A stretch of 63,522 bases of DNA, the filler included, from Hausera hauseri (lineage: Eukaryota), in the NCBI GenBank assembly GCA_046269625.1. It is 11 parts of 11 records of this genome, joined end to end, with 100 filler letters (N's around TTAATTAATTAA, not from the genome) between each part and the next. Parts side by side here need not be neighbours in the genome. Positions count along the whole stretch, not along the records: positions 37,422 to 42,080 come from JBJURY010486687.1; 10 more parts are not named here. The stretch is one strand, 5' to 3'. Below the pieces are notes generated by a model. That model had not been told where the DNA came from. It was given only the letters and a program-made list of their open reading frames with translations, and searched no databases. Below, piece after piece: positions 1-63,522 of this stretch (positions within the stretch are counted from its first letter, which is position 1; the number at the start of each line of letters is the position of its first letter). The position numbers and the translations under genes were made by a program.

Positions 1-1415
1 ATGCCAATTTTAAAGGCATCCTGGCATTCTGCTCGGGATATTATTATTGGCTCAAAAGGTGTTGTAGGCTCAATTATAGCCGAATTTCCCGAATAATAGG
101 CGCAATTAAACAGAAAAAACGATCTTTTCACGTAACATTCTCTAATTTTTATCTTTATAAACTCTGACTCTTGATATACCCAATATGTAAGGCCACTGGT
201 AGTTGTTAGTTGTTCTGGATCTGCTTCCGGACATTTCTCTAAATCAACTAGAGAATACTTTTGTCCTTCGCTAGGTTTTGAACAATCGTACGCTACTATA
301 CCTACGGCTTTAGGCATCAATAATGACGTTATTAATAGAATTTGTATAATTTCCATTATTGACATACCGGTTATACCTGATCGAGACGTAGTTGGTTGCA
401 TCCCAACTGGTCTATCTCTTTCTCGTTCTTCTGTTCTGGTTACATTTGTCGTCAGACTATTCAGCCATCCACCTCTACATTGAGCCCAATTTCCCAGGGT
501 ATCTTTCAGAATCTTCACAACTGTCTTTATATTTCGTTCGATTTCTTCTAGATTCTGAGTCTGATGGTTAATTACTATTATCTTATATAGCAAATAAGAT
601 ATAGCCGTTTGGGCCTTTTCCCGTGTGATGCCTGTGGCAAGCATTTTTTCCAAAATGTCTAATTCGTGCAACTCGTTTATCCTTTCTTCCTCCAGATTCT
701 CATAAAATTGTCTGCTTATTCGCAGCATACTATTACGTAATGTGTTAAATACTTCATCCGGAATTACTGCCTGCATGTCAAATGAGGCAAATGACGTGTG
801 CATCCTAGCCAGTAACGTTCTTAATAATGGATCTATGTCTACTGATTCTGGGGTACCATCTGTTCCTGCTAGTAATAAACGTCTTACTATTTCTTCATTT
901 CTATCTTTTTTATTGCGAATGTCGCTTATTTTTGTTCCTCTTGGCCTGCCTCTTCTCTTGGCGTCCGTTTGGACCGTAACGTCTTGTGTATCGCCCATAG
1001 GGTTTTCTACCTCATGTTGTTCCATTTCTCTTACGATTTCTTCCACTGTTGCTTGCGCTCTAGCCTCCGGATTTATTCCCGTTATATTTATCGGATTATA
1101 ATTCTCACTTCTGCATCCGATTCTCAATATTCTATCATATCCATATAGTGTCCTTCCATAGTAACTTAATCCATAAGGACTGGCTTGGTAAAATGGTTCC
1201 AGCTCCTCTATCCTTTCTCGTAAGGTTTGTATGTCATCGATTTCGTTCATCCGGATGACCCTCGTGTCTTGATTGCCTTCTTTTATCGTTATTCTGATAG
1301 CTTCGTTTCTTCCTTTCTCTTCTTCCGCAGCTTTGGCTAGTACAGTCCTAGCTATCTCTTTCACAGGACTGATGTCTTGGGCTAATAATACCAATTGGGG
1401 TAAAATTTCATTCAT
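1..1415 (-). CDS. Retroelement-type polyprotein (partial, runs off the window edge): Ubl-like domain + AT-hook + internal signal peptide + N-terminus of chuvirus-like class III fusion glycoprotein
   Basis: Hand translation gives a stop-free frame of ~470 codons, absent from the ORF track because it has no stop. Contains IRITIK..DDIQTLRERI..LSYYGRTL (Ubl pattern, ~1298-1080), KRRGRPRG (~959-936), hydrophobic MSIMEIIQILLITSLLMPKAVG (from 365), then IVAYDCSKPSEGQKYSLVDLEKC..ECYVKRS..IIEPTTP..C. Homologous to 40670-40320. Confidence 0.85.
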   Translation of the reverse strand, partial: MNEILPQLVLLAQDISPVKEIARTVLAKAAEEEKGRNEAIRITIKEGNQDTRVIRMNEIDDIQTLRERIEELEPFYQASPYGLSYYGRTLYGYDRILRIGCRSENYNPINITGINPEARAQATVEEIVREMEQHEVENPMGDTQDVTVQTDAKRRGRPRGTKISDIRNKKDRNEEIVRRLLLAGTDGTPESVDIDPLLRTLLARMHTSFASFDMQAVIPDEVFNTLRNSMLRISRQFYENLEEERINELHELDILEKMLATGITREKAQTAISYLLYKIIVINHQTQNLEEIERNIKTVVKILKDTLGNWAQCRGGWLNSLTTNVTRTEERERDRPVGMQPTTSRSGITGMSIMEIIQILLITSLLMPKAVGIVAYDCSKPSEGQKYSLVDLEKCPEADPEQLTTTSGLTYWVYQESEFIKIKIRECYVKRSFFLFNCAYYSGNSAIIEPTTPFEPIIISRAECQDAFKIG

Positions 1416-1443
1416 TCTTTCCGCCGTCACTTTACTAGTAATT

Positions 1444-2160
1444 ATCGATGTGCACTCATGTGCACTATCGATCGGCACATGTGCAAAATCGATTAATCGA
1501 TTACCCCGGGGGGGGAGAGGGACCGAACCGCCATTTCTACACTACTTATACAGATACACAAATGTGAAAAGTGCAAAAGTGCCATGGCAACGGTGCCCAA
1601 AGGCACCTCCACCTTGAGCATTTGCCGATCGGTAGTGCACCGCGTGCAATACCGACCTCTACATGTAACATGATAATTTTATCGATATTTCATTTTATAC
1701 CGGAAAGGCCTATGGGAAGTCTGCCTCACCTGGCATTGATTCGAAGTTTAATTGATGGATTTAAAATCTAATTGCACATTCACTTAGTGCATCGCGTTTG
1801 CACTCGATTGTAACCAGTGCCATGTGCTAACCATCAATATTGGAATTACCAGAAAACCGATATTATTGATTTTTGAACACTTGTACATGTGCAGTGCACC
1901 TGAAAAATGCACCGATCGATGTGCACTAATGTGCACATCGACTAGCACTTTGGCCCAATCGATTCGTGCAACTGTGTAATGAGCAACTATCGATTTGTGA
2001 AATGTGCAAAAATGTGATTAGCAGCGATGCCTAACGGCACCGTTGACTGGCACATTACAGATCGATAGTGCTTCAGGTGCACTACCGACTAGCACATGTG
2101 CAAAATTGATTTATTGATTACATCCCGAGGGTGGGGCAGAGTTCCAATTTTTCCCGTACT
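1444..2160. repeat. GTGCAC/ATCGAT palindrome-rich dispersed repeat (two ends, at 1546 and 2160); probable Polinton-type terminal repeat
   Basis: Aligns by eye with 9358-9535, 31151-32000 and 42181-42605. All copies end in ...TACT, which reads AGTA on the minus strand. Confidence 0.7.
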
Positions 2161-2405
2161 ATCCTCAGAGAACTTTGGATTCTCCGGTCTCTGAAGGTAT
2201 AGGAATTTTGGTGCATCCATTTGAACGTTTATAATTATTATATTGAAATTTTATTGATTTTAGTTTATTCTTAAATCACTGTTCTATTATGCATAGTGAT
2301 TGCCCGGTCCCACGCCCGGGGTGAAAAAATTAGAGGGACAGGAACTCTCCAACGATAAAACTTCTATTGCACTTATATTGTTGTGCATTTTCATAAATAT
2401 ATGCT

Positions 2406-2494
2406 GGTTCTGTTAATTGTAACGTTTATTGGCGCATAATCGATCGATGACGCAGTCGATAGGTAACTGCTTAGCTACTTATGACACCATCTAT
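2406..2494. mobile_element. Isolated terminal fragment (one TIR end) of the mariner family seen at 7310-8564
   Basis: Near-identical to 8476-8564 (gttaattgtaacgtttatt.gcgcataatc.atcgatgacgcagtcgataggtaactgc..). Confidence 0.85.
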
Positions 2495-2924
2495 AAATCA
2501 AATCGTTTACTATTTTAATTAAATTTAAAATTAAAAAGTTTTTAATTGTCATCCAAAAGAAGAATAATAAATTAAAACATTCAGTGACCTTCCAATGTTA
2601 AAAATCCTGATTTTCATGGATACTCACCTCTAAACTTGAAAAACTTGATAATTGTTACAAAAACACTACAATACTGTCTCAGCTTTAGCAGCAAGTAACA
2701 AGAAAGACTAATTCTTCAATAACTTTTATCTATTCACTAGATGGAAGCACTCTATAGGCCAGTAACTTCAATTTATAGTTTACATGCTGTATTAATGACT
2801 TGGCCAGTACTGTACATATTTGTTATCTGCACTTTTTACTTACTTTTGTCAATGAAACTGTTGATTTGAAAACATAAGGGTGGTTTAAAATATTGCTGAT
2901 ATCTATAATGCAATTCTTTAATAT

Positions 2925-3697
2925 GAAAAGTAATTAACGTTTCTACCATCGAATTCCAAAAGCCTGTGTAATCTATTAAACAACTTCTTATTTTATAAAA
3001 TATGTCCTATTCGCATCGATCACCTTCTGCCATCGGTCAACAAGGGAGTTCATGCCGCGTGAATAGAGGTCGGACTTTTTGGAAGCAAAAAACCGATCCA
3101 ATTCTATTTGTCGCGGGTCTTGTTTGCAATATGCGGTCGTGCGTTATCGTGGAGCAGTAGAATTCGTTTTCTGTTTTCCAATGAAGCTCGGGTTTCCAGC
3201 AAATTTTGGTGAGCTGTAGCAATCTGAACACAATAAACATCAGCAGAAATTGTCTGGCCTCGATGAAGATAATCCACATGGATGATTCCCCGTGAAGTCC
3301 ACACTTACGAATGTCTTCGTCTTTACATGCCTGGCCGTAATTCGTCTTCAAGGTTTTTATTTCAAGATTTAAAGCGACGAAACCAAAAACGTGCAACTTG
3401 GTCTGTAACAGAGTCTTCACTAAAAGCATTTCGTATTTTTCTTGCAGCTTCAGATGCTTTTAAACCATTTTTGTATTCATAAAGCAAGACAGTACGAATT
3501 TGAAAACTTGAATACGCCATTTGATGTTAAAAATAATCAATAATGAATTCGTGCTTTAGCTTGAACCTTTATTCTTTAAAACAAGCAAAACAAAAACTTT
3601 CGAAAACTACATAAAGTTTACATCATATTAATATGATTCCCCATTTTTAATGGTGTAACATGAAAAACGTTAATTAATTTTTTTCCGTTACCTGATA
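2925..3697 (-). mobile_element. Internally deleted mariner element (second family)
   Basis: N-terminal HTH (IRTVLLYEYKNGLKASEAARKI..WFRRFK) is joined to the catalytic part (GIIHVDYL..ILLLHDNARPH) and a C-terminal RWQKVI-like end. Partial TIRs (aaaa.taattaacgttt) at both ends. Confidence 0.8.
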
Positions 3698-3999
3698 TGA
3701 TGCCCATTCTCATCTTGAGAAGCTTCCAAATCAATAAAACAAGTCACATTTAAAATTAATTGATTAACACATTTGTTTGTAGATTCACGTTCTAGCCATA
3801 ATAAGCAATACTGGCCACAAGTAGTTGTCATCACGTCTTTATACTGGTTTATTACTGTTAGCAAAGGGGTTATATGAGGATATCCTAGCTTGATTTGACC
3901 ATTCATCAGCATGTTAGCGTATAATTCCAGCAAAAGGTTAGGTGAGGATATCCAACCTTTATCACTTGCCAACATATTTATGTATAATTACCTTCAATT

Positions 4000-5010
4000 C
4001 TTCTCATCTCAATTTTGTTTTTGTCAATATCCAATTCTACGAATACCGTGTTCCGAAGGTGTGATAGTTCGTAGCGGTAAGATTACCGGGGTAATCTGCG
4101 CCATAATCTTCTAATTTCTTACCAATTCGCCTCGAAATTATCTTAAGTATTTCGATCTTTATACATATATCTTGAAAGGTAGTTCTGCTTGCAACCTCAC
4201 TCTATTTGAATCAATATTTGCAAAACTACTTGGTTTCGATAAAGCAGATTTTGATACTAAAGGAAACGGAACATTGACTCAGTGATGTAATAAATTTGTA
4301 TTGCAGACCGCAACTGGACGGTGAGTTAGCATATTTTACAGGACATCAGTACGGAGGAAATTGGAAACAGACATGTCGATTTGCATTATTTTTGGGAAGA
4401 AAATTTGGCTTGCCGATGGCTAAAACTGTAGGTTCAGCTGCGTTGAAAGCTGCCAACAGATTCATTTGATTAAGCGGGCCGGCTAATTTTTCTCCCTCCT
4501 TTCGCATCCGATATAATATTTTGGACTATTCCTCTACTTTCGATATTAGGATCTTGTTGAAGTTTTCTAATTCCTTTTCTCTTTTGATGACTTCAGCTAA
4601 TTGCTGCTTTAGCTTTCCGACTTCTTCACTGAAATTTCCAACTTCTCATTAGCATGAGCAACCCATCTCTTGGCGAGATGAGGGCCGACAAATTTCGGAT
4701 CCTGTCGGTTAATAAATTCGACTTCTGCATAAAACTGTCACGGCTTTTCTTTCTTTGCTCATATTCCTTCTGCCACTTTCCTCTAATTCTTTCGCTAATA
4801 ACAATACTATCCTGCGTATTGCCTCCTTCCAAATTTTTGGCTAACTGCTATAGCCTCCGCTTTTTTTCTCTCTGGGCTTTTCAATTTCTGTTCCTGATGG
4901 GCATTTGTCGTTTTGTTTATTTCCACGGCAATTTTCGACATATTTTCTGATACTTGTCGCGCTTGATTCCTCTTCGCAATTCTGAAACTTGTGTCCGACA
5001 CTCCCATTTT
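4000..5010 (-). pseudogene. Decayed coiled-coil-rich coding sequence, unidentified
   Basis: Overlapping E/K/Q-rich short frames (e.g. EEVGKLKQQLAEVIKREKELEN) separated by frameshifts and stops. No family recognised. Confidence 0.3.
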
Positions 5011-6224
5011 CCACTACTAATGTTAAGTAATTGATATAGTAAAGCAAATTTAGTGGCTTCATAGTAATATTTGAATAATGTGATTAATTGAATCTCTTAT
5101 TCAATACGAATATAATAGCCATTGTTACATAGTGCAAAAAGCGTCAGACTTTTCTGGTTATTTTAACATTTTAACAAAAAATGAGGATAAAGTCGCCAAC
5201 TTTTGGCACAACCTGTATTATCAGTTATCAGGCCTTGAAAATTGTTCAGTCGAATTTGTATACGTCAAGAGCTCGAAGAACGCATTTTGCACGAAATTTG
5301 AAAAAATCTCAACTAAAGACATCAGAACCTCTTCGTATTCACTTTTCTCGGGCGCATCGAACTAATTACCGTACTATTTTTATACCTTAATTCATAGTGC
5401 CTCATAGCCTCTAGCGTCGTTTCCGGTGTGTTCGACTGTCCGGAATTACCAGCGTTACACAGCATTACGTAGTTCCGGTTCCACATCAGAAAGCTTGGTC
5501 AAAGCTTGTATTTGGCAACTTTTAATTCGACTGATTGTTGAGTTTCAAGAATAACGGGTTCATAAAGAAACTACATGACATAATTCTGATATTTACTAGG
5601 AGGCTGAAAAGTCTACATAAAATAAATCGTATTATTTTATAAAAATACTTGAATTAAATAGGAAACTTGATACTGGAGATCATTCTCTTGAATGATCCAG
5701 CGAACTGGAATCATATTCAGAATACGGTCTCTGACGACATTGAATCGCTCATATTATTATAATTCTTCGCGCACATTTTAAATGAAAATTAATAAATCAA
5801 CCTGGTATTTATATTGAATTGAAATTTAATGTCTTATACAATACCATTGAATTAAAAACAGTAGCTAAGATAACATAACATATTAAAAAGTAAAGCACTA
5901 TAATAAATATTTTACACGTTATCCCGTGTTAAGTAATGTAGACAAAGACTAGAACATTTTTATATGCTTAATGATCTTTATGTTCACGATATGGAGATGA
6001 AATATTTTCTTGAACTTTAACCACTTATTTTACACTATAATTTACTATTCGCAATTCAGGAAAGCGGTTTTAATTTTTAAGTAATTTAATTTTATTCCCA
6101 TCAATTTTATCATATAACTAAAATAAAGTATTTTTTAAGTTGAAAACTTTGTTAATATTATTAACAATATATGTTCGACAAAATCTTGTTTCCTTCATTT
6201 CAAGTTAGTCTATTTACTCAAGTA

Positions 6225-7138
6225 CGGTGCTCGCCATAAGTCATTAATACAGTATATTTTTTCTAATTTGTTTCATAAAATCATAAAATATACATATTAT
6301 CTAGAATGTTAAAATAAATTATCCGTTGCATTTCCACAGTACTTCTAATTAAACAACGCGATAAACTAATACTTCGTATTCCCACCCCTTGCCTTTATCA
6401 CTGCCTTTGTAACTAGGGTGGGTTGCTTGGATATTCTTAAACACGACTTCCCATAAATGAACTATGCTGGCCAGTTCAGTGTCTCACATCCATGGTCATT
6501 CAGAAATGCAGTAATCAGCCTTGATTTATGGCACGGAGCATTGTCATGTTGGAATACACTCCTCTGATCCAAAAAGCAAGCTGGCTAATGGCAGCATAAA
6601 GTCCTGACTGATTCATGGTGTCTTGCCACTTGTTCATCTGACGAACGGCATTCCAAGACATGCAATCCCAAACCGTAACCGAACCAGAACCATGCTTAAC
6701 TGTAGGCTTAACGCATTCTTGCATGAATTTCTCCTAGCCTTCTTTTCACGAAAGATCTTTTAGCACCACAAAACACTTCGAATGAACTCTTCACACCACA
6801 ATATATGCTTCCACTTTAGACCAGCATTTATCAGCCTTCTGATAGTTCTTGAAATTTCAACAGATGCTTACTGAAGCTCAGCTTGCAGGTCTGAGGATGT
6901 CATACTCCGGTTGCTTAGACTCATCCACACCGGCATCCGGTCTTTTCTGTCAGTGGTTTTTTTTTGGCCGTCCTTTCCTTGGCATATCAGCAACTGAATT
7001 TTTGGTTCGATACTTTATGATATTGGAAACCGTTATAACATTGATACCCATCATCTGGTCTACAGCCCTGTAAGATTTACCGCTCTGTACCTGTACCACT
7101 ACCATACGTCTTCCAGTGAAATTTTCCTATGTTGCCAT
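6225..7138 (-). mobile_element. Degenerate Tc1-family transposon
   Basis: N-terminal GKSYRAV..PRKGRPKK, central PTVKHGSGSVTVW, C-terminal AVIKARGGNTKY* (stop at 6366). TA-CGGTGCTCGCCATAAG terminus at 6223-6240. Many stops and frameshifts. Confidence 0.85.
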
Positions 7139-7309
7139 GTCTAAAAAACTAAAAATTTTCAAAATGACTAGAAATGGCCAAAATAAATAGTTTCAATGAA
7201 TTATTTAATTAAAATATACAAAATATATGAAATATGAATTTTATAAATAAATTGGACATTTCAGAAAAACAAGGTCATGACCTTCAAAGGCCCAATACTA
7301 GAGCACATA

Positions 7310-8564
7310 TAGAGGGTGAGTCAAAAGTAAGGAAGCAGTAAAGAGTAAAACATTTATTAACAAACTAGAAAAGATATAAGAAATTTCAATCTTCAAAATA
7401 CAATCCATTATGTTCTATGTTCTTTTGTCATCGATCAGCCAAATTTTCGATTCCGGTCCGATACCATGCAGCCGGCTTTGAGGCGAAAAACTTACAGACA
7501 CTCTTCTCGACTTCGTTAAGGTCCCGGAATATTCTGCCACGAAGAAAGTGAGCCATCGACCTGAAAAGATGGTAGGATGTGGAAAAAGTTTGATTCTATC
7601 CAGCTCCCGAATTTTTCCTTGCGTAGATCGGGCGGTGTGCGGCGGAGTGTCATCTTGCCGCAGCAGAACCCGCTTTCTGTTGACCATGGCCGGGTACTTT
7701 CGGACTAAGGCCTCATATATCCGTTCAAGTTGTTGATAGAGCTCAGCTGTGATGCCATGGTTATCTGGAAATAGATCAAAATGTACTGGACCTTCAAAAT
7801 TCCACCAAACACATAACATGACCTTGTGTTCGAACCGTTCCCGTCTCGCCACAGGTTTTGGAAGCTGTCCCGGGTCAATCCACTGATTTCGCATATCAGG
7901 ATTACGGAAGAACATTCACTTTTCATCACACGTAACTACACGTTTGATGAAACGCTCGTCCATCGAGTTTTTGAGTAGCTCCCGACAGGTGTCTGCGCGC
8001 CGTTTTGCCTGTGCTGGTGTCAATTCATGGGGGGAAACCTGACAGCTCCTGTTTACCCTGCCGAGCTTGTGAAGGTGGCGAACGACACTGGATTGTTATA
8101 TTCCAGTCTCTGTCGAGATTATGCGCGTGCTTGTGGCCGGAGTCGTCACAACAGCTTGGAGCACATCTTCAGAATCAACCGTTGAAGGCCGCTCTAAGCG
8201 GGGTTGATCGATGAGCTCGGTGTCGCCATTTCTGAATTTTTTGAACCATCTATTCGTTGCAAAAACGGAAATGACACCCTGACCTTCAACTTCGCAAATT
8301 TTTTCCGTGGTTTTACGCTTACTGCATCCCCGTTTCCAATAATGCCGCAAAAGTGCTCGAATAGCTATTTTTTCGATGTTTAATATAAAATCTATAAAAA
8401 TTGTTAAACAAAATCATATGACAATGTACATAATATATATGAAAGAGGATGAAATGAGCTATCGAATGATATGCAGGTTTTGTTAATTGTAACGTTTATT
8501 AGCGCATAATCTATCGATGACGCAGTCGATAGGTAACTGCTTTGCTACTTATGACTCACTCTAG
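7310..8564 (-). mobile_element. Full-length mariner element with frameshifted transposase (~8385-7386)
   Basis: TIRs gtgagtcaaaagtaaggaagcagt / actgctttgctacttatgactcac flanked by TA. HTH, PHEL, VTCDE, KVMLCVWW and GLYFED* motifs. About 1.25 kb. Confidence 0.92.
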
Positions 8565-8629
8565 TATTTTATGAATTTGCTTTAATGCATCAAATAAATG
8601 AAATACACATCGGCACCAAAATTTTGTCA

Positions 8630-9257
8630 CATAGTGAATCGAATGACATCATTACATTTTTCTAATAATGTATGCTTGATTGAGTTTTCGAGTTCGAATA
8701 GCTAATTATTCGACTTTTAAGCTCGATTGCAAATATCTGGCATCATAGGAAGATTCTATATATATGCATTCCAATCTATGTCTGCTTCAATATTTATCAA
8801 TTTTAGTGTGCTTCACTCTCAATTTCACCTCAATTTGACAATCAATATAAGAATTACTTAGTGTTTATTATGCACTTGTTTTAATACACCGCGGTGCACT
8901 TAACCGCACTAATATTCATCTGCCTATAGGTTTTCGTATATGAGAAATCGAATGACGTCATGAGATTCTTCGAACGATGTATGCTTGATAGAGTTTTCTA
9001 GTTCGAATAGCTAATTGTTCGACATAGATGCTTGAATTCGAATATCTGATGTCATATTCCTATTCAGCATATATGTTTTGCTATATGTGTGCATTATTAG
9101 ATTTATCGATTTCTGCTTCATTGGGCTTCAAATACATATCTTGTCTAATTCGAAATATTGATTTTATATCTATGTAGCACATTTTCATGGATTCATTATA
9201 ATGGATTATAGGGTTATCGTATATGAGGAGTCGAATGGCATCATTATATTTTTCGAA
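8630..9257. repeat. ~290-310-bp tandem repeat (2+ diverged units)
   Basis: tcgaatg.c.tcat motif recurs at ~8638, ~8948 and ~9231. gatgtatgcttga..gagttttc.agttcgaatagctaatt recurs in the first two units. Confidence 0.75.
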
Positions 9258-9357
9258 NNNNNNNNNNNNNNNNNNNNNNNNNNNNNNNNNNNNNNNNNNN
9301 NTTAATTAATTAANNNNNNNNNNNNNNNNNNNNNNNNNNNNNNNNNNNNNNNNNNNN
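9258..9357. other. Artificial contig spacer N44-TTAATTAATTAA-N44 (also 15480-15579, 20462-20561, 25881-25980, 31051-31150, 37322-37421, 42081-42180, 48347-48446, 54305-54404, 59469-59568)
   Basis: Identical 100-bp linker occurring ten times, with stop codons in all six frames. Confidence 0.99.
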
Positions 9358-9535
9358 CGATTAGCACTTTGTCCCGATCGATTCGATCAATAGTGCACTG
9401 TGCAGCGATCGATAAGTGAAAAGTGCAAAAGTACCTTTAGCAACAGTGCCTAGTGGCACCGTTGATAGGGACTTTTTGGATCGATTTATCGATCCCCCCT
9501 CGGAGGTGGGACCGAACCGCCATTTTCACATTACT
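9358..9535. repeat. Palindrome-rich repeat end (probable Polinton-type terminus)
   Basis: Matches 42384-42605 closely, including the caac.gtgcc-tagt-ggcaccgttg hairpin and ggaccgaaccgccattt..tact end. Confidence 0.75.
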
Positions 9536-9835
9536 TATGTAAATTCAGCATTTTAATTATTCTTTTCTGTATTAAAATTTTTTCTTTCTATACAACGATA
9601 TGGTATTATATATTGACATGTATTGCTACAAATACAATGTTTTTATTTCATGTTTTTGGAACTACATTGCGGCACTACGTTTGCGAAGTCAATAAAATAT
9701 AGTTATGAGATCTTCTTGTCAGTAAAGCGTCTTTATAAAGTCTCTTAATTTTGTGAAAATCACATTCAACCTTTAGGGTAATGTTTCTTTTACCATGTTA
9801 AATTAAAATTGAACATTACGAGGAAATTACCTAGC

Positions 9836-10082
9836 TGAAACATACACATCACAACTTGCTCATGTATACCATTCAGACGGTGATTTGGGATTTAATCATA
9901 CCGTTAAAGACGCTTATATGAAACAAAAACATCGATTGGTATGGGAAAGACGACATGGACCTATTTCAACCTATGCCGATAAGGCCAAGCAAACAGTTGA
10001 AAAAGAAGAACAGCCGGATATGATAAGCATATTGCGAAATAGTTTTGGCTACTCAAATTTACCCCGTAACATGGGACGGTGA
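9836..10082 (+). CDS. Possible terminal exon of an unidentified host gene
   Basis: Putative acceptor ctag at ~9832-9835, open frame (ETYTSQLAHVYHSDGDLGFNH..RNMGR*) in very AT-rich DNA, AATAAA ~15 nt after the stop. Confidence 0.3.
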
Positions 10083-10533
10083 TTCATTAGTACTAGAAAT
10101 AAAAATATTGTTAGTATAGAAATATAGTTGGCTACTGCTTGTTTATTTCTTTTTTGACGGCATTTTTTTGAACATTTCGTGAATGTTATTTAATCATTTG
10201 TTTTAAGTTATTATGTTGATCAATTCCATTGGGTTGTGGGTCACATAATTTGCATTATTCGAAAGATCACGTTCTTACAATCGTGTATATGGATAATTTC
10301 ATGAGAATTTTGTATCTACAATCAGAAAATGCTCATAATGTAAATCTGAAGAATGGAGATGCAATGAAAATTTCACGGATTCATTATTTTAAATACTATA
10401 TGTATAGAGTAATTGGAATGCACATAGTCAGTATTGGAATAATTTTTGCATTAGAGATATTTTACAGTCCAAGCAAATTATTAAGAGAGTTGTTTGAAAG
10501 AGTTTCTTACTAAATTTTCTTTCTAATTATGTA

Positions 10534-11433
10534 CTATGGTGAGTCAAAAGTAACGAAGCAGTAAAGAGTAAAACATTTATTAACAAACTAGAAAAGATAT
10601 AAGAAATTTCAATCTTCGAAATACAATCCATTATGTTCTATGGTCTTTTGCCATCGATCAGCCAAATTTTCGATTCCGGCCCGATACCATGCAGCCGGCT
10701 TTGAGGCGAAGAACTCACGGACACCCTTCTCGACTTCGTTAAGGTTCTGAAAGGTTCCGCGGCGAAGAAAGTGAGCCATCGACCTGAAAAGATGGTAGTC
10801 CGAAGGAGCAAGGTCTGGGTTATAAGCCGGATGTGGCAAAAGTTCTATTCCATCCAGCTTCCGAATTTTTTTTTGCGTAGACCGAGCGATGTGCGGCGGA
10901 GCGTTATCTTGCTGCAGCAGAACCCGCTTTCTGTTGACAATGGCCAGGTATTTTCGGACTAAGGCCTCATACATCCGTTCAAGTTGTTGTTGATAGAGCT
11001 AAGCTGTGATGCCATGGCCATCTAGAACTATCTCAAAATGTACTGGACCCTCAAAATTCCATCAAACACATAACATGACCTTGTGTTCGAACCGTCCCCG
11101 TCTCGCCACAGATTTTGGAAGCTGTCCCGGGTCCAACCACTGATTTCTCATATCAGGATTACGGAAGAAGATCCACTTTTCATTACACGTAACTACACGT
11201 TTGATGAAACGCTCGTCCATCGAGTTTTTGAGTAGCTCCCGATAGGTGTCTGCGCGCCGTTTTGCTTGTGCTGGTGTCAATTCATGGGGGACAAGTGGAC
11301 AGCTCCTGTTTACTTTGCCGAGCTTGCGGAGGTGGCGAACGACACTGGTTTGTGATACTCCCGTCTCTGTCGAGATTATGCGCGTGCTTGTGGCCGGAGT
11401 CGTCTCAACAGCTTGGAGCATAGCTTCAGAATC
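10534..11433 (-). mobile_element. 5'-truncated mariner copy, same family as 7310-8564
   Basis: TIR ctatggtgagtcaaaagtaacgaagcagt after TA. LVPHEL, QQDNAPPH and PAYNPDLAPSDYHLF (mariner D,D34D-type) motifs. Confidence 0.92.
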
Positions 11434-12148
11434 AAAATGTTAGTAGCGTTAATTCAATTTAATGAAGAGAATTTTTATTTAAAAATATTTTAAACAATTG
11501 TTTATATTTTTAAAACTATCTATTTGATTCTATTGAAATGATCGGGCTATTTACAATAGTGTCACGAAAAAGTTAACAAATTTAAAAGTGCGTATGATCA
11601 TTGGCTTTAAAAATGGAATTCCAACCAATAGTTTTTGAAATATGTATGGACAGTGGTTCACCGTCAAAAGCGCCAATGACAAAAAGTCCCGACAAAAGCA
11701 CATATTGCGTAATTCTCCTGTGACGAGAATTTAGCGCTTATCAATATAGGGCAAATTAAACCATAATTGATGAATCTACAAATTAGTGCCGCATTAACAT
11801 TTTACTCGTATAAGATACCATAATTGTCCCGCAACCATTTTAGAGAAAATTTACTCTATTACAAGGCAATTTTTCACTAATCTCCGCAGCCACCTAAATA
11901 AACATGGCCACACTGGTCCTAAATTGACCATACGTGATGTACATTACCCAAATTTTGCTACGCAACCAAAGCTAAATGCAGCAAATACATTTTGCAGACA
12001 TATTTGTAGTAATACGCATTTCTACGACGATTATCTAATTTTCCTGTCTATTGCTTATGCATTTGTATTCAAAATTTTCGTAACGTACCACTCATGATTT
12101 GAGTTCAACCATCTAGCAGCTAAGAAATACACTGCAAACACAGCACAT

Positions 12149-13699
12149 CTAGCTATTTACAATGGTGGTCAGATAGTTGAACACAAGTACAGTTGAACAC
12201 AGCAACAATTGAACACAAGTAAGTTGAACACAGCAACATTTGAACACAAGTACAGTTGAACACAGCAACAATTGAACACAAGTACAGTTAGCTATTTTTC
12301 TCAGATATTTCATATTATCCTGTTCATTGGCATATCCTAGAACAACAGACATTACCTTTCTCATCAATATCTCATACTTCTTCCTTTTTGGTTCTGGATT
12401 GCCAATCTCTGCATCAACCAATGTTTTGATGTGAATAGCCATGTCTTTCTTCAATCCCTCAAATAAATCCCACACACCAGGATGACTACAGTTGAACAGA
12501 GCCCTGAGAGAATTGTGGAATCCTTCACAGCAGTTTGTAGTTCTTTCTTGTCCAGCAGCAGCTGCTGCATGATGATTCCAGATTCTGACAGGAAACATCG
12601 GCTCTCTACCTGCATAGCCAGCAATGTAAGTGGAGCCAAAGTATGTGATCAGCTCATTGTATCTCTCATCATCTGGAAACTCAGCTGCCAGCTGATCAAA
12701 CAGTTCTCTCACATCATCCTGGGGGACAAATGCTAAAGCTGCCAGTGACTTCATCTTCAGTCTCATGGGGATCTGCTCTTGATCATCATAGACAGTTTTC
12801 AACCCCACATTTCCAATTTTTCTTAGAAGGCTTTGGCTAAGGTGGAAGTAGCAGCCTTTGATTTCTGCACCTGGAAAAGCTATTTGGGCAGCAGACATGC
12901 AAGCTTTTTCAAAATCCAGGAGAATTGTCTGTGGAGACAAGTTGGGCAGCAAGTGATTCAGGATTCTAAACATTCTGTTGTAAGTGTCTTGGGTTTTGTT
13001 CTGCAGGAGAAAGTAGATGCATGGAGGATAGGAGTTGCCATTCTTTGCATGCCAAGTGTAAAGCTGGTAGAACATCTTAGGGACTTTGTCAAAGGTTCCA
13101 TCCCCAAAGATTGTGTCTTTCTGAAGTTCCACCAAAAGATCTGGTTCACCAATTGCCAGAATTCTGTTAGGATCATCCTCTCCAGAATCATGAAGAATCA
13201 TGTGCATGTACTCTTCTGGAATTTTAAATTGTGCTGTGTCTGGATTTGGAGTATGATTTCCTCCTGCCTTCTTAACTCTGTTCAATTTTCTAGTGATTGA
13301 TGACTTTTTTGGCATATGGGCCTGAATTTCTTTGGATACCTGCATTTCATTAAGAACAGTTCCCATCACATTTCTTGGATTGGCACCCACAGACTTGATT
13401 TTGTCCACCATTTTCTGCACAACAGCATTGGCATTGATTACCTGTGGAAATGAATCATGGGAGTGGCCAGTGGGTTCAACAACAATGGCAGGAGTTTCAT
13501 CATCAGTAGTTTTCATTCGGGAATGGCATTTCTCTAATCTGTATTGCCTGCACCTCCATTGGACAATGCCATTGGTTGTTCTTTGTTGAATGTACTCATG
13601 GCCTTTGTAACCCACAACTTTCCCACCCCTTTTAGTAAAGTAAAATTGTGTCCAATGGTTGCTGTGTTCAACTGTACTTGTGTTCAACTGTCTGACCAC
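12149..13699 (-). CDS. FLYWCH-MULE transposase (open frame, start codon uncertain)
   Basis: FLYWCH zinc finger (TKRGG..Y..WRC..C..HSH), DGTF, LLDFE, GCYFH, RTTNCCEGFH catalytic motifs. No internal stop. Confidence 0.92.
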   Translation of the reverse strand: MVRQLNTSTVEHSNHWTQFYFTKRGGKVVGYKGHEYIQQRTTNGIVQWRCRQYRLEKCHSRMKTTDDETPAIVVEPTGHSHDSFPQVINANAVVQKMVDKIKSVGANPRNVMGTVLNEMQVSKEIQAHMPKKSSITRKLNRVKKAGGNHTPNPDTAQFKIPEEYMHMILHDSGEDDPNRILAIGEPDLLVELQKDTIFGDGTFDKVPKMFYQLYTWHAKNGNSYPPCIYFLLQNKTQDTYNRMFRILNHLLPNLSPQTILLDFEKACMSAAQIAFPGAEIKGCYFHLSQSLLRKIGNVGLKTVYDDQEQIPMRLKMKSLAALAFVPQDDVRELFDQLAAEFPDDERYNELITYFGSTYIAGYAGREPMFPVRIWNHHAAAAAGQERTTNCCEGFHNSLRALFNCSHPGVWDLFEGLKKDMAIHIKTLVDAEIGNPEPKRKKYEILMRKVMSVVLGYANEQDNMKYLRKIANCTCVQLLLCSTVLVFKCCCVQLTCVQLLLCSTVLVFNYLTTIVNS

Positions 13700-13700
13700 C
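12164..13700 (-). mobile_element. Compact MULE (Mutator-like) DNA transposon with repeat-containing TIRs
   Basis: ~55-bp TIRs ggtggtcaga.agttgaacacaagtacagttgaacacagcaac at 12164 and inverted ending at 13700. No clean 9-bp TSD visible. Confidence 0.9.
12174..12290. repeat. Subterminal tandem array of ~15-17-bp TTGAACAC units
   Basis: Seven TTGAACAC cores alternating -AAGTAC and -AGCAAC on the left end, versus three on the right end. Confidence 0.9.
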
Positions 13701-15579
13701 TTTCATTGACATTTGGCGCCGCTGCACAGTCGTCAATTAACGATTACGTTGAATAATTGATTCCCTTTGTTGACAGTGACGCCGAAGGCGAAATTTATGT
13801 GTATTTATATACGTAAAAAAATTGAAAACTGTTTGTTGTATTGGTGATAACAGAAAAATAAAGTGAAGTTTGTTATTATTTTTTTATATTTAAAATAAAA
13901 TTATTGAATAAGGCTTATTCTGACAATCGGGGCTACTTTATCTAACACTGTCTGAAATTATTTTAAATAACGGTCTTGTCCTGGTAGCATTACCGACTAA
14001 CATTTGCTACAGAAGCAAAAATCCTGCATTAAAGGTTCTTATCTGGCAGCATTGCCAACAAACCATTCTGACTAAAAGTAACGTGCACTAAAGCTTCTGC
14101 CTGATAGACAATACTTACTAAGCCGCAAATTCTAACGCCATCTTTCGTACTGAATTGTGAGAATAGCCTCTATTGTCGAATTACTGTTGCAAGATAAATA
14201 AGCAAAATACTATTTCACAGGTGTTATCCTAGTGATACTACCTGAAGAAGGGTTGTCAAGTCGATTCTTGGTGACTCACCAACATCTTTGACCCAAATTA
14301 ATTTAACGAACAATAAAGATAATCCATAAACTTCGTGTTTCGAATTCGTATCGCCTGCCAAATACCAATTGTACAAAGATAAGTCAGTGCTTGGTATGAA
14401 AATCGTTGATTGACATTCGTATATCATTAAGCTTGAAGCCGAACTCACTGTAAGGCTAACACTGGTCCGACCTCCAACAGTTAAAATAAATCCAACGGAT
14501 CATAAATTTAACAAAAGTACAAAAGATTTTGCTGATAAACGAAGTCTTTTTCGGCTTTTAATTTTGTTTTAAATAGAAAGACTTTAAGAAAAGTTCTGCT
14601 TTTCACGAAGAAGTATAAAAAGCACAAAAACAAATTTGCCAGGGAACATTTAAATTTAGCGTCTCTCGTTTTATATTTGAAATTATATCCATCGATCGGC
14701 CTTAAATAACGGACTTTAATAATAAACAGTAACATTCATAAAACAATGTGACAAATGTTATAAGTAATCGGTTTTTGTGAGATATTTGATTTTAACCTTA
14801 TTTTAAATAAAAATACTTAATAGTTCGCTGTGTCAAATAATTGCAACTTCAAACAATACTCCAACCCGAAATATTTCCCTTTAAAAGCAATGTCGCCATA
14901 TAGTTTTATACAATTCTAAAAATTGTCAGAAAATTATTTTCATTTTCTGTTAAAATTTCATGGTGTTTTACTTGTCGAATAACGTAATGAAAGTAATTTA
15001 ATTATTAAAATTAAGCTAAATCAAATTTTATCAGCATTTTGAAACACAGAAAGTGTTTCCAGGAATTTTCTGCTTGTAAAGAAGGCTGGCCTGAGAAGTT
15101 CGAGATATGCTTCCTCACATGGTTCTATCTTTACAAAATACATCCACTGTAGCCTGGTGTTAGCTATAAAAACATATTTACTCCTCTTACACACCATAAC
15201 CCACATATAATAAGTCCGTATCACCCTCATATGTCAGTATCACCCTCATATATTATTGCCTATTACCCTTGTGTGTGTGCACAGGACTGCCTGGATAAGA
15301 AAATCCATTGTTATCCCACCTCATTCATCCACTGCCTCCTTTTTGCTCCATCTTCATTCCAGCTGTTTATCACCACTTTCATTCCATCATCACTTCAAAC
15401 CTTCCAGGAGGCCTGCTCTGACTTCTCTGTGAATACGCTGGCTCCAGGTCAGTCAGCACCCAGGTGTGTTGGTGGGTTTNNNNNNNNNNNNNNNNNNNNN
15501 NNNNNNNNNNNNNNNNNNNNNNNTTAATTAATTAANNNNNNNNNNNNNNNNNNNNNNNNNNNNNNNNNNNNNNNNNNNN

Positions 15580-18500
15580 CCAATTGCCATTCTAAATTTT
15601 GTATTGTTAGGTAATATAGTTTCTTCCCCAATGTCCTTTAAATATCCTGGTTCCATGGGTGTTTCGACGGGTTTGGAATCATTTAAATTAAATCTGTCAA
15701 TAATTTCTTGTATTTTCACATTTTGATTTAATGCGAAGTGTCCTTGTTCAGTTTTCCTTATATTGATTCCAAGGTAATATCTGACGGGTCCTAGATCCTT
15801 AATCTCATATTCTTTACTTAGACTCTCAATCGTTTCTTTAATTTGAGATTCGCTACCGGCAATTAAGATGTCGTCTACATAAACAACAACATATATGGAA
15901 TTTTTGTCCTTTTTACTAAAGTATAAACATGGATCAGCTGTGCTTTGTGTGAAATTTAAATTTTTTAATGTTTGGCTAATCCTTGTCTGCCATGCTCTGG
16001 CGGCCTGTTTGAGTCCATATATGGCCTTCTGCAATTTGCAAACTTTGTTTTCCTTTCCTGGAACAACGTATCCCTCAGGTTGTGCCATGTATACATCTTC
16101 GTTCAGATTTCCATGTAGAAAGGCAGTCTTCACGTCAATGTGATTGACGTTCAAATTTTTATGGGCTGCGGTGGCAAGCAACGCCCTAATAGTTGTATGG
16201 GATACCACCGATGCGTAAGTTTCATCATAATCTTCACCGAATTTTTGTGAATAACCCTGAGCCACTAGTCGAGCCTTAAATTTTTCTATTTTGCCTTCGC
16301 TGTTATATTTGGATTTAAAAGTCCATTTACTACCTATGATTCTTTTTCCTTGCGGGAGATCTACGAGTGACCATGTGTTATTTTCCTTGAGAGAATTGAT
16401 CTCTTCTTGTGTGGCCTGAAGCCATTTTGATTTCTCATTTGGGTTCTGTAATTTTTGTATATCTGACCAGCTACGCGGTTCTTGTACGTGATCATTAACA
16501 TAATATATTAATCTATCTGGAGGAACTCCCTTATTTGATCTTAATGATCTTCTCGGCTCTTCATCAGCAGCACTTGTAGGTGTTGAATTTTCGCTGGTGT
16601 ATGATTCAGACAAGTCTATTTCAATTTCAGAATTTTGATGATTATTTGACTCTTCAAGAAATTTAACAGTTCTAGATATGATAATATTTTTATTCCCTGT
16701 GTAAATTCTATAGCCTTTAGAGTTAATGTCGTATCCAACGAAGATACCTGCTTGTCCCCTGTCATCTAGTTTAGATCTTTTAGTTTTGTCAACATAAGTG
16801 TAAACCTTGCATCCGAACAATTTTATATTCGATAAATTAGGCCTGTATTTTTCCCAAAGTTCAAATGGAGTTTTCTGGTTAGCCTTGGTAGGTAGTCGGT
16901 TCTGCAAGTAAGTGGCAGTGTGAATTGCCTCTCCCCAGAACTTGTGTTCAAGATTTGCTTCATTGAGGAGACATCGCGTCATTTCCATTAATGATCGGTT
17001 CTTACGTTCTGCTACACCGTTCTGAGGTGCGCTGTATGGAACGCTTAATTGATGGACAATTCCAAGAGATTTTAAATAGTCTACCATATCAGTATTAATG
17101 TATTCTCGACCATTATCAGTTCTGATAGCTTGCGGTACTTTACCGAATTTATTTTTTATCATAAGTACGTATTCCTTTAGTTTACTGAAGACTTCCGATT
17201 TATTTGATAAGAGAAATATAGTAGTATATCTACTAAAATCATCGATAAATGTCAAAAGATAGGTTTTCCCTCCAATTGTTGGGGTTTTTAGCGGTCCGCA
17301 TAAATCACTATGTATGAGTTCTAAGACTTTTGTAGCTCTGTGTTGAGCTTTATGAGGGTAAGGTTTACTTGTTAACTTGGATTTAGCGCATATCTCGCAA
17401 TCGAGATTATGTGTGCATTTGTTTATCTTTATACCTATGGCTAAATCTTCCCTAACCGTTTGCTTGATGGCTTCGTAGTCTCGATGACCTAATCTTTTAT
17501 GCCATATATCAATACAGTTTTCATTACTGCAGTGGTGGGCTAAATTCACGCAACCTGGAGGTTTATCGTTTTGGAAAGTCACCTGATATAAACCCTCTTT
17601 AATCTGTGCAGTTAAACAGATTTTTCCTGCGTATGTGAAATGGCAGTATTCCTTTTCAAAAGTCACTGTACACCCATTTTGAGTAGCTTTCTTCACCGAC
17701 AATAAATTTGTTTTAATATCTGGTACGTATAATACATCCTTTAGTGTAATTCTATTTGTTTCGTTATTTGGGGTCCTTTTTGTTAGTATTATTTCACCTG
17801 ATCCATAGGAAGTAAGCGTTTGTCCATTGGCAATTATAACTTCTGATTTATTTGTATTGTACACTTCGGAGAATAGATTTTTATCATTAGAAATGTGGGA
17901 TGAACTTCCACTGTCTATTATCCATACATTATTGCCTGGTCTTTCTGTGATAAATGCAAAATTATTCATTTCTTCGTTTAATTTTTCAACCTCCTTGGGG
18001 TTTACTTCCAGTGATTCATTACAAGGTGTGGTCCCTGTATTCATTTCCAAACATAGCGATGATTTATTTTCTGTTAATTTTGTTTTCATTTGTTGATTTG
18101 TACTTTTAAGGTGCCAGCAATTTTGTTTAGTATGATTTTTTCGTTTGCAATATGTGCAAAATTTGTCCGCCTTAGGATTAAAGTAATTTCGTTTGGTATT
18201 ATTGCCATGATAATTATTGTGATAGTTGTGATTTTGGAAATGTCTATTTTTGTTTATTTGAAATGCCTTCGTGGCGTCTTGTTGAGTGGCATTCTCAATT
18301 CGCCTAGAATATTCATCTATCAGTTTGCTTTTCAAAAAACTTGGATTGAGTTCCGACTCGGGTCTGGCCTCAAGAGCTGTAATAAGTGTATCATAAGATT
18401 TCGGCATAGAGCATAAGAGAAGAGCGGAGATGTGTGAGTCACTTATCACTTCCCCGATGGCGTTCAATTTATCTATAATTTCTAAAATTTTTGTTATGTG

Positions 18501-18854
18501 AGTGTTCATATTTCCGCCTTCCTCAAGTTTTGTATTATACAATTTTCTCAATAGGAATAGTTTACTGCTCAGATTTGTTCTTTCGTGGACATTTTTTAAC
18601 GTATCAAAGGTTTCCTTAGCCGTCGTTAAGTGCTTGACGTGCATTATCTGCGAATTGTCTATGAATAAGTTAATCAAGGCCCTTGCTTTATTATCTTTCT
18701 TTTTCCATTCACTAGTTTCAGGTGTGGGAGGACTTTCAGTAACTAAGTCATATAAATCCTCTCTAATGAGAACCATCTGAATTTTAAATTTCCACGTACT
18801 ATAATTATGTTCATTTAATTTTTCAATTATTTGGCTTTCTTTAATTGAACACAT
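15580..18854 (-). CDS. Copia Gag-Pol part 1 (Gag, CCHC knuckle, protease, integrase, RT)
   Basis: NYSTWKFKI, CTYCKRKNHTKQNC, WIIDSGSSSH, WHKRLGH, HSDLCGP, RTDNGREY, QNGVAERKNR, HIDVKTAFLHG, YVDDILI. PR-IN-RT order is copia-type. Confidence 0.97.
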
Positions 18855-19094
18855 GTTTACGCACTTTATTCACTTCGTATCAAAATACAATATCTTTTCG
18901 AAAGTGAAAGTCAATAAATTCAATACTTTTGAGATCGCTTATAATATAGGATACCATAAAATAATAATGAAAATTGAAGCAAACATTATGCACAAATATA
19001 CTTATATAGTTGTATAAAACAGTTCAAGACAGCATACTGAGCTTCTATAATCATTCTTATTTGTTGCGCATTTATGCGTTATTCATTTAATGCT

Positions 19095-19108
19095 TCAGTC
19101 TCATAATC
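19095..19108 (-). promoter_or_regulatory. Primer-binding site complementary to the anticodon arm of elongator tRNA-Met
   Basis: GATTATGAGACTGA directly follows the LTR CA. The plus strand reads TCAGT-CTCATAA-TC, the animal elongator tRNA-Met anticodon stem-loop. Confidence 0.8.
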
Positions 19109-19714
19109 TGTTAGAAGTAAATAAAGATATCCTAGGTAACACAGTTTCAAGGTAAGTATAGATAAGGAACTTCACTTACCTGATTTGCTTCTAATGCGAC
19201 GAATATTGGTATCCTTAATAATCCGCTACTTTTCCTTTTTTACATAGGAACACAGAATGTACGTAGACGAATAGCGACGTTCAGTAATGGCAAATTAAAC
19301 ATAGACGGAAGTAATAAAGAAATCCTTTCAATTGGGATGAACAATTCTATTTAATATAACATAAAATTACATTCTTGATTAAGTATATTTAAATTCAAAG
19401 TAATCAATTTGTACAATTATTTAATACTAGAATAGTAGGAGAGTGCCGAACGGCCAACCTCCATGATTAAGACTTTGCTACCAACAGAGTGAAGAAAATG
19501 CGTACGTAAGAGAAATAACTTGCGGTTAAAATTCTCAAAGAACACTCCCAGCTTTAGGAATGAGCTGAGCAGCGTATTTATTCATGTACGCGTAGAAAGC
19601 TAATAGAGTTAAAATTGATAAGTCTTTTGCAGTCTGAATAAATATTTCTTACACACAATTATATAGAAGTTCGAAATGAGTTCAATTCAGATTCAGAGAT
19701 CATCACTTCCAACA
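19109..19714 (-). repeat. Copia LTR (606 bp)
   Basis: Begins TGTTGGAAGT right after the polypurine tract AAGGAGGGA. Ends ACTTCTAACA, giving a 10-bp imperfect terminal inverted repeat. Confidence 0.88.
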
Positions 19715-20461
19715 TCCCTCCTTGATCTCTGAAGGTGATGGTGTTGACGATAACTGCATGCTGGCTCGATGTCCAACGAAACAAGGTCTAGGTAAAGGCT
19801 TCGTGAGTACGTCGGCAATCATCTCGCTGCTGGGACAGTAATCGATATCAATGATCCCCTTCTCTTTCAGGTCTCTGATACAATGGAACTTTATGTCAAC
19901 GTGTTTGGTTCTAGATGTGTGCTTTGGTGATTCAATCATTTTAATTGAAGACTGATTATCCTCAAACAGTTTTATTGGCATATTTTGAGGCATGTCGAGA
20001 TCTTCTAATAGTCTTATTAACCACAAAATTTCTTGCGCTGCATTGGCAGCTGCCACATATTCAGCTTCGGCTGACGATAGTGCTACACAGTTCTGTTTTT
20101 TTGAAATCCAGTTAATGGGACTCTTTCCCAAAAGAAATAAGTTCCCAGAGGTAGATTTCCTATCATTTTTGTCACCTGCCCAGTCTGCATCACTATAGCA
20201 TGTTAATTTAGCATTTGATTCAGGATCTATGAGTAATTCATGATCAATTGTACTTTTCAAATATTTTATTACTCTTTTTGCTTGTTCCCAGTCTTTGCTT
20301 CTGGGCTTTTCATTTCGCCTGCTTAATATGTTTACCGCGGCAAGTATATCAGGACGAGTGATTGTGGCAACATATAATAATGCACCAATTGCCATTCTAA
20401 ATTTTGTATTGTTAGGTAATATAGTTTCTTCCCCAATGTCCTTTAAATATCCTGGTTCCAT
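19703..20461 (-). CDS. Copia Gag-Pol part 2 (RT end + RNase H); joined ORF ~1318 aa
   Basis: TRPDI, YSDADWAGD..RKSTSG, SSAEAEY, EDNQS, KHVDIKFH, ADVLTK. Confidence 0.97.
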   Translation of the reverse strand: MEPGYLKDIGEETILPNNTKFRMAIGALLYVATITRPDILAAVNILSRRNEKPRSKDWEQAKRVIKYLKSTIDHELLIDPESNAKLTCYSDADWAGDKNDRKSTSGNLFLLGKSPINWISKKQNCVALSSAEAEYVAAANAAQEILWLIRLLEDLDMPQNMPIKLFEDNQSSIKMIESPKHTSRTKHVDIKFHCIRDLKEKGIIDIDYCPSSEMIADVLTKPLPRPCFVGHRASMQLSSTPSPSEIKEGCWK

Positions 20462-21169
20462 NNNNNNNNNNNNNNNNNNNNNNNNNNNNNNNNNNNNNNN
20501 NNNNNTTAATTAATTAANNNNNNNNNNNNNNNNNNNNNNNNNNNNNNNNNNNNNNNNNNNNTCTGGCGTACTAAAATGTACGGGTCTTATTGGCCAAAAT
20601 ATGACGACTATTCTTCCTCCAATAACCGTTAATTGCTGCATTGGTTATCATCGAATTGAAATTATTCGAACTCCAACACTCTAATAATAATCTTGTGGAA
20701 TATCTCCGCACGATAAATTTGTCACATCGATTGATTTAATCTTGCGACGAACCTTTTTCTGGAATGTTTCCAAACGACCACGGATGCTTTTAGCATTTCT
20801 ACATAAATTATGAAATCGGGAAAGACAAATTCCATCGTAAAATTTATCTGATTCATTATTTTCCTGAAAATGAACGTATTTCTGAAAAATTTTTATGGCA
20901 ACGAAAGGTAAATTGAGGTATCGACATCAGCACAATGAGAAACCCTTCATGAATGTATGACCGCAAAAAAACTGATTCATCTTGGTTTTGTTATACTCTC
21001 TTTTCAGCTTTCATTTGGTGGTGGTGAACAACCGACGACCGTCATAAAAATATGGCTGTCCATTTGCATTAGAAAATGAAACATATTCAAGGATTGTATT
21101 CTCAAAGCGAAGAGTCGGACCCGACTATCGATCCGACACGGCGATAGCGGATGCCCGGACATGCCCAAC

Positions 21170-23200
21170 CAAGTGGGCCAAAGGGCACCTGCCGTTATGG
21201 GCACCACATTCACCCTTTCTCAATCGCTTCAAAAAGAAGCATTCAACAACATCCATTAGTTGCATCATCCTGGTGCCAAGGCCATTTTCGACTCTTACAA
21301 CGCCAAGTAGAATGGCCGTCGATGCGCTCTGACATGCAGGCATCGGTTATACAGTGTGTGACATGTCCAAAATACAAAGTTACTAAGCACTTAAAGCCAT
21401 CACAATATTATTTTCCCTGCACGTCTCGTTATGAATCAGTTCACATGGACCTTGTAGGCCCACTACCCTTAGACAACGGCCATCAGTTCATCCTCACAAT
21501 GATGGACCGTTCCTCGCGATGGTTAGAGGCTGCCCACTTCGCAGCACCAACATAAAAACAATCGCAGACGTTTTCATTCGCACTTGGATCAGCAAGTTTG
21601 GATCACCTCGCCATATCATTTCGGACCAAGGACCACAGTTCGAATCCAACCTGTGTAAAGCTCTTGTCAATCGATTGGGAATTAACCACATCAACACGTC
21701 ACCATATCATCCTCAATCGAATGGCCTTCTCGAACACTTTCACCAAACAATAAAAACGTCTCTCAAAATCCTTGCTGAGTCCAATCGCAGTTGGACTACA
21801 CTCCTTCCGTTTCTTCTGTATGGCTGGCGGAACACACCATCTACTTCTGCGGGCTGTTCACCTGCAAAAGCATTATTTGGCACTTCTATCATACCATTAT
21901 TCGAGCTCGCTGAGCTGGACAATATTCCTACAGACGACACTATACAAGCGGCTCAGAGACACTTCGTTGAGTTCATCAAAGACTCATTTTGTAGATTGTT
22001 ACACGGCAATAAACCCTGCATACTCGACGATTTATACTGCCAACTTCATATGGCTAAAGAATCAGAAGCCGTGAAGTTTTCAACCTCAGTATGTTGGACC
22101 TTACAAAGTAATTCGTTTACACTCCCACAACATCATCATCCTCAAAGACGACAAAGAAGTCTACATCAACAACGCTAAGCCGGCTTTCTTCATTGATGAT
22201 ACGCATCCCATCGAAACCAATTCTCGACCAACATTTTTACACGACGCACAAAAATCCAACAATTGACCCTCCATCTCTGCTCTATTCTATAACCCACTTT
22301 CCCCTACGTTTTCTCCTAAGAATTCTATTTCAATTTCTTCTGACAGTTCAGCCTCCTTTTCCCCATCCGATTTTACACCTTCAAGCCTTTTCACACGTCC
22401 TTCATACGCTGGTGACAACCTGCTTCCTCCTTTTACAAGACCTTTTCCGCCAAACACCACTTCGACTTCACCAATATTTCCATATTCCTGCTCTCTTCAG
22501 TTTTATCCATCTTGGCCGTCTTCGCTCTCTCTCCTTCCACACCTTCCTCCCTATCTCCTCACACATCGTCTTTTACTCCTTTCATTTTCGATTCGCAGCT
22601 TCCTCCTCTCTCTACCCTATCCTTATCTCTCTTTCTCTCTCTACCACTACCTCTGTTTCATCTTCCACTTCCACTCTTTCGCCTAATACAGTTCCAACTT
22701 CTATTCCAATATTTGTATCTCTTCCTTCATCCGCCACTACACCTTTTATTATTCCTTCGACTTCTAACACTCTCTTGAATAGCTTCAACCATCTGTTTTC
22801 AACAATCTCTCTTCCTCCTTCACCTTCTTCTCTTTCTTCTGACTCATCTTGGCACGACACAACACTCACAACAAAATACCACAATTTTCTATAACTTAAA
22901 CTTCTGCAAGCAAACACACAGCATAAAAACAAAGCACGAAGAGTAACATTCAGCAAGTATAGCAGGAAAAAATCAGCAGAAGACACCCAACGTCTTGTGC
23001 ACACTAAGACCAACTGACATACACCCATTTTCGTTCAGCGATAGTTTCTTTCCGACTGTGTTGATCTTTGTAGTTTTCACTTTGCCATGGGAGTGATGTG
23101 GTGCCCACAGCGGCCGGTGCACTTTGGCCCATTTTGGTTGCACACGGCCGGGCGTCAGTTGCCGCCGCATCGGGTCCGTAGTCGGGCCCGATAAGCCATC
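21170..23200 (+). mobile_element. Ty3/gypsy 3' part: decayed integrase, Ser/Thr/Pro-rich tail, PPT and start of 3' LTR (23097)
   Basis: HHPG, VHMDLVGPLP, IISDQGPQFES, TSPYHPQSNGLLE, GPY motif. GGGAGTGA|TGTGGTGCCC junction. Confidence 0.9.
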
Positions 23201-23353
23201 TTATTGCTCCAAAAAATGAAAATCGAAAAGATCTTCCCGATTGCCATCCATCATCGATCACGTCCACGCGACGACCAGCCAGTCAAGAAATGCTACTTCG
23301 CACTCTCTCCGGTATTGCGACACGATAAACGCTCATATTTACGAACCAAATAA

Positions 23354-24040
23354 AATACCAATGTTAACAGTTTTTCAGTTCTAAATACGCCAAATGCCCA
23401 AAAAAGCCGTTCCTTTGGTAGCAGTGAAGAAGTTCTGAGCGATTTTAAAATCGCTTTACTATCGGAACCGTTTTCCGATTCGAATACTCCTCCTGTTTTT
23501 TTTCGAAAGAATTATACGCCAGTCAACAACCAAGAGGTACGTGAAGGACTGCGTCAGTTAGTCAGCAATAGATCGGCGCAAAACAGTATAAAAGCTTCTG
23601 TACAAGGCCAACAAGGTAGCTCTTCAAACCTTGTCCATGTGGTATTCCAGAACGAATTCGGTATGGCCAAAATCCCATCCAAAAATCCTCCGAATTATTT
23701 AATGGGTACGCCATCTTCCGGACTCAACCAGAATCAAATCGTCACCGGTACTTCCAAAAAATAAATCAATTCGAATGTCTTCGAAGATTCATTGGCTAAC
23801 GATGTGCTTGAACTGGAGGAGCTTGTAACTGATAAGTCTGACCCACAGTTGATGAAACCCAATAACAATTCAAATCCTGCCGCGGCATCTACCAATCTCA
23901 GCATCACATTGCCAAATCCAAAACAACCTCATCATCACCACACATATCACCATCGTCATATTCTTCAGTACCATCACAATCATGTAAACAATCCGAATTC
24001 CTTGCCAAATGTAGATATTGGCTCGCCTATGTCGACATAA
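23354..24040 (+). pseudogene. Decayed low-complexity (Asn/Ser/His-rich) host-gene C-terminal segment
   Basis: ~230-codon frame with one in-frame TAA (~23762) and a poly-His tract. No family recognised. Confidence 0.4.
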
Positions 24041-24405
24041 AACCAAGTTTATCAGTACACTTATGGAATTTTGTGGATTATCTTCTCCTCATAACGTTAA
24101 TGAAAATAATTATCAAATGTCTTAAAATTGTTTCAAAGTATCTGAGCAAACGTGTTAGAAATCAAGTTTTAAGAAATATGGATCAAACGAAATTTTATCA
24201 AATGCTATTTTGTATAGGCTAAAGGCAGCGTATTGTCGATGACACCAAATTTGAAAATTATCAGTCAATGTTCAAAAAAATTTGAATTCTTATTCAACAT
24301 ACACCAAACCTCGTGAACTCAATGACAAGCGCGTATGCAGTTGCAATTATGCATGTTCCGTGTAGAATGGTAATAGCTGTATCTGGATTCATTTAAATTT
24401 CATAG

Positions 24406-25208
24406 AATCGACAAAAATTGCTAGGAAAATGTGACTGACGATAATTGGTCTGTAGAAGTTAATAAACCGGATGGACAAGTTTACTCGAAGCCAACTCGAG
24501 AAACAGATTTTAAAATCGTTAAGTTGAGAGCGTTTTTAAAAAGATGTCGAAGCGAACGTGATGTATGATGTATTATACGACCCAGATTATAGAAAAGTAT
24601 GGGATCGTGGCATGGTAAGATGCAAGGATATTTGTATGGTTAATCCAAACAACGATATTGTTTACTATGCGCTACAATCTCCACCACCATTTAAAAATCG
24701 AAATTTTGTTACATAACGATCTTGGCTTCAAACACCATCAGAATACATAATTTTCAATCATTCTGTCTTCCACAAGGAAATGCCACAACAGAAAAACTTT
24801 ATTCGTGCCATTTCACACTTAACCGGATATCTTATCAGATCATCTCAAGAAAGAAGTTGTGTTTTGACATATATTACTCAGTGTGATCCAAGAGGAAAGT
24901 TGCCAGCATGGGCAGTAAGCAAAGCAACGCAGTATGTAGCGCCAAAAGTGCTATCCAAGTTGACCAAAGCGGCAGTCAAATATCCATCGTGGAAAAAGAA
25001 ACACAATCCCGATTTGAAACCGTGGTTGTATCCAGAACAGATGACTTTATCGCGAATCAATTACGATCATATCCAACAAACGCCAGATTTCGAAGATGTT
25101 AACATTGACAAGAGCACCGTAATGGAAACTGCTGGTGCGTTCGATGCCGTATCCAATGAAGATTTGAGCGGTTATTCACCAATGCCCCCGCGTAAAGCGA
25201 ATGGGTGA
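24406..25208 (+). pseudogene. STARD10: START-domain lipid-transfer protein (PCTP-like/STARD10-like) pseudogene
   Basis: [76 protein letters not shown]. One stop and frameshifts; no introns over this span. Confidence 0.85.
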
Positions 25209-25596
25209 AAATGTTTACGAATCAGACGAGCGAGACGTTTTCGTTGAACGGTTGTCTGATGTAATATCATTTTTTGTTTATTTTTAACAAGGAGAAAAAA
25301 TTTGAACTTTTACCGTAAATTTGGTGTGCAATATTTTTTGATGATTTTCAACAGCAATATAAGCAACTTGCATATTTTCCGAGTGTGTTTCTATTTATGG
25401 AATTCCGTCTTTATTAATTTTATCGTTAGCTCTATTTTGGATATCGTTGTTGCTGGATTAGTGCCATGTTATATATGTAAATAATTTTTTTTGTTTTAAT
25501 ATTCAATAAATTTTTTTACACGCTTGAAGTTGAATTTTTGATACTCCATTTTTTTGCTATATAATTCGGATGAATTTGGATATTTATATTTTTCAG

Positions 25597-25880
25597 CCGC
25601 CAGCTGCTGAAAAGGTGTTCAATCTAATTAGTCGATCTTATGAAGTATTATCAGGTGATAACCAACGCATAATTTATGATAGATATGACCATGAAGGGTT
25701 AAATGTGACCTCAGATCTTGCTCGGTCATCTCACTGACGACAGGAGAGATAAATATGAATTATTTGACTTGAATAGTTTCGCCTTTAGAGCCCCAAATGA
25801 TGTATTTCGGGAATTTCTTGACTCAAGTCCATTTGAGAGGCTTCGTGAAATGACAGCTGGTGGTTGCGCTGGTATGAATC
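25597..25880 (+). pseudogene. DnaJ/Hsp40 (DNAJB2/6/8-like) fragment, frameshifted
   Basis: After a ttttcag acceptor: AEKVFNLISRSYEVLSGDNQRIIYDRYDHEGL (J-domain helices III-IV) and FAFRAPNDVFREF. The HPD-containing part is absent. Confidence 0.75.
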
Positions 25881-25980
25881 NNNNNNNNNNNNNNNNNNNN
25901 NNNNNNNNNNNNNNNNNNNNNNNNTTAATTAATTAANNNNNNNNNNNNNNNNNNNNNNNNNNNNNNNNNNNNNNNNNNNN

Positions 25981-26300
25981 TTTCATCTTTACAGTCCATC
26001 AATCGACACTAAATCATCTAATAAAGCACCACATAGCTATTCTAGACTGTTCCGTTTCTGTGTTTGTTTTGTATCCCTTCTTATTTGTATAGTTCACACT
26101 TTGGCACGGGGGGTGATGTTGTGCCCAACAGGAATTGATAAAATTTATTGAAATAATAACACAGTTGGACTTGATGTGGAATCAACAGACATGTTTGATA
26201 GGCGGACCGCGGACTTGAATAACCCATTGTCGGAGATTGTTGGGGTTCAGTGGAATTTGGCATAATCTGATTGGAATAACAAATTTATTGATGACAGATA
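25981..26300 (+). mobile_element. Ty3/gypsy 3' end (PPT and LTR start at 26117)
   Basis: cactttggcacGGGGGGTGA|TGTTGTGCCC mirrors the junction at 23078-23106. Confidence 0.65.
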
Positions 26301-27388
26301 ACCGGGCAGAGATAACGTATTTTCCTATATTTTGCAATTAAGAATGTTGGTCTTCAACACCGAATGGATATTAACAACACATCATCCAAGCGACAACAAA
26401 TAATTTTCCATCTTGAGTTTTGTTTTTTGATCGGTTATAATAACAAAAATGGAACTTCTTCAATTCCATAATTATACTGTCAATCAATGCAAACTTTAAC
26501 ATTTCAATTGGATTTTCAATTTCACGCTTGTCTGAATCCAATCGAATTTTGTAATTCTCGACTGATTTTAACATGAAATATAACGATAGTAACTTGGTCA
26601 AAATGAATCGAATTGCGACATTTGAACAGCCGTGGTGGGGTGTCGTGAACAAGAGCCGGATACCAAATTTTGTAATATTTTTTATACGTGTTTTAATTGC
26701 ACGATAACTCAGAAATACAAGTTGTAGCTTCTTTAAAACGTTTCAAATAAACTTTCGATGCTGGAAAAGTGTTTTGTTTTTACGGATTTCTCCAAAAGGA
26801 TTGAAATAAATAATACGTTACGGGTTGTAATGAATTGTACAAGTCCTATGAAACAAAATGACAATGATACGTGGTTGGTGCATCGGAATGTAACAGATGG
26901 TATTTCCGTGCACCAGAAAAACAGTTATCGGTTTTGATTATATAACCCTGATTCTTTATGTAAAAGGTGCTATCGAGAATTCAGATATACAAACTGCAAT
27001 CTACAATTGGTGTCAGGATCAAAAATCCTACGATTTGATTTGTCGGACTCCGGAATATGAATTTTCACCCACGATTTTTGCGGAAAATTGCAAACCTACA
27101 ATTTGGAACTATGTAGTGAGTTCGGTTTTTGTTTGTTCGATACCCTGCGGCTGTTATTTGTGTCGCAATTTACTTGTTGGGTTAAAATCGAGAGTTATAA
27201 AAAATCTAATCCTAAATTGTAAAAGAAACATTACCTTCGGATTGAGACGGACAACATTCACTGTAATTTATATGACATATTACAAATCGTTTTATTGCAA
27301 AACTTTATCAAATCATCCGGATTACGGTAAACATAATCGAAATAATAATTATATAGAAACTGAAGCCACGTTTTACCATTTAGTATGT

Positions 27389-29645
27389 ATGGATGCCAAA
27401 CTGATATCTGGAAAAGATGTTGCAAAAACGATTCGGGATGATTTGACAAAACGAATTTCACAAATTCAGTCATGTCAATCCGGCTTTCATCCATGCTTAG
27501 CGATTGTCCAGGTTGGTAATCGTGTAGTTTCCAATGTGTACATTCGACAAAAATTAACTAACGCGGATGAGTGTGGTATTAAAGCACGACACATCAAGCT
27601 ACATAACACTGCCACTGAAGATGAGATTTTGAAAGTTCTCGATAAACGGAACAGTGACAATAGTGTGCATGGAATTGTAGTGCAGCTACCGCTCGACTGT
27701 ACGAGTGTTGTTAATTCTAATTTCTACAAATTCCATTGCAGTGGAAAAAGATGTCAATGGGTTGAGTAAAAATTGCCGGTAAATTGGCACATGGGGAACT
27801 GATTTCATGTGTTGTCCCATGTACACCGAGAGGTTGTTTAGAGCTTATATCGCCTACCGGTTTAAGTAACCCAGGAAAACATGTTGTTTTAGGCCGATGT
27901 AAAATAGTTGGTCGACCAATGGCTTACCTGTTGTTATGGAGCCATGCAACAGTTACAGTTTGTCATTCGAGAACTAAAATATTACTAATAAAGTTAGTAG
28001 AGCTGATATTCCCCTGGTTGCCATTAACAAAGCACAGTTTGCGAAAGGTGACTGGATTAAGTCCGGATCGGTTATTATTGATTGCGGTATATTCACCAGT
28101 CCTGACTCAGATAACAAATTGGGGAAAAAACTTGTTGGTGATATTGAATTTGAAGTGGCTAAAACTCGTGCTGTTTAGATACCCCCAGTTTCCGGTGAAG
28201 TTGGGGCTATCACAGTGGCAATGCTACTAAAGAGTACTGTTGATAGTGGGGAGAGATTAATTGAAAGGAACCAGAACACAAATTTTACTAGTTTACCAAA
28301 CCCCTTAAAATTACAATCAAATGTGCCTTCGGATATCGGCATATCTCGGTCACAAAAACCGTAACCGATTTCCCAGATATCAAAGGAAATTGGCATTTTA
28401 CCCCACGAACTTGATTTATATGACGAAAGTAAAGCGAAAGTCAGTTAGGATATTTTATCACGACTGACGAATTGCAAGAATGGGAAATATGTACTTGTTA
28501 CTGGAATCAATCCAACACTATTCGGTGAGGGCAAAAGTATAACAGCAATAGGTCTGAGTCAAGCTTTATTCGAGTGTTTAAAAAAGAATGTTTTTGCATA
28601 CTGTAGACAACCGTCTCAAGATCCAACTTTCGGAATTAAAGGAGGTGCCGCAGGCGGCGGTTATTATCAAATTATTCCAATGTACGAATTTAATTTACAT
28701 TTAACGGGTGATATTCATGCAGTCACTGCTGCCAATAACTTACTGGTGGCTGCTATCGATGCTCGAATGTTTCACAAAAACACTGAAAGTGACACTGCTT
28801 TGTTCAGTCGTTTAGTCCCATCTGATCATACCGGTCATCGTAAATTGTGTGCAGTACAATTGGAAAGAATTCAAAAGTTGGGTATATCAAATACATACAT
28901 AATGACATGGGACGAAACGACAATTCGTCGATTTGCTCGACTTGATATTAATCCCAGTACGATTCAAGTCGAACGAGTTATTGATAATAACGATAGATTT
29001 TTACGAAAAATTACGATTGGAAAGTCTGCAACAGAAAAGGGTCATGAAAGAGATTGCCAGTCTGATCAAAGCGTTGCTAGTAAATTGATGGTCATATTAT
29101 CTCTGTCCACTAGTTTACAAGACATGCGACAACGTATTGGGCGATTTGTAGTCGGATTTAGTAAATCGGGGATCCAATTACAACAAGTAATTTGGGTGTT
29201 TGCGGTGCAATTACAGTTCTGATGAAAGAAACTATTAAACCCAACCTGATGAAATCCTCGGAAGGTGGTCCGGTAGTCGTTTATATCGGACCATTTGCTA
29301 ACATAGCACACGGAAATTCATTAAACATAGCTGATACGATTGCTCTTAAACTGGTAGGCGAGAATGGATATGTTTTGACTGAAGCCGGATTCGGTGCCGA
29401 TATTGGAGCAGCAAAGTTTCTTAATATTAAATACAGATCGTCTGGTCTCGTACCAAATGTTGCCGTTTTGATTGTATCGCTTCCAGCTCTTAAACTTCAT
29501 GGTGAAAATATCAAGAAACAAGGAGTCCTCATCGTCGTTGCTTTAAACAATTTCAAATACGATCATACGGAAGAAATCGAAGCAGTTTGTCGAATAGCAA
29601 TAGAAAACTGAGCGCACGATGCTGTTTTAGCTTCTCATAGGGCTC
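27389..29645 (+). pseudogene. MTHFD1: Trifunctional C1-tetrahydrofolate synthase pseudogene (FolD + FTHFS domains)
   Basis: [109 protein letters not shown]. Multiple frameshifts and stops, 3' truncated, intronless. Confidence 0.93.
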
Positions 29646-30559
29646 TTTGTAACCTTTTCTATTTGCTTTTTATGATTCCGTACGTTTTCTTTTGCCCGAG
29701 ACTTTTAAAATACAATTGATATCCATCGAAGGCGTTCGTTGCTAATACTTTTTGCAATTATTCCGACACCACTTTTACCTTCGTTGCAATTCTAGGCTAT
29801 TTCAGCAAAACACTTTTCTTTATTCCTCAGATCATAAATTTCATCTATTCTATTCAACCGTTGTTTCACTTTATTCTTTGTCCACGACATCGTTTTTCGA
29901 GATATCTTGCTACTGTTGACAAAGTTACTCATTCTACATTGAAATTTAAATGAGCTTCATTGGGCATAATTGGTAAACTATAATTTTACGTTCTGAGGTA
30001 CTTGGATCTTGTAGGAATGCGTGAATTCGATGATAACCACGTAGAAATTAATAAAATAGCCCAGTCGGTTTGCGGAATTGTTAATTATATATCAACCGTA
30101 CCTTGTCTCGTCAAACCTACAAAACTCGACAACGATCCATATATGAAATATGATGAATCTGTAATGAGAAGAGGTAGAAGTAAGGCACGTTATCATGAAG
30201 TCTGCACGATTTATTCTTTTGATTACAGCGAGTACCTGACTAGAGCTTCTGACTATGGATAGAATCCGTCTTCTTCTAGTTATTGTCGTTATTTTTCAAT
30301 ACGCATCGGTTATAAGCGCAATAGATCCATTAACCATAGTGAGTCCACAGACCGGGCATATTCTTCAAAAGACACAGCAACTCTCTTACCTCCGAAGAAA
30401 CATATCGATATATCACACTACCTGGTTTACAGTACATCACCATATTCCTCCTCTCCCTTTATGGTAATAATAATCTAATACAAATAGTACATGTCAGACA
30501 ACGTATCGAAACATCACAACTATACGGTATCATTCATAATACCTCTACCTACATATATT

Positions 30560-31050
30560 TCTATCTGACTCACAACGGTTTCATTTTAGTCGACCTCCCA
30601 CACATCATGGCATCTCATAACTATCTGTGTACACATATCAACCCTAGAATCCGCGGCGGTATGATTTCTCCATCAACCAGTGAAATCAACAATAATGTAA
30701 CCACAAAACCGAAATCAATTCTATACTACTCCAAATCAAGCCATCCACCTACTTCAACCGATACAAATTGTTTTCACAAAAATCATATCAGTACTTCACC
30801 ACATCTGAATATTGTTCCAACGGTATTAGAGACTCGTTATCCAAAGCCCATAATCTACTTTACATTCTACCAAATTCCATAAAGGCCTCAATCCACAACT
30901 TCCTGGACATCTTTTAACACTCTGACCCTTATACCCAATTGTTCGATGCTGTGTGAAAACTGACAGAACCACCAATTGACTCTATAATCCAACGCTTCTT
31001 TAACGAAAACGCAATGGGGACACAAAAACTTAGCGATTTCCTACACACCT
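30560..31050 (+). mobile_element. Ty3/gypsy 5' leader and gag start (decayed)
   Basis: Homologous to 47250-46780 (-): TKPKS.IL and DPY.QLF.AV..IIQRFFNENAMGTQKLSDFLH. Confidence 0.75.
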
Positions 31051-31150
31051 NNNNNNNNNNNNNNNNNNNNNNNNNNNNNNNNNNNNNNNNNNNNTTAATT
31101 AATTAANNNNNNNNNNNNNNNNNNNNNNNNNNNNNNNNNNNNNNNNNNNN

Positions 31151-32000
31151 AGAAAATTAATTATTCGAAAAGTTCGACTTGTATTCGAGTTTTTCGAATA
31201 TCGTATGTCATAATTGGATACAGCACATGTTAGTTTCTATGTGCGTACGCTTTTAGATTTTTTGATTTTCACTTGCTTGTGTGCTAAAATTAACTTCAAA
31301 TGTTTTATCGGGAAACCGTTATTATTGATTAAGGCACACTTGCATATGTGCCACGCATGTGCAAAGTGCCATATAGATGCATTAAGACATGGGGAATCGA
31401 CTGGCGCTCTCAGATTTCTCAAAAAATTTGTGGGTGTCAAGATATTTGATACTATTCGATGAAAGTCGATAAATCTGAGATGGAAGACCCGGGTTACAAT
31501 GTGGCAATTCCTATCTGTCCCCGCTTAAACATTTGTCAAATTTGGCTTCCTTAAGGCCTAAAAAACCTATGAGGGTTCTCGCTCAGTTGAACTTGGTACA
31601 CACTTCAAAAAATATTCGATCGATTTAAATTCTAAGTGCACAGGGTTGTAGCCAATCAAAAACTCGTTTGAACTGCGCTCTCCAAATGTGCTAATCATCA
31701 ATATTGGAATTATCGGAAATCCGATATTACTGATTTTTGCACACTTGCACTGTGAGCTGATCGACGTGCACTAATGTACACTATCGATTAGCACTATCCC
31801 GATCGATTCCGATCAATACTGTACCGTGCAGCGATCAATTGTGAAAGGTGAAAAAGTGCCCCTAGCAACGGCACCGTTGCCTAGCACATTACCGATCGGT
31901 AATGCTCCATGTGCACTATCGATTAGCACATGTGCACTAGTGATTTTGCACTGTGCGACCCCTTCCGGGGGTTGAGGGAGAACCCGCATTGTCCCCTACT
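31151..32000. repeat. Long copy of the palindrome-rich repeat (probable Polinton-type TIR), followed by (TATG)n
   Basis: 31620-31940 aligns with 1755-2100 and 42200-42550. Ends gtcccctact (AGTAGGGGAC on the minus strand). Confidence 0.7.
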
Positions 32001-32831
32001 TATGTATGTATGCATATATGTATGTATGTATGTATGCGTGAGAGATGGGGGAGGGAGGTAGATTTAAAATATCGTTTTCATATGAAATTATAAGGTTTTC
32101 ACAATTCTCATTTAAAATTGAAGTTTACGAATGAAAAAATGACATTTCACTGTTAGTAATATTTGTTTAGCCGATTTGTAAGAAATTCTGTTTTTGTATT
32201 CTTGTCGGAAATAAATATTCTAACAACATACACTATTTTATTTCTAAAATTATGTATAGTGAGGTTGAATTCAAATATGTAAATTGTTTTTGCTCTTATC
32301 CAGAAATTTCTGAAATCTGAATAATAATTTTTGCTTTATCGACAATTCTTGCACTAGTTATTTCGCAATATGAAATAAAAATACACAAAATTGCGATGTT
32401 TTAGTTAATAAACTAACGAGTATATCAAGATTAAATTTCTACGCAGTTTTACACAAACTAATTTATATTTGAAAGTATTTTGTTCAATAACACCGGATAT
32501 CTGCATGTTATTACGATGTTATTATTAAAACAAGTGAAACAAAGTTGTAAATTAGTTTTTGTATCGATGTAATTTATTTCATATTACGAAAATTTCTTCA
32601 TAATTTGTTTGCCATACATAAATACAAAAATTTGCGTATACAAACAAATTTACCACTTTATTTTCCTGGTTTCAATATGAAACTCTAAATAATGTGCAAT
32701 TGCTGTGTCGTTGAACGAAAATACTTCCCAATACAAATTCGTCTGTGAAAAGAAATTTTGAATATCAACATCATATTTTATATACGTTAGATATGGCAGT
32801 TTTGTTTTAAATAATATAATTTTATAATTTT

Positions 32832-33182
32832 TTGAATTTCGAAAATATGCCTTGTATTACTGGCGATTACGCCAACAATTCTGTGGAAGTGGTCACTCGT
32901 TCAATGAAAGAAAAAATAGAAAAAGATGAACAGCGTGAAGCTTTTTTGAAATTGCCTCAAAAACCTCAAGAAGTTCTAGCTCCAAAGCCGTCTTTCTTTG
33001 ATGGATCAATGAACGAAGCAGAATTATGGCTAGAAAATGCAACTGGGTTTGCATCTTTCAATCAACTGGGATTTGCATTGGTTATCGATATGCAGGTCCA
33101 TGGTGATGCGAAGACCTGTGGCAGGATTTTTGCACAGTCAATCCAGATACCAATGCAGAAACAACTGCAGAATGCTTTAGGA
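32832..33182 (+). mobile_element. Retrotransposon gag N-terminal fragment, truncated by a hAT insertion
   Basis: VTRS..PKPSFFDGSMNEAELWLE, a gag-like P..FDG..WL pattern. Confidence 0.5.
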
Positions 33183-35124
33183 TAGGGATGGGCAACTATT
33201 TTAGCTTTGGGGCCATTCAGCAAAGAAATTGAAAGGCAAAGGTCGTAAATTATTTATCTTAATTTTTCTCAAAAATAGATACACTGATGCAAAACTTATA
33301 AATGAATGCATCTATGTGTATAGACGGACAAAAGCATGAACAATCAAGGAAAACATTTATTTGTGTCTCTTGTTAATGACTCCTTTGAACTTGCTTATTT
33401 GTACATAGTTTAACAAAACGTGGAACAAGGTTTGTAGTCTTCAAACGTAATTGATCCTGCAAATGCGTATCAATAAGTAGTGTGCGACATTTATTCTTCA
33501 AGTACTTCATGTGTTATTACTCGTCGAACATGATTATGATGATTCGGATGTTGAGCTGTACCTTTCCAGAATGCAACCAAATCTACAGGCTGTTGCGTTA
33601 GCATACGTTGTGAGATGGCATCTTCACTAAGCTCCAGAAGTTCCAGTTGATACATTTCGGATACCGTCTTGGGTTCCAGTAAATATGGCTCAGAGACTTT
33701 CTCTCTTTCTGACAGAAGTCAGAGAATCGTGTTTCAAGCTGAGCAAGGAGAAAATTTACGATATTACAAAAGTAATCATAGCGTACGTCGGCATTTGCAT
33801 GTCTGCTAATTGAGCCAAGCAAAAGGAAAAGTGTTCAGCAAGCTGTTTCTTTACGAAATGGTCTGAACCAGTTTCATTTTACGAATAAGCATTTTGATAA
33901 CACGTCACAGATCACAAACACAGTTCGGTTTTTGTCCTGAAACTATGTATTCAAACCATTTAAGTGTTCTAAATGATTTTCAAGAAAAGCAAGATTCAAA
34001 CAAAAATCGGTGTCATTTAGCTTGCATTCAACACCTTTTTTTATTTCGAGTATTTTTATGACTTCTCCTTTAGGCAGTCACAGAACATTTGAATGACACA
34101 AAATATCCTCCTTTTCAGTGGAGTCGTCAAGAAGATCTCTGAACCGATGATGAGTAATAGCACGAGCACGTACAAAACTGACAATTGATGTGACCTCGTC
34201 CATGGCGTTGTCTAAAATTTTAGACTTTGCATAGAGTGCCTATTGGTGAATGATACAATGACATGATAAGAACTGGGTATTAGGCAGTTGTGAGCAAAGC
34301 TGTTGTCCGAGTAGTTCTACAAACCCTCCAGTCTTACCTATCATTGCACGTGCACCATCAGTCCATATGCCAACAAACTTGTTTAAGTCCCATATTTTTT
34401 CAGCGCATACTTTGATGAATGCTGCGAGGATAACGACAGCGCATGTTGTAGAATACAAGCTGACTACGAAAAACTAAGAGCTCTTCGCGAGTTTCAAAAG
34501 ATGCTGTTATGGTGCGAATGAAGATCAGAAATAGGGCAGCATCAGTGGCATCACATGACTCTATTAACACCACAGCGAACAGGACATCAGATTTCTTACA
34601 GACTTCAACTAATTGTTGCTCCATACCTTCAGCAAGTTCCTCTTGTCGTCTCACAACTGTTCTGCTTCGAGAGAAGCAGGTCTTTGTATCTGTTTAGTTG
34701 TGACTGTTCGACACACTGAACAACTTCCACCATGCATGTATTGAATAACTCGATATCAGCATACGGTTTTCCTGCAGCACCTAACAAAAAAGCAACTCGA
34801 TATATTGCCTCTACCTCTGGATTATGGAGAGCTGACTTAAATTTAGAAAACATTTTCGACTCTTGCGTGATTGGAATTAATGGTATCAAATGCTTGTTTT
34901 CTTGCCTCACCTTGTAAGGTCACGTACTTTGTATGCGATTTACAATTGTCGTAATGTTGCTTGGCATTTGAACGCTTCAAAGTTTTTATTTGCTGCTTTC
35001 ATCGTAGACACATCATTGAGTTATCACTCTTTATCAGATAGAAATCAAACTCCCATTCTGAATTGAATTGTTGTTTCTCATCTTGCACCTGCCTTGGCTT
35101 CTTAAAGGAAGGTTGCTGATTCAT
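33183..35124 (-). mobile_element. Decayed hAT transposon (GTF2IRD2/SPIN/Buster-like transposase 35124-33373)
   Basis: Terminus TAGGGATGGGCAAC at 33183. FNSEWE..MCL..KQHY N-terminal zinc-finger region, ESCDATD..IFIR, TDGARAMIG, HCIIHQ, Q.QRSH* end. Confidence 0.88.
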
Positions 35125-35809
35125 TGCTTGCTAGTGTTATGAGATGATGATGCAAATGAGAATATCACAGGTACAATATTAATAATGGTTAATGATTACT
35201 TGTATTAAGTAATAAATCATTTGTTTTATTTAACTTCCTGTTTTAGTGGAAAATCAAATTAAAAGAAAAGTGTTGATTGTTTATATATTTGTGAGAATTG
35301 CTCAAAGTTAGTAACTGTTTTTTATACTGAAAATATATGAATGTAATCGAATGAAGTCGACGTAAAACCTTTCTCCGAGGCCGCAAAATACCATTTTTCC
35401 TTTGGCCTTCGAAGCCACTGTTTCCCACACTTGTTTTATGGTTATTTTAATGTGTTTTCAAGTATATTTAGTAGGGGAAAAAGATGAGTCTGGAACAAGG
35501 ATAGGGGGTCCATCCACGCACCAATTGACCAATCACGTAATGCTCACATGCCGATTGGTCAATTCGACAACGGCGAGTTGAATGGTGCGGTCGGTTTTTG
35601 CGTGTTGCAAAAGACAGTCGGAAAATGCAAAAGAAAAAAACGAAGTTTTTCCAGAAGCAAATTTTTACCAGGGATGGATAGGAGAAAGTGTAGAGTAGAG
35701 TACGGGCGTTCGAATGATATGGGAAACATGGGCTTCGCAAGTTTGGGAAAAGGGGGAAAGCCGGTCAAAGAGAGGACAATGTAGGCGCCAATGGAAACGC
35801 AGGTGAATT

Positions 35810-36215
35810 TCAATGGACAACAATTTTTCCACTGATAAACACATTGGCACAAAGTGGGCGAAACGATGTAAGCCTCAGTGCAGGAAACAGTTCGGGTTCA
35901 TACGTACATTCAGCAGCGACCAATTGATAATTTGTACAGATTGATTGTTTGGTGGTAGTCTAACTGAGTCGTAACCGTTATTGATTGGATTTTGTCAATG
36001 ACAATTCCGAATGGTAGTAGTTTACTCTTACTGTTGTCAGCTGTGATTGGTTTGCGACAACCCATAATACGACACTTTCCCGATTGAAATGCGATGCATG
36101 TAAAATCCGGTGGACACTTGAGGACATACTGCCTCGGCTTCCATTGATTAAAAGGTAGTGCGTTAATGTCACACCACTCGGCAACATGTCCGCGATAGTT
36201 CATATTAGCTAACAT
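35810..36215 (-). pseudogene. Divergent TATA-binding-protein-like gene (one frameshift)
   Basis: Two TBP-like repeats: ANMNYRG..CIAFQSGKCRIMG and QSITVT..INLYKL/..TYEPELFPALRL..ANVFISGKIVV. Confidence 0.75.
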
Positions 36216-36310
36216 TATGGAAACAGTGTTTATACTATAGCTATTTATATGCGTGTAACGCGATTATAAACAAATCATGTGGTGAGGAAAGTTTGTTTTA
36301 CTATTATTAT

Positions 36311-36970
36311 ATGAAGCTGCAGAATGATGCCATGTTTCAGATTGTAGGCCCCAGTGGAAGTGGCAAAACACACTTTGTGTGTAAACTATTGCAGAACTAC
36401 CGTGACATGTTCCATAAATTGCGGTACAAACACATGTACTGGTATCAGAATGTTGGTGATGATGGTGAGTTTGGTTTGACACATCGGAAATTTTGTAATC
36501 TGAAATCCATAACGGTAATTGATGGGTTTGATGAGAACTGGTCAGAGATGTTCCGCAACGGTGAGGTTATTGTAACTGACGATTTATTTCAGGAAGCCTC
36601 GAAATAATCGGACTTTAAAAACCTGTTCACGAAGATTGCACGGCACCATGGTGTGACGGTTATTTTCCTTACGCAAAACATGTTCCATCAGGGTGGACAG
36701 CGTCGAACAAGAAATCTAAATGTACACTATTTAATGTTGTTCAAAAATCCCCGTGATCAAACTATCACTGATTATGTTGTACGACATGCAGTTCCTCACA
36801 ATCGAGCCTACTTAATAGATGCATATCATGATGCTACTACCGAACCACACGGATACTTGTTCATCGACTTTACACAACAGTATCCCGATGACATGCGTGT
36901 ACGAACAGACGTTTTCAATCAGAAAGGTGGTGTATGTGCCTATAAAAAATTCGAAAATCGACGACATGAT
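36311..36970 (+). pseudogene. A32-like genome-packaging ATPase of Polinton type (single in-frame TAA at 36605)
   Basis: Walker A IVGPSGSGKT, Walker B VIVTDDL, FTKIARH..VIFLTQN, NVHYLMLFKNPRD, PHGYLFIDF, RVRTDVF. Confidence 0.9.
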
Positions 36971-37205
36971 TATTATAAAAAAAACAAAATGAAGAATTTC
37001 CGAAAAACAAGTGTTAAACGTAAACCTACTACCAAGCGGGTGTCCGGCGGTAAGAAACGTGTATCAAAACGAACAACCGCTACAGTCAAGCGATTAATCA
37101 ATTGTGTGCTTCATCGGACAACAACACCAGCACCTAGACGCAAATTGCCGTCACAGTTGCAACCGTTATAAACAAATACGTCTCATCAACATCAATACGT
37201 CAAAA

Positions 37206-37321
37206 ATGCGATTCAAACGTAGTCAACCGTACTTTATTGCTTTACTCAAGGCACCTACGAGACATAAGCGAAACATGCTACGATCATTCCCGCAGTTTGT
37301 CGTGGACGATTTGATGGAAAT
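37206..37321 (+). CDS. Small Polinton-type ORF downstream of the ATPase (partial)
   Basis: MRFKRSQPYFIALLKAPTRHKRNMLRSFPQFVVDDLME resembles the short helical ORF typically following the Maverick ATPase. Preceded by a TATA motif. Confidence 0.5.
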
Positions 37322-37421
37322 NNNNNNNNNNNNNNNNNNNNNNNNNNNNNNNNNNNNNNNNNNNNTTAATTAATTAANNNNNNNNNNNNNNNNNNNNNNN
37401 NNNNNNNNNNNNNNNNNNNNN

Positions 37422-38190
37422 CCTATATCTTCCTCGTTTTGGGCGATAATCGATTTATATTTGCATAATAATTCGTAAAATTGACAATATGCTTCCGGTG
37501 AAAATTTTATCTCAACATGAGGTGGAAACTCGGCATATTTATAAGGTTTTTCTTCGATTGTTATTGCCCATACTTTATAAGTATGGCCCAGTGTAGTATT
37601 TGCATACAACGTTACAGGAGTTGGTGCGTTATTTACTATTCTGATTGGTACTCGACCTGTCACTACTCTAGTCAAAATGTTACTGAGTATGACATTTGGG
37701 TTAACGCTTTCTTCTGGTTCAAAATATACTGGTTGGTCGTTCTCTTCGCGGATTTGAGCATAAATTAACATTTCGGTTCCGGGCGGAATATTTTCATCGA
37801 CGAGAATCCATACTTCTGGTTTTCTTTCTTTCCTTGTTTTAATCCCTTTCACTGGTTCGAGTTCAAGTAGTTTTCCGGTATGTAAATTAATCGCGATGTT
37901 GGGTAATTGCTTGAATATATCTCAACCTAACACTACATCATCAGTTAATAGATCCATTATGGCAAACTCGTGTTGAAGAATTTGGCCCATTAGTTGCACT
38001 AAGGGACTCCATTTAAATTTTGGTTTGGATTCTTGCCCGAAGGCTCCTATGCTGCTCGGATCTGACGACGATACTGGCTGCAGTTGTTTTCGTAATGTCG
38101 GCGGTATTGATTCTAACTTAATAAACGATTTTCTGATCCTGTGTCGATTGAGGCATAGACATTCCAATCTTCAATGGTAACTTTTGTGGA
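37422..38190 (-). pseudogene. Retropepsin aspartic protease and gypsy-type PR-RT linker
   Basis: VTIEDWNVYASIDTGS..DVVLG*D. Then IPPGTE..VPIRIVN..VTLYANTTLG and ELLCKYKSIIAQNEEDI(G), the motif that precedes gypsy RT. The contig ends here. Confidence 0.85.
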
Positions 38191-38879
38191 GAGCCTTCCT
38201 TCCATAACTGTTCCATAACAACTCGACACGTCCTTTGGTCGCTTAATTGAAGAAATCTTATGTCCGTTTATCATTATTTCTGGTGATGAAATGATATTCT
38301 CAGTCAACTGTTTCAGTTCGTCGTTAGGGTATAAGTCATTAATCGCTAAGTTATTTGCATTGTTTCTAATTAATGGTTCTTGTACTATTGGATATTGGGG
38401 TGTTCTTATTCCTTGTGTTCCCCAAACTGTTGATCTTGATTCTATATTACGAGCTATTCTTGGTGAGTACAATATTTTATGGTCATCCTCCGCTCGTTGA
38501 TTAGTGATCTGCATTTTCTTCAATACTCCATATTGTTTTGTTCCTTCATAAGGGTCTTCATAGCTAAAGGGTTTCCGACTAATTCCGATTTGTATGATAC
38601 CATAGACGTTCTATCGCAGTCTTCATATATTGGAGCTGTTGGTCAAATGATGGGCAAGGGTTCCTTAATTACGGAATACATCTTGTATCTATTTTGTCTG
38701 AGGATTGCTTCTCCCTTAGGCTCATCATCATCGGAGTTGTCTCTTCGTGTTATTGATTTCTTAGCTTTGCGTTTCAATAGAAATGTAGGTCTTGCTCGTC
38801 GTTTATAATTATGGTAGCCGACATGACGTTCAACGTCATTTTTCCATCGATTTTCTTCGTATGCTTTAAGCATTTTGCC

Positions 38880-40670
38880 GAACGGTGTGATAATTGCGGT
38901 TAAAATCTTTCAAGAAAATCCTGTTAGCGTGAATATTTTGTATCAATTTATAACCGCTTGGATTACCGCTGTTACTAGTTATACCAAGAAATAGATTGCT
39001 AAAAATCCAAATTCGGCTTGTCCAAAGATTAAAAATCTCCCCCATATTTTATAGAGTATTTCTGTGGTTACTTATTGGTAATGGTTTGCACCAAGTAAGG
39101 ATTCCCATTTAGCCTGATATCGAGTATCGCCAACTACTAATGCCATAGCTCCATTTAATTCGTGTGTTCTTTGTCATGAAACAGCAAGGAATTGTCGAAA
39201 AGCTTTGATTTCTTTAGGCCTGTAAATACCTTTTTGAGGTGTATCCTGAAAATTGCCATCGGTAATTCCTTTTGCTAAATTAGTTCCAGTTAGTTTTTTA
39301 GGAATGATAGTGACACCTCCATTGGGTAAGCTAACCCAATCCGTTTCGCTACGTCTGAACATTGATTTATCCAAACTTGCCTTACAATCCTTTAGGATGG
39401 TGGGTTGTGTTGCGGTATCTAGCAATACCCTGGTGAGGGGCATGGCTAAGCGTGGAGTGTTTCGATAGATCACATCGTTTTTCTTCAACGTTAAGTGGTA
39501 CGTCTCTTTTCTCGCACTCATATGTTAGTATAACTTCGCCAGTGACTCGGCCAAAGATTCCTTCTCTCATGGGAATAATCGGTGAGGCTAACTCAGGGTT
39601 TGCATAAATGAGAGCTAATTTTGTCCTCATAATCTCCGTATCCAATTTGCAATCATTAGTTATCATTTTATGGTATAACTCGGCTATTCCGACGTCCTTT
39701 ATAATAGAAGTAATCGTCTCGGTTTTTCATGTAATCTTTGATTCGAATGTCTTGCGTTTCTAAATTGTATGTTTTCGCGTTTATCTCCGTTTCTGCGACG
39801 AAGAACGCTTCATAGTTAGTAGTGAACATTACTACTTCACAACGTAAAATCATCTCCTTTTTTATGAATTTCAACCAATGTTGATCATAGATTAATATCG
39901 TAGGTGTATGATGCTCTGATACGTCTTCATGTGCTCTCAAACTGATGTCGGATTTGTCTACGTATCTTTTCCGGTAGTTTCATTAAATTTCAGTTCCTTA
40001 ATCTTAATAAAATTACAGTCTTTTCCAGCGGGCGGTTCCCATACGACGACAGAACTTTTGAAAGCACAGGTTCCGTCCTGCATATGACATTTTTGGTTCT
40101 CGGTATGTAGCTTAGTGACGCTATGGAACATCACTTTTTGGACTCGCATTTCCGATTCGTAAAAGTCGACTACTACTAAGTTCGCTTTCAATCCTTTTCC
40201 GGTGTCGTATACTGCTCCATTACATTGCCAATTATGCATATCTAACCTTCCGACTACTATTTTATGTACTCTAGTTATTTTCCCGGGCTGCATTTCTAGT
40301 TCCATAATTTCCCAATTCAGTCTTCAAGTCTCTCGGGCCTGCATGCAGTGTTGTCTTTCCAGATTCATTGGAATTGGGGGGGTGGTTGGTTTGATTATCG
40401 AGGAATGTCCGTGCATTAGTCCAAAGTGAAAAATAATACGAGATCGTCTCAGCATACACTCCATGCTGTCAAAAGATATCAACTCTTATTGCTGATATAG
40501 GAAATAACTCTTCTCCTTTGTTTCCATTTTATGTGGTCTGGCATCTTTACATGTTTCTAAGTCAATTAGTGAGTATTTTTGTCCAAGTTTAAATCTATCG
40601 CAATCTTAGACGGTGAAGGAGCCCACCTGTATTATCAGCATCATTATGGTGAACAAACTAACTAACCAAT
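38880..40670 (-). pseudogene. Chuvirus-like (Monjiviricetes/class III) fusion glycoprotein
   Basis: *DC..GQKYSLIDLETC, C...DGTC....VVW, KLALIYANP..GIFGRVTGEVI..C, PLTRVL, GIY..EI, WGRFLIFG..AIYFLV..IN, GFS*KILTA. Confidence 0.85.
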
Positions 40671-42180
40671 TAGATTCATTCTTCCGCTTGTTATTATACG
40701 TTGTAGTCAAATTCCGTATGATGTCTCAGAGTCCATTATTACTACTGTTCTTTTTGTCTTCTTCCTTGTCAAACAATTTTGGCCAATTTACTTCACACGG
40801 AAACTTTTTAGCTGCTTTTCGTGCCAAGCTTGTAGCTCAATTTAGTTCTTTCTCTCGATTTGAATTTGCTTTGATCGCCAAGTACAATTATTCTTTTCTT
40901 AGCTCTTCTGTCGTATTCTCCACCATATTTTTCTCAACTACTGCGTCGTCAGTTAGGCTACATTTTGACAGATTGAAACGCGAACTTCTCATTGTCCTCC
41001 CTGCGTTAAATATTGCCTTTTCTTTCTCATCTAATGTATCTCCCCGAACACCTGAATAATTTGCGATACGTATTAAATTTTCCATTAACTCGATTAACTC
41101 CTAACTGTCTGTACTAAAGCTAGGAATCGACATTTGTCTCAGTTCTCTAATTAATTCTTTGTTATAGTCAATCTCTTCTCGGGCTTTCCTAGGTCTTCCG
41201 ACCGGGCGTTTTGGCCTTGGGACATTGTTTGTTATTCCACTCAGTGGCACTAGGTTCTTGTCGTATTGTTCTTTGTCTTCATCCGTCTGTAAATTCTCAA
41301 AGTACATTGCAGCATCTCGTACTCCCATAATTTGTCCTACGCATTGTTCTGTTTTAGCCTTCTGCGTGGCTTCTTCTTTTGTCTGTTCATTGGCTATTAT
41401 TACTACTATCCGGTTCGTTTCGCCGGGGATAATGCCAACGTCTATTAACTGTTCTAATTCGTCGAGTATTCTTCCCTAAATTAAATGTGTAATTTAGCTC
41501 ATTTGTTCCGCCGTTATTTAATAACCATTCTCTTACGTCTTTCATGTAGGAGTACGTGGTTACCTCACATTCCTTTTTGTCCATCCACTCAGATGATATC
41601 ATTATTTTCATCGTTACCTCAGGTTTATCCTCCAAGATTTTCGCATACTTCTTTATTAAAAGTTTTGGCACCGCGCTGTAAATTGTGTTTTTACTAGATA
41701 ATTTCACTAGATATTTTATGTTGTCTTAGCTTATTTTCAGAAATATTTATTTTAATTTGTTCAATCAACTTCTTTTCAATTAGCGCTGAGTCCAATTGCA
41801 TCTCCACGTTGAATTTCCTGTTCTGTGGATACCTTTCTATTTCATTTAGGTATACCAGAGCTATAGGGTTTTCGGCCGTTATTTCAACTAAGTAAGAATC
41901 CCATTCCGGTTCATTCCTGATATCTGGGAGTCCATAGTCTAATAGAGCTGTGTTTGTCCTTTGCACATTTTCTGTAATTTCTTTCAATTTTAGTTGTATT
42001 TCTTTTATCTGTGTAGTCCGGAAACCTATGCCGTTTCCACAGGCATACTGAATCATTTTCAGTAGTTCGCCTAATTCATTNNNNNNNNNNNNNNNNNNNN
42101 NNNNNNNNNNNNNNNNNNNNNNNNTTAATTAATTAANNNNNNNNNNNNNNNNNNNNNNNNNNNNNNNNNNNNNNNNNNNN

Positions 42181-42605
42181 ATTATTCGAAAACCAATCAA
42201 TCGATTTAAATTCTAACTGCACATTCACATACAACATCAAGTGCACTACCGATTGCATCCGGTCGCGAACCCTAATGATCGATTTTTAAAATCTCGATAA
42301 TCCAATATTATTGATTTTTGCACAATTGCATATGCGCTGCACACTTGCACTTGCACCAATCGATGCATCTCGATGTGCTCTATCGATTAGCACTTTGTCC
42401 CGATCGATTCTATTAATAGTGCACTGCGCAGCGATCGATAAGTGAAAAGTGCAAAAGTGCCCTTAGCAACGGTGCCTAGCGGCACCGTTGCAGGCACTTT
42501 TTGGATCGATAGTGATCCGTGTGTGCTATCGATCGGCACAAGTGCAAAGTCGATTTATCGATTACCCCCTCCGGGGTGGGACCGAACCGCCATTTCTACA
42601 CTACT
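42181..42605. repeat. Palindrome-rich repeat end (probable Polinton-type terminus) abutting the gypsy tail
   Basis: Perfect 11-bp hairpin at 42466-42491. Ends ctacactact (AGTAGTGTAG on the minus strand). Confidence 0.75.
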
Positions 42606-45600
42606 GACTGAGAAAAGGTGTTGTGGTGGGTGAAGGAAGAGAGACGAAAGTTGGCATGGAAATTGGAAATGTATTAGGCGAAAGAGTAGAAGTAGAAGAT
42701 GAAGCAGAGGTAGTGGCAGAGGTAGAAACACAGATAGGAATAGAAATAAAAGGCGTGGAAGATGATGAAGCCGAACTAAGAGCAGAAGGAGGAGAAGGAA
42801 CAGGTGTAGCGATAGAAAGAGGAATAGTAGGACGTGTAGGAATAAGCAAAGGGGTTGACATGTCGATTGGTGAAGTGTCGTCGACGAAGAAGACGGGCTT
42901 TAAGTTGGTAATATGTATTGTAAGTTCTTTACCGCCTTTGAAAATAATGGCGTTGTGCGAATGCAGCTATACCAATTTATTGGGCCCCAGATACCGCGGC
43001 TGAAAACCGCACGACGTTTGATTCTTTAGCCATACGAATTTTGCCGAATTCAAATCTTCGGGTAAAAATGTTTTGTTTTTATGGAGTAATCTGCATAAAA
43101 AAATCTTTGCTGACCGTAACAAAGTGATTTTGCGCTGCCCGTATCGTTTCATCTGTGGGAGTGTCATCTAGGGCAGTTAGTTGGAATAATAATCGTACAG
43201 GGCCTCCGAATAAGTCTTCAGTAGGTGAGCATCCTGTAGAAGTAGACGTAGTGTTCCGCCAATCGAGCGGAACAAACGGAAGAAGATTCCTCCAATTAAT
43301 GTTGGACTCTGCAAGGATTCTTAGTGGTGTTTTCAATGTTCGGTGGATGCGTTCTAGGAGGCCATTCTATTGGGGATGGTAAGGCGTAGTATGTACATGA
43401 TGGATCTTCAATCGGTTAACAAGGGATTTGAACAGGTTGGATTCAAACTGTTGATCCTGGTCCGTGATGATGAAACGAGTTGATCCAAACATGCTAATCC
43501 ATGTACGAATGAAAACGTCAGGTATAGTGTCGGTATTTGTGCTCCGCAGAGGGATGGCTTATGGCTATCGCGAGGAACGATCCACCATGTTGAGAAGGAA
43601 TTGATGCCAGTTGTCTGTAGGAAGAGAGCCGACGATGTCAATATGCACGGATTTGAAACGTGATGTGCAGGAAAAGTGGAATAATGGTGGCTTTAAATGC
43701 TTAGTTGTTTTGTATTTTTGGCAAGCCACGCACTCCTTAACCCATGCCTGCACATCAGAACGCATTGACGGCCAAATTACTTATCGATGAAGTAAACGAA
43801 AGGTGGCTTTAGCCCCAGGATGGTGCAGCGAATGTACACTATTGAATGATTGCTTTTGCAATGATGGTGTAAGAATTATTACGGATTGACCTGGTTTAGG
43901 AGTGTCTAAACCACGCCGTCAACTATTGTGCAAGACTTGAAAGAATTAGATATGTCCTGAGGTGGCTGGTTTTGTTGAAGTTGAGCTTGAGTAAAAATCG
44001 GTGAAAAATTAACCGAACTAACCGACCTGGATAAAAAATCGGCAACCAGATTATTAACCCCATTAATATGCTTTATGTCGAAGTTAAATATCGATAAGTA
44101 CGATATCTGTCGTTTTTGGTGTTTGAAGGATGTTTCATAGCCATGATGTTAAGTAAGGGCTTGTGATCGGTTTGTATAGTAAAATGGCGAACGACAAGTA
44201 CGTGGGAGAAATGCTTTAAAGCAAGAACGATGGCCAGCAATTCTCGATCTAACGTTGAGTATCTAGATTTATGGTAAGTTAGCTTACGAGTGAAAAATTC
44301 TAGCGGTTGATTTTCTCCTTTGTAGATCTGGTGGAGTACAGCACCTACTGCAGTGTTTGAAGTAGCTGTGGTAAGGATGAGTTTTGCAACAGGCTTGGGG
44401 AAAGCGAGAATGTCGACGGTTTTAATTCCTTCGAGTAGCTTATCAAACTTGTCAACCAACTCAGGTGTCCACTGAATTGGCTGAAGTTTTTTTCCACCGC
44501 TTAAGTGTGCAAAGGGTGCTATCAATTCATAGCAATATGGTATTTATGAACAAAGTGTAGTGTTCCAAGGAAGCTGCACATTTCGGTAGTCGTACGTGGT
44601 AACTAGATAGTTTTAAGGGCTTTAACTCGGTCTGGTTGAGGAGAGTGGCCGTCTGGTGAAATAACGTGGCCCAAAAAGTTGATGTGCTTTTTGAAGAAAT
44701 GGCATTTGTCAAAACTGACTTGGAAATTATGGTGCTTAAGGCGTCGGAATATATTGCGCGAAGGTGTTCCTCGTGTTGTTTGGCCGAAGACGAAACTATC
44801 AGAATATCATCAATGTAAGGGTGGCAAAAGGGAAATCTGAGAGAATCGATTCAATATGTCGCTGAAAGGTCTGTACAGCATTTCGCAAGCCCAAAGGCCT
44901 AAACAGGTACTTGTAAAGGCCAAAAGGAGTAGTGGCAGCAGTTTTTTCTATGTCTTTGGGTGCCATCGGTATTTGGCGGTATGCTTTTGCCAAATCGATG
45001 GTTGAATAAATGGTTGTTGAATTAAGGCTATGCAAGATATAAATGATGAGTGGCAAGGGGTACGCACCCATGATAGTCAAGTTGTTCAACTGTCGGTAGT
45101 CACCGCATGGTCTAAAAGTGCGGTCCTTTTTTTTGCAAAATGTAAAGGTTACGACCAAGGAGATTTGGAATGGCGTACAATGCCGGAGTGTTCTACTTCA
45201 AGATATTCGGTTTCTACGGCCTGTATACGACGAGGTGCCAGTAGTCGTACCTTTTGGCCTATTGGTCGTTGATGTTGTCTAATTATGTGATGTACAGTGT
45301 TGTTTGTAGGGGTAAACGAACGATTTTTTAAGTATGCGTGGACACGATGTGGTAATGAATTGCTGTAAAGTTGTAGGCAACTGTGATAGATTCGGTGGTG
45401 ATGGGGAAACAGCTTGAGTAGTAGCGGATGCGATTTGTGAACTGTTTTGTGATGTGCAGTCAAGTGGTATTTGATGTAAGATGGTCGAATTGAAAATGGT
45501 GTTTGATGAAGTGATTACGTAGAGTGAATGAACACTGGTGACAGTACCACAATTAGCGACGTTGAACCGCGACTGAATGTCAATATTATTATATAAAAAT

Positions 45601-47650
45601 TTACGGAGTGAAATACTACGAAAATTCAAAGTAGTTTATGGTTTTCTCAAAATTGATCGCCGCGTCTCGATCGACTGCACGGTAGCCGAAATGCTATTGA
45701 AATGCTCAGTAATGCTGCCAGTGATGCCGTTCCTCAGATATCGTTCACTGCAGTCAACCAATAAATTATAATGTGATAGAAAATGGGACCCTAGAATTGC
45801 CGTCTGGACGTCAGTAACTGTGAACGTCCAGTGGGAAGGTGAAGGAAATTTTGGTAAGATGAAAGATAATTTAGCCATGCCAGAAATGTGCAGCGGTTGA
45901 CCTGAATCGGTGTATAAGGACTTAACTCTGAATGATGAATTTTGTACAGGAAAAGATTGTGGAAATAAGGAAATCGCTGCACCTGTATCAATGAGGAAAT
46001 CAACAGATTGCATTGTAGGAACGGTGATTGCAGCCTTTAGAGTAAAGACACCAAAAGAAGCGTGTCGGTATTCAGAAAGTGAAGTAGTGCCTTTGCCAGA
46101 GTTTGCCGTGACGTCTGGCGGCAAATTTAGTTTTTTTTAAAAGGTGAACTAGGACGACTATTAGAAGAGAAGGTAGTACATCCGTTGTTCGTATCTGGTT
46201 TGAAAGTGCAGGCTGGAATGCACATATGGGCTTGATTTTTAAACTTTGCGTGGTAAGTGCAAACAACGGTATCTGAAGAAAAACTTTTGTTGAAAAATTT
46301 GCACCCTAGGCAGCATTTCTTGGCATTCCTATTGAATCAGCTGTGATAATAGAAGGTTAATGACCGCACAGGCAATGGTGACCGGTTTCTAGATGCAGAA
46401 TGGGCGCGGTCGGTAACAAAATCCCATCGCCGGGACAGGGAAAGCTCGTTCAATTTGTTGTTTATATTGTTAATGGTTGCGTGTATTGCGGTATTTTCAA
46501 CACGTAGCTGATTGAGTTGATGTTCTATTGATATGTTATTGGATTGAATATCGTTGGGAGCAACTGCCGCCGAAACGACTGGTGGGGAATTTAAGTGTAG
46601 AACATCGTGTGTCTTGTCGGCTAATTCGGCCAGTTTATCAAGATCCGTGGAGTCCTCCACCACGGTAAGTAGGGCCCGAATTTGGATGGGTAACGCGTTA
46701 AGAAAGTAATGACGCACTAGTTCGGGGTTGTGTTCTTTAGTGACGCCGAGAGTGTGCAGATGTGCCAAAGACGAGTGTAAAAATTCTGACAGTCGTTGTG
46801 TGCCTATAGCATTGTCATGGAAGAAGCGATGTATGATGGTGACCATTGAGGTTCTGCGATTTTAAGAACAGCGTTGAAGAGCTGTGAGTATGGGTCAGGA
46901 AGTTCAAAAATTTCAAGGATGTTGTGAATTTGTATTTTAATGTTGTTAGGGAGTAAGAAGAGGTGATTATGTGTCTTGGTTAAGGGGTCGGTAATATTGT
47001 TTGCCTGTAGCCACAGTTGATTGAATTGCAACCAAATTTTGCTGGGGTCTTAGTTGTCAATGAAGAATTCGGTGCAATTAGGGAAAGGAGCGGGAGAGAT
47101 AGTATGTAAAGTATTACTGGTGGAAGCAGGAGTGGTTTTTTGAAGTAGTATAGCAGATTTTGGTTTCGTGATGGTTTGATCCGTGGTATTTGTGGTGAGT
47201 GATGAATTCATGCAACCACGGATGCGGAAGTGTATCTGGAGGTGAAAATAAGATGAGGAAGGTTGTAGAGTCCCAACGAGAGGTACCGTGGAGCCGTGGT
47301 GTGTGAGGCAAAAGTCAGATGATCGAAAAAAAGTGGAGATGATATTGTAGATAGTAGCAGTGTTTAAGTGTGATAATGCATTTGTGCAAATATGTTTATT
47401 AGTTAAAAAAGAAAAGGAAATACAGAGAGGTCGTATAGCCGGGGGCGTGTTGTGGGGCGTCAGCAAACGGTGCCGCCTGACTCAATGGTATAAGGTGGGC
47501 GACCATGTTTTCAGCCTCGTTGTGGTGGATCGCAAACTTCGGGGTAGCCGAGTTTCCCACGCAAATAGTAGAGTCAGGACAATTATAAGGTGGTTGTATA
47601 TGGTAGGTTTCCAAGTGACGTCGAAGAATTTTTTTTATTCGGGTTTTCAT
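42606..47650 (-). mobile_element. Near full-length decayed Ty3/gypsy element (gag-PR-RT-RH-IN-tail)
   Basis: gag (DLDKLAELADK), FLIDTGAAIS..ILG, RPCGDYRQLN, IDLAKAY, TPFGL, YIDD, DRELLAI, TDHKPL, VHIDIVG. Many frameshifts. Confidence 0.93.
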
Positions 47651-48446
47651 TTTTTTAACATCTCTGAAGCGGTCTTGAGTGCAGTGGTCGCATATTTAAC
47701 ACACTTCGACAGGCATCAACAATGTTGTCACATACGGTGCTTGATGCTTTGATTTTTGATGCCTTTGGGTTTCCAGCTATGTTAACGTCATACTGCGACA
47801 CAAAGCTACTCTTCTGGACCTGGTCTAAATCTGTAATAATGGGATTGTTGTAAGATATGTAATTATTTCCATTATTTAATAAGGTAATTGGTGAAACCCG
47901 AGAACGAAGATTATTATCCAGGATATTAAATTGACTGTAGAATGCTAGACACACTGCCTGCCTTGATAAAGCACTATCTGGTGAAACGTAGTTAAGGGCA
48001 GCGATTTCTTCGCCTGCTGAATTAGTACACTGATTAATTTCATTATTTTCAGGTATAATTAAAACACTTTTACAAAATTTGAAAAAAACATAAATATGGA
48101 AGTAGAAATATTGAAAGAATTTTTAATTTAAAACTGTGTCTAAACACCAATATTACCTTGTCCAAATCGCCAACATCCGATTAACACGAAATAGCTGGGA
48201 GTAGTTGTATTACCAAGGGTATAGGCCGGACCCTCAAATTTTAAAAAAATTTGAAAAACCCTTTGGCCTATTTGTCCGGGCGCGGCTGGACATCCGTTAC
48301 CGTCGTGTCGGGCCCATAGTCGTGCCCAATCTTCCGCCCCTCAATTNNNNNNNNNNNNNNNNNNNNNNNNNNNNNNNNNNNNNNNNNNNNTTAATTAATT
48401 AANNNNNNNNNNNNNNNNNNNNNNNNNNNNNNNNNNNNNNNNNNNN

Positions 48447-49004
48447 AAATTTTAGCCTCTTCCCTCATCTCTTCTACCGTCATTTTTGGTTTGAAAACAA
48501 ACCGCTCTCTTAGCACTTTTGAGTTGATTCGTTTTCTCAGAACTACTTGAACAAATTCTTCTTTGTTCAACTCAAAAATGTTGTCAGTTGCTTGGCGCAC
48601 TCTGATTTCAAATGTCAAAAACTTTTCTCCTTCTTTGTAACACATGTTGGTCAATTCGACTGCCTCATCGAGATGTTTAATCTTCCTCATAAACGTCGTT
48701 TTAAACCATCTTATGGCCTCTTCATCTGAGGGTTAGTTCCCTGTTTTTGTTTAAAATCAGTCCACAGAATTCTGGACTGCTTCCACAGAATTCGGGCTCG
48801 TTCCGTTAACAAGAATTCACATAGCTCCACAAACGGCTGTCGAAATTTTTTTTAGCATGAATCATATCTTTCAGCCATTGTTTTGCTTCATCCGTAAATG
48901 AACCATCAAATTGCCGAAGTGATGCATCATAGTATTTCCGGAAGTGTTCGTTATAATCTGGAGGACTCCTATTACCTGGCTAAATGGTCCTGGCGTGGTC
49001 GCCA
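48447..49004 (-). mobile_element. 5' end of a Ty3/gypsy element: tRNA-Arg-like PBS (48987-49004) and decayed gag
   Basis: ..TTAAC-TGGCGACCACGCCAGGAC (18 nt, complementary to a tRNA-Arg-like 3' end). Downstream QFDGSFTDEAKQWL and a helical gag segment. Confidence 0.7.
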
Positions 49005-51965
49005 GTTAATGACGGTTTGCTCAGCAGATTCGGCGGATCGAAGTCCGGAGTATCATTTGACTTATTATCGCACATTTCAACTTAAATTGAATTCGAATTA
49101 TAGTTTTAAATATAATTTATTTAATTCCAGCCCTTACTAATATAGTCTGTGGTTAGTTGTGTGTATAGCCAAAATTTACACACGAGGGAATATGTTGTTG
49201 TGAATTAAACTAATACATTTTAGATTGACTGAACATCAAGAAAACTCTTTAAATCAAATAATAAAAAACATTAGCTAGTTTAAAATTTCTAAGCTTTGAA
49301 TAAGTGCGAAATGCTGTTAAATTTAAAAACTCAATTCGTTACTTTGACTTTCTTGGCATTTTTTTCGTATTATTAATTAGCTTTATATTTCGCGTGTCTG
49401 TGATCAATTGTTATAGACATCCAGATTTACAGTACAATAAGTTTCCTTGTGAGAAGGCCGGTAATGTTTTATGTACATTCATCAAGACTTAGAGTCATGG
49501 CCTGACGTGGATCAAAAAAGTCCTGCTATGAAAAATTCTAGACTTTGTTGGATTTCATTTTTGCAGTAAGGAAAAGTTGAGAAAACTTTAGACTGTTTAT
49601 ATAGTTAAATTTAAGGCTAGATTTAGACTTACAGTTAAGGTTAGATTTAGAGATCAGTTTTGAAATGTTGAGTTCTGTGGATACCATGAGTTATAGAAAA
49701 ATTGGTTTTGTATTACTGGAGAATTATGTACAAGAGGGTAAATGTCAAATACTTAGAATTCTATTGAAATGTATAAAAAATCATCAAAAATTTGAGACTT
49801 GGTTAATCCGCAAATATTCGATTTTGTAGCATAAAAAACTAAAGTATTTTTTCATTCAAAATTTTGAACATTTTGTTTCACTACACTACTTAATAGATTT
49901 CACCTTTTGTAGTGTATTTTATAGCATTGGTTTATAATATATTGTAATTTTTATATAAAATTTACACGGCGTACTCGATACGAAGTTAAGTATAAAAATT
50001 TACGATAGGTGTTGAAAGCGAATGTTAAGAATTCATCGTCTTCAAATGAATAGTGAAAATCAATATTTATCTGACCGCAATCGCTTTATTTCACTAAGCA
50101 TTAATTGACACAGAAAACATCACGTGGAATTTTATCCTGATATTGATTGGCTTATTAAGACTGTTGCATAATGTAAGCATGTTATTTTATAATAGTAGTT
50201 ATATATAGTAGCTGCGTTGGTGTTTTAGTATGAGTAATATTTTTAAATTTGTATTTTTTAGTTCTCAAAATTTGATCTCAATTTTTCACTTAATTGCCAG
50301 TTAAAATAGACATTGTTTTATTAATGCGATGATAGCTATTATAATGAGTAATTCGATATTTTAATAGAATGGAATATAGATTTATATTGTCCGGATGTTT
50401 AAAACTGATAAAACAATCCATATTTCAATAATACATTTCAAAGAACTGAACGATTTAAGAGTTTCGAATATGTAATCAAATTAGTCTTCACTCTGCAGTG
50501 AATTTTAACGACTTGTCTCACTGTACCATTTACATAATTGTAATGAAAGAATTTTCAGATCACTGACAGGTGTCGGGTATTTAGAATGACAGTCACGTTT
50601 GAAAAATGTTAAATTCACACAAATTGATCAATTAAAGTGGTCATTGAATTGGTTAATTTCGCTAATAAGCTGCCAAAAGCGTTGCAGTTAAATGAATCAA
50701 ACGGACCATCATGATTCATTAGACAAGCCAAAATTGTATACTAAGTAAAATTGCGCAATTTACAGATTTCCTATTTGACAAACACGTGTTTATATACGTA
50801 ATTTAAACAGAAAATCGAGAAGTAAAAATGCCGTTTACCATGACGCATTTAAACTCACTGAGCAGTCTAAATATTTTCGATTTCGATTTGGCACGGTTAG
50901 GGAGTTACTCCACAACCGTTGTCTAACGAAATAAGCTACATTACGCACAACATCTTTGTGATCTTATTTCGTCGTCAACTTTTAACACAAATTTATTCTA
51001 TCGAGCATGTATTAGGGTTTAAAATAAACCTTAAAAATAATGAAATAAACTTTAATCTAAAAACCTAGAATAACAAAATCACAAATTCAAAACTCCAAAT
51101 TCAAATTCAAATCGAACCGATTATAAAACGAATATACGTTAACATTTATTTGCGTGATCTGAAAACAACATTGATAATTACATTTGACGGATTTGAAAAG
51201 TTTACAATTCCAAATGATTGACTATGACTGTGTATATTTGTGTATAAGTAATAAATCCTTATATATATCTAAATGTCTTCTTGTTTTGGTTATGTTAAAC
51301 TCCTTGATGGACATTTCCACCATTCCTGTAAATTGTAGAGCTGTTGTTATCCAAAGCGGCAAAGTAATCAATTAATCAAATAATAATTGAATAACTAATA
51401 CCAAAATAATTATCTTATTGTCTCCACATCCTCTAGATTTTTCATCCTTATGACATTGCTTGTATACATTAGCATTTCATAAAGAACACGTAGATTAATC
51501 GGTTGAAATGAAAAGAACAGGATTTCATTAATTCCATTAATTAAATGTCGTTAATTGATATTTGTCCTTCACAAATTTAAAAGTCTAAAACTCGCATTTC
51601 ACACAGCCCGTAATAGCCCGTCACGAATTGTTAAATTTAAATTCATGACTTAAATTCATGAAACTTTGAAGATCCAAAATTATATTTAATTATTTTTATA
51701 TCCTAAATTCTGTATATCAGAACAAATTGACGAGGATATTACATAATTATTTGGGAGAGAGCAATTTTAACAACACGTTTTATAAATAAATAAATATAGC
51801 GATAATTAAGATCTCACACCCCCGCTGTTTAAAAGGCGTTAGCTACGATATTTCTAACGACTTTCTTATTATTGCATACGTCTATTTCATAGCCCATTTC
51901 ATGAATCCTTTGAATAATTATTCCTGGACCTTCACATCTATCTTCATTCTTGGATTGCGGAAAAA

Positions 51966-52160
51966 TCATGTGTGCTGCATATTGTTACATTTATTTGCCC
52001 TGTTTGGATTTTCTTCATTTGCATCTATGAGTATTTTTGTTAAAATTGCATATTTGAAGCACAGGTTGTCGTGGTAGTTCATCACATTGATACACGACTT
52101 TGTGCTTTCAATCCAAAGCGTCAGGGGTATATAGGATGATCCATTGATTGTCATATACTT
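51966..52160 (-). pseudogene. Polinton protein-primed DNA polymerase B fragment
   Basis: GSSYIPL..I..KSCINV.N..DNLCFKYAIL, a motif typical of the Maverick pPolB N-terminal region. Confidence 0.8.
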
Positions 52161-52299
52161 ATTGGGTTTATTTTTATTTTACATAGAAAATTCGTTTTCC
52201 TCTTGTGTACGTTGATGGAGATGCGTAAAAACTTTGCAAAACACATCCATAATCAGTAAATGACGACCGATTGATTGAACCCGATTATGTTGAATTTCC

Positions 52300-52906
52300 A
52301 TGAAATTTTTTTCACCTTTGCCGATTTTCGACGTTTCTCATCGCACTTCCGTTTGGGAACGGGTTATTTTTATTCGGACACCATTATCGAATAGCGCTCG
52401 TCATGGGCATTCGTTTAATATACTACGCAACACTGGATTCCATCATCAGTGCACACACATATGGGTGTCTGTTACGTCATCGGTGCATCGTGCACCTTTC
52501 TTTCCGGTTCTGTTCGGTTACTCATCGCCCGATTTTTACGGGACAGGTGCCGCCTCACCGATACCATTTTCCAGTTCCCCATAAAACATATGCCGGTTCT
52601 GGATCACCTTTTCTCCATCGCCCCGTGCTTCTACGTTGCATATGATCGGTTGTTTCCTTCTTCATTCGATGCGTCATTGCTGTCCCATCATTTCTATGTG
52701 CCACACATGACCATGCACCAGTTCCTTCTAACATCCGCATTTTTTTCGTGCACTGCTTCCGGGGTGCACCGTGCACCTTTGCCCATGTGATTTTTGAAAT
52801 CTCCGTCGCCGAAATGGCAAACCCAGTACCTGTGTGCGCATCAAACATGCTTCTTATTGGCTACCAGGAGGAGGGAGTGATCTAGAACCGGCCTTTTTAT
52901 ACCACT
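52300..52906. repeat. GTGCAC-rich putative Polinton TIR next to the pPolB fragment
   Basis: Repeated ggtgca.cgtgcaccttt (~52481, ~52764). Ends gaaccggcctttttataccact (AGTGGTATAAAAAGGCCGGTTC on the minus strand), similar to the other termini. Confidence 0.55.
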
Positions 52907-53159
52907 TTTATGATATTAATAAAATCTTGACGTCTTAAATATGGAATCCATATTATAACACGTGTATAACACTTCATTTATGACATAGAAATCTCTTATT
53001 CTGAATATCACTTTTTATCTGTTGAATTTCTGTATCATTCCTTTGCCACTTATTTCAACAGCCCAGGGTCATTTCATGCAAAACTCGTATTTCTTGTTTT
53101 CCTAATTTAAGCTGATCGTGGATCATTTGACATTGAACACATTTGTCACAATGTGACCA

Positions 53160-54304
53160 TGGTGAGGTATATGAGTTAATGTTTTTCACCCTTTATATAG
53201 ACCTATTCAATATCCAAACTACTAAGATAATTCATCTGTGTCTGGAATTGTAGAGATATGGGTCATTTTGTTGATATCATAAAGGTTATTGCCCTGTGAT
53301 CCGTTCTTAGTTTAAACCATTAACTATATAAATAATGCTTAAAATGATCAGAAAAATAAACCACCAATAATTCCTTTCTTGTGATTCAGTGTCCTATTTC
53401 ATTTCTAAAAAGTGAATGAGACCAATAGGTTATGACATGTTCTCTACCCCTATCATCTGCTTGAGACAATACCGACCCTATGTGATCGAAACTAGCATCC
53501 GTGTCTAATATGAATGTCTTCGTAAAATGCCGAAATACTAAAATTGGAGCAGTGCACAATTTACTTTTCAAAATGTTAAAATATTTTTATGCAGTATCTG
53601 ACCAATACAACTTCTGTTCTTTAGACTTTCAGAGGCTTTCCAACGGTCTTGAGAATTTTGAATAATTTTTCTACAATAATTGCAGTCCCAGGAAACTTCG
53701 TAAACGCTTTACACATTTAGATTTTTCGAAATTCTGTACATTACTCACCTTGCTTGGATCCATTTTCAATCCATTTCTATTAAGCATGTGTCCCAACAAT
53801 TTAATTTCGTCTTACAAAAAATGACACTATCGGGATAATTTTTAACCCGGCTTATCTGATGCGCTCAAGCACTTCTTTTAGGGTCTGATAATGGGCATCC
53901 AGTATTTCTGAATAAATTAATATATCATCTGAGTACACAACTGCATATTTATAAATCAAATCTCCCACAGCTTTATTCATTAATTTCTGAAATGTGGGCG
54001 CGGCGGCAATTCCGAAAGGCATTCTATTGAAGCAGTACTGTTTAGTATTTGTACCGAAGGCTGTCTTAAGTTTTGAATTTTCTTCTAATTCAACCTGGTA
54101 GTACGCATTTACAAAAAAGGTGTTGAAAAAAATCTGGTTTTTCTTAAGCAATCTAATAATTCTGTGATCGGCATTGGGAAACTTGGTCTTAGTAATATAG
54201 TTAATGGCACGAAAATCTAAACATTCTAATATCATTAGTGTCTTTCTTATACACACGAAAGGACTATTTCATTCAGATTCACATTCTTTAATAATTTCAT
54301 GCCT
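53160..54304 (-). mobile_element. Decayed Ty3/gypsy RT-RNase H fragment (distinct family)
   Basis: CLDFRAIN, AYYQV..KTAF, RMPFG, VYSDDILI, FILDTDAS..IGSVLSQ, LRTDHRAI. Confidence 0.9.
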
Positions 54305-54879
54305 NNNNNNNNNNNNNNNNNNNNNNNNNNNNNNNNNNNNNNNNNNNNTTAATTAATTAANNNNNNNNNNNNNNNNNNNNNNNNNNNNNNNNNNNNNNNN
54401 NNNNCGATCTTCATATTGTTTTCTTTTTGTTTTTACTCAAATTCAGACAGTCGGACATGTATGAAAGCTTCTCATTGTTAGTTGCTCTTTTGCATTTTAC
54501 ATTAAAAAAAAGAGAAGCACCTGTTATTGTGGCCTCTCACTGGAAACGCCAGGTTTGTTTGCACCTCTCAAGCACTCAGCCCTGGTGCCATCTACCAGCT
54601 CATCCTTGAATGTGTTGTGTGCTTGTTTTCGGGCACAGCAGCTACAGCTGATACCGGAGGTTTACGTTTGCCAAATAAAAAGATACATGCATCGTTTTTT
54701 CCACTGTTTGAAGTTAAATTAAACCAAACTTCTTTCATTTTAGCTTATGTAGAATTACCAAAGTTATTTCTATTTGCTAAATGAAAGAAAACTTGGCAAA
54801 AACATGTTTTAGAATTTATTTTGTAACTTTCCTACTATTCAAATGTTTACATACATTTGGTCTGTATCACTGATCACTG

Positions 54880-55200
54880 TCTCTTACTTGGGTCAAGCGT
54901 TTCCTTCCATAAACTTCAGGTTGACTGACACATTTGAGTTCGTGGAGAATTTATTTTAACCTGTGAATTTATTTTAAGGCCACATTTGAAACAGGATGAT
55001 TTCTTGTTTGACGTGATGAGAAGCTCAGAAGAAATCAGTCAAAGTATCAGGAAGAGATACTTTGACTGCATAAGTCTGGTTCGTCCTTGGGAACAATTAA
55101 ATGATACTTGAAAGAGCCTCGTTCATCTGTTCAAACAATTATGCAGGTATAGATATGATGGGAACGTTGAACCATCATAATGTTCAAGAAGAAAACTGAA
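54880..55200 (+). mobile_element. Sleeping Beauty/Tdr1-like Tc1 remnant
   Basis: Encodes SEEISQSIRKR..HKSGSSLGTI..LKEPRSSVQTI..GNVEPS, matching the SB transposase N-terminus. Confidence 0.8.
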
Positions 55201-57709
55201 GACTCTCATTCTAATCCCTGCAGTCTTTGGAAAGCTGGAAAGGTCATTAAATGTTAATGTCACCTGAGTACAAATGTCTCAATTTAATTTGTTACAAATG
55301 GTATCCTTGCTGGCCAAAGCCTAAATTAATTTAAAATCCTGTGAGAGGCTCATGTTGTTTTTCAAAAGCATACAATATTTATTACAACATTCTGTATGTA
55401 TCCTTCATCATCCTTAGCGATGCTGTCTGGTTGTTTATCTTTGCAGATTTAATAGTTTGAACCTTGAATTACAAAAGTCATAGAAACAGCAGGTTATTCA
55501 TAAAGAAATCTTATATCATGTTAACCAACATGAATATCTTGTTGCTGTTTTGCTTAATGAAACAGATCAAACATAAACATGTATTTCTGACATGGACTGG
55601 ACCGTCGCTGCGAAGTGAACGCCAAGATGAAGCTTGAGAATTTGGTGAAAGACAAACCAAGAGGTCTAGACAGACTGCAGCTTAAAGTTCGCTGTATGAT
55701 GAGAAACATGTTGCTGACAGTGAAAGAAGACACAATAAAACATTAAAGTCTGTTTTATTCTTCACCAAATCTCATTATTTCTGACACTGAGGGGTTTTGG
55801 TCTGGTGACCAGACCTGTGTGGTGCACAGAAGGGAAAATGGGTGAACTACAGCCGTCTAATTATCGACGTTTAGGAAATACAGAATTATCAGATGGATCT
55901 AAATATTAAGTGGAAATGTTAAGACCAGAGAATTAAAATAATTGGTAAATGGCTTTGTACAAGTATGGTACCTTAACAAGTCCACAGGACCCCAAAGTGA
56001 TTCATTCATTCACCCAAACACTCACATTGGGAAGCTACATCTGCCACAGCTGCCTGTTTTATGGTATCTTGAAATCTATATTGACCGAGCTCCTAATGGG
56101 TGTCTTACAGAATCAGATAGTATTTTGCAAAGATTTGTAGTTCTTCAAGGCAAAAGAAATCTGAACTGGGTCACTTTAGACTGCAGTGTGAGTCTTAGAG
56201 AAGGATATCACAAATATCATGTTTTCTTTTTACTCAACAGGATTCATGCTCTTCGGGCTAAAGAGGCTGCAAAGTGTAATAAAAGCAATTCAGTTATCTT
56301 CTTTTTTTAAATCATTCATCCACACCTAATTTCATTTCTCTCTCATTTTACCACCAGTCTTTCTGTTCATGCTTTTAAATCATTTCAGTTCATCTTTCTC
56401 AGTTGCATCAGTTTTAAAAAAGAACATTTAGAATCAGAAAATCACTGGACACAAAATTTTAATGCATTTATTCAAGAAGATTTTTTTAGTATACAACAGT
56501 AGCGAAGTATTGAGGATGTTTACAAAATTTTGCTTGGTCTTAACTAAATTTATAGAGAATCAGTTCAAAGAAAAAACATATCTATTAGATGAATTAAGCT
56601 TGAAAAAAATAATTTGGTAGCAATGTGATTATTTCTATGAGCTAAGAAAGTAAGACATTATAAGAAGAAAATCGGGGCAAAGAAATCGTGTTGTGTGAAC
56701 CGGGCTTGGTTCATAAAACACAATTTTAGAATTGTCGGCTGATGGTCGGGCGATTTTCAAAACCTGAGAGACCAAACTCGATTAAAAATCGTAGGTATAG
56801 CATGTCCCATTAACGTTCCAATTCCTCAGGCACGTGCAGAGGGGGGGCTGGGGGTGCTTGAGCACCTGCCCTGTTTTACTTGAGTGCCCTGGCGCCCCCT
56901 TGAGTGCCCTTTTGGTCAAAATTATTTTGTCCTTCTCGAAAGTGAAACCGTCCGCCAGCCCCTGCTGCGCGCTGCAGCAGCTGGATGTCTTCAGGTAACC
57001 TCAGCGCAGATCCCGCCTCCTTTCACTCAAACTGGACACCGGCTGACCTGTATGGATATTTACATCATCCCTCTGTAGGGATTATGTTTCTTTCCAGAGT
57101 GTTTGTTAGTTATTTATTGGTCAACCCAAAAATAATCAATAAATCAATCTACACTGTATTGATGAGTCAAGCAGAAAAGGCTGAGCTTTTTGAATTGTTG
57201 GAAGTTTTTCTTAGCTGCAGATGCATCTTTTACTACAAATGATCAAACGTTCACTAAAAAGATGCAATGTTATTGCATTTTAGGCAAAAAAAAGAGTTCA
57301 TTTTCTTATGTATAAAAGAACTGAGTTATGTTTAACTACATTCTCTAAATATATTTCTGATATTATATAAATTAAGCATGAATGTTAATGTGAATCTGCA
57401 GAATGTGCCATTTTATTATGTAAAAACAGACCATGTGTGTGTTCAGGTGTATACAGAGGCGGTCCACTACAGCATTAAGCCGCTGATCAATATTATTATT
57501 ATTATTAGTTTCATGCAAAAACGTGAAGAAAGTGTGACAACTTTGCCGAAACATGTTGTTTGAGCTTTCACGGTGTGTGAGCATTCAGAAGAAAAAGATA
57601 ACCTTAATTTGGAACCGACATACTTACAGTCTTAGTTTCAGTGCATGACAGTTAATTATTATTTTTTTATTTTTTGCTGACTGATAAACAGCAGTGTATA
57701 AGAACTCAC

Positions 57710-57811
57710 CTTTTTGTAGATGGAGGTTTTTCCTCTGGCAGACAATCAGCAGAGCCGTCGCTAACAAGACGATCAGGAGGCCCAGACTCAGACCCACATA
57801 AAGCAGCAGAT
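57710..57811 (-). CDS. Single transmembrane-coding exon, possibly of a teleost CD300/pIgR-like receptor
   Basis: ttcctgcag|...|gtgagt boundaries, 102 bp, encodes DLLLYVGLSLGLLIVLLATALLIVCQRK. Family assignment is a guess. Confidence 0.65.
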
Positions 57812-58382
57812 CTGCAGGAACATTCACAGTTAAGATTATTTAGTTTATTACACCAACATGTTCCAGTTAAACATGCCATGTGCTTTAATGTTCCTCCTTC
57901 ATAAGCTGCTCATTAAAAACTGGATTTTATGTATTTAATTCACAAGACTCACATTATGTGTTAAATGATCAGATTCTCCAGGTTTTATTGTTTTTTATCC
58001 ATTCAGAGTTTTGTTGTCGTGTCCGTCCAGTAAACTACAGTTTCTCAGAGCTCTGTAAAGATTTTACACTTTGTGTCCAACATCTTGGCTGCTGGGACAA
58101 AAACTAAATATATAAATTACATCTGGTGTTCCTCTTCATGTGATTTAAAACTCATGTCGTGTTGTTACTCTCAGTTTAGGGAAAATAACTGAACAAACTG
58201 AATCATGAATAAGTATCATAACCATTACTTATTAGTTACTCCTATTATAATCATAATGTGAGTTATTACAGAGATTTCTGAAAAGAAACCAGGAATAATC
58301 CATTATTCTAATTATTTGATAACAAGTTACAGTTAATGTTTCACCTGTAAGTATTTCCACAAGTGTAAGAGTAAGTGTAAAT

Positions 58383-58570
58383 TGTCATGAAGTGGGGTTG
58401 AGGTGGTGAGGATGAACGCAGGCAGACCCAGGAGGTAGATGAAAAATGATGAATTTTATGAAAATGTCCAGGAAACAAGAGACAACAGGTGGGTTTAAAT
58501 ACACACGGGGTAATCAAGGGAATGAGACACACCTGGGAAACAATCAACGGGACAACGCAGAGCCAGAACA
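58383..58570. mobile_element. Fish-type LTR remnant
   Basis: Starts TGTCATGA and contains gggtttaaatacac..aatcaagggaatgagacacacctgg, typical of teleost gypsy LTRs. Confidence 0.5.
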
Positions 58571-60299
58571 CAGAGAACAGGACCAGGTCCACTGGCTCGT
58601 TACTGGGGGCCCGGCTGCATGCTGCCCGGCCTTCCTGATGACTGACTTCTGCTCGTCCTGCTGGCTCTGCTAGTGACCGGCCCCCAGCTCAGCTCCATGG
58701 TTCATCTCACACTTCAACACCAGTCTGATCTGCTGCCACCTGAAGAGTGACACCACTGTGACCACAGGATCACCTGTTCTCACTTCATGCAGCACTGTTT
58801 GCACAATATACATGTGGCATGTGGATTATATTTAAGTGCAATAGCCCTTCATTATAATAATGTGGAAATTCTGATACTGTCATTGATGTTCATATTTTAC
58901 TTTTAACTTTTGAAAAACTAACACAAACATGCCTTTATCTTACAATATTACTATTTGTTTTATTTTTAGTTTTTAATATAATAGTTAAAAACACTAAAAA
59001 TGAACCACAGGAGCAGAAAACTGAACTTTGTCCCCTTTTTCCAGGAAATAAAACCGTCTTCCCAGTCTAACGCCGCTTGGGCAACACTTTAAAAGAGGAA
59101 AACTTCTGAATAAACAAACCTTAGGAATACCGCAATAAATAAAAGAAAGTTTTAGATTTGCAGAGTAAAAACAAACATATAAAATGAGAGCGCACAGAGG
59201 GACACAGACGCCCAAACAGCAGAAAGGGAAGAAAATGGGCAAGAAGGGAAGAAGAGAGTAGAGGCGGAAATGTTTTGCGTTTCTCCTAAAACAAAAACAG
59301 ATTTTCCATCAAATGAGTGAATGCTTACTGACCCGACCATCCCTGGCTCAGCTCGGTTCGTGCTTCTGTCCGGAGAGTAATCCAATATTCCTGAAAACAC
59401 AGCAACAACAGGAGGGGCCCGACAGGCAAAACGGGGATTCTGCTGGTGGTGGTCTGCGCGAGGGAGGGNNNNNNNNNNNNNNNNNNNNNNNNNNNNNNNN
59501 NNNNNNNNNNNNTTAATTAATTAANNNNNNNNNNNNNNNNNNNNNNNNNNNNNNNNNNNNNNNNNNNNTTTCATTATCAGATTTGACCCAAACAGAAATT
59601 TGTGGCGCATTAATTTCGCCTGCATTGTCTCCGTCATCAACCAATTTATCTTCTGCTCCACAAACAAAGCAATACTTTGTTTTCCAAACAATACTTCAAA
59701 ATTGTTAATAGGTAACTCTGCTCTGGTATCGTTTACATCAGCAAATCATTCTTCCGCCGTACCAAATTCTATATATAGACCACTATTCGATACGCCGCCT
59801 CCGGCATAATTGTCTGTTTCAAAACCAAACCAACACACCTGGTTTTCAAATTTTCTTGGGAAATCAACATTCGGTACACCATCAAATTTGCAGTTTGATC
59901 CATCAACAAATTTTTCTTTGGTTTCATCAATTTCAACTATAAAATCATTCGACACACCTATTACGGTATTATCAACTCCTTCAAACCACGCCCCTGGTTC
60001 CAACTTTCCAATTTTTCCATCTTCATTTTTAAATACAGCACACATCCATACATATACCGCGAATCACAATACCTTAGGAAAATAGCTACATACTTCAATC
60101 TTACACGTCACCGACATGTCTGAATTTGTTTAGTTTTTTAACGTCTTCATCATCCGTCCACATGATCGTATGTATAGTTTTCTCTTGAATCCCTCTTCAT
60201 TCATTTGTATCACGCTTCAGTCTAAACTTCATGGTGGCTGTGACCCCAACTCTGACGATATTAATAAGTCGCCAAACATAACCTTCGTGTTGCCAACTC

Positions 60300-63200
60300 T
60301 TTCCTCTTTACCAACAATAGTTGCACATCTACAATCAACAAACCCATCAAACAACGAGAACAATATAGTTCATCAAATTCAAAATCTGCAAGCCGATAAT
60401 GCGGTCCTACATCAAGCAATGTCGTCCATCTCTAGCAAAATTGACGCTTTGTCTCTACCGCGTCGCGATCGGTTTAGCGCGGATCGAAGCAGACAGTTGT
60501 CTGCAAACTCTAGGCACAGTCAGTCACCTTCGAGACAAATGGTGTAATATTATCACACCAAATTCATCGAAATGCCAAAAAATGCTGTATAGGCTACAGG
60601 TTCTAGACGCAGCGTTTCCAATCACACGATGCGGTCTGCATCTATCACAGCAAGTTTAAAGACAATGCAAAACGCTGTTTACCTGGGTGTAAGTTTTACA
60701 CCCTGAAAACTCCAACGTCTTCATTTATTCAAAAAAAAAACGAATAAAGCCGTCAGAAACTACGGAAACCTCTGGAAAAGGCCATTTTTCATCACTTAAT
60801 CGCCGTACCAACGCTGTTTTCTTTTGGACGCTGCACTGACATCTTTTCCGCACCACACCAAATTTCTGATTGACTCGGATACTGCCGTCTCATTACTTCC
60901 TTTATCCTTCAACTCTTTAAAAATACTTCCCACGTCTGCCAGACTTTTCACTGACAGTGGGCAAGCTTTACACATTTCTGGTACTGCAGAATTTTTTTTT
61001 ACTTTAGCACATTTCTCTGAAGTTTTCCGATGGAAATTCATTGTCGCTGACATCAAAACTCCTATATTAGGTTCTGATTTTCTATCACATCACAATTTAC
61101 TTGTCGACTGCAGAGAGCATCGTGTCATCAAAAATACAATCGATAATACAAAATCACAAAACGGTATACAGCCTGTCGCGAATCTTGCTGCGATGATGAA
61201 ATCGATATTAAGGAAATCTGTAATCAAACTAAATGAATTGAATGTCGGTAATTCCGATTGTGACGATTCTATTTATGCAATAACTAGAAAATAACTGCTA
61301 ATTCAATCATGACTTCTCAGCCTGCATCTCCATTCTTAAAACTAGATTCAGCTCTTCGCGATTACATAACAACTTCTTGTGCCAGAACATTAAAGAAAGA
61401 CCCCAACGTTAAACCTGCTTCTACAACGTACCATTACATCGTCACTGAACACCAAAGGCCAATTAAACAGAAGGTTAGGCCACTTTCTCCATGCAGACGC
61501 AAAGCGGTAGAGTTGGAATTTAATGAATTAAAAAAGGCAGGAATTATAAGAAGATCAAAGTCACCTTGGGCCTACCTCTAAACGTAGTAGCCAAGAAGGA
61601 CGGTACTTTAAGGCCCTGTGGCGATTACCGCCAATGAACACCATTACGGTAACTGACACATATCTATTACCTCTCATCAATGATATCCTACACAGACTCA
61701 ATGGCAACACCATAGTTTTATCCATCGATCTTCATAAAGCCTACCATCAGATTCCTGTTTCACCCGCCGTCATACCGAAAACGTCTGTAACAACACCTTC
61801 CGGCCTTTTTGAGTATGTTTTCATGCCATTCGGACTTCGTAGTGCCTCTCAAACATTCCAAAGGCACATAGATACAGTGCTCCCCGGTCCAAACTTTGCG
61901 TTCCCATATATAGACAACATACTCATCTCAGCGTCGTCTCCCAAACAGCATTCTGAGCATTTACGCATAGTTTTTCAACGCCTTCACTAAAATAATTTAG
62001 AAGTAAATTTTGCCAAATGTTTCTTTTTTCAACACAATATCCATTTCCATGGTCATGTCATGACCAAATTTGGCCACTCTCCTCAGCAAAACCACACAAC
62101 TCAGCTTAAGAACATACAATTGCCCCGAACAAAAACTCATATGCGCTCTTTTTTGGCGCAATCCACTTTGTTCACAAATATGCGCCACATTGCTCTAAAT
62201 TAACCGCACCGTTTGCATTTTTATTGTCTGGGAAGAAGAAACAGTTAATTCACTGGACTCCCGAACTTGTCAACCAGTTTGACGATTTACGTAAAAGTTT
62301 AAAAAGTGTCGAAATTCTAGCGTGCCCCAAGCCTGTCGCAGAGCTGATATTAACCACAGATTCCTCGACCACAGCAGTCGGCGCAATACTGCATCAAATA
62401 TGTAATGGTGTCAACCAGCCTCTGAAATTTTATTCTCGGAAACTTACACCACCAGAAAGTCGTTATTCAACTTTCGACAGAGAGTTCTTAGCCATAGTAT
62501 TAGCTCTAAAATACTTCTCGCATCTGTTATTTGCCATGTCTTTTACGATCCAAACAGACCACAAACCACTGCTTTGCATTATGGACTTGAAAGCCCCTTC
62601 ACCCCGACAGGAACGTCACATATCGTACTTGTCGACTTTCAGTTTCAAAATGGTACATATTTCAGGCACTAACAGTCTAGTTGCCGATTTTTTATCAAGA
62701 TCGGTTAACATCATAGGAATCACGCCGATTTTTTCACAAACTGTGCTTCAGCAGAACGTGCCAACGCAGGATATTCTTAAATCCTTTAAATCACACCAAA
62801 TCATTGACGGCGTGGCCCATGACACTTCTAAACCCGGCCATCACAAACCTATACTATCTTCATCTTTGCAGAGAACTACATTTCATAGCATGCATTCTCT
62901 TCATTATCCGGGCGCTAAAGCAACTTTTCAGCTCTTACAACGCAACGTTATATGGCCGTCAATGGGATCAGACGTACAGGCGTGGATTAGGGAGTGTGTG
63001 GCATTCCAGAATTTCAAAACTAACATACATCTAAAGCCACCCCTTTATCATTTCCCCTGTACATCGCGTTTCAAATCCGTGCATATTGACCTGGTCGGCC
63101 TTCTTCGACCAAATAACGGTCATCAATTCATATTGACCATGATGGACCGTGCTTCTCCATGGCCAGAGGCCATTCCATTACGCTCCACCAACATAGACAC

Positions 63201-63522
63201 AATTTCTGATGTTTTCATCAAAATTTGGATCAGCAGATTTGGCTCGCCTTGTTTTATTCTCAAGGACCAAGGTCCACAATTTGAGTCAAATCTGTTTAAA
63301 GCCTTAGTCAATCGCTTAGGGATCAAACATATACACACTTCTCCATATCATCCTCAAGCGAACGGTTTACTTGAACAATTTTACAGCGCAATGAAGACCT
63401 CGCTCAAAATCCTTCATGAATCACACAGCAACTGGACATCTCTTTTTCCACTGGTCCTGCTCGGTTGGCGTAACACACCCTCTACAACTACGGGTTGTGC
63501 ACCAGCTGAGGCATTGTTTGGG
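60300..63522 (+). mobile_element. Decayed Ty3/gypsy element (gag end-PR-RT-RH-IN), same family as 42606-47650
   Basis: FLIDSDTAVS..PILGSDFL, SKSPWA, RPCGDYRQ, IDLHKAYHQIP, MPFGL, YIDNILI, TDHKPL, VHIDLVG, DQGPQFES, YHPQANG. Confidence 0.93.

Follow-up and report, generated by a model that had tools for sequence, protein, structure and literature searches.

A 5′-truncated fragment of a probable gag-env-pol retroelement joins predicted ubiquitin-like and Bcl-2-like domains to an envelope start in one frame in Hausera hauseri

The open frame at the left edge of the window (the whole 63,522-nucleotide stretch of Hausera hauseri DNA analyzed here) is, with high probability, a stop-free fragment, truncated on its 5′ side, of a retroelement present in many copies. 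This retroelement is likely a Ty3/gypsy LTR element (Metaviridae) of the Burro-like gag-env-pol kind, and the fragment carries a predicted ubiquitin-like (Ubl) domain, a predicted Bcl-2 fold, and the start of an envelope glycoprotein (Env) in a single frame. As found, the fragment matters little, since the layout of which it is a truncated copy has been published before. It is of use as fold-level support, from predicted structures, that the BCL2-like motif of Burro corresponds to a complete Bcl-2 fold whose groove signature is degenerate, and that this fold recurs in compact elements.

The window is built from 11 short contigs with an artificial N spacer between each and the next, ten in all, and comprises AT-rich eukaryotic DNA rich in copia, gypsy, MULE, and mariner pieces. 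The features discussed below are collected in Table 1.

Table 1. Coordinates of the open frame, its parts, and the associated repeat and sibling copies in the window
Feature	Position	Strand	Basis or remark
Open frame, probable middle fragment of a retrotransposon polyprotein gene	3..1415	-	471 codons, open at the window edge; Met internal in the closest relative, P0002
Two helices ahead of the Ubl domain, probable remnant of a helical segment starting farther upstream in relatives	1314..1415	-	Alignment rows, model
Ubiquitin-like (beta-grasp) domain, predicted	1071..1304	-	AlphaFold2, Foldseek, leave-out profile
Single Arg-Gly-Arg-Pro (GRP) motif, AT-hook-like	933..956	-	Sequence, at aa 198
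Bcl-2-like helical domain, predicted; BH2-like W..GGW kept, BH1 Trp-Gly missing	450..833	-	Profiles, Pfam, fold comparison
Internal hydrophobic segment, likely Env signal peptide (predicted)	300..365	-	Hydropathy, about aa 389-419; precedes the conserved AYDC start
First ~99 residues of a chuvirus/mononegavirus-like fusion glycoprotein (gB-type, class III by literature)	3..299	-	Pfam PF24664, 44 relatives; cut by the edge
Terminal piece of a very-high-copy dispersed repeat abutting and truncating the 5′ side of the element	1459..1546		Left junction 1440-1459
Second, longer copy of the same dispersed repeat	1564..2160
Decayed sibling on another contig	37422..42080	-	Ubl remnant, GRP, helical region, signal, whole Env with TM, DTG protease, linker towards RT; many stops and frame changes

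The open frame and its glycoprotein start

The minus-strand frame is free of stops from the preceding stop to the window edge (3..1541), and a run of this length has a chance of ~3e-16 at the local composition. Counted from the first Met, its length agrees with the ~470-codon frame running off the edge that had been reported in the preliminary description. The ORF listing shows the frame only if open ends are allowed, and it was missing from the ORF track presumably because open-ended frames had been excluded there. No match to the Pfam AT_hook family was obtained in this ORF, and the sibling copy gave a weak one (E 0.048).

The last 115 residues of the ORF, behind the hydrophobic segment, match the Pfam family PF24664 (Monjiviricetes_fusion) at aa 397-511 with an E value of 1.1e-11 and 43.9 bits, above the cut-off of 27, so that Env is related to the fusion glycoproteins of mononegaviruses and chuviruses. 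The window edge cuts the Env ~100 residues in, while the Env of the relatives extends over ~550 residues up to the transmembrane (TM) segment.

Relatives place Env between Gag and Pol

Of 1.84 billion representative proteins searched, 44 proved to be relatives, among which P0002 was the only close one (41% identity over 503 aa). Its similarity to the ORF extends up to and beyond Met 1415, and it runs 400 residues farther upstream, where a capsid-like region (by eye) and a CCHC knuckle (zf-CCHC, E 2.5e-4) lie in frame. The Gag knuckle of P0002 is located at aa 197, and its Ubl region at aa ~425. Counting P0002, a CCHC knuckle precedes Env in 6 of 12 long relatives, and Ty3_capsid/Retrotrans_gag matches were obtained in P0031 and P0034. 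On the other side of Env, an aspartic protease follows in the same frame in nine of 11 long relatives, and in four of the 11 (P0006, P0021, P0031, and P0036) it is followed by RT, RNase H, and integrase in the gypsy order, with matches to RVT_1, RT_RNaseH, and the gypsy-type Integrase_H2C2. No capsid was found between the TM and the protease of the relatives.

At the level of the family, Env therefore lies in frame between gag and pol, with all three represented in P0031 (capsid, knuckle, Env, and all of Pol) and the Gag-Env join in P0002. The present copy shows the join of the accessory region to Env, in which the Ubl and then the BCL2-like domain, both as predicted folds, stand directly ahead of Env, and P0004 links Env to both the Bcl-2-like domain and the protease. 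The layout was chained from overlapping records, none of which by itself contains Gag, Ubl, Bcl-2-like domain, Env, and RT. The relatives with this layout bear out the earlier proposal of a conserved family design. Judging from them and from the broken sibling, the frame of the present copy very likely continues via the TM into protease and RT.

We also considered that the ORF might be the usual 3′ env of an element in gag-pol-env order, or might stem from the glycoprotein gene of an endogenized chuvirus-like RNA virus. The Pfam family is indeed that of a Monjiviricetes fusion protein, and two of the 11 long relatives (P0003 and P0013) end ~55 residues after the TM. Both versions are nevertheless quite improbable, as ~370 residues of Ubl and Bcl-2-like sequence stand ahead of the signal and join Gag, not integrase, in P0002, and the sibling has a protease downstream of Env.

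The Env tree was built from 31 rows, leaving out 14 of 45 proteins that had no start motif or fewer than 85 residues of Env. Most of the tree was unresolved, with stars on only 4 of 28 inner branches, and the ORF and P0002 formed a pair with values of 93/93. The Bcl-2 label did not cluster on this tree beyond shuffles (155/500), on which many rows are too short to show the domain. A homologue search with the N-terminal 335 residues returned none at near length, and the ESM Atlas gave unnamed matches only, all below 0.8.

Some further observations were made on individual relatives. In P0004, P0005, P0006, P0007, and P0034, the Env TM is followed by between two and four aspartic-protease domains in tandem. 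The NCBI record of the gag-env-pol polyprotein P0021 assigns it, as a hypothetical protein, to a Flavobacteriaceae MAG, which likely reflects eukaryotic contamination of the bin. In P0039, a chromodomain stands directly ahead of the Env signal segment, suggesting a different, pol-then-env order in that record.

A dispersed repeat truncates the 5′ side

Although stop-free, the copy is not intact as had been stated, since its 5′ side is cut by a dispersed repeat (~1440-1459) and its 3′ side by the window edge. Read depth jumps ~140-fold at 1459, where 134 contigs depart from the window sequence. The window copy lacks Gag because the repeat takes over at this junction, and a tblastn search with the Gag of P0002 against window 1416-9257 gave no match. 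Neither an LTR nor a primer binding site was found in the window, which includes one flank of the element only, the repeat junction.

The preliminary description regarded the element as envelope-first. In its strict form, this would mean that the repeat at 1440-2160 is an LTR, that the element begins just behind it at Met 1415, and that no Gag stands ahead of Env. An in-frame Met does occur soon after the repeat, and ENV-GAG-POL elements are known in two mites (PMC13524379). Such an arrangement is, however, very unlikely here. The similarity to P0002 passes Met 1415 and leads to Gag, the junction with its departing contigs falls within the body of the repeat, whose defined end faces away from the ORF, and the relatives carry no capsid between the TM and the protease. 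The repeat also recurs beside unrelated DNA at three other places (9358-9538, 31686-32000, and 42184-42605), and it was rejected as the element's own LTR on the grounds of its junction, its orientation, and these other locations. With Gag in frame upstream in P0002, the knuckle in half of the long relatives, and both window copies lacking their 5′ parts, the term envelope-first was dropped in favor of a 5′-truncated gag-env-pol fragment.

The repeat itself (1459-2160, 9358-9538, 31281-32000, and 42184-42605) is rich in ATCGAT/GTGCAC palindromes and ends in a short GC hairpin, with CTAC-T ~25-30 bases on; a (TATG)n tract comes after one of the copies. No Rfam match was obtained for the upstream repeat. 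We take it to resemble a non-autonomous Helitron/Helentron-type or SINE-like element.

Copy number and selection

The stretch or part of it was found in seven sequencing runs, one of which carries at least half of its words. In run X1, 5,112 contigs fall on 1-1470, with 324 at least 99% alike and 4,024 below 95%. The summed depth was 3,500-29,000 over the ORF versus 7 on the flank, where depth does not stand for copy number. Among the run contigs listed, which are short, none spans the whole stretch, and a search of metagenome and viral contigs for the locus returned none. No RNA run was among the listed runs carrying the stretch.

Of the 40 listed variable sites (the best-supported of 579), 30 are synonymous, against 22% expected, and 27 are third positions. 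The window letter is the minority at 37 of the 40, and the two listed indels are in frame. This pattern fits purifying selection on a mobile family together with a young truncated copy.

Domestication, which had been suggested earlier, would require the truncated frame to be kept as a host gene for a Ubl/Bcl-2-like/Env protein, with the upstream repeat supplying the promoter. The ORF is stop-free, as opposed to seven stops in 503 codons of the matching frame of the sibling, its differences from other copies are mostly synonymous, and planarian stem cells reportedly benefit from the BIR/RING part of Burro1 (second-hand, in PMC13465017). However, thousands of diverged contigs cover the whole stretch, so the synonymous bias is explained by selection on the mobile family, and the neighbors on the contig are decayed mariner-type pieces. 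We regard domestication as very unlikely, and nothing in the data supports it for this Gag-less copy of a many-copy family. As to the recent activity that had likewise been proposed, the open frame and the synonymous bias make it plausible for the family only.

The decayed sibling

The sibling is bounded by contig ends on both sides (5′ at 42080), with Env and its TM at ~40620-38800 and the DTG protease at ~38145, and it matches the pre-RT region of P0006 with an E value of 2e-14. The glycoprotein starts of the two copies align as had been claimed (tblastn, 38% over 108 aa near 40.6 kb, E 2e-17), and the motifs quoted for them are present in both. Upstream of the signal peptide, tblastn found no similarity between the ORF and the sibling.

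The claim that the sibling repeats the same order of parts could be upheld in part. Besides the glycoprotein start, the second half of its Ubl scored against the family profile at a level reached by 0 of 1000 shuffles. The first half gave no match (307 of 1000 shuffles as high), and a Bcl-2-like assignment of the sibling's helical region found no support, with 496 of 1000 shuffles scoring as high against the profile of the ORF helical domain.

Ahead of its Ubl, the sibling starts with 128 stop-free codons (41697-42080, minus strand), which gave no Pfam match and form a further accessory segment of no assigned family.

Predicted folds of the accessory domains

The AlphaFold2 model of aa 43-165, built on four sequences, had a mean pLDDT of 65. 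Foldseek rows for this model were mostly ubiquitin, UBL, SUMO-like, or LC3 proteins, with a best E value of 3e-3, and only 7 of 1000 shuffles scored as high as the leave-out profile. On the basis of the model and the profile, the predicted Ubl fold holds for the ORF.

The second domain had been described simply as a helical region, and its likeness to Bcl-2 was overlooked. Weak Pfam Bcl-2 matches, all under the cut-off, recur in this ORF, P0002, P0003, P0009, P0011, P0014, and P0018, the best in this analysis reaching 17.7 bits versus the curated cut-off of 31.4. With a nine-row profile of the domain, the 60 best of 102 matches all belonged to the Bcl-2 family (best E 0.0017), and the leave-out profile scored 38 bits versus a shuffle maximum of 10.4; the alignment behind the profile and model was picked from carriers of the W..GGW motif. 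The model of aa 237-364 had a mean pLDDT of 77.8. All 41 rows listed for it by Foldseek against the PDB belonged to the Bcl-2 family (best E 9e-3), and viral Bcl-2 homologues ranked top in a viral structure library. In the VIA comparison, the Bcl-2 family took the top 29 of 50 rows, the best of them with Z 8.8, an rmsd of 3.3 Å, and 113 aligned residues, and the first unrelated row had Z 5.7; the best Z is below 13, the curated cut-off for the helical domain, and all Bcl-2 scores lie below their curated cut-offs. We therefore describe aa 237-364 as a predicted Bcl-2 fold.

The domain shares the helical fold and the BH2-like motif with cellular and viral Bcl-2 proteins (Bcl-xL, BOK, BAK; CNP058, BHRF1, KsBcl-2, A179L), at 8-17% identity. 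Unlike these, it has no BH1 Trp-Gly, and it is embedded in a polyprotein with the Env signal segment after it, whereas Bcl-2 proteins have a tail anchor of their own. In the BH1 NWGR signature, Trp-Gly is absent from all nine rows covering the site, and the next Lys/Arg is kept in all nine. The BH1 Gly is required for BH3 binding in cellular pro-survival proteins. Its loss with the Trp argues against ordinary BH3 binding, and makes an ordinary anti-apoptotic action uncertain. In each of the 11 carriers examined, 21-57 residues lie between the W..GGW motif and the Env signal segment. The domain is optional, since P0005, P0006, and P0007 have sequence without the motif at that place.

A modulation of host death or ubiquitin pathways is the likely role of the accessory domains. 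That they serve some cell-survival role seems to us slightly better than an even bet, and canonical BH3 binding by the Bcl-2-like domain is unlikely.

Comparison with known elements

The layout, as was missed in the preliminary description, has been published for the planarian Burro/GYPSM1, a giant Ty3/gypsy element (Arkhipova and Yushenova 2019, PMC6431247). In the available part of that paper, a single ORF is described with Gag and CCHC knuckles, Ubi2/SUMO-like, BCL-2, Env, protease, dUTPase-like, and RT parts; its Env matches mononegaviral fusion proteins and is presented as the first in-frame env between gag and pol. By this published description, the order Gag-Ubl-BCL2-env-PR-RT is shared with the present family. 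Burro ORF1 comprises 4,873-5,140 aa and includes MATH, BIR, RING, ankyrin, and Smc parts (PMC6431247), and the protection of planarian stem cells by the BIR/RING part of Burro1 is reported second-hand in the accessible text of PMC13465017. No Pfam matches to BIR, MATH, or ankyrin were found in P0001-P0002 or in the 19 relatives scanned. In P0002, the gap between the knuckle and the Ubl is only ~200 residues and gave no Pfam match to the BIR, RING, MATH, or ankyrin domains that mark the giant ORF of Burro proper, a compact version compared with the giant Burro (PMC6431247).

GAG-ENV-POL "ancient errantiviruses" with a gB-type Env, such as Smed_errantivirus_1-6, have been reported from Platyhelminthes, Bryozoa, and Nematoda, with 9 flatworm elements from three free-living species (Chary and Hayashi, eLife 2026, PMC13524379). 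According to the part of this paper that was available, they share with the present family the Env between gag and pol, a gB-type Env related to chuvirus glycoproteins, and a multicopy nature, and the YQES / RECxxKR stretch of the ORF can be recognized by eye in the Env rows of Smed_errantivirus_1 and _2. The same part contains no mention of Bcl-2 or ubiquitin for these elements. Anakin (Dezordi et al. 2020, PMC7642597) is likewise an LTR retrotransposon that has taken up a chuvirus glycoprotein of the same broad family, but it differs in being a BEL/Pao element, whereas the relatives of the ORF are gypsy by their RT and integrase matches. For a Bcl-2 domain in LTR elements, PMC6431247, as available, was the sole description found; Grohme 2018, Lee et al. 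2026 (Dev Cell, Burro1), and Sacco 2022 may detail the domain or compact relatives further. The available portions of PMC12440569, PMC8532177, PMC13238120, and PMC12801592 held nothing bearing on the identity of the element.

Proposed working of the polyprotein

Based on the relatives and the membrane topology, the full family would encode one polyprotein in the order Gag, accessory domains, Env, and Pol. Gag, the Ubl, and the Bcl-2-like domain would remain cytosolic, and the internal hydrophobic segment would direct the Env ectodomain into the ER, with cleavage at the end of the segment. With the Env TM, the chain would return to the cytosolic side and continue as protease, RT, RNase H, and integrase, and the element's own protease may free the parts. 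Within the producing cell, the Bcl-2-like domain would likely damp a cell-death or stress response of the host, and the signal segment may stay attached to it and anchor it in the membrane. The present copy would have lost Gag when a repeat was inserted or the locus rearranged. It is likely non-autonomous or dead, and its frame may still be open because the lineage was under purifying selection until recently.

Some poxviral Bcl-2 folds act by a route other than BH3 binding. We tentatively extend this to a widespread compact gag-env-pol lineage, beyond the giant planarian Burro, with a Bcl-2 fold that has lost the BH1 Trp-Gly and whose tail anchor would be the signal segment once cleaved by signal peptidase. 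Targeting of Env would then yield an ER-anchored Bcl-2-fold protein that keeps Env-producing cells alive by a non-BH3 route. We consider this chain of events doubtful, and a literature search of limited depth on Bcl-2 domains in LTR elements found nothing on the tail-anchor idea. If it were true, one hydrophobic segment would both target the envelope and anchor a cell-death modulator in a retrotransposon, and the "apoptosis tinkerer" role suggested for Burro could be tested on a small domain.

Other features of the window

Several further features were noted outside the element and its sibling. On the plus strand at 26894-29222, a C1-tetrahydrofolate synthase (MTHFD1) sequence lies in three adjacent frames with no obvious introns, and is 60-65% alike to animal and fungal proteins alike; it likely represents either a processed pseudogene or a host gene that a retroelement has taken up. 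A copia element on the minus strand (15528-20509) has an open gag-pol frame of ~1,100 codons, is split over two contigs overlapping by 77 identical bases, and looks young. An intact-looking frame with FLYWCH and MULE transposase parts (12149-13702, minus strand) is flanked by 16-base tandem units in inverted orientation. At ~37190-37321 on the plus strand, a short frame stands at a contig end after a basic stretch, and by eye we take it to resemble a small protein of the Polinton/adintovirus type. A START-domain fragment of 163 codons is located at 24717-25208 on the plus strand.

Follow-up and report, generated by a model that had tools for sequence, protein, structure and literature searches.

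What does a ubiquitin-like sequence do ahead of an envelope protein in the genome of Hausera hauseri? The window, i.e., the whole stretch of DNA that was analysed (63,522 nucleotides, filler included; GCA_046269625.1), is composed of 11 unrelated contigs with N spacers and an all-frame stop linker between them. Its content is eukaryotic and repeat-rich, comprising a START-domain frame, a MULE transposase, a Copia polyprotein and gypsy fragments. Judged by the family match described below, the host would probably be a planarian. An earlier note on this DNA had described two copies of a ubiquitin-like domain (Ubl), each followed by an AT-hook and situated 5' of an envelope protein. This arrangement is present in both copies. 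On balance we think that a Burro-type GAG-ENV-POL retrotransposon carries, between its Gag and its Env, a cargo block of helical segment, Ubl, AT-hook and Bcl-2-like domain, in which the Ubl is a diverged, non-cleavable domain that probably serves as a cytosolic docking module for host-manipulating functions, not as a matrix or a budding signal. Taken separately, the identity and the topology in this explanation are highly probable.

Sequences compared

Four elements were compared: copy 1 and copy 2, both located in the window, and the relatives P0002 and P0003/L001. Motifs were scanned in three protein records, P0001-P0003. Profile A1 was built from the window ORF and P0002, profile A2 from three sequences, the window ORF, P0002 and P0003. 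Homologues are few. One search returned a single match from 7848 candidates and another the query alone from 6014; two matches came from 1.84 billion representatives and the same two from 7986. Scans of viral_contigs and of a first metagenome provided no usable related loci. L002 was dropped as a relative, its match being confined to a low-complexity stretch. The viral_contigs scan had one confirmed match for which no locus was returned; the stretch may be host DNA that was assigned to a viral bin.

The ubiquitin-like domain

The Ubl of copy 1 occupies 1077..1304 on the minus strand. The segment quoted in the earlier note corresponds exactly to residues 82-154 of the ORF (1298-1080) and reads as quoted. 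The Ubl of copy 2 (41395..41611, minus strand) carries one frameshift. Its quoted N-half begins at 41611; the C-half is read in a different frame, reaching to near 41395, and is followed by a GRP motif near 41200. None of the three proteins scanned has a C-terminal end of the type [LIV]..GG. The domain is of type II, without di-Gly, and was rightly described as non-cleavable.

Is the resemblance to ubiquitin genuine? Searching the PDB with profile A1 ranked the UBL of RAD23A first, with the whole domain covered (E 0.019). With profile A2, ubiquitin-fold proteins account for 59 of the best 60 of 206 rows at E<=5; a few of these we take to be ubiquitin-fold from general knowledge of the entries. 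All 59 map to one and the same segment, the Ubl. The best single domain among the rows listed is the UBL of ubiquilin-2 (E 7.9e-4); the smaller E-values of polyubiquitin entries are sums over repeats. The UBL of UHRF1 and ubiquitin itself are matched as well. A Ubl profile prepared without the window was run against 846 six-frame tiles. It retrieved copy 1 with an iE of 2.5e-9 and the C-half of copy 2 with an iE of 0.0016, the next unrelated tile following at 1.3. The N-half of copy 2 was not detected among these tiles and is assigned by eye. Nor did P0001-P0003 reveal a second Ubl further upstream, the next best match having an iE of 0.03 over 18 residues.

Structure prediction contributes less. 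In an AlphaFold model based on three sequences the Ubl region has the succession strand-strand-helix-strand-strand-strand, i.e., the order expected of a beta-grasp, at a pLDDT of 28-41. Fold searches with this model listed no ubiquitin-fold chain for the Ubl; their lists were taken up by matches of the Bcl-2 domain. In the model from a single sequence (mean pLDDT 39.9) the Ubl is unfolded, and the fold search gave generic helical bundles only. A BFVD search with the second model had no match at E<=0.001, and its weak rows include several viral Bcl-2 proteins. One BFVD row, annotated as 'ubiquitin-like domain-containing', was discounted (prob 0.12).

A fortuitous resemblance would agree with the low pLDDT of the Ubl and with the fact that the Ubl segment of the window alone has no Pfam ubiquitin match. 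Against this stand the accumulation of ubiquitin-fold entries on a single segment and the matches to PF00240 in both relatives, which are weak and below the gathering cut-off (P0002, E 0.031; P0003, E 0.0046), yet independent of each other. We consider chance extremely improbable. The beta-grasp assignment of the earlier note is supported by the profile searches; the predicted fold is of low confidence and has no counterpart in the fold searches. Judged from sequence the Ubl is well supported, while the beta-grasp is not confirmed by structure.

Copy 1 and its family

In copy 1 a frame of 513 codons is open from 1541 to 3 on the minus strand and runs off the contig end. Homology to P0002 begins at 1460. 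This is the edge of a repeat of very high copy number that has palindromic modules inside (1457..2135, strand not assigned). The edge marks the 5' truncation of the ORF; gag is missing there and was merely lost at the repeat junction at about 1460. The Ubl appears N-terminal in copy 1 because the gag half has been cut off at this point. Relatives of the repeat are located at 9358-9538, 31686-31946 and 42181-42605. The members of this repeat family have a common start, AGTA..., on the minus strand and contain nested copies; the family could represent an LTR or a non-autonomous element.

What remains of the element begins with the C-terminal part of a helical segment (1305..1460, minus strand), which aligns with P0002 from residue 407 and with P0003. 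The helical segment is conserved directly before the Ubl, at about residues 385-455 in P0002 and 560-630 in P0003; in copy 2 it is weak (41713-41630, minus strand; hhalign E 0.044). To us it is reminiscent of a MIF4G/HEAT hairpin or a CARD. As candidates, CARD and MIF4G-like domains were rejected, since neither is found by Pfam at E<=1 in P0002 or P0003. The Ubl is followed by an AT-hook-type basic motif, KRRGRPRG (936..959, minus strand), of which the RGRP core is invariant in all three rows of A2.

Next comes a Bcl-2-like helical domain (450..842, minus strand) which the earlier note had overlooked between AT-hook and Env and which links the cassette with the layout published for Burro. Its helical fold emerged in the fold searches with the three-sequence model. 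An RGGW motif of BH2 type is positioned at its end. The canonical BH1 motif NWGR is absent from all three proteins; a GI[T/S/E] motif is in its place. In this it differs from viral Bcl-2 mimics such as canarypox CNP058, KSHV Bcl-2, ASFV A179L and BHRF1: the domain is Bcl-2-like by fold, BH3 binding is only putative, and it is part of a Gag-Env polyprotein.

A hydrophobic segment follows at 294..350 (minus strand). In a Kyte-Doolittle plot of the ORF it constitutes the sole peak above 1.2 (2.05, residues 398-416), and it is predicted to be an internal signal sequence or membrane anchor with a presumptive cleavage site. The frame ends in the N-terminus of a class III Env ectodomain of the mononegavirus G/gB type (3..299, minus strand; PF24664, E 1.1e-11, above cut-off), which continues beyond the contig end. 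With the env of L001 it shares 44% identity over 117 aa.

In all four public runs contigs cover the Ubl bins. In run X1 the summed contig depth, which is not a copy number, amounts to 4,248-29,215 over 1-1400 compared to 8-231 over 2201-2900, and it reaches up to 386,753 over the repeat 1457..2135. The depth over 1-1400 fits a multi-copy family. Among the best-supported 40 of 737 variant places, which are not a random sample, 18 are inside the ORF. Fifteen of these are synonymous and 14 are in third positions (p 1.4e-4), which argues that the frame of the family is under purifying selection. Within the Ubl three of five variants from the same best-supported 40 of 737 are synonymous.

Could copy 1 instead be a co-opted, gag-less host gene, starting with the Met at 1415 and encoding a Ubl-Bcl-2-Env product? 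The 513 codons that stay open up to the contig end would be compatible with such a gene. However, the Met at 1415 is internal to the helical segment, opposite a Phe in P0002, and the homology extends beyond it to the repeat edge at 1460. Furthermore, the read sets contain the entire region in many diverged copies (15,829 contigs were placed in X1), which fits a recently truncated copy of a repeat. Co-option is therefore highly implausible, and we continue to view copy 1 as a retrotransposon fragment.

The relatives and copy 2

P0002 (1130 aa) is 42% identical to the window ORF across 99% of the latter. It has, in this order, a dArc2-like capsid (E 0.0068), CCHC, Ubl, Bcl-2 and PF24664, and a single reading frame spans Gag into Env. 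The domain order of P0003/L001 is the same, with env in the same frame past one stop. Thus, in both relatives the Gag capsid comes first, with a CCHC zinc knuckle behind it; after these follow helical segment, Ubl, AT-hook and Bcl-2-like domain, and finally the signal segment and a class III Env. The stop in L001 is a lone in-frame TGA (L001:3058-3060) between the Gag-Ubl-Bcl-2 frame and the signal segment plus env, the frame being unchanged beyond it. It could be decay of that copy or programmed read-through, seen in a single contig.

Copy 2 is a decayed, distantly related element; its gag end falls outside its contig. An AT-hook-type motif is present at 41185..41208 (minus strand; PF02178, E 0.046, below cut-off), and the A2 profile covers the region from the C-half of the Ubl to the AT-hook with an iE of 9.8e-6. 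A Bcl-2 profile fails to detect the Bcl-2 domain in copy 2, where it is visible by eye only. The decayed env (39385..40671, minus strand) is matched by P0002 in tblastn (E 9e-33) and, on one piece, by PF24664 (E 4e-4). It is located 5' of the protease, i.e., env precedes pol. The active-site motif DTG of the aspartic protease (38116..38200, minus strand) was read from the translation; the piece is short, and Pfam found no match in it at E<=1. Just after the protease, where Burro has a dUTPase-like domain, there is a beta-rich frame (37424-37921, minus strand) for which neither a Pfam match nor a relevant PDB match was found.

Across the relatives the Ubl is 36% identical to P0002 and 14% to P0003. 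The linker behind it has 35% and 16%, respectively, and the Bcl-2 part 51% and 22%. By these alignments the Ubl is retained yet fast-changing. Its conservation is no better than that of the linker, which gives no sign of a host interface under tight constraint.

Zinc knuckle, AT-hook and the position in Gag

The Ubl and, after it, a GRP motif with basic flanks are kept in four of four elements. By itself a GRP motif is weak evidence: the six frames of the window contain four matches, two of which are unrelated. The AT-hook call counts because the position of the motif is conserved in all four elements. The assignment as AT-hook-type is at the level of a motif, and DNA binding is predicted only.

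The earlier note had suggested that the AT-hook takes the place of a zinc knuckle. This is contradicted by both full-length relatives, in which a CCHC knuckle co-occurs with the AT-hook (PF00098, E 2.5e-4 and 1.4e-5, above cut-off; one CCHC motif per relative). The knuckle is 5' of Ubl and AT-hook in both, so the AT-hook adds to the knuckle and does not replace it. The note had also considered a matrix-like module. Capsid and knuckle precede the Ubl by about 250-330 residues, hence the Ubl sits in the Gag tail and not N-terminal to the capsid, where a matrix would be sought.

Relation to known elements

Burro or GYPSM1 elements are giant gypsy-like LTR retrotransposons of planarians (Arkhipova & Yushenova 2019; PMC6431247). 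As described there, CCHC knuckles are part of Gag, a Ubi2/SUMO-like motif precedes BCL-2, and env lies in frame between BCL2 and PR; env has matches to fusion proteins of mononegaviruses, and PR is followed by a dUTPase-like region. Interference with host apoptosis and ubiquitination has already been suggested for Burro there (PMC6431247). The elements reported here share with Burro the Gag with CCHC, the ubiquitin-like motif, the BCL2-like domain, the in-frame env between gag and pol and then a protease (PMC6431247). A class III env in frame after BCL2, which we use to delimit the Burro type, is found in copy 1 and P0002, in L001 in the same frame after one stop, and in copy 2 as an env 5' of DTG. 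The Burro-type or errantivirus assignment rests on domain order and cargo, as both contigs end before RT.

There are differences as well. The arrangement is compact, with about 250-330 aa from knuckle to Ubl and one CCHC compared to two or three in Burro (PMC6431247). Burro sensu stricto is giant (>30 kb) with MATH, BIR and ankyrin cargo, whereas none of these is matched in P0002 or P0003 (Pfam, E<=1). The Ubl matches PF00240 and the UBLs of ubiquilin and RAD23, not PF11976.

More recently GAG-ENV-POL elements of the HSV/gB type, termed 'ancient errantiviruses', were reported from Platyhelminthes, Bryozoa and Nematoda, e.g., Smed_errantivirus_1-6 (Chary & Hayashi 2026; PMC13524379). By their published description they too have a class III env before pol, flanked by a signal segment, and are multi-copy (PMC13524379). 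The terms ubiquitin, Bcl, AT-hook and apoptosis do not occur in the main text of that paper, where the cargo block is not annotated (PMC13524379). 'AT-hook' is likewise absent from the text of PMC6431247. A literature search, the original Burro description and its figures excepted, found no conserved AT-hook in such elements.

Among cellular proteins the Ubl resembles the type II UBLs of ubiquilins, RAD23, BAG6 and UHRF1, which are integral, lack a di-Gly end and provide the best sequence matches among the rows listed. Unlike these, it is of very low identity, polar at the Ile44 position in three of four elements, and set in a retroelement polyprotein.

Gag-Ubl-BCL2-Env-PR in one frame has been described before, in planarian Burro elements (PMC6431247), which makes our gain incremental. 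What is new is a minimal cargo of Ubl, AT-hook and Bcl-2-like domain kept across four elements at a Ubl identity down to 14%. This singles out the three modules as the core that is conserved within the cargo. As small single domains they may be used to probe the putative interference with host apoptosis and ubiquitination.

A proposed role

Domain order, frame and motifs are observations. From these we infer the steps of a mechanism, with hydropathy as the sole test applied to membrane topology. The hydrophobic segment would insert the polyprotein into the ER, and signal peptidase would free Env into the lumen. The segment left behind would fix the Gag tail to the cytosolic face, similar to the tail anchor of cellular Bcl-2 proteins. 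The Bcl-2-like domain may damp apoptosis in the particle-making cell. The Ubl may couple the membrane-bound tail to the host ubiquitin machinery via a surface other than the Ile44 patch, e.g., for turnover of bound partners or of the tail itself. The AT-hook could supplement the knuckle, by binding to AT-rich nucleic acid or to chromatin or by nuclear import. The specific role assigned to the Ubl, docking via a non-Ile44 surface which couples the Bcl-2-like tail to the host ubiquitin machinery, is tentative, and we rate it somewhat short of an even chance.

Why a different surface? ESCRT (UIM/UEV-type) and proteasome receptors bind the hydrophobic Ile44 patch. At the aligned position, which we take as equivalent to Ile44 in the numbering of ubiquitin, copy 1 has Ser, P0002 His and copy 2 Thr (by eye); it is hydrophobic only in P0003. 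PT/SAP, PPxY and YPxL motifs are absent from the three proteins scanned. Because the position is polar in three of four elements and no late-domain motif is present, the recruitment of ESCRT or proteasome factors that had been proposed earlier is unsupported. One may still argue that the Ubl mimics ubiquitinated Gag and directly recruits ESCRT (UIM/UEV-type receptors) or proteasome receptors for budding. Its place is the tail of Gag, a frequent location of late domains in retroviruses, no PT/SAP, PPxY or YPxL exists in the three proteins to do the job, and the UBLs of ubiquilins and RAD23, its best matches among the rows listed, bind the proteasome. The Ser, His and Thr in three of the four elements run counter to such binding, and we regard direct recruitment as very unlikely.

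The main rival of docking is more modest. The Ubl may be a structural spacer or folding aid, like a solubility tag, between helical segment and Bcl-2-like domain, kept for its fold and without a specific host partner. In line with this, the positions invariant across A2 are core and glycine only, the Ubl is no more identical than the linker, and the Ile44 equivalent varies. Yet the Ubl is kept in four of four elements and, according to the published account, in Burro next to ubiquitination and apoptosis domains (PMC6431247), and a rapidly changing surface fits a host arms race equally well. A spacer seems unlikely to us, and we retain docking as the preferred role.

Carrying docking further, one may imagine an 'inverted matrix'. 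Gag would be tethered to the membrane C-terminally by the Env signal segment via the Ubl-AT-hook-Bcl-2 tail. The Ubl would turn the Bcl-2-like domain into a degrader of bound pro-apoptotic proteins, i.e., a BH3 trap and a degron in one chain, and a leaky in-frame stop in some lineages (L001) would set the ratio of soluble to anchored Gag. This extension is speculative and quite unlikely in its entirety.

Other features of the window

A broken P-loop ATPase at 36209-37168 (plus strand) resembles the poxvirus A32 and Polinton packaging ATPases (PF04665, E 0.002, below cut-off). At 26894-29608 (plus strand) there are frames without introns, interrupted by frameshifts, which we take to resemble C1-tetrahydrofolate synthase; perhaps they are a processed pseudogene. 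The Copia element at 15582-20461 (minus strand) is almost intact. The first 77 nt of its contig are repeated exactly at the end and the two Copia frames seem mutually continuous, which suggests a circularly permuted assembly of the repeat. Lastly, a FLYWCH plus MULE transposase frame of 517 aa at 12152-13702 (minus strand) is intact and ends in a 16-nt tandem array.

What the first reader, a model, noticed from the sequence alone, without database searches (positions are those of the whole stretch)
19095..19110. Copia element apparently primed by a half-molecule of elongator tRNA-Met
Seen: directly after the LTR-terminal CA the element reads GATTATGAGACTGA, complementary to TCAGT-CTCATAA-TC. 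Known: Drosophila copia and other hemiviruses use GGTTATGGGCCCAG, which pairs with the anticodon arm of a cleaved initiator tRNA-Met and ends 2 nt into the 3' stem. The register here is identical, but the sequence is that of the animal elongator tRNA-Met arm (no 3 G-C pairs). Inference: a primer switch within the half-tRNA priming mechanism.
Basis: partly seen in the sequence, partly recalled or inferred. Interest (0 to 1): 0.7.

Follow-up and report, generated by a model that had tools for sequence, protein, structure and literature searches.

The report
Copia primed by half elongator tRNA-Met
An intact jumping gene from an animal carries, right after its terminal repeat, a 14-letter site that matches the middle of the ordinary (elongator) methionine tRNA instead of the initiator tRNA used by its famous fruit-fly relative, so it likely starts copying itself from a cut half of that tRNA, a new primer choice within an already known trick.

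Summary
Observation confirmed; interpretation largely supported. Window 15580-20461 is one circular assembly contig holding a stop-free Ty1/copia element (minus strand). Its LTR runs 19714-19109 (purine tract before it, terminal inverted repeat 10 of 12), and the next 14 bases match nt 27-40 of elongator tRNA-Met 14/14 (initiator 8/14), in the same register as Drosophila copia, which I recovered as a locus. The same site sits at the LTR edge in two distant copia elements (L056, L136) and in a three-copy LTR family whose flanks fix the boundary (5 of 117 scan loci). The rival TGG site lies inside the LTR, not after CA. Priming itself is inferred; no RNA or cDNA data, no integrated copy of this family, host unidentified. 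Half-tRNA primer switches are in print (Ile, Tyr, Asp/Asn, Lys); I found none to elongator Met in ten searches, and the scan's earlier notes cover tRNA-Asn and D-arm sites only. New variant of a known kind; interest 0.45.

The parts
19095..19108 (-). Primer-binding site, 14 nt, complementary to nt 27-40 (anticodon arm) of elongator tRNA-Met(CAU)
   Evidence: 0 of 3000 shuffles reach 14/14
19109..19110 (-). LTR-terminal CA; also complementary to tRNA nt 41-42
19109..19714 (-). Single LTR, 606 nt, TGTT...AACA, terminal inverted repeat 10 of 12; TATA-like site at 19665, poly(A)-signal-like hexamers at 19582, 19425, 19355
   Evidence: boundary inferred from purine tract, inverted repeat and PBS, not from a second LTR
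19715..19730 (-). Polypurine tract directly before the LTR
18855..19108 (-). PBS plus 5' leader, 254 nt to the first ATG of the gag frame
15580..18854 (-). gag-PR-INT-RT part of the polyprotein, 1091 aa, no stop; cut by the contig end
   Evidence: Pfam Retrotran_gag_2, Pol_BBD, gag_pre-integrs, rve, SH3_retrovirus, RVT_2; Gag matches PDB 8vvw at E 1e-27; 0 stops
19703..20461 (-). C-terminal part of pol (end of RT and RNase H region), 252 aa, stop lies in the first 12 nt of the LTR
   Evidence: no Pfam family at E 0.001; RNase H assignment rests on recalled copia motifs and position
15580..20461 (.). Whole record: 4882-nt contig with a 77-nt terminal direct repeat (15580-15656 = 20385-20461), i.e. 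an assembly circle of 4805 nt
19472..19483 (-). Rival TGG-type site, 10 of 12 to the GalEa PBS; inside the LTR, not after CA
19147..19183 (-). Hairpin near the LTR 3' end that covers a 5' splice-site consensus (approximate ends; role unknown)

Best explanation
This is an intact Ty1/copia LTR retrotransposon whose 14-nt site next to the LTR is complementary to nt 27-40 of elongator tRNA-Met, and it likely primes minus-strand DNA synthesis from the 3' end of a 5' half of that tRNA cut at or near nt 40. Shown: element anatomy, LTR edge by purine tract and inverted repeat, exact complementarity, same register as Drosophila copia, recurrence of the site in three further families. Inferred from copia and Ty5: the tRNA is packaged in the particle, its weak anticodon stem is opened, the arm anneals to the site, the tRNA is cut after nt 40, and reverse transcriptase's first two bases copy the LTR's CA. 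Inferred further: the lineage moved from the initiator half to the elongator half, helped by the 8 shared bases around the CAU loop; whether once long ago or several times is open.
For: 14/14 to elongator arm, 8/14 to initiator arm; duplex -20.0 versus -3.1 kcal/mol; 0 of 3000 shuffles. Register equals Drosophila copia (L189) and the nt-40 start given for hemiviruses in PMC1181622 (passage). Independent elements with the same site at the LTR edge, 5 of 117 loci: L056 (purine tract, 93-nt LTR TGTGAA...TTCACA, site, gag about 130 nt on), L136 (Retrotran_gag_3 E 1.1e-07 within about 130 nt downstream) and L045/L059/L101 (three unrelated flanks, homology starts at TGTTAA 204-206 nt upstream and the repeat ends TTAACA before the site). 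L056 is only 38% identical to the window over INT+RT, so the site is not kept by recent descent. In the three-copy family pairing runs on into the tRNA D-arm (14, 21 and 25 of 1000 tail shuffles as stable; one family). Both reading-frame parts are stop-free, which suggests a recently working element.
Against: No RNA, cDNA or small-RNA evidence. Only one LTR is present, so no second LTR or target-site duplication confirms the window's own boundary, and 606 nt is long beside 276 (L189) and 93 (L056). The host's tRNA genes were not available. Primer sites of the nearest relatives (P0001-P0003) could not be read, so the direction of the switch is untested. D-arm extension is absent in the window, L056 and L136 (548, 249, 263 of 1000). 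The same arm occurs in 10 of 40 phage hits as tRNA-Met genes, some with initiator-like bodies (likeness judged from recall), so 'no three G-C pairs' is not an absolute mark outside the eukaryotic cytosol.
Confidence: 0.85

Rival explanations
1. The primer is elongator tRNA-Met but it ends at nt 42 (or 41), not 40: the tRNA pairs over 16 bases across the LTR edge, is trimmed to the end of that duplex, and the LTR's terminal two bases on the minus strand start as RNA.
For: The LTR-terminal CA is complementary to tRNA nt 41-42; DNA sequence cannot tell a primer ending at 40 from one ending at 42.
Against: Every copia LTR ends in CA, so the extra pairing needs no selection: initiator-type loci L168, L189, L205 show the same run against this tRNA. 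Removal of a primer ending at 42 would be expected to take the terminal dinucleotide needed for integration (inference). Published start for hemiviruses is nt 40 (PMC1181622).
Confidence: 0.06
2. The real LTR ends near 19490 and the element primes from the 3' acceptor end of initiator tRNA-Met at TGGTAGCAAAG (GalEa type); the half-tRNA site would be a by-product.
For: 10 of 12 match to the GalEa PBS printed in PMC3587641; 12 of 3000 shuffles reach 10 or more, so it is a somewhat unlikely coincidence for that one tRNA; TATA-like and AATAAA sites lie upstream and would fit a 225-nt LTR.
Against: The TGG is 6 nt from the nearest CA, whose inverted-repeat match is 7 of 12 against 10 of 12 at 19109; GalEa sites are described as strictly conserved and directly after the LTR (PMC5445492); it leaves a perfect 14/14 site at a better LTR end unexplained, and three other families have the half-tRNA site at their LTR edge.
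Confidence: 0.04
3. The primer is another CAU-anticodon tRNA with the same arm (an unusual host initiator, or an organellar or symbiont tRNA), so no initiator-to-elongator change took place.
For: Host tRNAs unseen; phage tRNA-Met genes carry this arm (10 of 40 hits).
Against: The host is an animal by its neighbouring contigs (STARD10 named hits all animal; FLYWCH-MULE; nearest named copia proteins from a spider); human and, by the copia site, fly initiators have the G-C-rich arm; conservation of that arm in eukaryotic cytosolic initiators is recalled knowledge.
Confidence: 0.03
4. The match is chance, or a non-functional fossil in an element that primes some other way (self-priming).
For: No experiment; the 14-mer occurs by chance in many unrelated contigs (112 of 117 loci).
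Against: 0 of 3000 shuffles; exact abutment to the LTR end; same position in three other families.
Confidence: 0.02

Closest known systems
Drosophila copia (genus Hemivirus; also 1731, yeast Ty5, Volvox Osser)
   Same: gag-PR-INT-RT-RH order; PBS directly after the LTR CA; 14 nt covering tRNA nt 27-40 with the CAU loop (L189 = copia); Gag homology E 1e-27.
   Different: Primer arm is elongator, not initiator, tRNA-Met (6 of 14 bases differ); predicted duplex is weaker (-20.0 versus -27.6 kcal/mol, the latter by construction); LTR CA also pairs with the tRNA; only 38% identity to copia over INT+RT and no supported joint clade; LTR 606 versus 276 nt.
Plant Bianca lineage (1/2 tRNA-Ile) and Osser, Bryco, Gymco-II (1/2 tRNA-Met); PMC6317226
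   Same: Half-molecule priming, and in Bianca a change of primer tRNA within that mechanism (passages and supplement 3).
   Different: Different tRNA and host kingdom. The paper's '1/2 tRNA-Met' does not separate initiator from elongator in what I read; its element table (Additional file 1) was too large to read and could hold elongator-type sites.
Rust-fungal Copia and Helenus families (PMC10886601) and FunCo1 (PMC5445492)
   Same: Anticodon-loop sites for tRNA-Tyr, -Ile, -Asp or -Asn, -iMet, with repeated primer changes (passages); FunCo1 site matches an internal part of tRNA-Lys (passage).
   Different: None is said to use elongator tRNA-Met; 0 hits in the one held supplement; figure 3 not visible. 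All fungal.
Metazoan GalEa copia clade
   Same: Animal copia with a Met primer; a 10-of-12 look-alike of its PBS lies in this LTR.
   Different: GalEa primes from the tRNA 3' end with the site directly after the LTR; here that position holds the half-tRNA site.

Membership tests
Ty1/copia (Pseudoviridae) | gag-pol with domain order PR-INT-RT-RH | tested here: met
   Pfam positions 25-187 gag, 311-395 Pol_BBD, 421-608 integrase, 825-1068 RVT_2; RNase H part without Pfam hit, placed by recalled motifs
Ty1/copia (Pseudoviridae) | [quoted passage not shown] | tested here: met
Ty1/copia (Pseudoviridae) | Two LTRs flanking the internal region, with target-site duplication | not testable with these tools
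   contig is a collapsed circle with one LTR; no genome; no other copy in the window
Hemivirus-type priming | Only a short internal segment of the tRNA is used; site matches the anticodon arm ending at nt 40 | tested here: met
   sequence level only:
Hemivirus-type priming | Cleaved tRNA half physically primes minus-strand DNA | not testable with these tools
   needs RNA-linked cDNA mapping
Genus Hemivirus as typified by copia and Ty5 | Primer is initiator tRNA-Met | tested here: not met
   8 of 14 to the initiator arm, 14 of 14 to the elongator arm; ICTV says 'typically' initiator, so this lowers likeness to the type members rather than excluding the genus
Genus Hemivirus as typified by copia and Ty5 | Phylogenetic grouping with Drosophila copia | tested here: inconclusive
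   window sits in a supported 4-row and 7-row group without L189; deeper forks are open; PMC1181622 notes half-tRNA users are not monophyletic
GalEa clade | TGGTAGCAGAGC directly after the 5' LTR | tested here: not met
   best match after a CA is 6 of 12; the 10-of-12 site is inside the LTR

The most novel reading that the evidence does not exclude
Animal copia lineages have taken up the elongator tRNA-Met half as primer more than once, and because this tRNA also pairs with the LTR's terminal CA, these elements prove that the half-tRNA cut at nt 40 is set by a ruler in the particle (position-defined endonuclease) and not by trimming to the duplex edge or by an initiator-specific host pathway.
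Probability: 0.3. Interest if true: 0.65.

Novelty: new variant of a known kind. Interest (0 to 1): 0.45.

Why it matters
Half-tRNA priming has been studied only with initiator tRNA-Met (copia, Ty5), where the cut site coincides with the end of the tRNA-template duplex, so one cannot tell what defines the primer end. With the elongator tRNA the possible duplex runs two bases into the LTR, so one junction-mapping experiment separates a fixed-position cut (nt 40) from duplex-edge trimming (nt 42). It also extends published primer switches (plants, rust fungi) to what is probably an animal lineage and warns that a database label '1/2 tRNA-Met' can hide two different tRNAs. It does not add a new mechanism.

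Tried and rejected
No copia element in viral contigs: 40 pattern hits, none with a tblastn hit to the window protein, and no related locus. Metagenome hits L080/L105/L106, L044, L092, L066/L090, L088, L127, L083/L093/L138/L148 and others were inspected and not counted: no gag by HMM or Pfam and no LTR boundary; Pfam was run on 25 of the frames listed, the gag HMM on all 117 loci. Extended pairing into the D-arm was tested and not supported for the window, L056 and L136; a separate second contact with tRNA nt 1-26 was not found (408, 37, 500 of 500 shuffles). The three bases AGC after the site in the window, L136 and the three-copy family (4 of 117 loci, all element loci) would pair with nt 25-24 across an A-G26 mismatch; noted after looking, left as a lead. 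One-step conversion of the PBS by copying a mis-chosen primer is attractive but a reference title in PMC5371799 says the primer sequence is not inherited in Ty1 (title only; the paper and the Ty5 paper are not held), so I do not rely on it. One origin versus several: AU test p 0.1 for holding L056 with the window group, undecided; the careful tree did not finish. RNA structure around the PBS is not unusual (z -0.64); no Rfam family near threshold. Host could not be narrowed: the MTHFD1 piece is 60-65% to animals and fungi alike, STARD10 57% to a trematode among only 36 candidates. No sequencing-run data were obtained, so copy number, expression and flanks stay open.

Full report
What the window is. 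The window is a string of 11 contigs separated by identical spacers. The finding lies in the record 15580-20461, 4882 nt, whose first and last 77 bases are identical: an assembly circle of 4805 nt. On the minus strand it holds a 1091-aa frame with Pfam Retrotran_gag_2, Pol_BBD, gag_pre-integrs, rve, SH3_retrovirus and RVT_2 in copia order and, across the contig end, a 252-aa C-terminal part; neither has a stop. Such a circle arises from a multi-copy element whose two LTRs collapse, or from a one-LTR circle (inference). Either way only one LTR is seen. No host genome is held and no other piece of the element is in the window. Neighbouring contigs point to an invertebrate animal (FLYWCH-MULE; STARD10 with animal-only named hits, best named 57% to a trematode among 36 candidates; nearest named copia proteins from the spider Araneus ventricosus, 48% overall), but the group is not determined.

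The observation. After the pol stop region a purine tract ends at 19715 and the LTR begins TGTTGGAAGT at 19714. The best inverted-repeat partner ends at the CA at 19110-19109 (10 of 12 bases; the only other CA with 7 or more is at 19490). The next 14 bases, 19108-19095, are GATTATGAGACTGA, and the gag ATG follows 254 nt after the site's start. Human elongator and initiator tRNA-Met are printed in PMC8216282 and PMC1797187 (passages seen): the site is the exact complement of elongator nt 27-40 and shares 8 of 14 bases with the initiator-type site. A tRNA-Met(CAT) gene in L070 gives the same result. In 3000 dinucleotide shuffles of the 860-nt non-coding stretch no 14/14 match after a CA occurred (best 12, once), and an inverted-repeat match of 10 or more occurred 45 times.

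Register. A contaminant contig, L189, encodes a Gag identical over 267 residues to the Copia VLP protein of PDB 8vvw, has a 276-nt LTR and GGTTATGGGCCCAG directly after its CA. The window site aligns to it gap-free; the eight invariant PBS columns surround the CAU loop. PMC1181622 states that hemivirus cDNA starts from nt 40 (passage); the ICTV profile (whole text) defines Hemivirus by use of a short tRNA segment. Predicted duplex energies are -20.0 kcal/mol with the elongator arm and -3.1 with the initiator arm; copia's site gives -8.7 with the elongator arm. The two sites are therefore not interchangeable.

Independent elements. Five are LTR-element loci. L056 is a second copia circle: pol end, purine tract, 93-nt LTR with a 6-base perfect inverted repeat, the same site, then gag. 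L136 has a copia gag start (Retrotran_gag_3, E 1.1e-07) about 125 nt after the site; only 617 nt could be fetched. L045, L059 and L101 are three copies of one repeat with unrelated left flanks; similarity starts at TGTTAA 204-206 nt upstream, the segment ends TTAACA, and the site follows, which is the flank-defined boundary that the window lacks, though no coding sequence was seen for that family. Two loci are tRNA-Met genes; the remaining 110 gave no such evidence, and 37 loci had only about 300 nt of flank. The search was by pattern, so it shows recurrence at the right position, not frequency.

Relationships. Over integrase and RT the window is 61% identical to the spider proteins, 38% to L056 and 38% to Drosophila copia. 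It sits in supported groups of 4 and 7 rows whose primer sites are unknown; L056 is a long unplaced branch; holding it with the window group is not rejected (AU p 0.1) and the careful tree did not finish (23 of the 90 aligned rows were used). So one old origin and several origins both remain open. Among 74 contaminant copia loci, initiator-half sites were seen in L168, L189, L205, L183, L186, L210, TGG-type sites in L158, L163, L167, L177, and other Met-arm sites in L176 and L197; none had the elongator site at an LTR edge.

The rival site. TGGTAGCAAAG at 19483 matches the GalEa PBS (PMC3587641, passage) at 10 of 12, reached by 12 of 3000 shuffles. This is a result against my reading, but the site is 6 nt from a CA with a weak inverted repeat, GalEa sites are strictly conserved and abut the LTR (PMC5445492, passage), and it was picked from many possible tRNA ends.

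Mechanism. Shown: anatomy, complementarity, register, recurrence. Inferred from copia and Ty5 (PMC10275265 and PMC5371799, passages; the primary papers were not read): the tRNA is cut in the anticodon stem and its new 3' end primes minus-strand synthesis at the LTR edge. The elongator arm is easy to open (the L070 arm alone folds at -0.1 kcal/mol). All sites stop matching at nt 26, a position that is methylated in many eukaryotic tRNAs (recalled); the window, L136 and the three-copy family continue with AGC, which would resume pairing at nt 25-24, but only the three-copy family shows energy beyond shuffled tails. In initiator systems the cut and the duplex end coincide; here they do not, which makes the origin of the cut testable.

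What is known. Half-tRNA priming with other tRNAs is in print: Bianca with tRNA-Ile (PMC6317226, passages and supplement 3), rust-fungal Copia and Helenus with Tyr, Ile, Asp or Asn and repeated changes (PMC10886601, passages), FunCo1 with an internal part of tRNA-Lys. Searches found no report of an elongator tRNA-Met half as a natural primer; the library lacks most subscription journals and Repbase reports, and Additional file 1 of PMC6317226 could not be read. The scan's earlier notes (unchecked) describe tRNA-Asn halves and D-arm sites in diatoms and a protist, not this one, and sequence look-ups found nothing.

Verdict. A real primer site, most likely for the 5' half of elongator tRNA-Met (0.85). 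It works like Hemivirus-type priming; it is a Ty1/copia element; it is not shown to group with Drosophila copia and fails the initiator-primer feature of the type members. New variant of a known kind, interest 0.45.

Noticed in passing
whole window: The window is 11 unrelated contigs joined by ten identical N-flanked spacers; only 15580-20461 has a terminal direct repeat.
   Followed up: yes
L176:60-241: A GC-rich copia, sister to initiator-type L183 (SH-aLRT 98 and 95), has GGTTATGAGTCTGG after its LTR CA and 110 nt before gag. This fits a Met(CAT) arm without three G-C pairs; such arms exist in phage tRNA-Met genes (54 of 60 hits). Possibly a separate shift away from the initiator; host tRNA unknown.
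   Followed up: partly
L045:5798-6100, L059:5800-6243, L101: Three-copy LTR family with the elongator site; the tail pairs on into the tRNA D-arm with two bulges, and the leader holds an inverted copy of an LTR segment. No coding region in the fetched DNA.
   Followed up: partly
window 19147-19183 (-): Hairpin that hides a 5' splice-site consensus about 70 nt upstream of the PBS; z -3.06, 2 of 200 shuffles, stretch chosen after looking. No matching acceptor pattern in the leader.
   Followed up: partly
L158-L231: 74 loci of eukaryotic copia elements sit in bacterial and archaeal genome assemblies, including Drosophila copia itself in a record titled Aquimarina sediminis (L189): contamination.
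   Followed up: partly
L002, L005, L007, L011, L017, L023, L025, L030, L034, L039: Phage tRNA-Met(CAT) genes carry the same anticodon arm as the eukaryotic elongator, with U31-U39 opposition.
   Followed up: no
L086:577-664; L084: A tRNA-Met gene with an insert in the anticodon arm region that repeats part of the arm (intron or duplication), and a decayed tRNA-Met-like sequence.
   Followed up: no
window 26894-29611 (+): Intron-poor, frameshifted C1-tetrahydrofolate synthase (MTHFD1) gene, probably a processed pseudogene.
   Followed up: partly
window 24717-25208 (+): C-terminal 163 aa of a STARD10-like protein in one frame.
   Followed up: partly
window 12149-13702 (-): FLYWCH-MULE transposase frame of 517 aa ending in a 16/32-bp tandem repeat at 12175-12289.
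   Followed up: no
window 7315-8028 and 10538-11285; 21148-22178, 43206-43801, 62925-63474: Two mariner-like copies about 93% alike, and decayed gypsy-type integrase/RT remnants about 70% alike.
   Followed up: no
window 1416-2112, 9358-9535, 31281-31946, 42267-42605: A short dispersed repeat family (D6, D7, D8, D13, D14), often near contig ends; MITE-like.
   Followed up: no

Follow-up and report, generated by a model that had tools for sequence, protein, structure and literature searches.

ORF24 of KSHV, one of the beta- and gammaherpesvirus mimics of TATA-binding protein (TBP), carries polar changes at positions V122, T124, V161, and L205 and reads the motif TATTWAA (excerpts of PMC12529657). 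The consensus for TATA boxes is TATA[A/T]A[A/T][A/G] (excerpt of PMC5703507). Stirrup-type glutamates of TBP contact TFIIB and are ~40% conserved in other viral TBPs, and contacts to TFIIA, TAF1, Mot1, and Brf map to the TBP N-lobe, largely to helix 2 (excerpts of PMC7221094). For Polintons, TBP is absent from the core genes listed in excerpts of PMC10748475 and PMC11161782, in agreement with an earlier note on this DNA, which held that TBP is not a canonical Polinton core gene. The label "TBP" is given to a gene in MELD virus and adintovirus figure legends (PMC8502044, Fig. 5; 10.1101/697771, Fig. 5 and 6; both in excerpt), and in the excerpted literature on a Polinton TBP such figure-legend labels are all that was found. 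The accessible parts of the supplements of PMC8502044, PMC11131425, and PMC10748475 hold nothing on a Polinton TBP, and excerpts of PMC12220804 and 10.64898/2026.10.13.758929 nothing relevant to a Polinton TBP or promoter. Across the literature searched, which lay outside bioRxiv supplements, subscription papers, and Repbase, the family, linkage, and box reported here are undescribed, and a search for TBP binding to TATAAAC returned no report. Gene control in animal Polintons is thus essentially unstudied, with no promoter or transcription factor in the literature searched.

In this study, we analyzed a 63.5-kb stretch of DNA (the window) composed of 11 contigs of 4 to 9 kb each, joined by N-linkers and not representing one locus. 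Our best reading is that positions 35810 to 37321 are what remains, in the genome of an animal, of a decayed Polinton-like element, known here from the ~1.5 kb present on its contig. The fragment forms the right end of the contig at 31151-37321 and ends with it at 37321; the linker that follows at 37322-37421 (44 N, 12-nt spacer, 44 N; unstranded) marks the contig boundary, beyond which there is no physical linkage rightward. It is one of ten identical linkers, located at 9258-9357 and nine more places, that join unlinked contigs end to end in the window, so that long-range gene order in it is meaningless. The copy at 35810-37321 is a dead fossil with a frameshift, a truncation, and an in-frame stop. 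On the contig, where only the first 116 nt of the third ORF are present, no Pfam match to a protein-primed PolB or an rve integrase was obtained, and the integrases elsewhere in the window are retroelement genes on other contigs. Likewise, no major or minor capsid protein or maturation protease was detected among the 122 window proteins scanned against Pfam, the contig being truncated. As to terminal inverted repeats and a target-site duplication, a single flank of the element is present, and a search of the window found no second copy of 35150-37321.

The remainder of the window consists of mariner, MULE, copia, and gypsy-type debris plus a few host genes. To the left of the fragment lie decayed transposase-like frames, which we take to be hAT, with a weak Spin-doc zinc-finger match (E 0.034). 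Between these and the truncated TBP-like gene, 18-nt inverted arms stand 292 nt apart at 35410-35737; within them, at 35523-35564, lies an inverted pair of 12 nt that is perfect and contains CCAAT. The arms could be element terminus sequence or a small insertion. A candidate element terminus lies near 35470. Other contigs carry an NDUFB10 fragment, whose best PDB matches are 8esw and 8b9z (presumably Drosophila complex I) and make an invertebrate the likely host, C1-tetrahydrofolate synthase domains (dehydrogenase/cyclohydrolase and formyl-THF ligase) spread over four frames at 26894-29611 (+), and 16-nt tandem repeats at 12177-12300 that end an intact 517-amino-acid (aa) FLYWCH-MULE transposase ORF. 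Matches to a Monjiviricetes fusion glycoprotein family at 3-1541 (-) and 39385-39726 (-) are probably envelope genes of a retrotransposon, because their contigs share a repeat family with LTR-retroelement pieces. Two neighboring contigs probably overlap: their ends, within a copia reverse transcriptase, have 77 identical bases in common (15580-15656 and 20385-20461).

The fragment encodes a TBP-like gene on the minus strand (35813-36215) and, divergent from it, an A32/FtsK-type genome-packaging ATPase on the plus strand (36311-36958). The head-to-head arrangement across less than 100 bp claimed in the earlier note is correct: the ATG codons at 36215 and 36311 are separated by 95 nt. The TBP-like gene is broken by a frameshift near 35925, and a stop at 35810-35812 cuts it short of the helix that ends the family's proteins; read with an X at the frameshift, it yields 134 aa and is without the last 25 to 35 codons, tblastn spanning residues 1 to 124 of the 149 to 160 in relatives. 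The missing tail was sought across the rest of the window and not found; a candidate at 35310-35400, picked by eye, fell outside the top 12 family-profile matches and was rejected. The peptides YEPELFPAL, FISGKIVV, and FQSGKCRIMG, named earlier as marks of the gene, are all on the minus strand, spread over two frames. The ATPase, interrupted by an in-frame stop at 36605-36607, scores 26 bits against Pfam Pox_A32 (cutoff, 22.8), is 76 to 77% identical to intact relatives of 215 to 216 aa, and continues in frame into a basic ORF of 60 aa with 32% K+R (36989-37171, +). This ORF has no Pfam or NCBIfam match; from its composition only, it is a candidate DNA-condensing core protein. The start of a further ORF (37206-37321, +) is cut by the contig end. 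Its N terminus matches, at 6.0 to 6.5 bits, a profile of 143 relatives of the basic protein from the distant element L001 described below, a weak match (rank 2 of 1,001 against shuffles; E 0.97 window-wide), and neither BLASTP nor the ESM Atlas returned a match. It is possibly a small pX/Cupiennin-like virion protein like that after the L001 ATPase. The ATPase is the only firmly identified virion-module gene on the fragment.

The TBP-like protein belongs to a large family. The window copy matches Pfam PF00352 (TBP) at E 1.7e-10 and 41 bits (gathering score, 22.9), and an intact relative reaches 62.9 bits in one stretch only. Two intact relatives are 77% and 71% identical to the window protein, and 78 of 79 candidates proved to be relatives, at 32 to 77% identity. 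A family profile gave 721 matches at E 1e-5 or better among 8,000 scored, 120 of them listed; the weaker of the 721 may include cellular TBPs. Median family length is 152 aa. In the ESM Atlas, the hits were TBP clusters only, almost without taxonomy, and tblastn against 50,697 phage records gave no match.

Fold analysis had been named beforehand as a check on the TBP assignment, and Pfam, Foldseek, and alignment to yeast TBP all give TBP. The model of the X-read window protein (pLDDT 89.5) has 44 Foldseek matches in the PDB at E 0.001 or better, TBP throughout the matches listed, with 20 to 25% identity to these solved cellular TBPs. An intact relative (pLDDT 96) aligns with yeast TBP 66-240 over 148 of 149 residues (Z 13.7, rmsd 2.8), compared with Z 6.8 for the next unrelated fold. 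The models thus give the family the two-lobed TBP saddle fold. In the pLDDT-96 model, lobe 1 consists of strands only, without a helix of at least 4 residues before residue 84, and by this model both N-lobe helices (H1 and H2) of canonical TBP are absent from the family. The two-repeat TBP proposed from the sequence therefore holds as to the presence of both lobes, but a lobe 1 stripped of helices does not make an ordinary two-repeat TBP.

Residues were counted in 139 relatives, with lobe-2 numbering anchored on the 1rm1 alignment and lobe-1 and stirrup numbering partly taken over from yeast TBP or assigned by eye. Equivalents of the intercalating yeast phenylalanines F116, F190, and F207 are retained in 139, 138, and 138 relatives, and the fourth, F99, is seemingly lost (mostly K, P, or S; mapping by eye). 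The equivalent of N69 is kept in 135. On the DNA face, V71 is replaced by N (136 of 139), V122 by R (138), T124 by M (139), N159 by S (136), I194 by R (138), and L205 by N (all 139). The near-invariance of these polar or otherwise changed residues, together with the three kept phenylalanines, supports our best reading and suggests that the DNA face is under selection. The C-lobe stirrup reads E-x-E, the first position being E in 135 and D in 4 relatives and the second E in all 139; by yeast numbering, we take these to be the glutamates C.L3.2 and C.L3.4 of the TBP literature. The family would thus retain the predicted TFIIB-docking surface without the N-lobe regulator surface. By fold the protein is a TBP, yet it departs from canonical cellular TBP in phenylalanines, asparagines, hydrophobic face, and helices.

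Linkage of the TBP-like gene to the ATPase in other copies was assessed by comparing 151 TBP matches with the 120 listed of 268 ATPase matches for same-source contigs of identical length in bp. Among the matches listed, 18 exact pairs were obtained (null, 1.6), 11 of at least 2 kb (null, 0.34), and 9 of at least 4 kb (null, 0.065; 25 TBP and 33 ATPase rows). Such size matches demonstrate co-occurrence, not adjacency; one match of 1,130 bp leaves 32 nt to spare, which forces adjacency if the match is real. TBP and ATPase distances are correlated in a Mantel test (rho 0.575; 23 of 10,000 permutations; 12 pairs), more weakly when three short-contig pairs are added (rho 0.317; 377 of 10,000; 15 pairs); four matches were left out, two (907 and 955 bp) for being too short for both genes and two in which a single ATPase was paired with two TBPs. 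The 11 linked ATPases are distributed across the sampled tree, as their most recent common ancestor with the window copy contains 120 of 121 leaves among the matches listed. Contigs of 14 to 20 kb exist among the linked relatives. These data support, indirectly, that the TBP-like family travels with this ATPase clade.

A scan of GTDB yielded one locus out of 10 candidate stretches, contig JAJRUL010000009.1 (positions 1-3352, 3.35 kb; here L001), which sits in a bacterial (Zixiibacteriota) metagenome-assembled genome (MAG) and is probably mis-binned there. This Polinton-like fragment encodes a full two-repeat TBP divergent from an ATPase that is 27% identical to the window ATPase, at a spacing of 1.3 kb, and the ATPase is followed by a 110-aa basic protein with an end that we take to be pX-like. 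The L001 TBP is near-canonical, with the canonical Phe and Asn residues kept, and canonical TATAAAAG boxes precede both the ATPase and the next gene; L001 may belong to a second viral lineage of TBP that is less derived. Between its ATPase and TBP gene, AT-rich repeats of ~30 nt and a short run of TTAGGC-type hexamers (1698-2053) look like a terminus or origin region, adjoined by a 160-aa ORF without a Pfam match. The predicted linkage in other copies is thus backed indirectly by size matches and the Mantel test, and was read directly in one distant element.

We also examined the sequences upstream of the four ORFs in the window copy. The 63.5-kb window contains the 12-mer TTATAAACAAAT at two places and no others, 36264-36275 (+) and 37166-37177 (+), its first base lying 47 nt before the ATPase ATG at 36311 and 40 nt before the ATG at 37206, as had been reported; its TATAAA starts 46 and 39 nt before these ATGs, and the second copy overlaps the stop codon of the basic ORF. 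Ahead of the basic ORF, where TATAAA had been noted, it stands at two places: at 36941, 48 nt from the ATG, and at 36974, 15 nt from it. The former (36941-36949, +) lies within the last ATPase codons, where relatives encode YKQ, and departs from the motif at position 7. Ahead of the TBP-like gene, ATATAAATAG was recovered at 36250 on the minus strand (36241-36250), 34 nt before the ATG; this canonical-type TATA box is a candidate host-TBP (early) promoter of the gene. The 8-mer TATAAACA, which violates the TATA consensus at position 7, is found, at a site that the earlier note does not mention, at 36227-36234 (-), 19 nt before the same ATG, which leaves too little room for normal initiation upstream of it; one might speculate that it is an autoregulatory site. 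Each of the four ORFs therefore has a TATAAA 34 to 48 nt before its ATG (34 for the TBP-like gene, 46 for the ATPase, 48 for the basic ORF, and 39 for the ORF at 37206), with two further copies closer, at 19 and 15 nt. The claim of a shared motif before virion-module genes stands as to the 12-mer positions and goes too far as to the genes, of which only the ATPase is firmly virion module.

Chance occurrence was estimated with 2,000 dinucleotide shuffles of 35810-37321. TATAAA was observed 6 times against 1.34 expected (7 of 2,000 shuffles reach 6), and TATAAACA, which was chosen for testing after it had been seen, 3 times against 0.14 (1 of 2,000). A repeated 12-mer containing TATAAA appeared in 3 shuffles, but any repeated 12-mer in 226, hence repetition as such is not rare. 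Window-wide, TATAAACA occurs 9 times against 4.8 expected (4 of 100 shuffles reach 9), 6 of these outside 35810-37321. One, at 35278-35285 (-), lies ~150 nt before the decayed transposase-like frames and is probably unrelated.

In relatives, the motif was followed through protein sequences. TATAAACA or TATAAACAA read in frame gives YKQ, and YKQ ends 110 of the 120 related ATPases listed (of 268), a median of 2 residues before the stop, at exactly the position that the TATA box of the next ORF occupies in the window copy. After YKQ, residues of differing chemistry are found (S, N, stop, K, T, I, or C; 12 stops). Codons, as inferred from protein and in related sequences that are not independent, start with G or C at this position in 10 of 110 cases, compared with 90 of 221 (41%) further along the tail among the matches listed, a sign of constraint at the DNA level, although with such non-independence the binomial P is an overstatement. 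Conservation of 90% is likewise reached by 97 of 208 ATPase columns, so YKQ could be a protein constraint. Gene calls running upstream of the true start offer a noncoding view. Among such ATPase read-throughs, 2 of 7 contain YKQ, at 33 and 36 nt (expected, 0.01 to 0.02), and all 5 that are long enough are compatible with TATAAA at 33 to 43 nt; P0220 and P0268 are parsing artifacts, and with both rows the count is 5 of 7 (null mean, 0.9). For the TBP-like gene, 7 of 9 read-throughs are compatible with TATAAA (null, 1.4); three of the 7 exclude C at position 7, and none requires it. The motif thus appears, as read from protein sequences only, to be conserved at promoter distance in relatives, with C at position 7 seemingly fixed across the clade. 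Examination of fold, ATPase linkage, and motif, the three points on which the earlier interpretation was said to depend, did not refute it, and the interpretation is supported in part.

We consider it somewhat probable that the element encodes a TBP of altered specificity that recruits host TFIIB and RNA polymerase II (Pol II) to virion-gene promoters. According to this model, the clade encodes a minimal TBP of ~150 aa, divergent from the virion module, whose gene would be fired early by host TBP from its canonical TATA box. The viral TBP would then bind TATAAACA(A/G)(A/T) boxes 33 to 48 nt before virion-module ATGs, boxes that would often sit inside the 3' end of the preceding gene. The retained lobe-2 glutamates may dock host TFIIB and thereby bring in Pol II, and loss of the lobe-1 helices would allow escape from TAF1, Mot1/BTAF1, and TFIIA. 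Redirection of TFIIB and Pol II is the simplest account of an altered DNA face, a kept stirrup, lost lobe-1 helices, and a box taken together; from these we infer DNA binding, TFIIB binding, activation, and late timing of the virion genes. The broader proposal, of a large Polinton-like clade with a one-protein late switch in which a helix-less TBP reads TATAAACA rather than the host TATA and joins TFIIB and Pol II, is plausible but tentative. Several points count against the model: TATAAA at such spacing is expected of any host Pol II promoter; TATAAACA also precedes the TBP-like gene in the window copy, whose ATPase-embedded box departs from the motif at position 7; one of the four intercalating phenylalanines is seemingly lost; YKQ could be a protein constraint; the Mantel correlation weakens with the short-contig pairs; and the co-divergence contrast depends on one contig, L001.

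The boxes might instead be read by host TBP, with the viral protein serving as a TFIIB decoy that dampens transcription of the host or of early genes, or as a DNA bender at the termini in replication or packaging. The near-invariant TFIIB-docking glutamates would fit such a role, as would the changes in several TATA-contacting residues and one Phe, and the TATAAACA 19 nt before the gene's own ATG would suit repression; host TBP has, moreover, been crystallized on a C(-25) variant box (PDB 1qn3, in extract). We nevertheless regard this as unlikely, as an apparently fixed C at position 7 is disfavored for a host-TBP promoter (consensus in an excerpt of PMC5703507) and near-invariant changes on the DNA face are needless for a pure decoy. 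Quite improbable, in our view, is that the TBP-like gene, though linked, is not the reader and that TATAAACAA combines a TATA box with a site for a host forkhead (FOX) factor, tying virion genes to host tissue. ATAAACA is the forkhead core, and the six copies of TATAAACA outside 35810-37321 would agree with this; against it, a fixed 33 to 48 nt to the ATG is core-promoter geometry, and L001, with a canonical TBP, has canonical boxes, albeit as one case only.

It would also be conceivable that YKQ is kept for the ATPase protein and that the 12-mer repeat is an AT-rich coincidence, leaving a real TBP-like gene without a cognate motif. The 226 of 2,000 shuffles with some repeated 12-mer and the many equally conserved ATPase columns speak for this, but the same reading recurs in the noncoding upstream read-throughs, and the residue after YKQ is mixed, with 12 stops, yet constrained in its first codon base; we give the idea little credence. 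A host TBP pseudogene fallen by chance beside an element fragment is largely refuted and scarcely credible. Although the window copy is broken and lies amid other transposon debris, it is 20 to 25% identical to solved cellular TBPs versus 71 to 77% to intact relatives, a range that parallels the 76 to 77% of the ATPase, and the linkage is repeated.

If the broader proposal of a one-protein late switch is true, L001 would represent the starting state of protein-promoter co-divergence. TBP and promoter would then form an orthogonal pair with an evolutionary origin separate from that of herpesviruses, and virion genes would be timed by the elements themselves without a helper virus. Should the elements have a TBP dedicated to a box of their own, this would offer a first concrete way into an early/late programme and would support the view of these elements as autonomous nuclear viruses over that of plain transposons. 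As predicted from residue patterns, the family could be a minimal TBP, made by nature, in which TFIIB docking is uncoupled from regulation by TAF1, Mot1, and TFIIA. One small protein and a single 9-mer would then suffice to test directly how TBP surface and box co-evolve.

Among known systems, Polintons/Mavericks (Polintoviricetes) resemble the fragment in having an A32/FtsK-type ATPase followed by small basic proteins (excerpts of PMC10748475 and PMC11161782), and the fragment lies in an animal assembly among transposons; it differs in that no polymerase, integrase, capsid, protease, or termini were identified on the window contig, which ends at 37321. With MELD viruses and adintoviruses, the likeness is that this broad group already includes at least one virus with an annotated TBP-like gene; the excerpted legends give the abbreviation without structure, linkage, or promoter, so the comparison is by label alone.

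TBP-like proteins of giant viruses and poxviruses share the two lobes, a kept L5.1-type Phe, and a lost eukaryotic N-lobe signature (excerpts of PMC7221094). They are mostly without the TFIIB glutamates and are paired with a TFIIB of their own (same excerpts), whereas in the window family the glutamates are near-invariant and both lobe-1 helices are lost; identity to BFVD matches is 22% or less. If our model holds, the window family would act as a viral TBP mimic. KSHV ORF24 likewise is virus encoded and has the TBP fold, its DNA face is more polar, with polar swaps coinciding with several of the family's DNA-face positions, and it has a near-TATA motif before virion genes and uses host Pol II (excerpts of PMC12529657). 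In contrast to the window family, it is a protein of 752 aa that binds Pol II directly, acts in a complex of six proteins, and by modelling is incompatible with TFIIB (same excerpts). The window family, at ~150 aa, has kept the TFIIB stirrup; its motif deviates at position 7 and that of ORF24 at position 4.

Follow-up and report, generated by a model that had tools for sequence, protein, structure and literature searches.

The locus examined here raises the question of whether a fusion glycoprotein can stand upstream of, and be joined to, the protease of the same retroelement. It lies in a window of 63,522 nucleotides (the whole stretch of DNA that was analysed), consisting of 11 short contigs of Hausera hauseri with N spacers between them, and occupies positions 37422-42080, which make up an entire contig (4,659 bp) that truncates the element at both ends. 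A sequence-only reading had placed an envelope ahead of the protease on the minus strand and had proposed a distinct lineage, with no capsid or zinc knuckle recognised between envelope and protease, whose gene order was not known to have been described. The minus-strand order and coordinates given there were confirmed by translation, Pfam matches and profiles, and are collected in Table 1.

Table 1. Features of the envelope-bearing element and of a second member in another contig of the window
Feature	Position	Strand	Evidence or remark
Stop-free, likely helical stretch that extends to the end of the contig; probably belongs to the gag-to-env spacer	41697-42080	-	No Pfam match; neither spacer profile matched
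Short helical segment and ubiquitin-like (Ubl) domain (about 41617-41392)	41392-41722	-	Interrupted near 41475 by a frame switch
AT-hook-like GRP motif	41176-41211	-	PF02178, below cut-off
Segment at the position of the relatives' Bcl-2-like module	40741-41100	-	Homology below significance
Internal signal peptide / first membrane segment	40609-40671	-	Hydropathy; aligns with the same segment of relatives
Ectodomain of mononegavirus/gB-type fusion glycoprotein	39036-40608	-	PF24664; tblastn, colinear with 12 relatives
Envelope transmembrane (TM) helix	38933-39035	-	Hydropathy
Tail, TM helix to protease	38191-38932	-	One frame switch near 38580, bridged by other copies
Retropepsin, DTG at 38145	37880-38190	-	One frame switch after the motif; profile scores
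Protease-RT linker; contig stops just short of the expected RT start	37422-37879	-	Match to L001
Second member, other contig: Ubl, AT-hook-like motif, Bcl-2-like module, signal, env start	3-1460	-	486 stop-free codons

The minus-strand coding path is traceable over 1,553 codons with 15 stops and seven frame switches, located near 41700, 41475, 39970, 39690, 39480, 38580 and 38050-38100. As had been noted from the sequence, 41475-39961 is one frame with point stops only (seven of them), and a single frameshift, near 38580, separates the TM helix from the protease, ahead of the DTG motif. Two pieces of the envelope match PF24664 (Monjiviricetes fusion glycoprotein; E 7e-18 and 4.5e-7), and tblastn with 12 relatives shows colinearity along its entire length, with E down to 5e-67; judged by this similarity, the envelope is evidently related to mononegavirus fusion glycoproteins, and its putative class III fold follows from sequence and literature. 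The chuvirus-like glycoprotein described earlier as complete is thus real and colinear with its relatives, but three of the frame switches (39970, 39690 and 39480) fall inside its ectodomain, and where several TM helices had been proposed, hydropathy gives a single strong hydrophobic stretch after the ectodomain. The tail behind it is present, but measures about 260 codons from the end of the TM helix to the DTG motif instead of the ~230 first estimated (110-188 in relatives), and a Pfam scan gave no CCHC or gag match within it.

The retropepsin assignment was borne out by a profile of the relatives' proteases, against which both halves (15.7 and 25.8 bits) scored higher than any of 500 shuffles each, but one further frame switch lies inside it. 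The Ubl-like module likewise reached 20.2 bits against a profile of relatives, with none of 500 shuffles as high, and E 5.5e-4 in a profile search; the profiles for these shuffle tests were built from the relatives, in some cases with the second member (3-1460) added. By these scores it is homologous to the relatives' module, from which its putative Ubl fold is carried over. The AT-hook is a weak match (PF02178, E 0.09-0.19), but a GRP[KR] motif occurs at a like position in five relatives (P0005, P0010, P0012, P0018 and P0039). The segment at 40741-41100 was not significantly similar to the relatives' Bcl-2-like module, either by profile (2.5 bits, equalled or exceeded by 35 of 500 shuffles) or by hhalign (probability 0.9%, E 0.063). 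At the other end of the contig, the linker (37996-37421) matches residues 1908-2096 of the intact relative L001 at 29% identity (E 1e-12), and gave no Pfam match at E <= 1, to the dUTPase-like domain that a Burro-like element would have between protease and RT or to any other family. Protein searches with the TM/tail piece or the protease linker returned no match among longer proteins, and locus searches with pieces of 37422-42080 found none.

A profile search of the window revealed the second member at 3-1460, which is 41% identical to P0005 over 503 columns. Its structural model (P0042; mean pLDDT 53) contains a beta-beta-alpha-beta-beta domain at residues 55-128 with pLDDT of about 80 and a helical bundle at residues 209-337 with pLDDT of 37-72 by block. 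Similarity of the bundle to Bcl-2 is weak (E 0.034 for Pfam, 0.46 for BOK), and Pfam Bcl-2 matches with E 0.001-0.2 were obtained in four proteins, namely the second member and relatives. When a five-row profile was searched, Bcl-2 family chains, mostly redundant Bcl-xL entries representing one motif, made up 59 of the best 60 PDB rows (E 0.011-0.073), after a designed repeat protein. Nothing meaningful emerged when P0041 and A3 were compared with PDB sequences, and the protein atlas gave no usable match to the Bcl-2-like part of P0005; the Pfam ubiquitin match on P0005 has E 0.031. On its upstream side the second member merges into a short dispersed repeat family (1416-2112, also at 9358-9535, 31281-31946 and 42267-42605), likely a MITE.

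The other contigs of the window hold copia, MULE-FLYWCH, mariner and gypsy pieces, which point to repeat-rich animal DNA. Among them are a 1,113-codon stop-free copia gag-pol frame at 15528-18869 (minus strand), with a 77-bp exact repeat at both contig ends; a FLYWCH-MULE transposase ORF at 12152-13702 (minus strand); two mariner-like transposase copies, 89-94% alike, at 7315-8028 and 10538-11285; and decayed gypsy pol fragments at 21313-21878, 43166-45140, 53179-54301 and 61393-63519, two of which are immediately preceded by gag and protease and lack env. The plus strand additionally encodes C1-tetrahydrofolate synthase domains, spread over four long frames that leave hardly any space for introns (26894-29611; perhaps a processed copy), and, at 36209-37171, a small ATPase of P-loop type (E 1e-4 to RNA helicase, 0.002 to Pox_A32) ahead of an ORF of 187 codons whose end is basic, together perhaps what is left of a Polinton-like element or small DNA virus.

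The element at 37422-42080 is itself a decayed copy of a repeat family and not a one-off chimera. In run X1, possibly the window's own sample, 12,483 contigs align to it, all 30 of 30 bins are covered, and 2% of the contigs continue into unlike sequence. Its stops and switches look private to this copy, because seven of the 15 stops fall at codons where nearly all other copies in the best 40 rows per table differ from this one (65 such codons in the whole path of 1,553; P about 8e-7) and because length differences among other copies occur in or next to four of the seven switches; within three bases of the switch near 38580, such length differences are listed for 11 contigs, few enough for a programmed shift there to keep a small probability. 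The junction at 38880-38190, which the sequence-only reading had singled out for confirmation by spanning reads, is bridged in part, three of the listed contigs crossing the 38580 switch and one running from TM helix to tail, but no single listed contig spans from TM helix to protease.

Searching with the N-terminal half of the envelope retrieved 34 proteins, 25 of which were scanned for domains; PF24664 was found in 24, the remaining one being a repeat false match. In eight of the ten relatives longer than 1,000 aa a retropepsin follows the envelope in the same ORF, the other two stopping in or at the end of env; these long relatives are predicted proteins, and L001 is the one that was checked on DNA. 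The order env-PR-RT-RH-IN is present in four of the ten, and also in L001 and in P0039, a 4,844-aa cluster member that alone adds ankyrin repeats. In L001 a stop-free frame of 3,426 codons leads from Ubl via env to three proteases, RT and integrase; this relative matches both the envelope and the protease-RT linker of 37422-42080 in the same order. The envelope therefore stands upstream of the protease of its own element and is fused to it in intact relatives, as had been proposed; the opposing case, in which env lies behind integrase and the protease belongs to a neighbouring element, was encountered in none of the ten long relatives and not in L001. Envelope identity to the nearest relatives compared is 25-30%, and in an envelope tree of 27 rows (ten of the 34 matches, nine short and one the repeat false match, were left out) the element forms a long branch (1.81) within a supported clade of 19 rows that holds all nine module-labelled rows. 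Inside this clade the rows with a module label do not group together (147 of 200 shuffles gave a value as low), a result in which P0013 is wrongly labelled as having no module, a weak Ubl match being present.

In L001 (2-10282), P0012, P0013 and P0039, additional signal-plus-TM membrane proteins follow a protease or integrase in the same ORF, and up to four protease copies occur per ORF. A separate ORF behind the L001 polyprotein (10617-12107) carries an exonuclease domain (PF00929, E 1.4e-5), and no LTR was found in L001. The env-pol polyprotein P0013 is annotated as a hypothetical protein in a Flavobacteriaceae MAG and probably stems from animal DNA that was assigned to this bacterial genome during binning; a protein search with it returned the query alone. 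Profile alignment A2 found one locus in metagenomes and none in viral contigs or prokaryote genomes.

The sequence-only reading had recognised no LTR, primer-binding site (PBS), capsid or CCHC knuckle between TM helix and protease. None of these, nor any LTR-like repeat, was found within the contig, but the observation is uninformative: the contig ends on both sides, so that LTR, PBS, capsid, knuckle, RT and integrase lie beyond its ends. A lineage without capsid and knuckle is not supported by the relatives, five of which (P0005, P0010, P0013, P0015 and P0021) carry a CCHC knuckle ahead of env. In P0005 and P0010 the knuckle precedes the Ubl by about 200-260 residues, while the contig has ~157 codons before the Ubl. 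Because the relatives' knuckle sits beyond the point where the contig ends, ahead of the same Ubl module, the apparent envelope-first order more likely represents gag-env-pol with gag cut off.

A closely comparable architecture has been described in Burro, for which Arkhipova & Yushenova (2019, PMC6431247) give Gag-Ubl-BCL2-Env-PR-RT in one ORF. As depicted there, these giant gypsy-like elements of planarians (Burro / GYPSM1) share with the present family the Ubl, the position of BCL2, a mononegavirus-like env held in frame between gag and pol, the protease, a linker before RT and a high copy number, and decayed Burro fragments with stops and frameshifts are reported from Dugesia japonica (PMC6431247). 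The likeness is one of description and not of sequence: the MATH, BIR and ankyrin domains, the size and the LTRs of Burro fall outside the 37422-42080 contig, and its BCL2 module has a counterpart in this copy that is below significance. Burro1 is elsewhere cited as planarian-specific and with an anti-apoptotic role (PMC13465017). Taken at the level of domain order, the Hausera element would work like Burro.

Nematode endogenous retroviruses reportedly possess a continuous gag-env-pro-pol ORF, and are not known to carry Ubl or Bcl-2-like modules; mosquito BEL/Pao elements with a chuvirus glycoprotein are said to carry env behind pol. Both groups are cited by Chary & Hayashi (2026, PMC13524379), the former for its flipped env-pol order (Sacco et al. 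2022) and the latter from Dezordi et al. (2020). As portrayed there, the nematode elements resemble the present family in having an RNA-virus glycoprotein between gag and pol, whereas the mosquito elements share the broad glycoprotein family but not the gypsy-type pol and pre-protease env of our relatives. Against a BEL/Pao element with chuvirus glycoprotein stand the lack of env behind integrase in the ten long relatives and that of any BEL-specific Pfam family among those listed for the relatives scanned. The same paper describes GAG-ENV-POL errantiviruses with HSV/gB-type ENV in Platyhelminthes, Bryozoa and Nematoda, listing nine flatworm and ten bryozoan elements, and ENV-GAG-POL in two oribatid mites (PMC13524379). 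The GAG-ENV-POL elements, again likened by description, are Ty3/gypsy with a chuvirus/gB-like env ahead of pol as in the relatives found here; the main text does not discuss an env-pol fusion, unlike what is seen in our fused relatives. Thus, the suggestion that the gene order is undescribed had to be abandoned: it was in print for Burro in 2019 (PMC6431247) and again in 2026 for flatworms, bryozoans and nematodes (PMC13524379).

Taken together, these observations make it highly probable that 37422-42080 represents an inner part of one dead copy of a retroelement that is present in high copy number and has env upstream of the protease, likely a Burro-like Ty3/gypsy Gag-spacer-Env-Pol polyprotein, a placement that rests on relatives with 25-30% envelope identity because RT, gag and LTRs lie outside the contig. 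The same order could also be read with env and pol in separate frames connected by a programmed ribosomal shift near 38580, making Pol rarer than Gag-Env. In Ty3/gypsy elements pol is commonly preceded by a programmed shift, exactly one switch lies between the TM helix and DTG, and the tail is longer than in relatives (about 260 against 110-188); however, the 11 contigs that vary in length within three bases of the switch, the six further switches of this copy at places where relatives stay in frame, and the fusion of env and pol in eight of ten long relatives render this reading improbable.

Very improbable is a gag-less or ENV-GAG-POL element like those of the two oribatid mites, whose tail would conceal a short gag or which would be devoid of capsid. 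ENV-GAG-POL with a short gag is on record (PMC13524379), the contig has neither capsid nor knuckle, and the tail could accommodate about 250 residues, but it yields no CCHC or gag match, and what lies upstream of env shows homology to the spacer located behind capsid and knuckle in P0005 and P0010. A chance chimera, whether by insertion of a viral glycoprotein or by the 3' env of one element lying beside the protease of a nested one, is hardly credible: although none of the listed contigs crosses the whole junction, cover by the family is even with only 2% of contigs running on into unlike sequence, L001 matches env and pol linker in order, and no LTR-like repeat was found in the contig, so that this explanation is largely refuted already.

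For the favoured Gag-spacer-Env-Pol polyprotein, a topology model can be drawn from hydropathy and general knowledge of signal peptidase and retropepsins. The chain would begin in the cytosol, an internal signal would thread the Env ectodomain into the ER lumen, and the single TM helix would return the chain, so that protease, RT and integrase remain cytosolic. Signal peptidase would free the N-terminus of Env, leaving Gag-spacer anchored by the signal segment, and separating Pol from the tail of Env would fall to the element's own protease when chains cluster at the membrane. Gag, Env and Pol would thereby be produced 1:1:1 and might be released by budding in an enveloped particle able to fuse with a further cell, while the Ubl and Bcl-2-like modules may act on host ubiquitin and cell-death pathways. 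In P0039, P0013 and P0012, hydropathy places signal-plus-TM pairs of hydrophobic segments on either side of each luminal module, and an Ala or Gly directly precedes the conserved env start in all 15 relatives examined; the hydropathy scan skips some segments (in P0021, P0010 and L001) and leaves one unpaired in L001.

With the gene order already published, 37422-42080 adds one divergent family, at 25-30% envelope identity, and intact relatives such as L001 are better objects of study than a dead fragment without RT. The questions that matter are those of the whole group, namely how a two-pass Gag-Env-Pol chain is processed, whether a 1:1:1 stoichiometry yields infectious particles, and what role is played by the Bcl-2-like module and by the additional membrane proteins. 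A rather unlikely reading is that the host is not a planarian and that the Ubl-Bcl-2-Env cassette is therefore the hallmark of a lineage widespread in animals, with a membrane-stitched chain for the whole particle. If so, Gag, fusogen, enzymes and one or two more type I membrane proteins would be laid down in a single chain and cut by signal peptidase together with up to four tandem proteases, in a manner closer to a flavivirus polyprotein than to a retrovirus.
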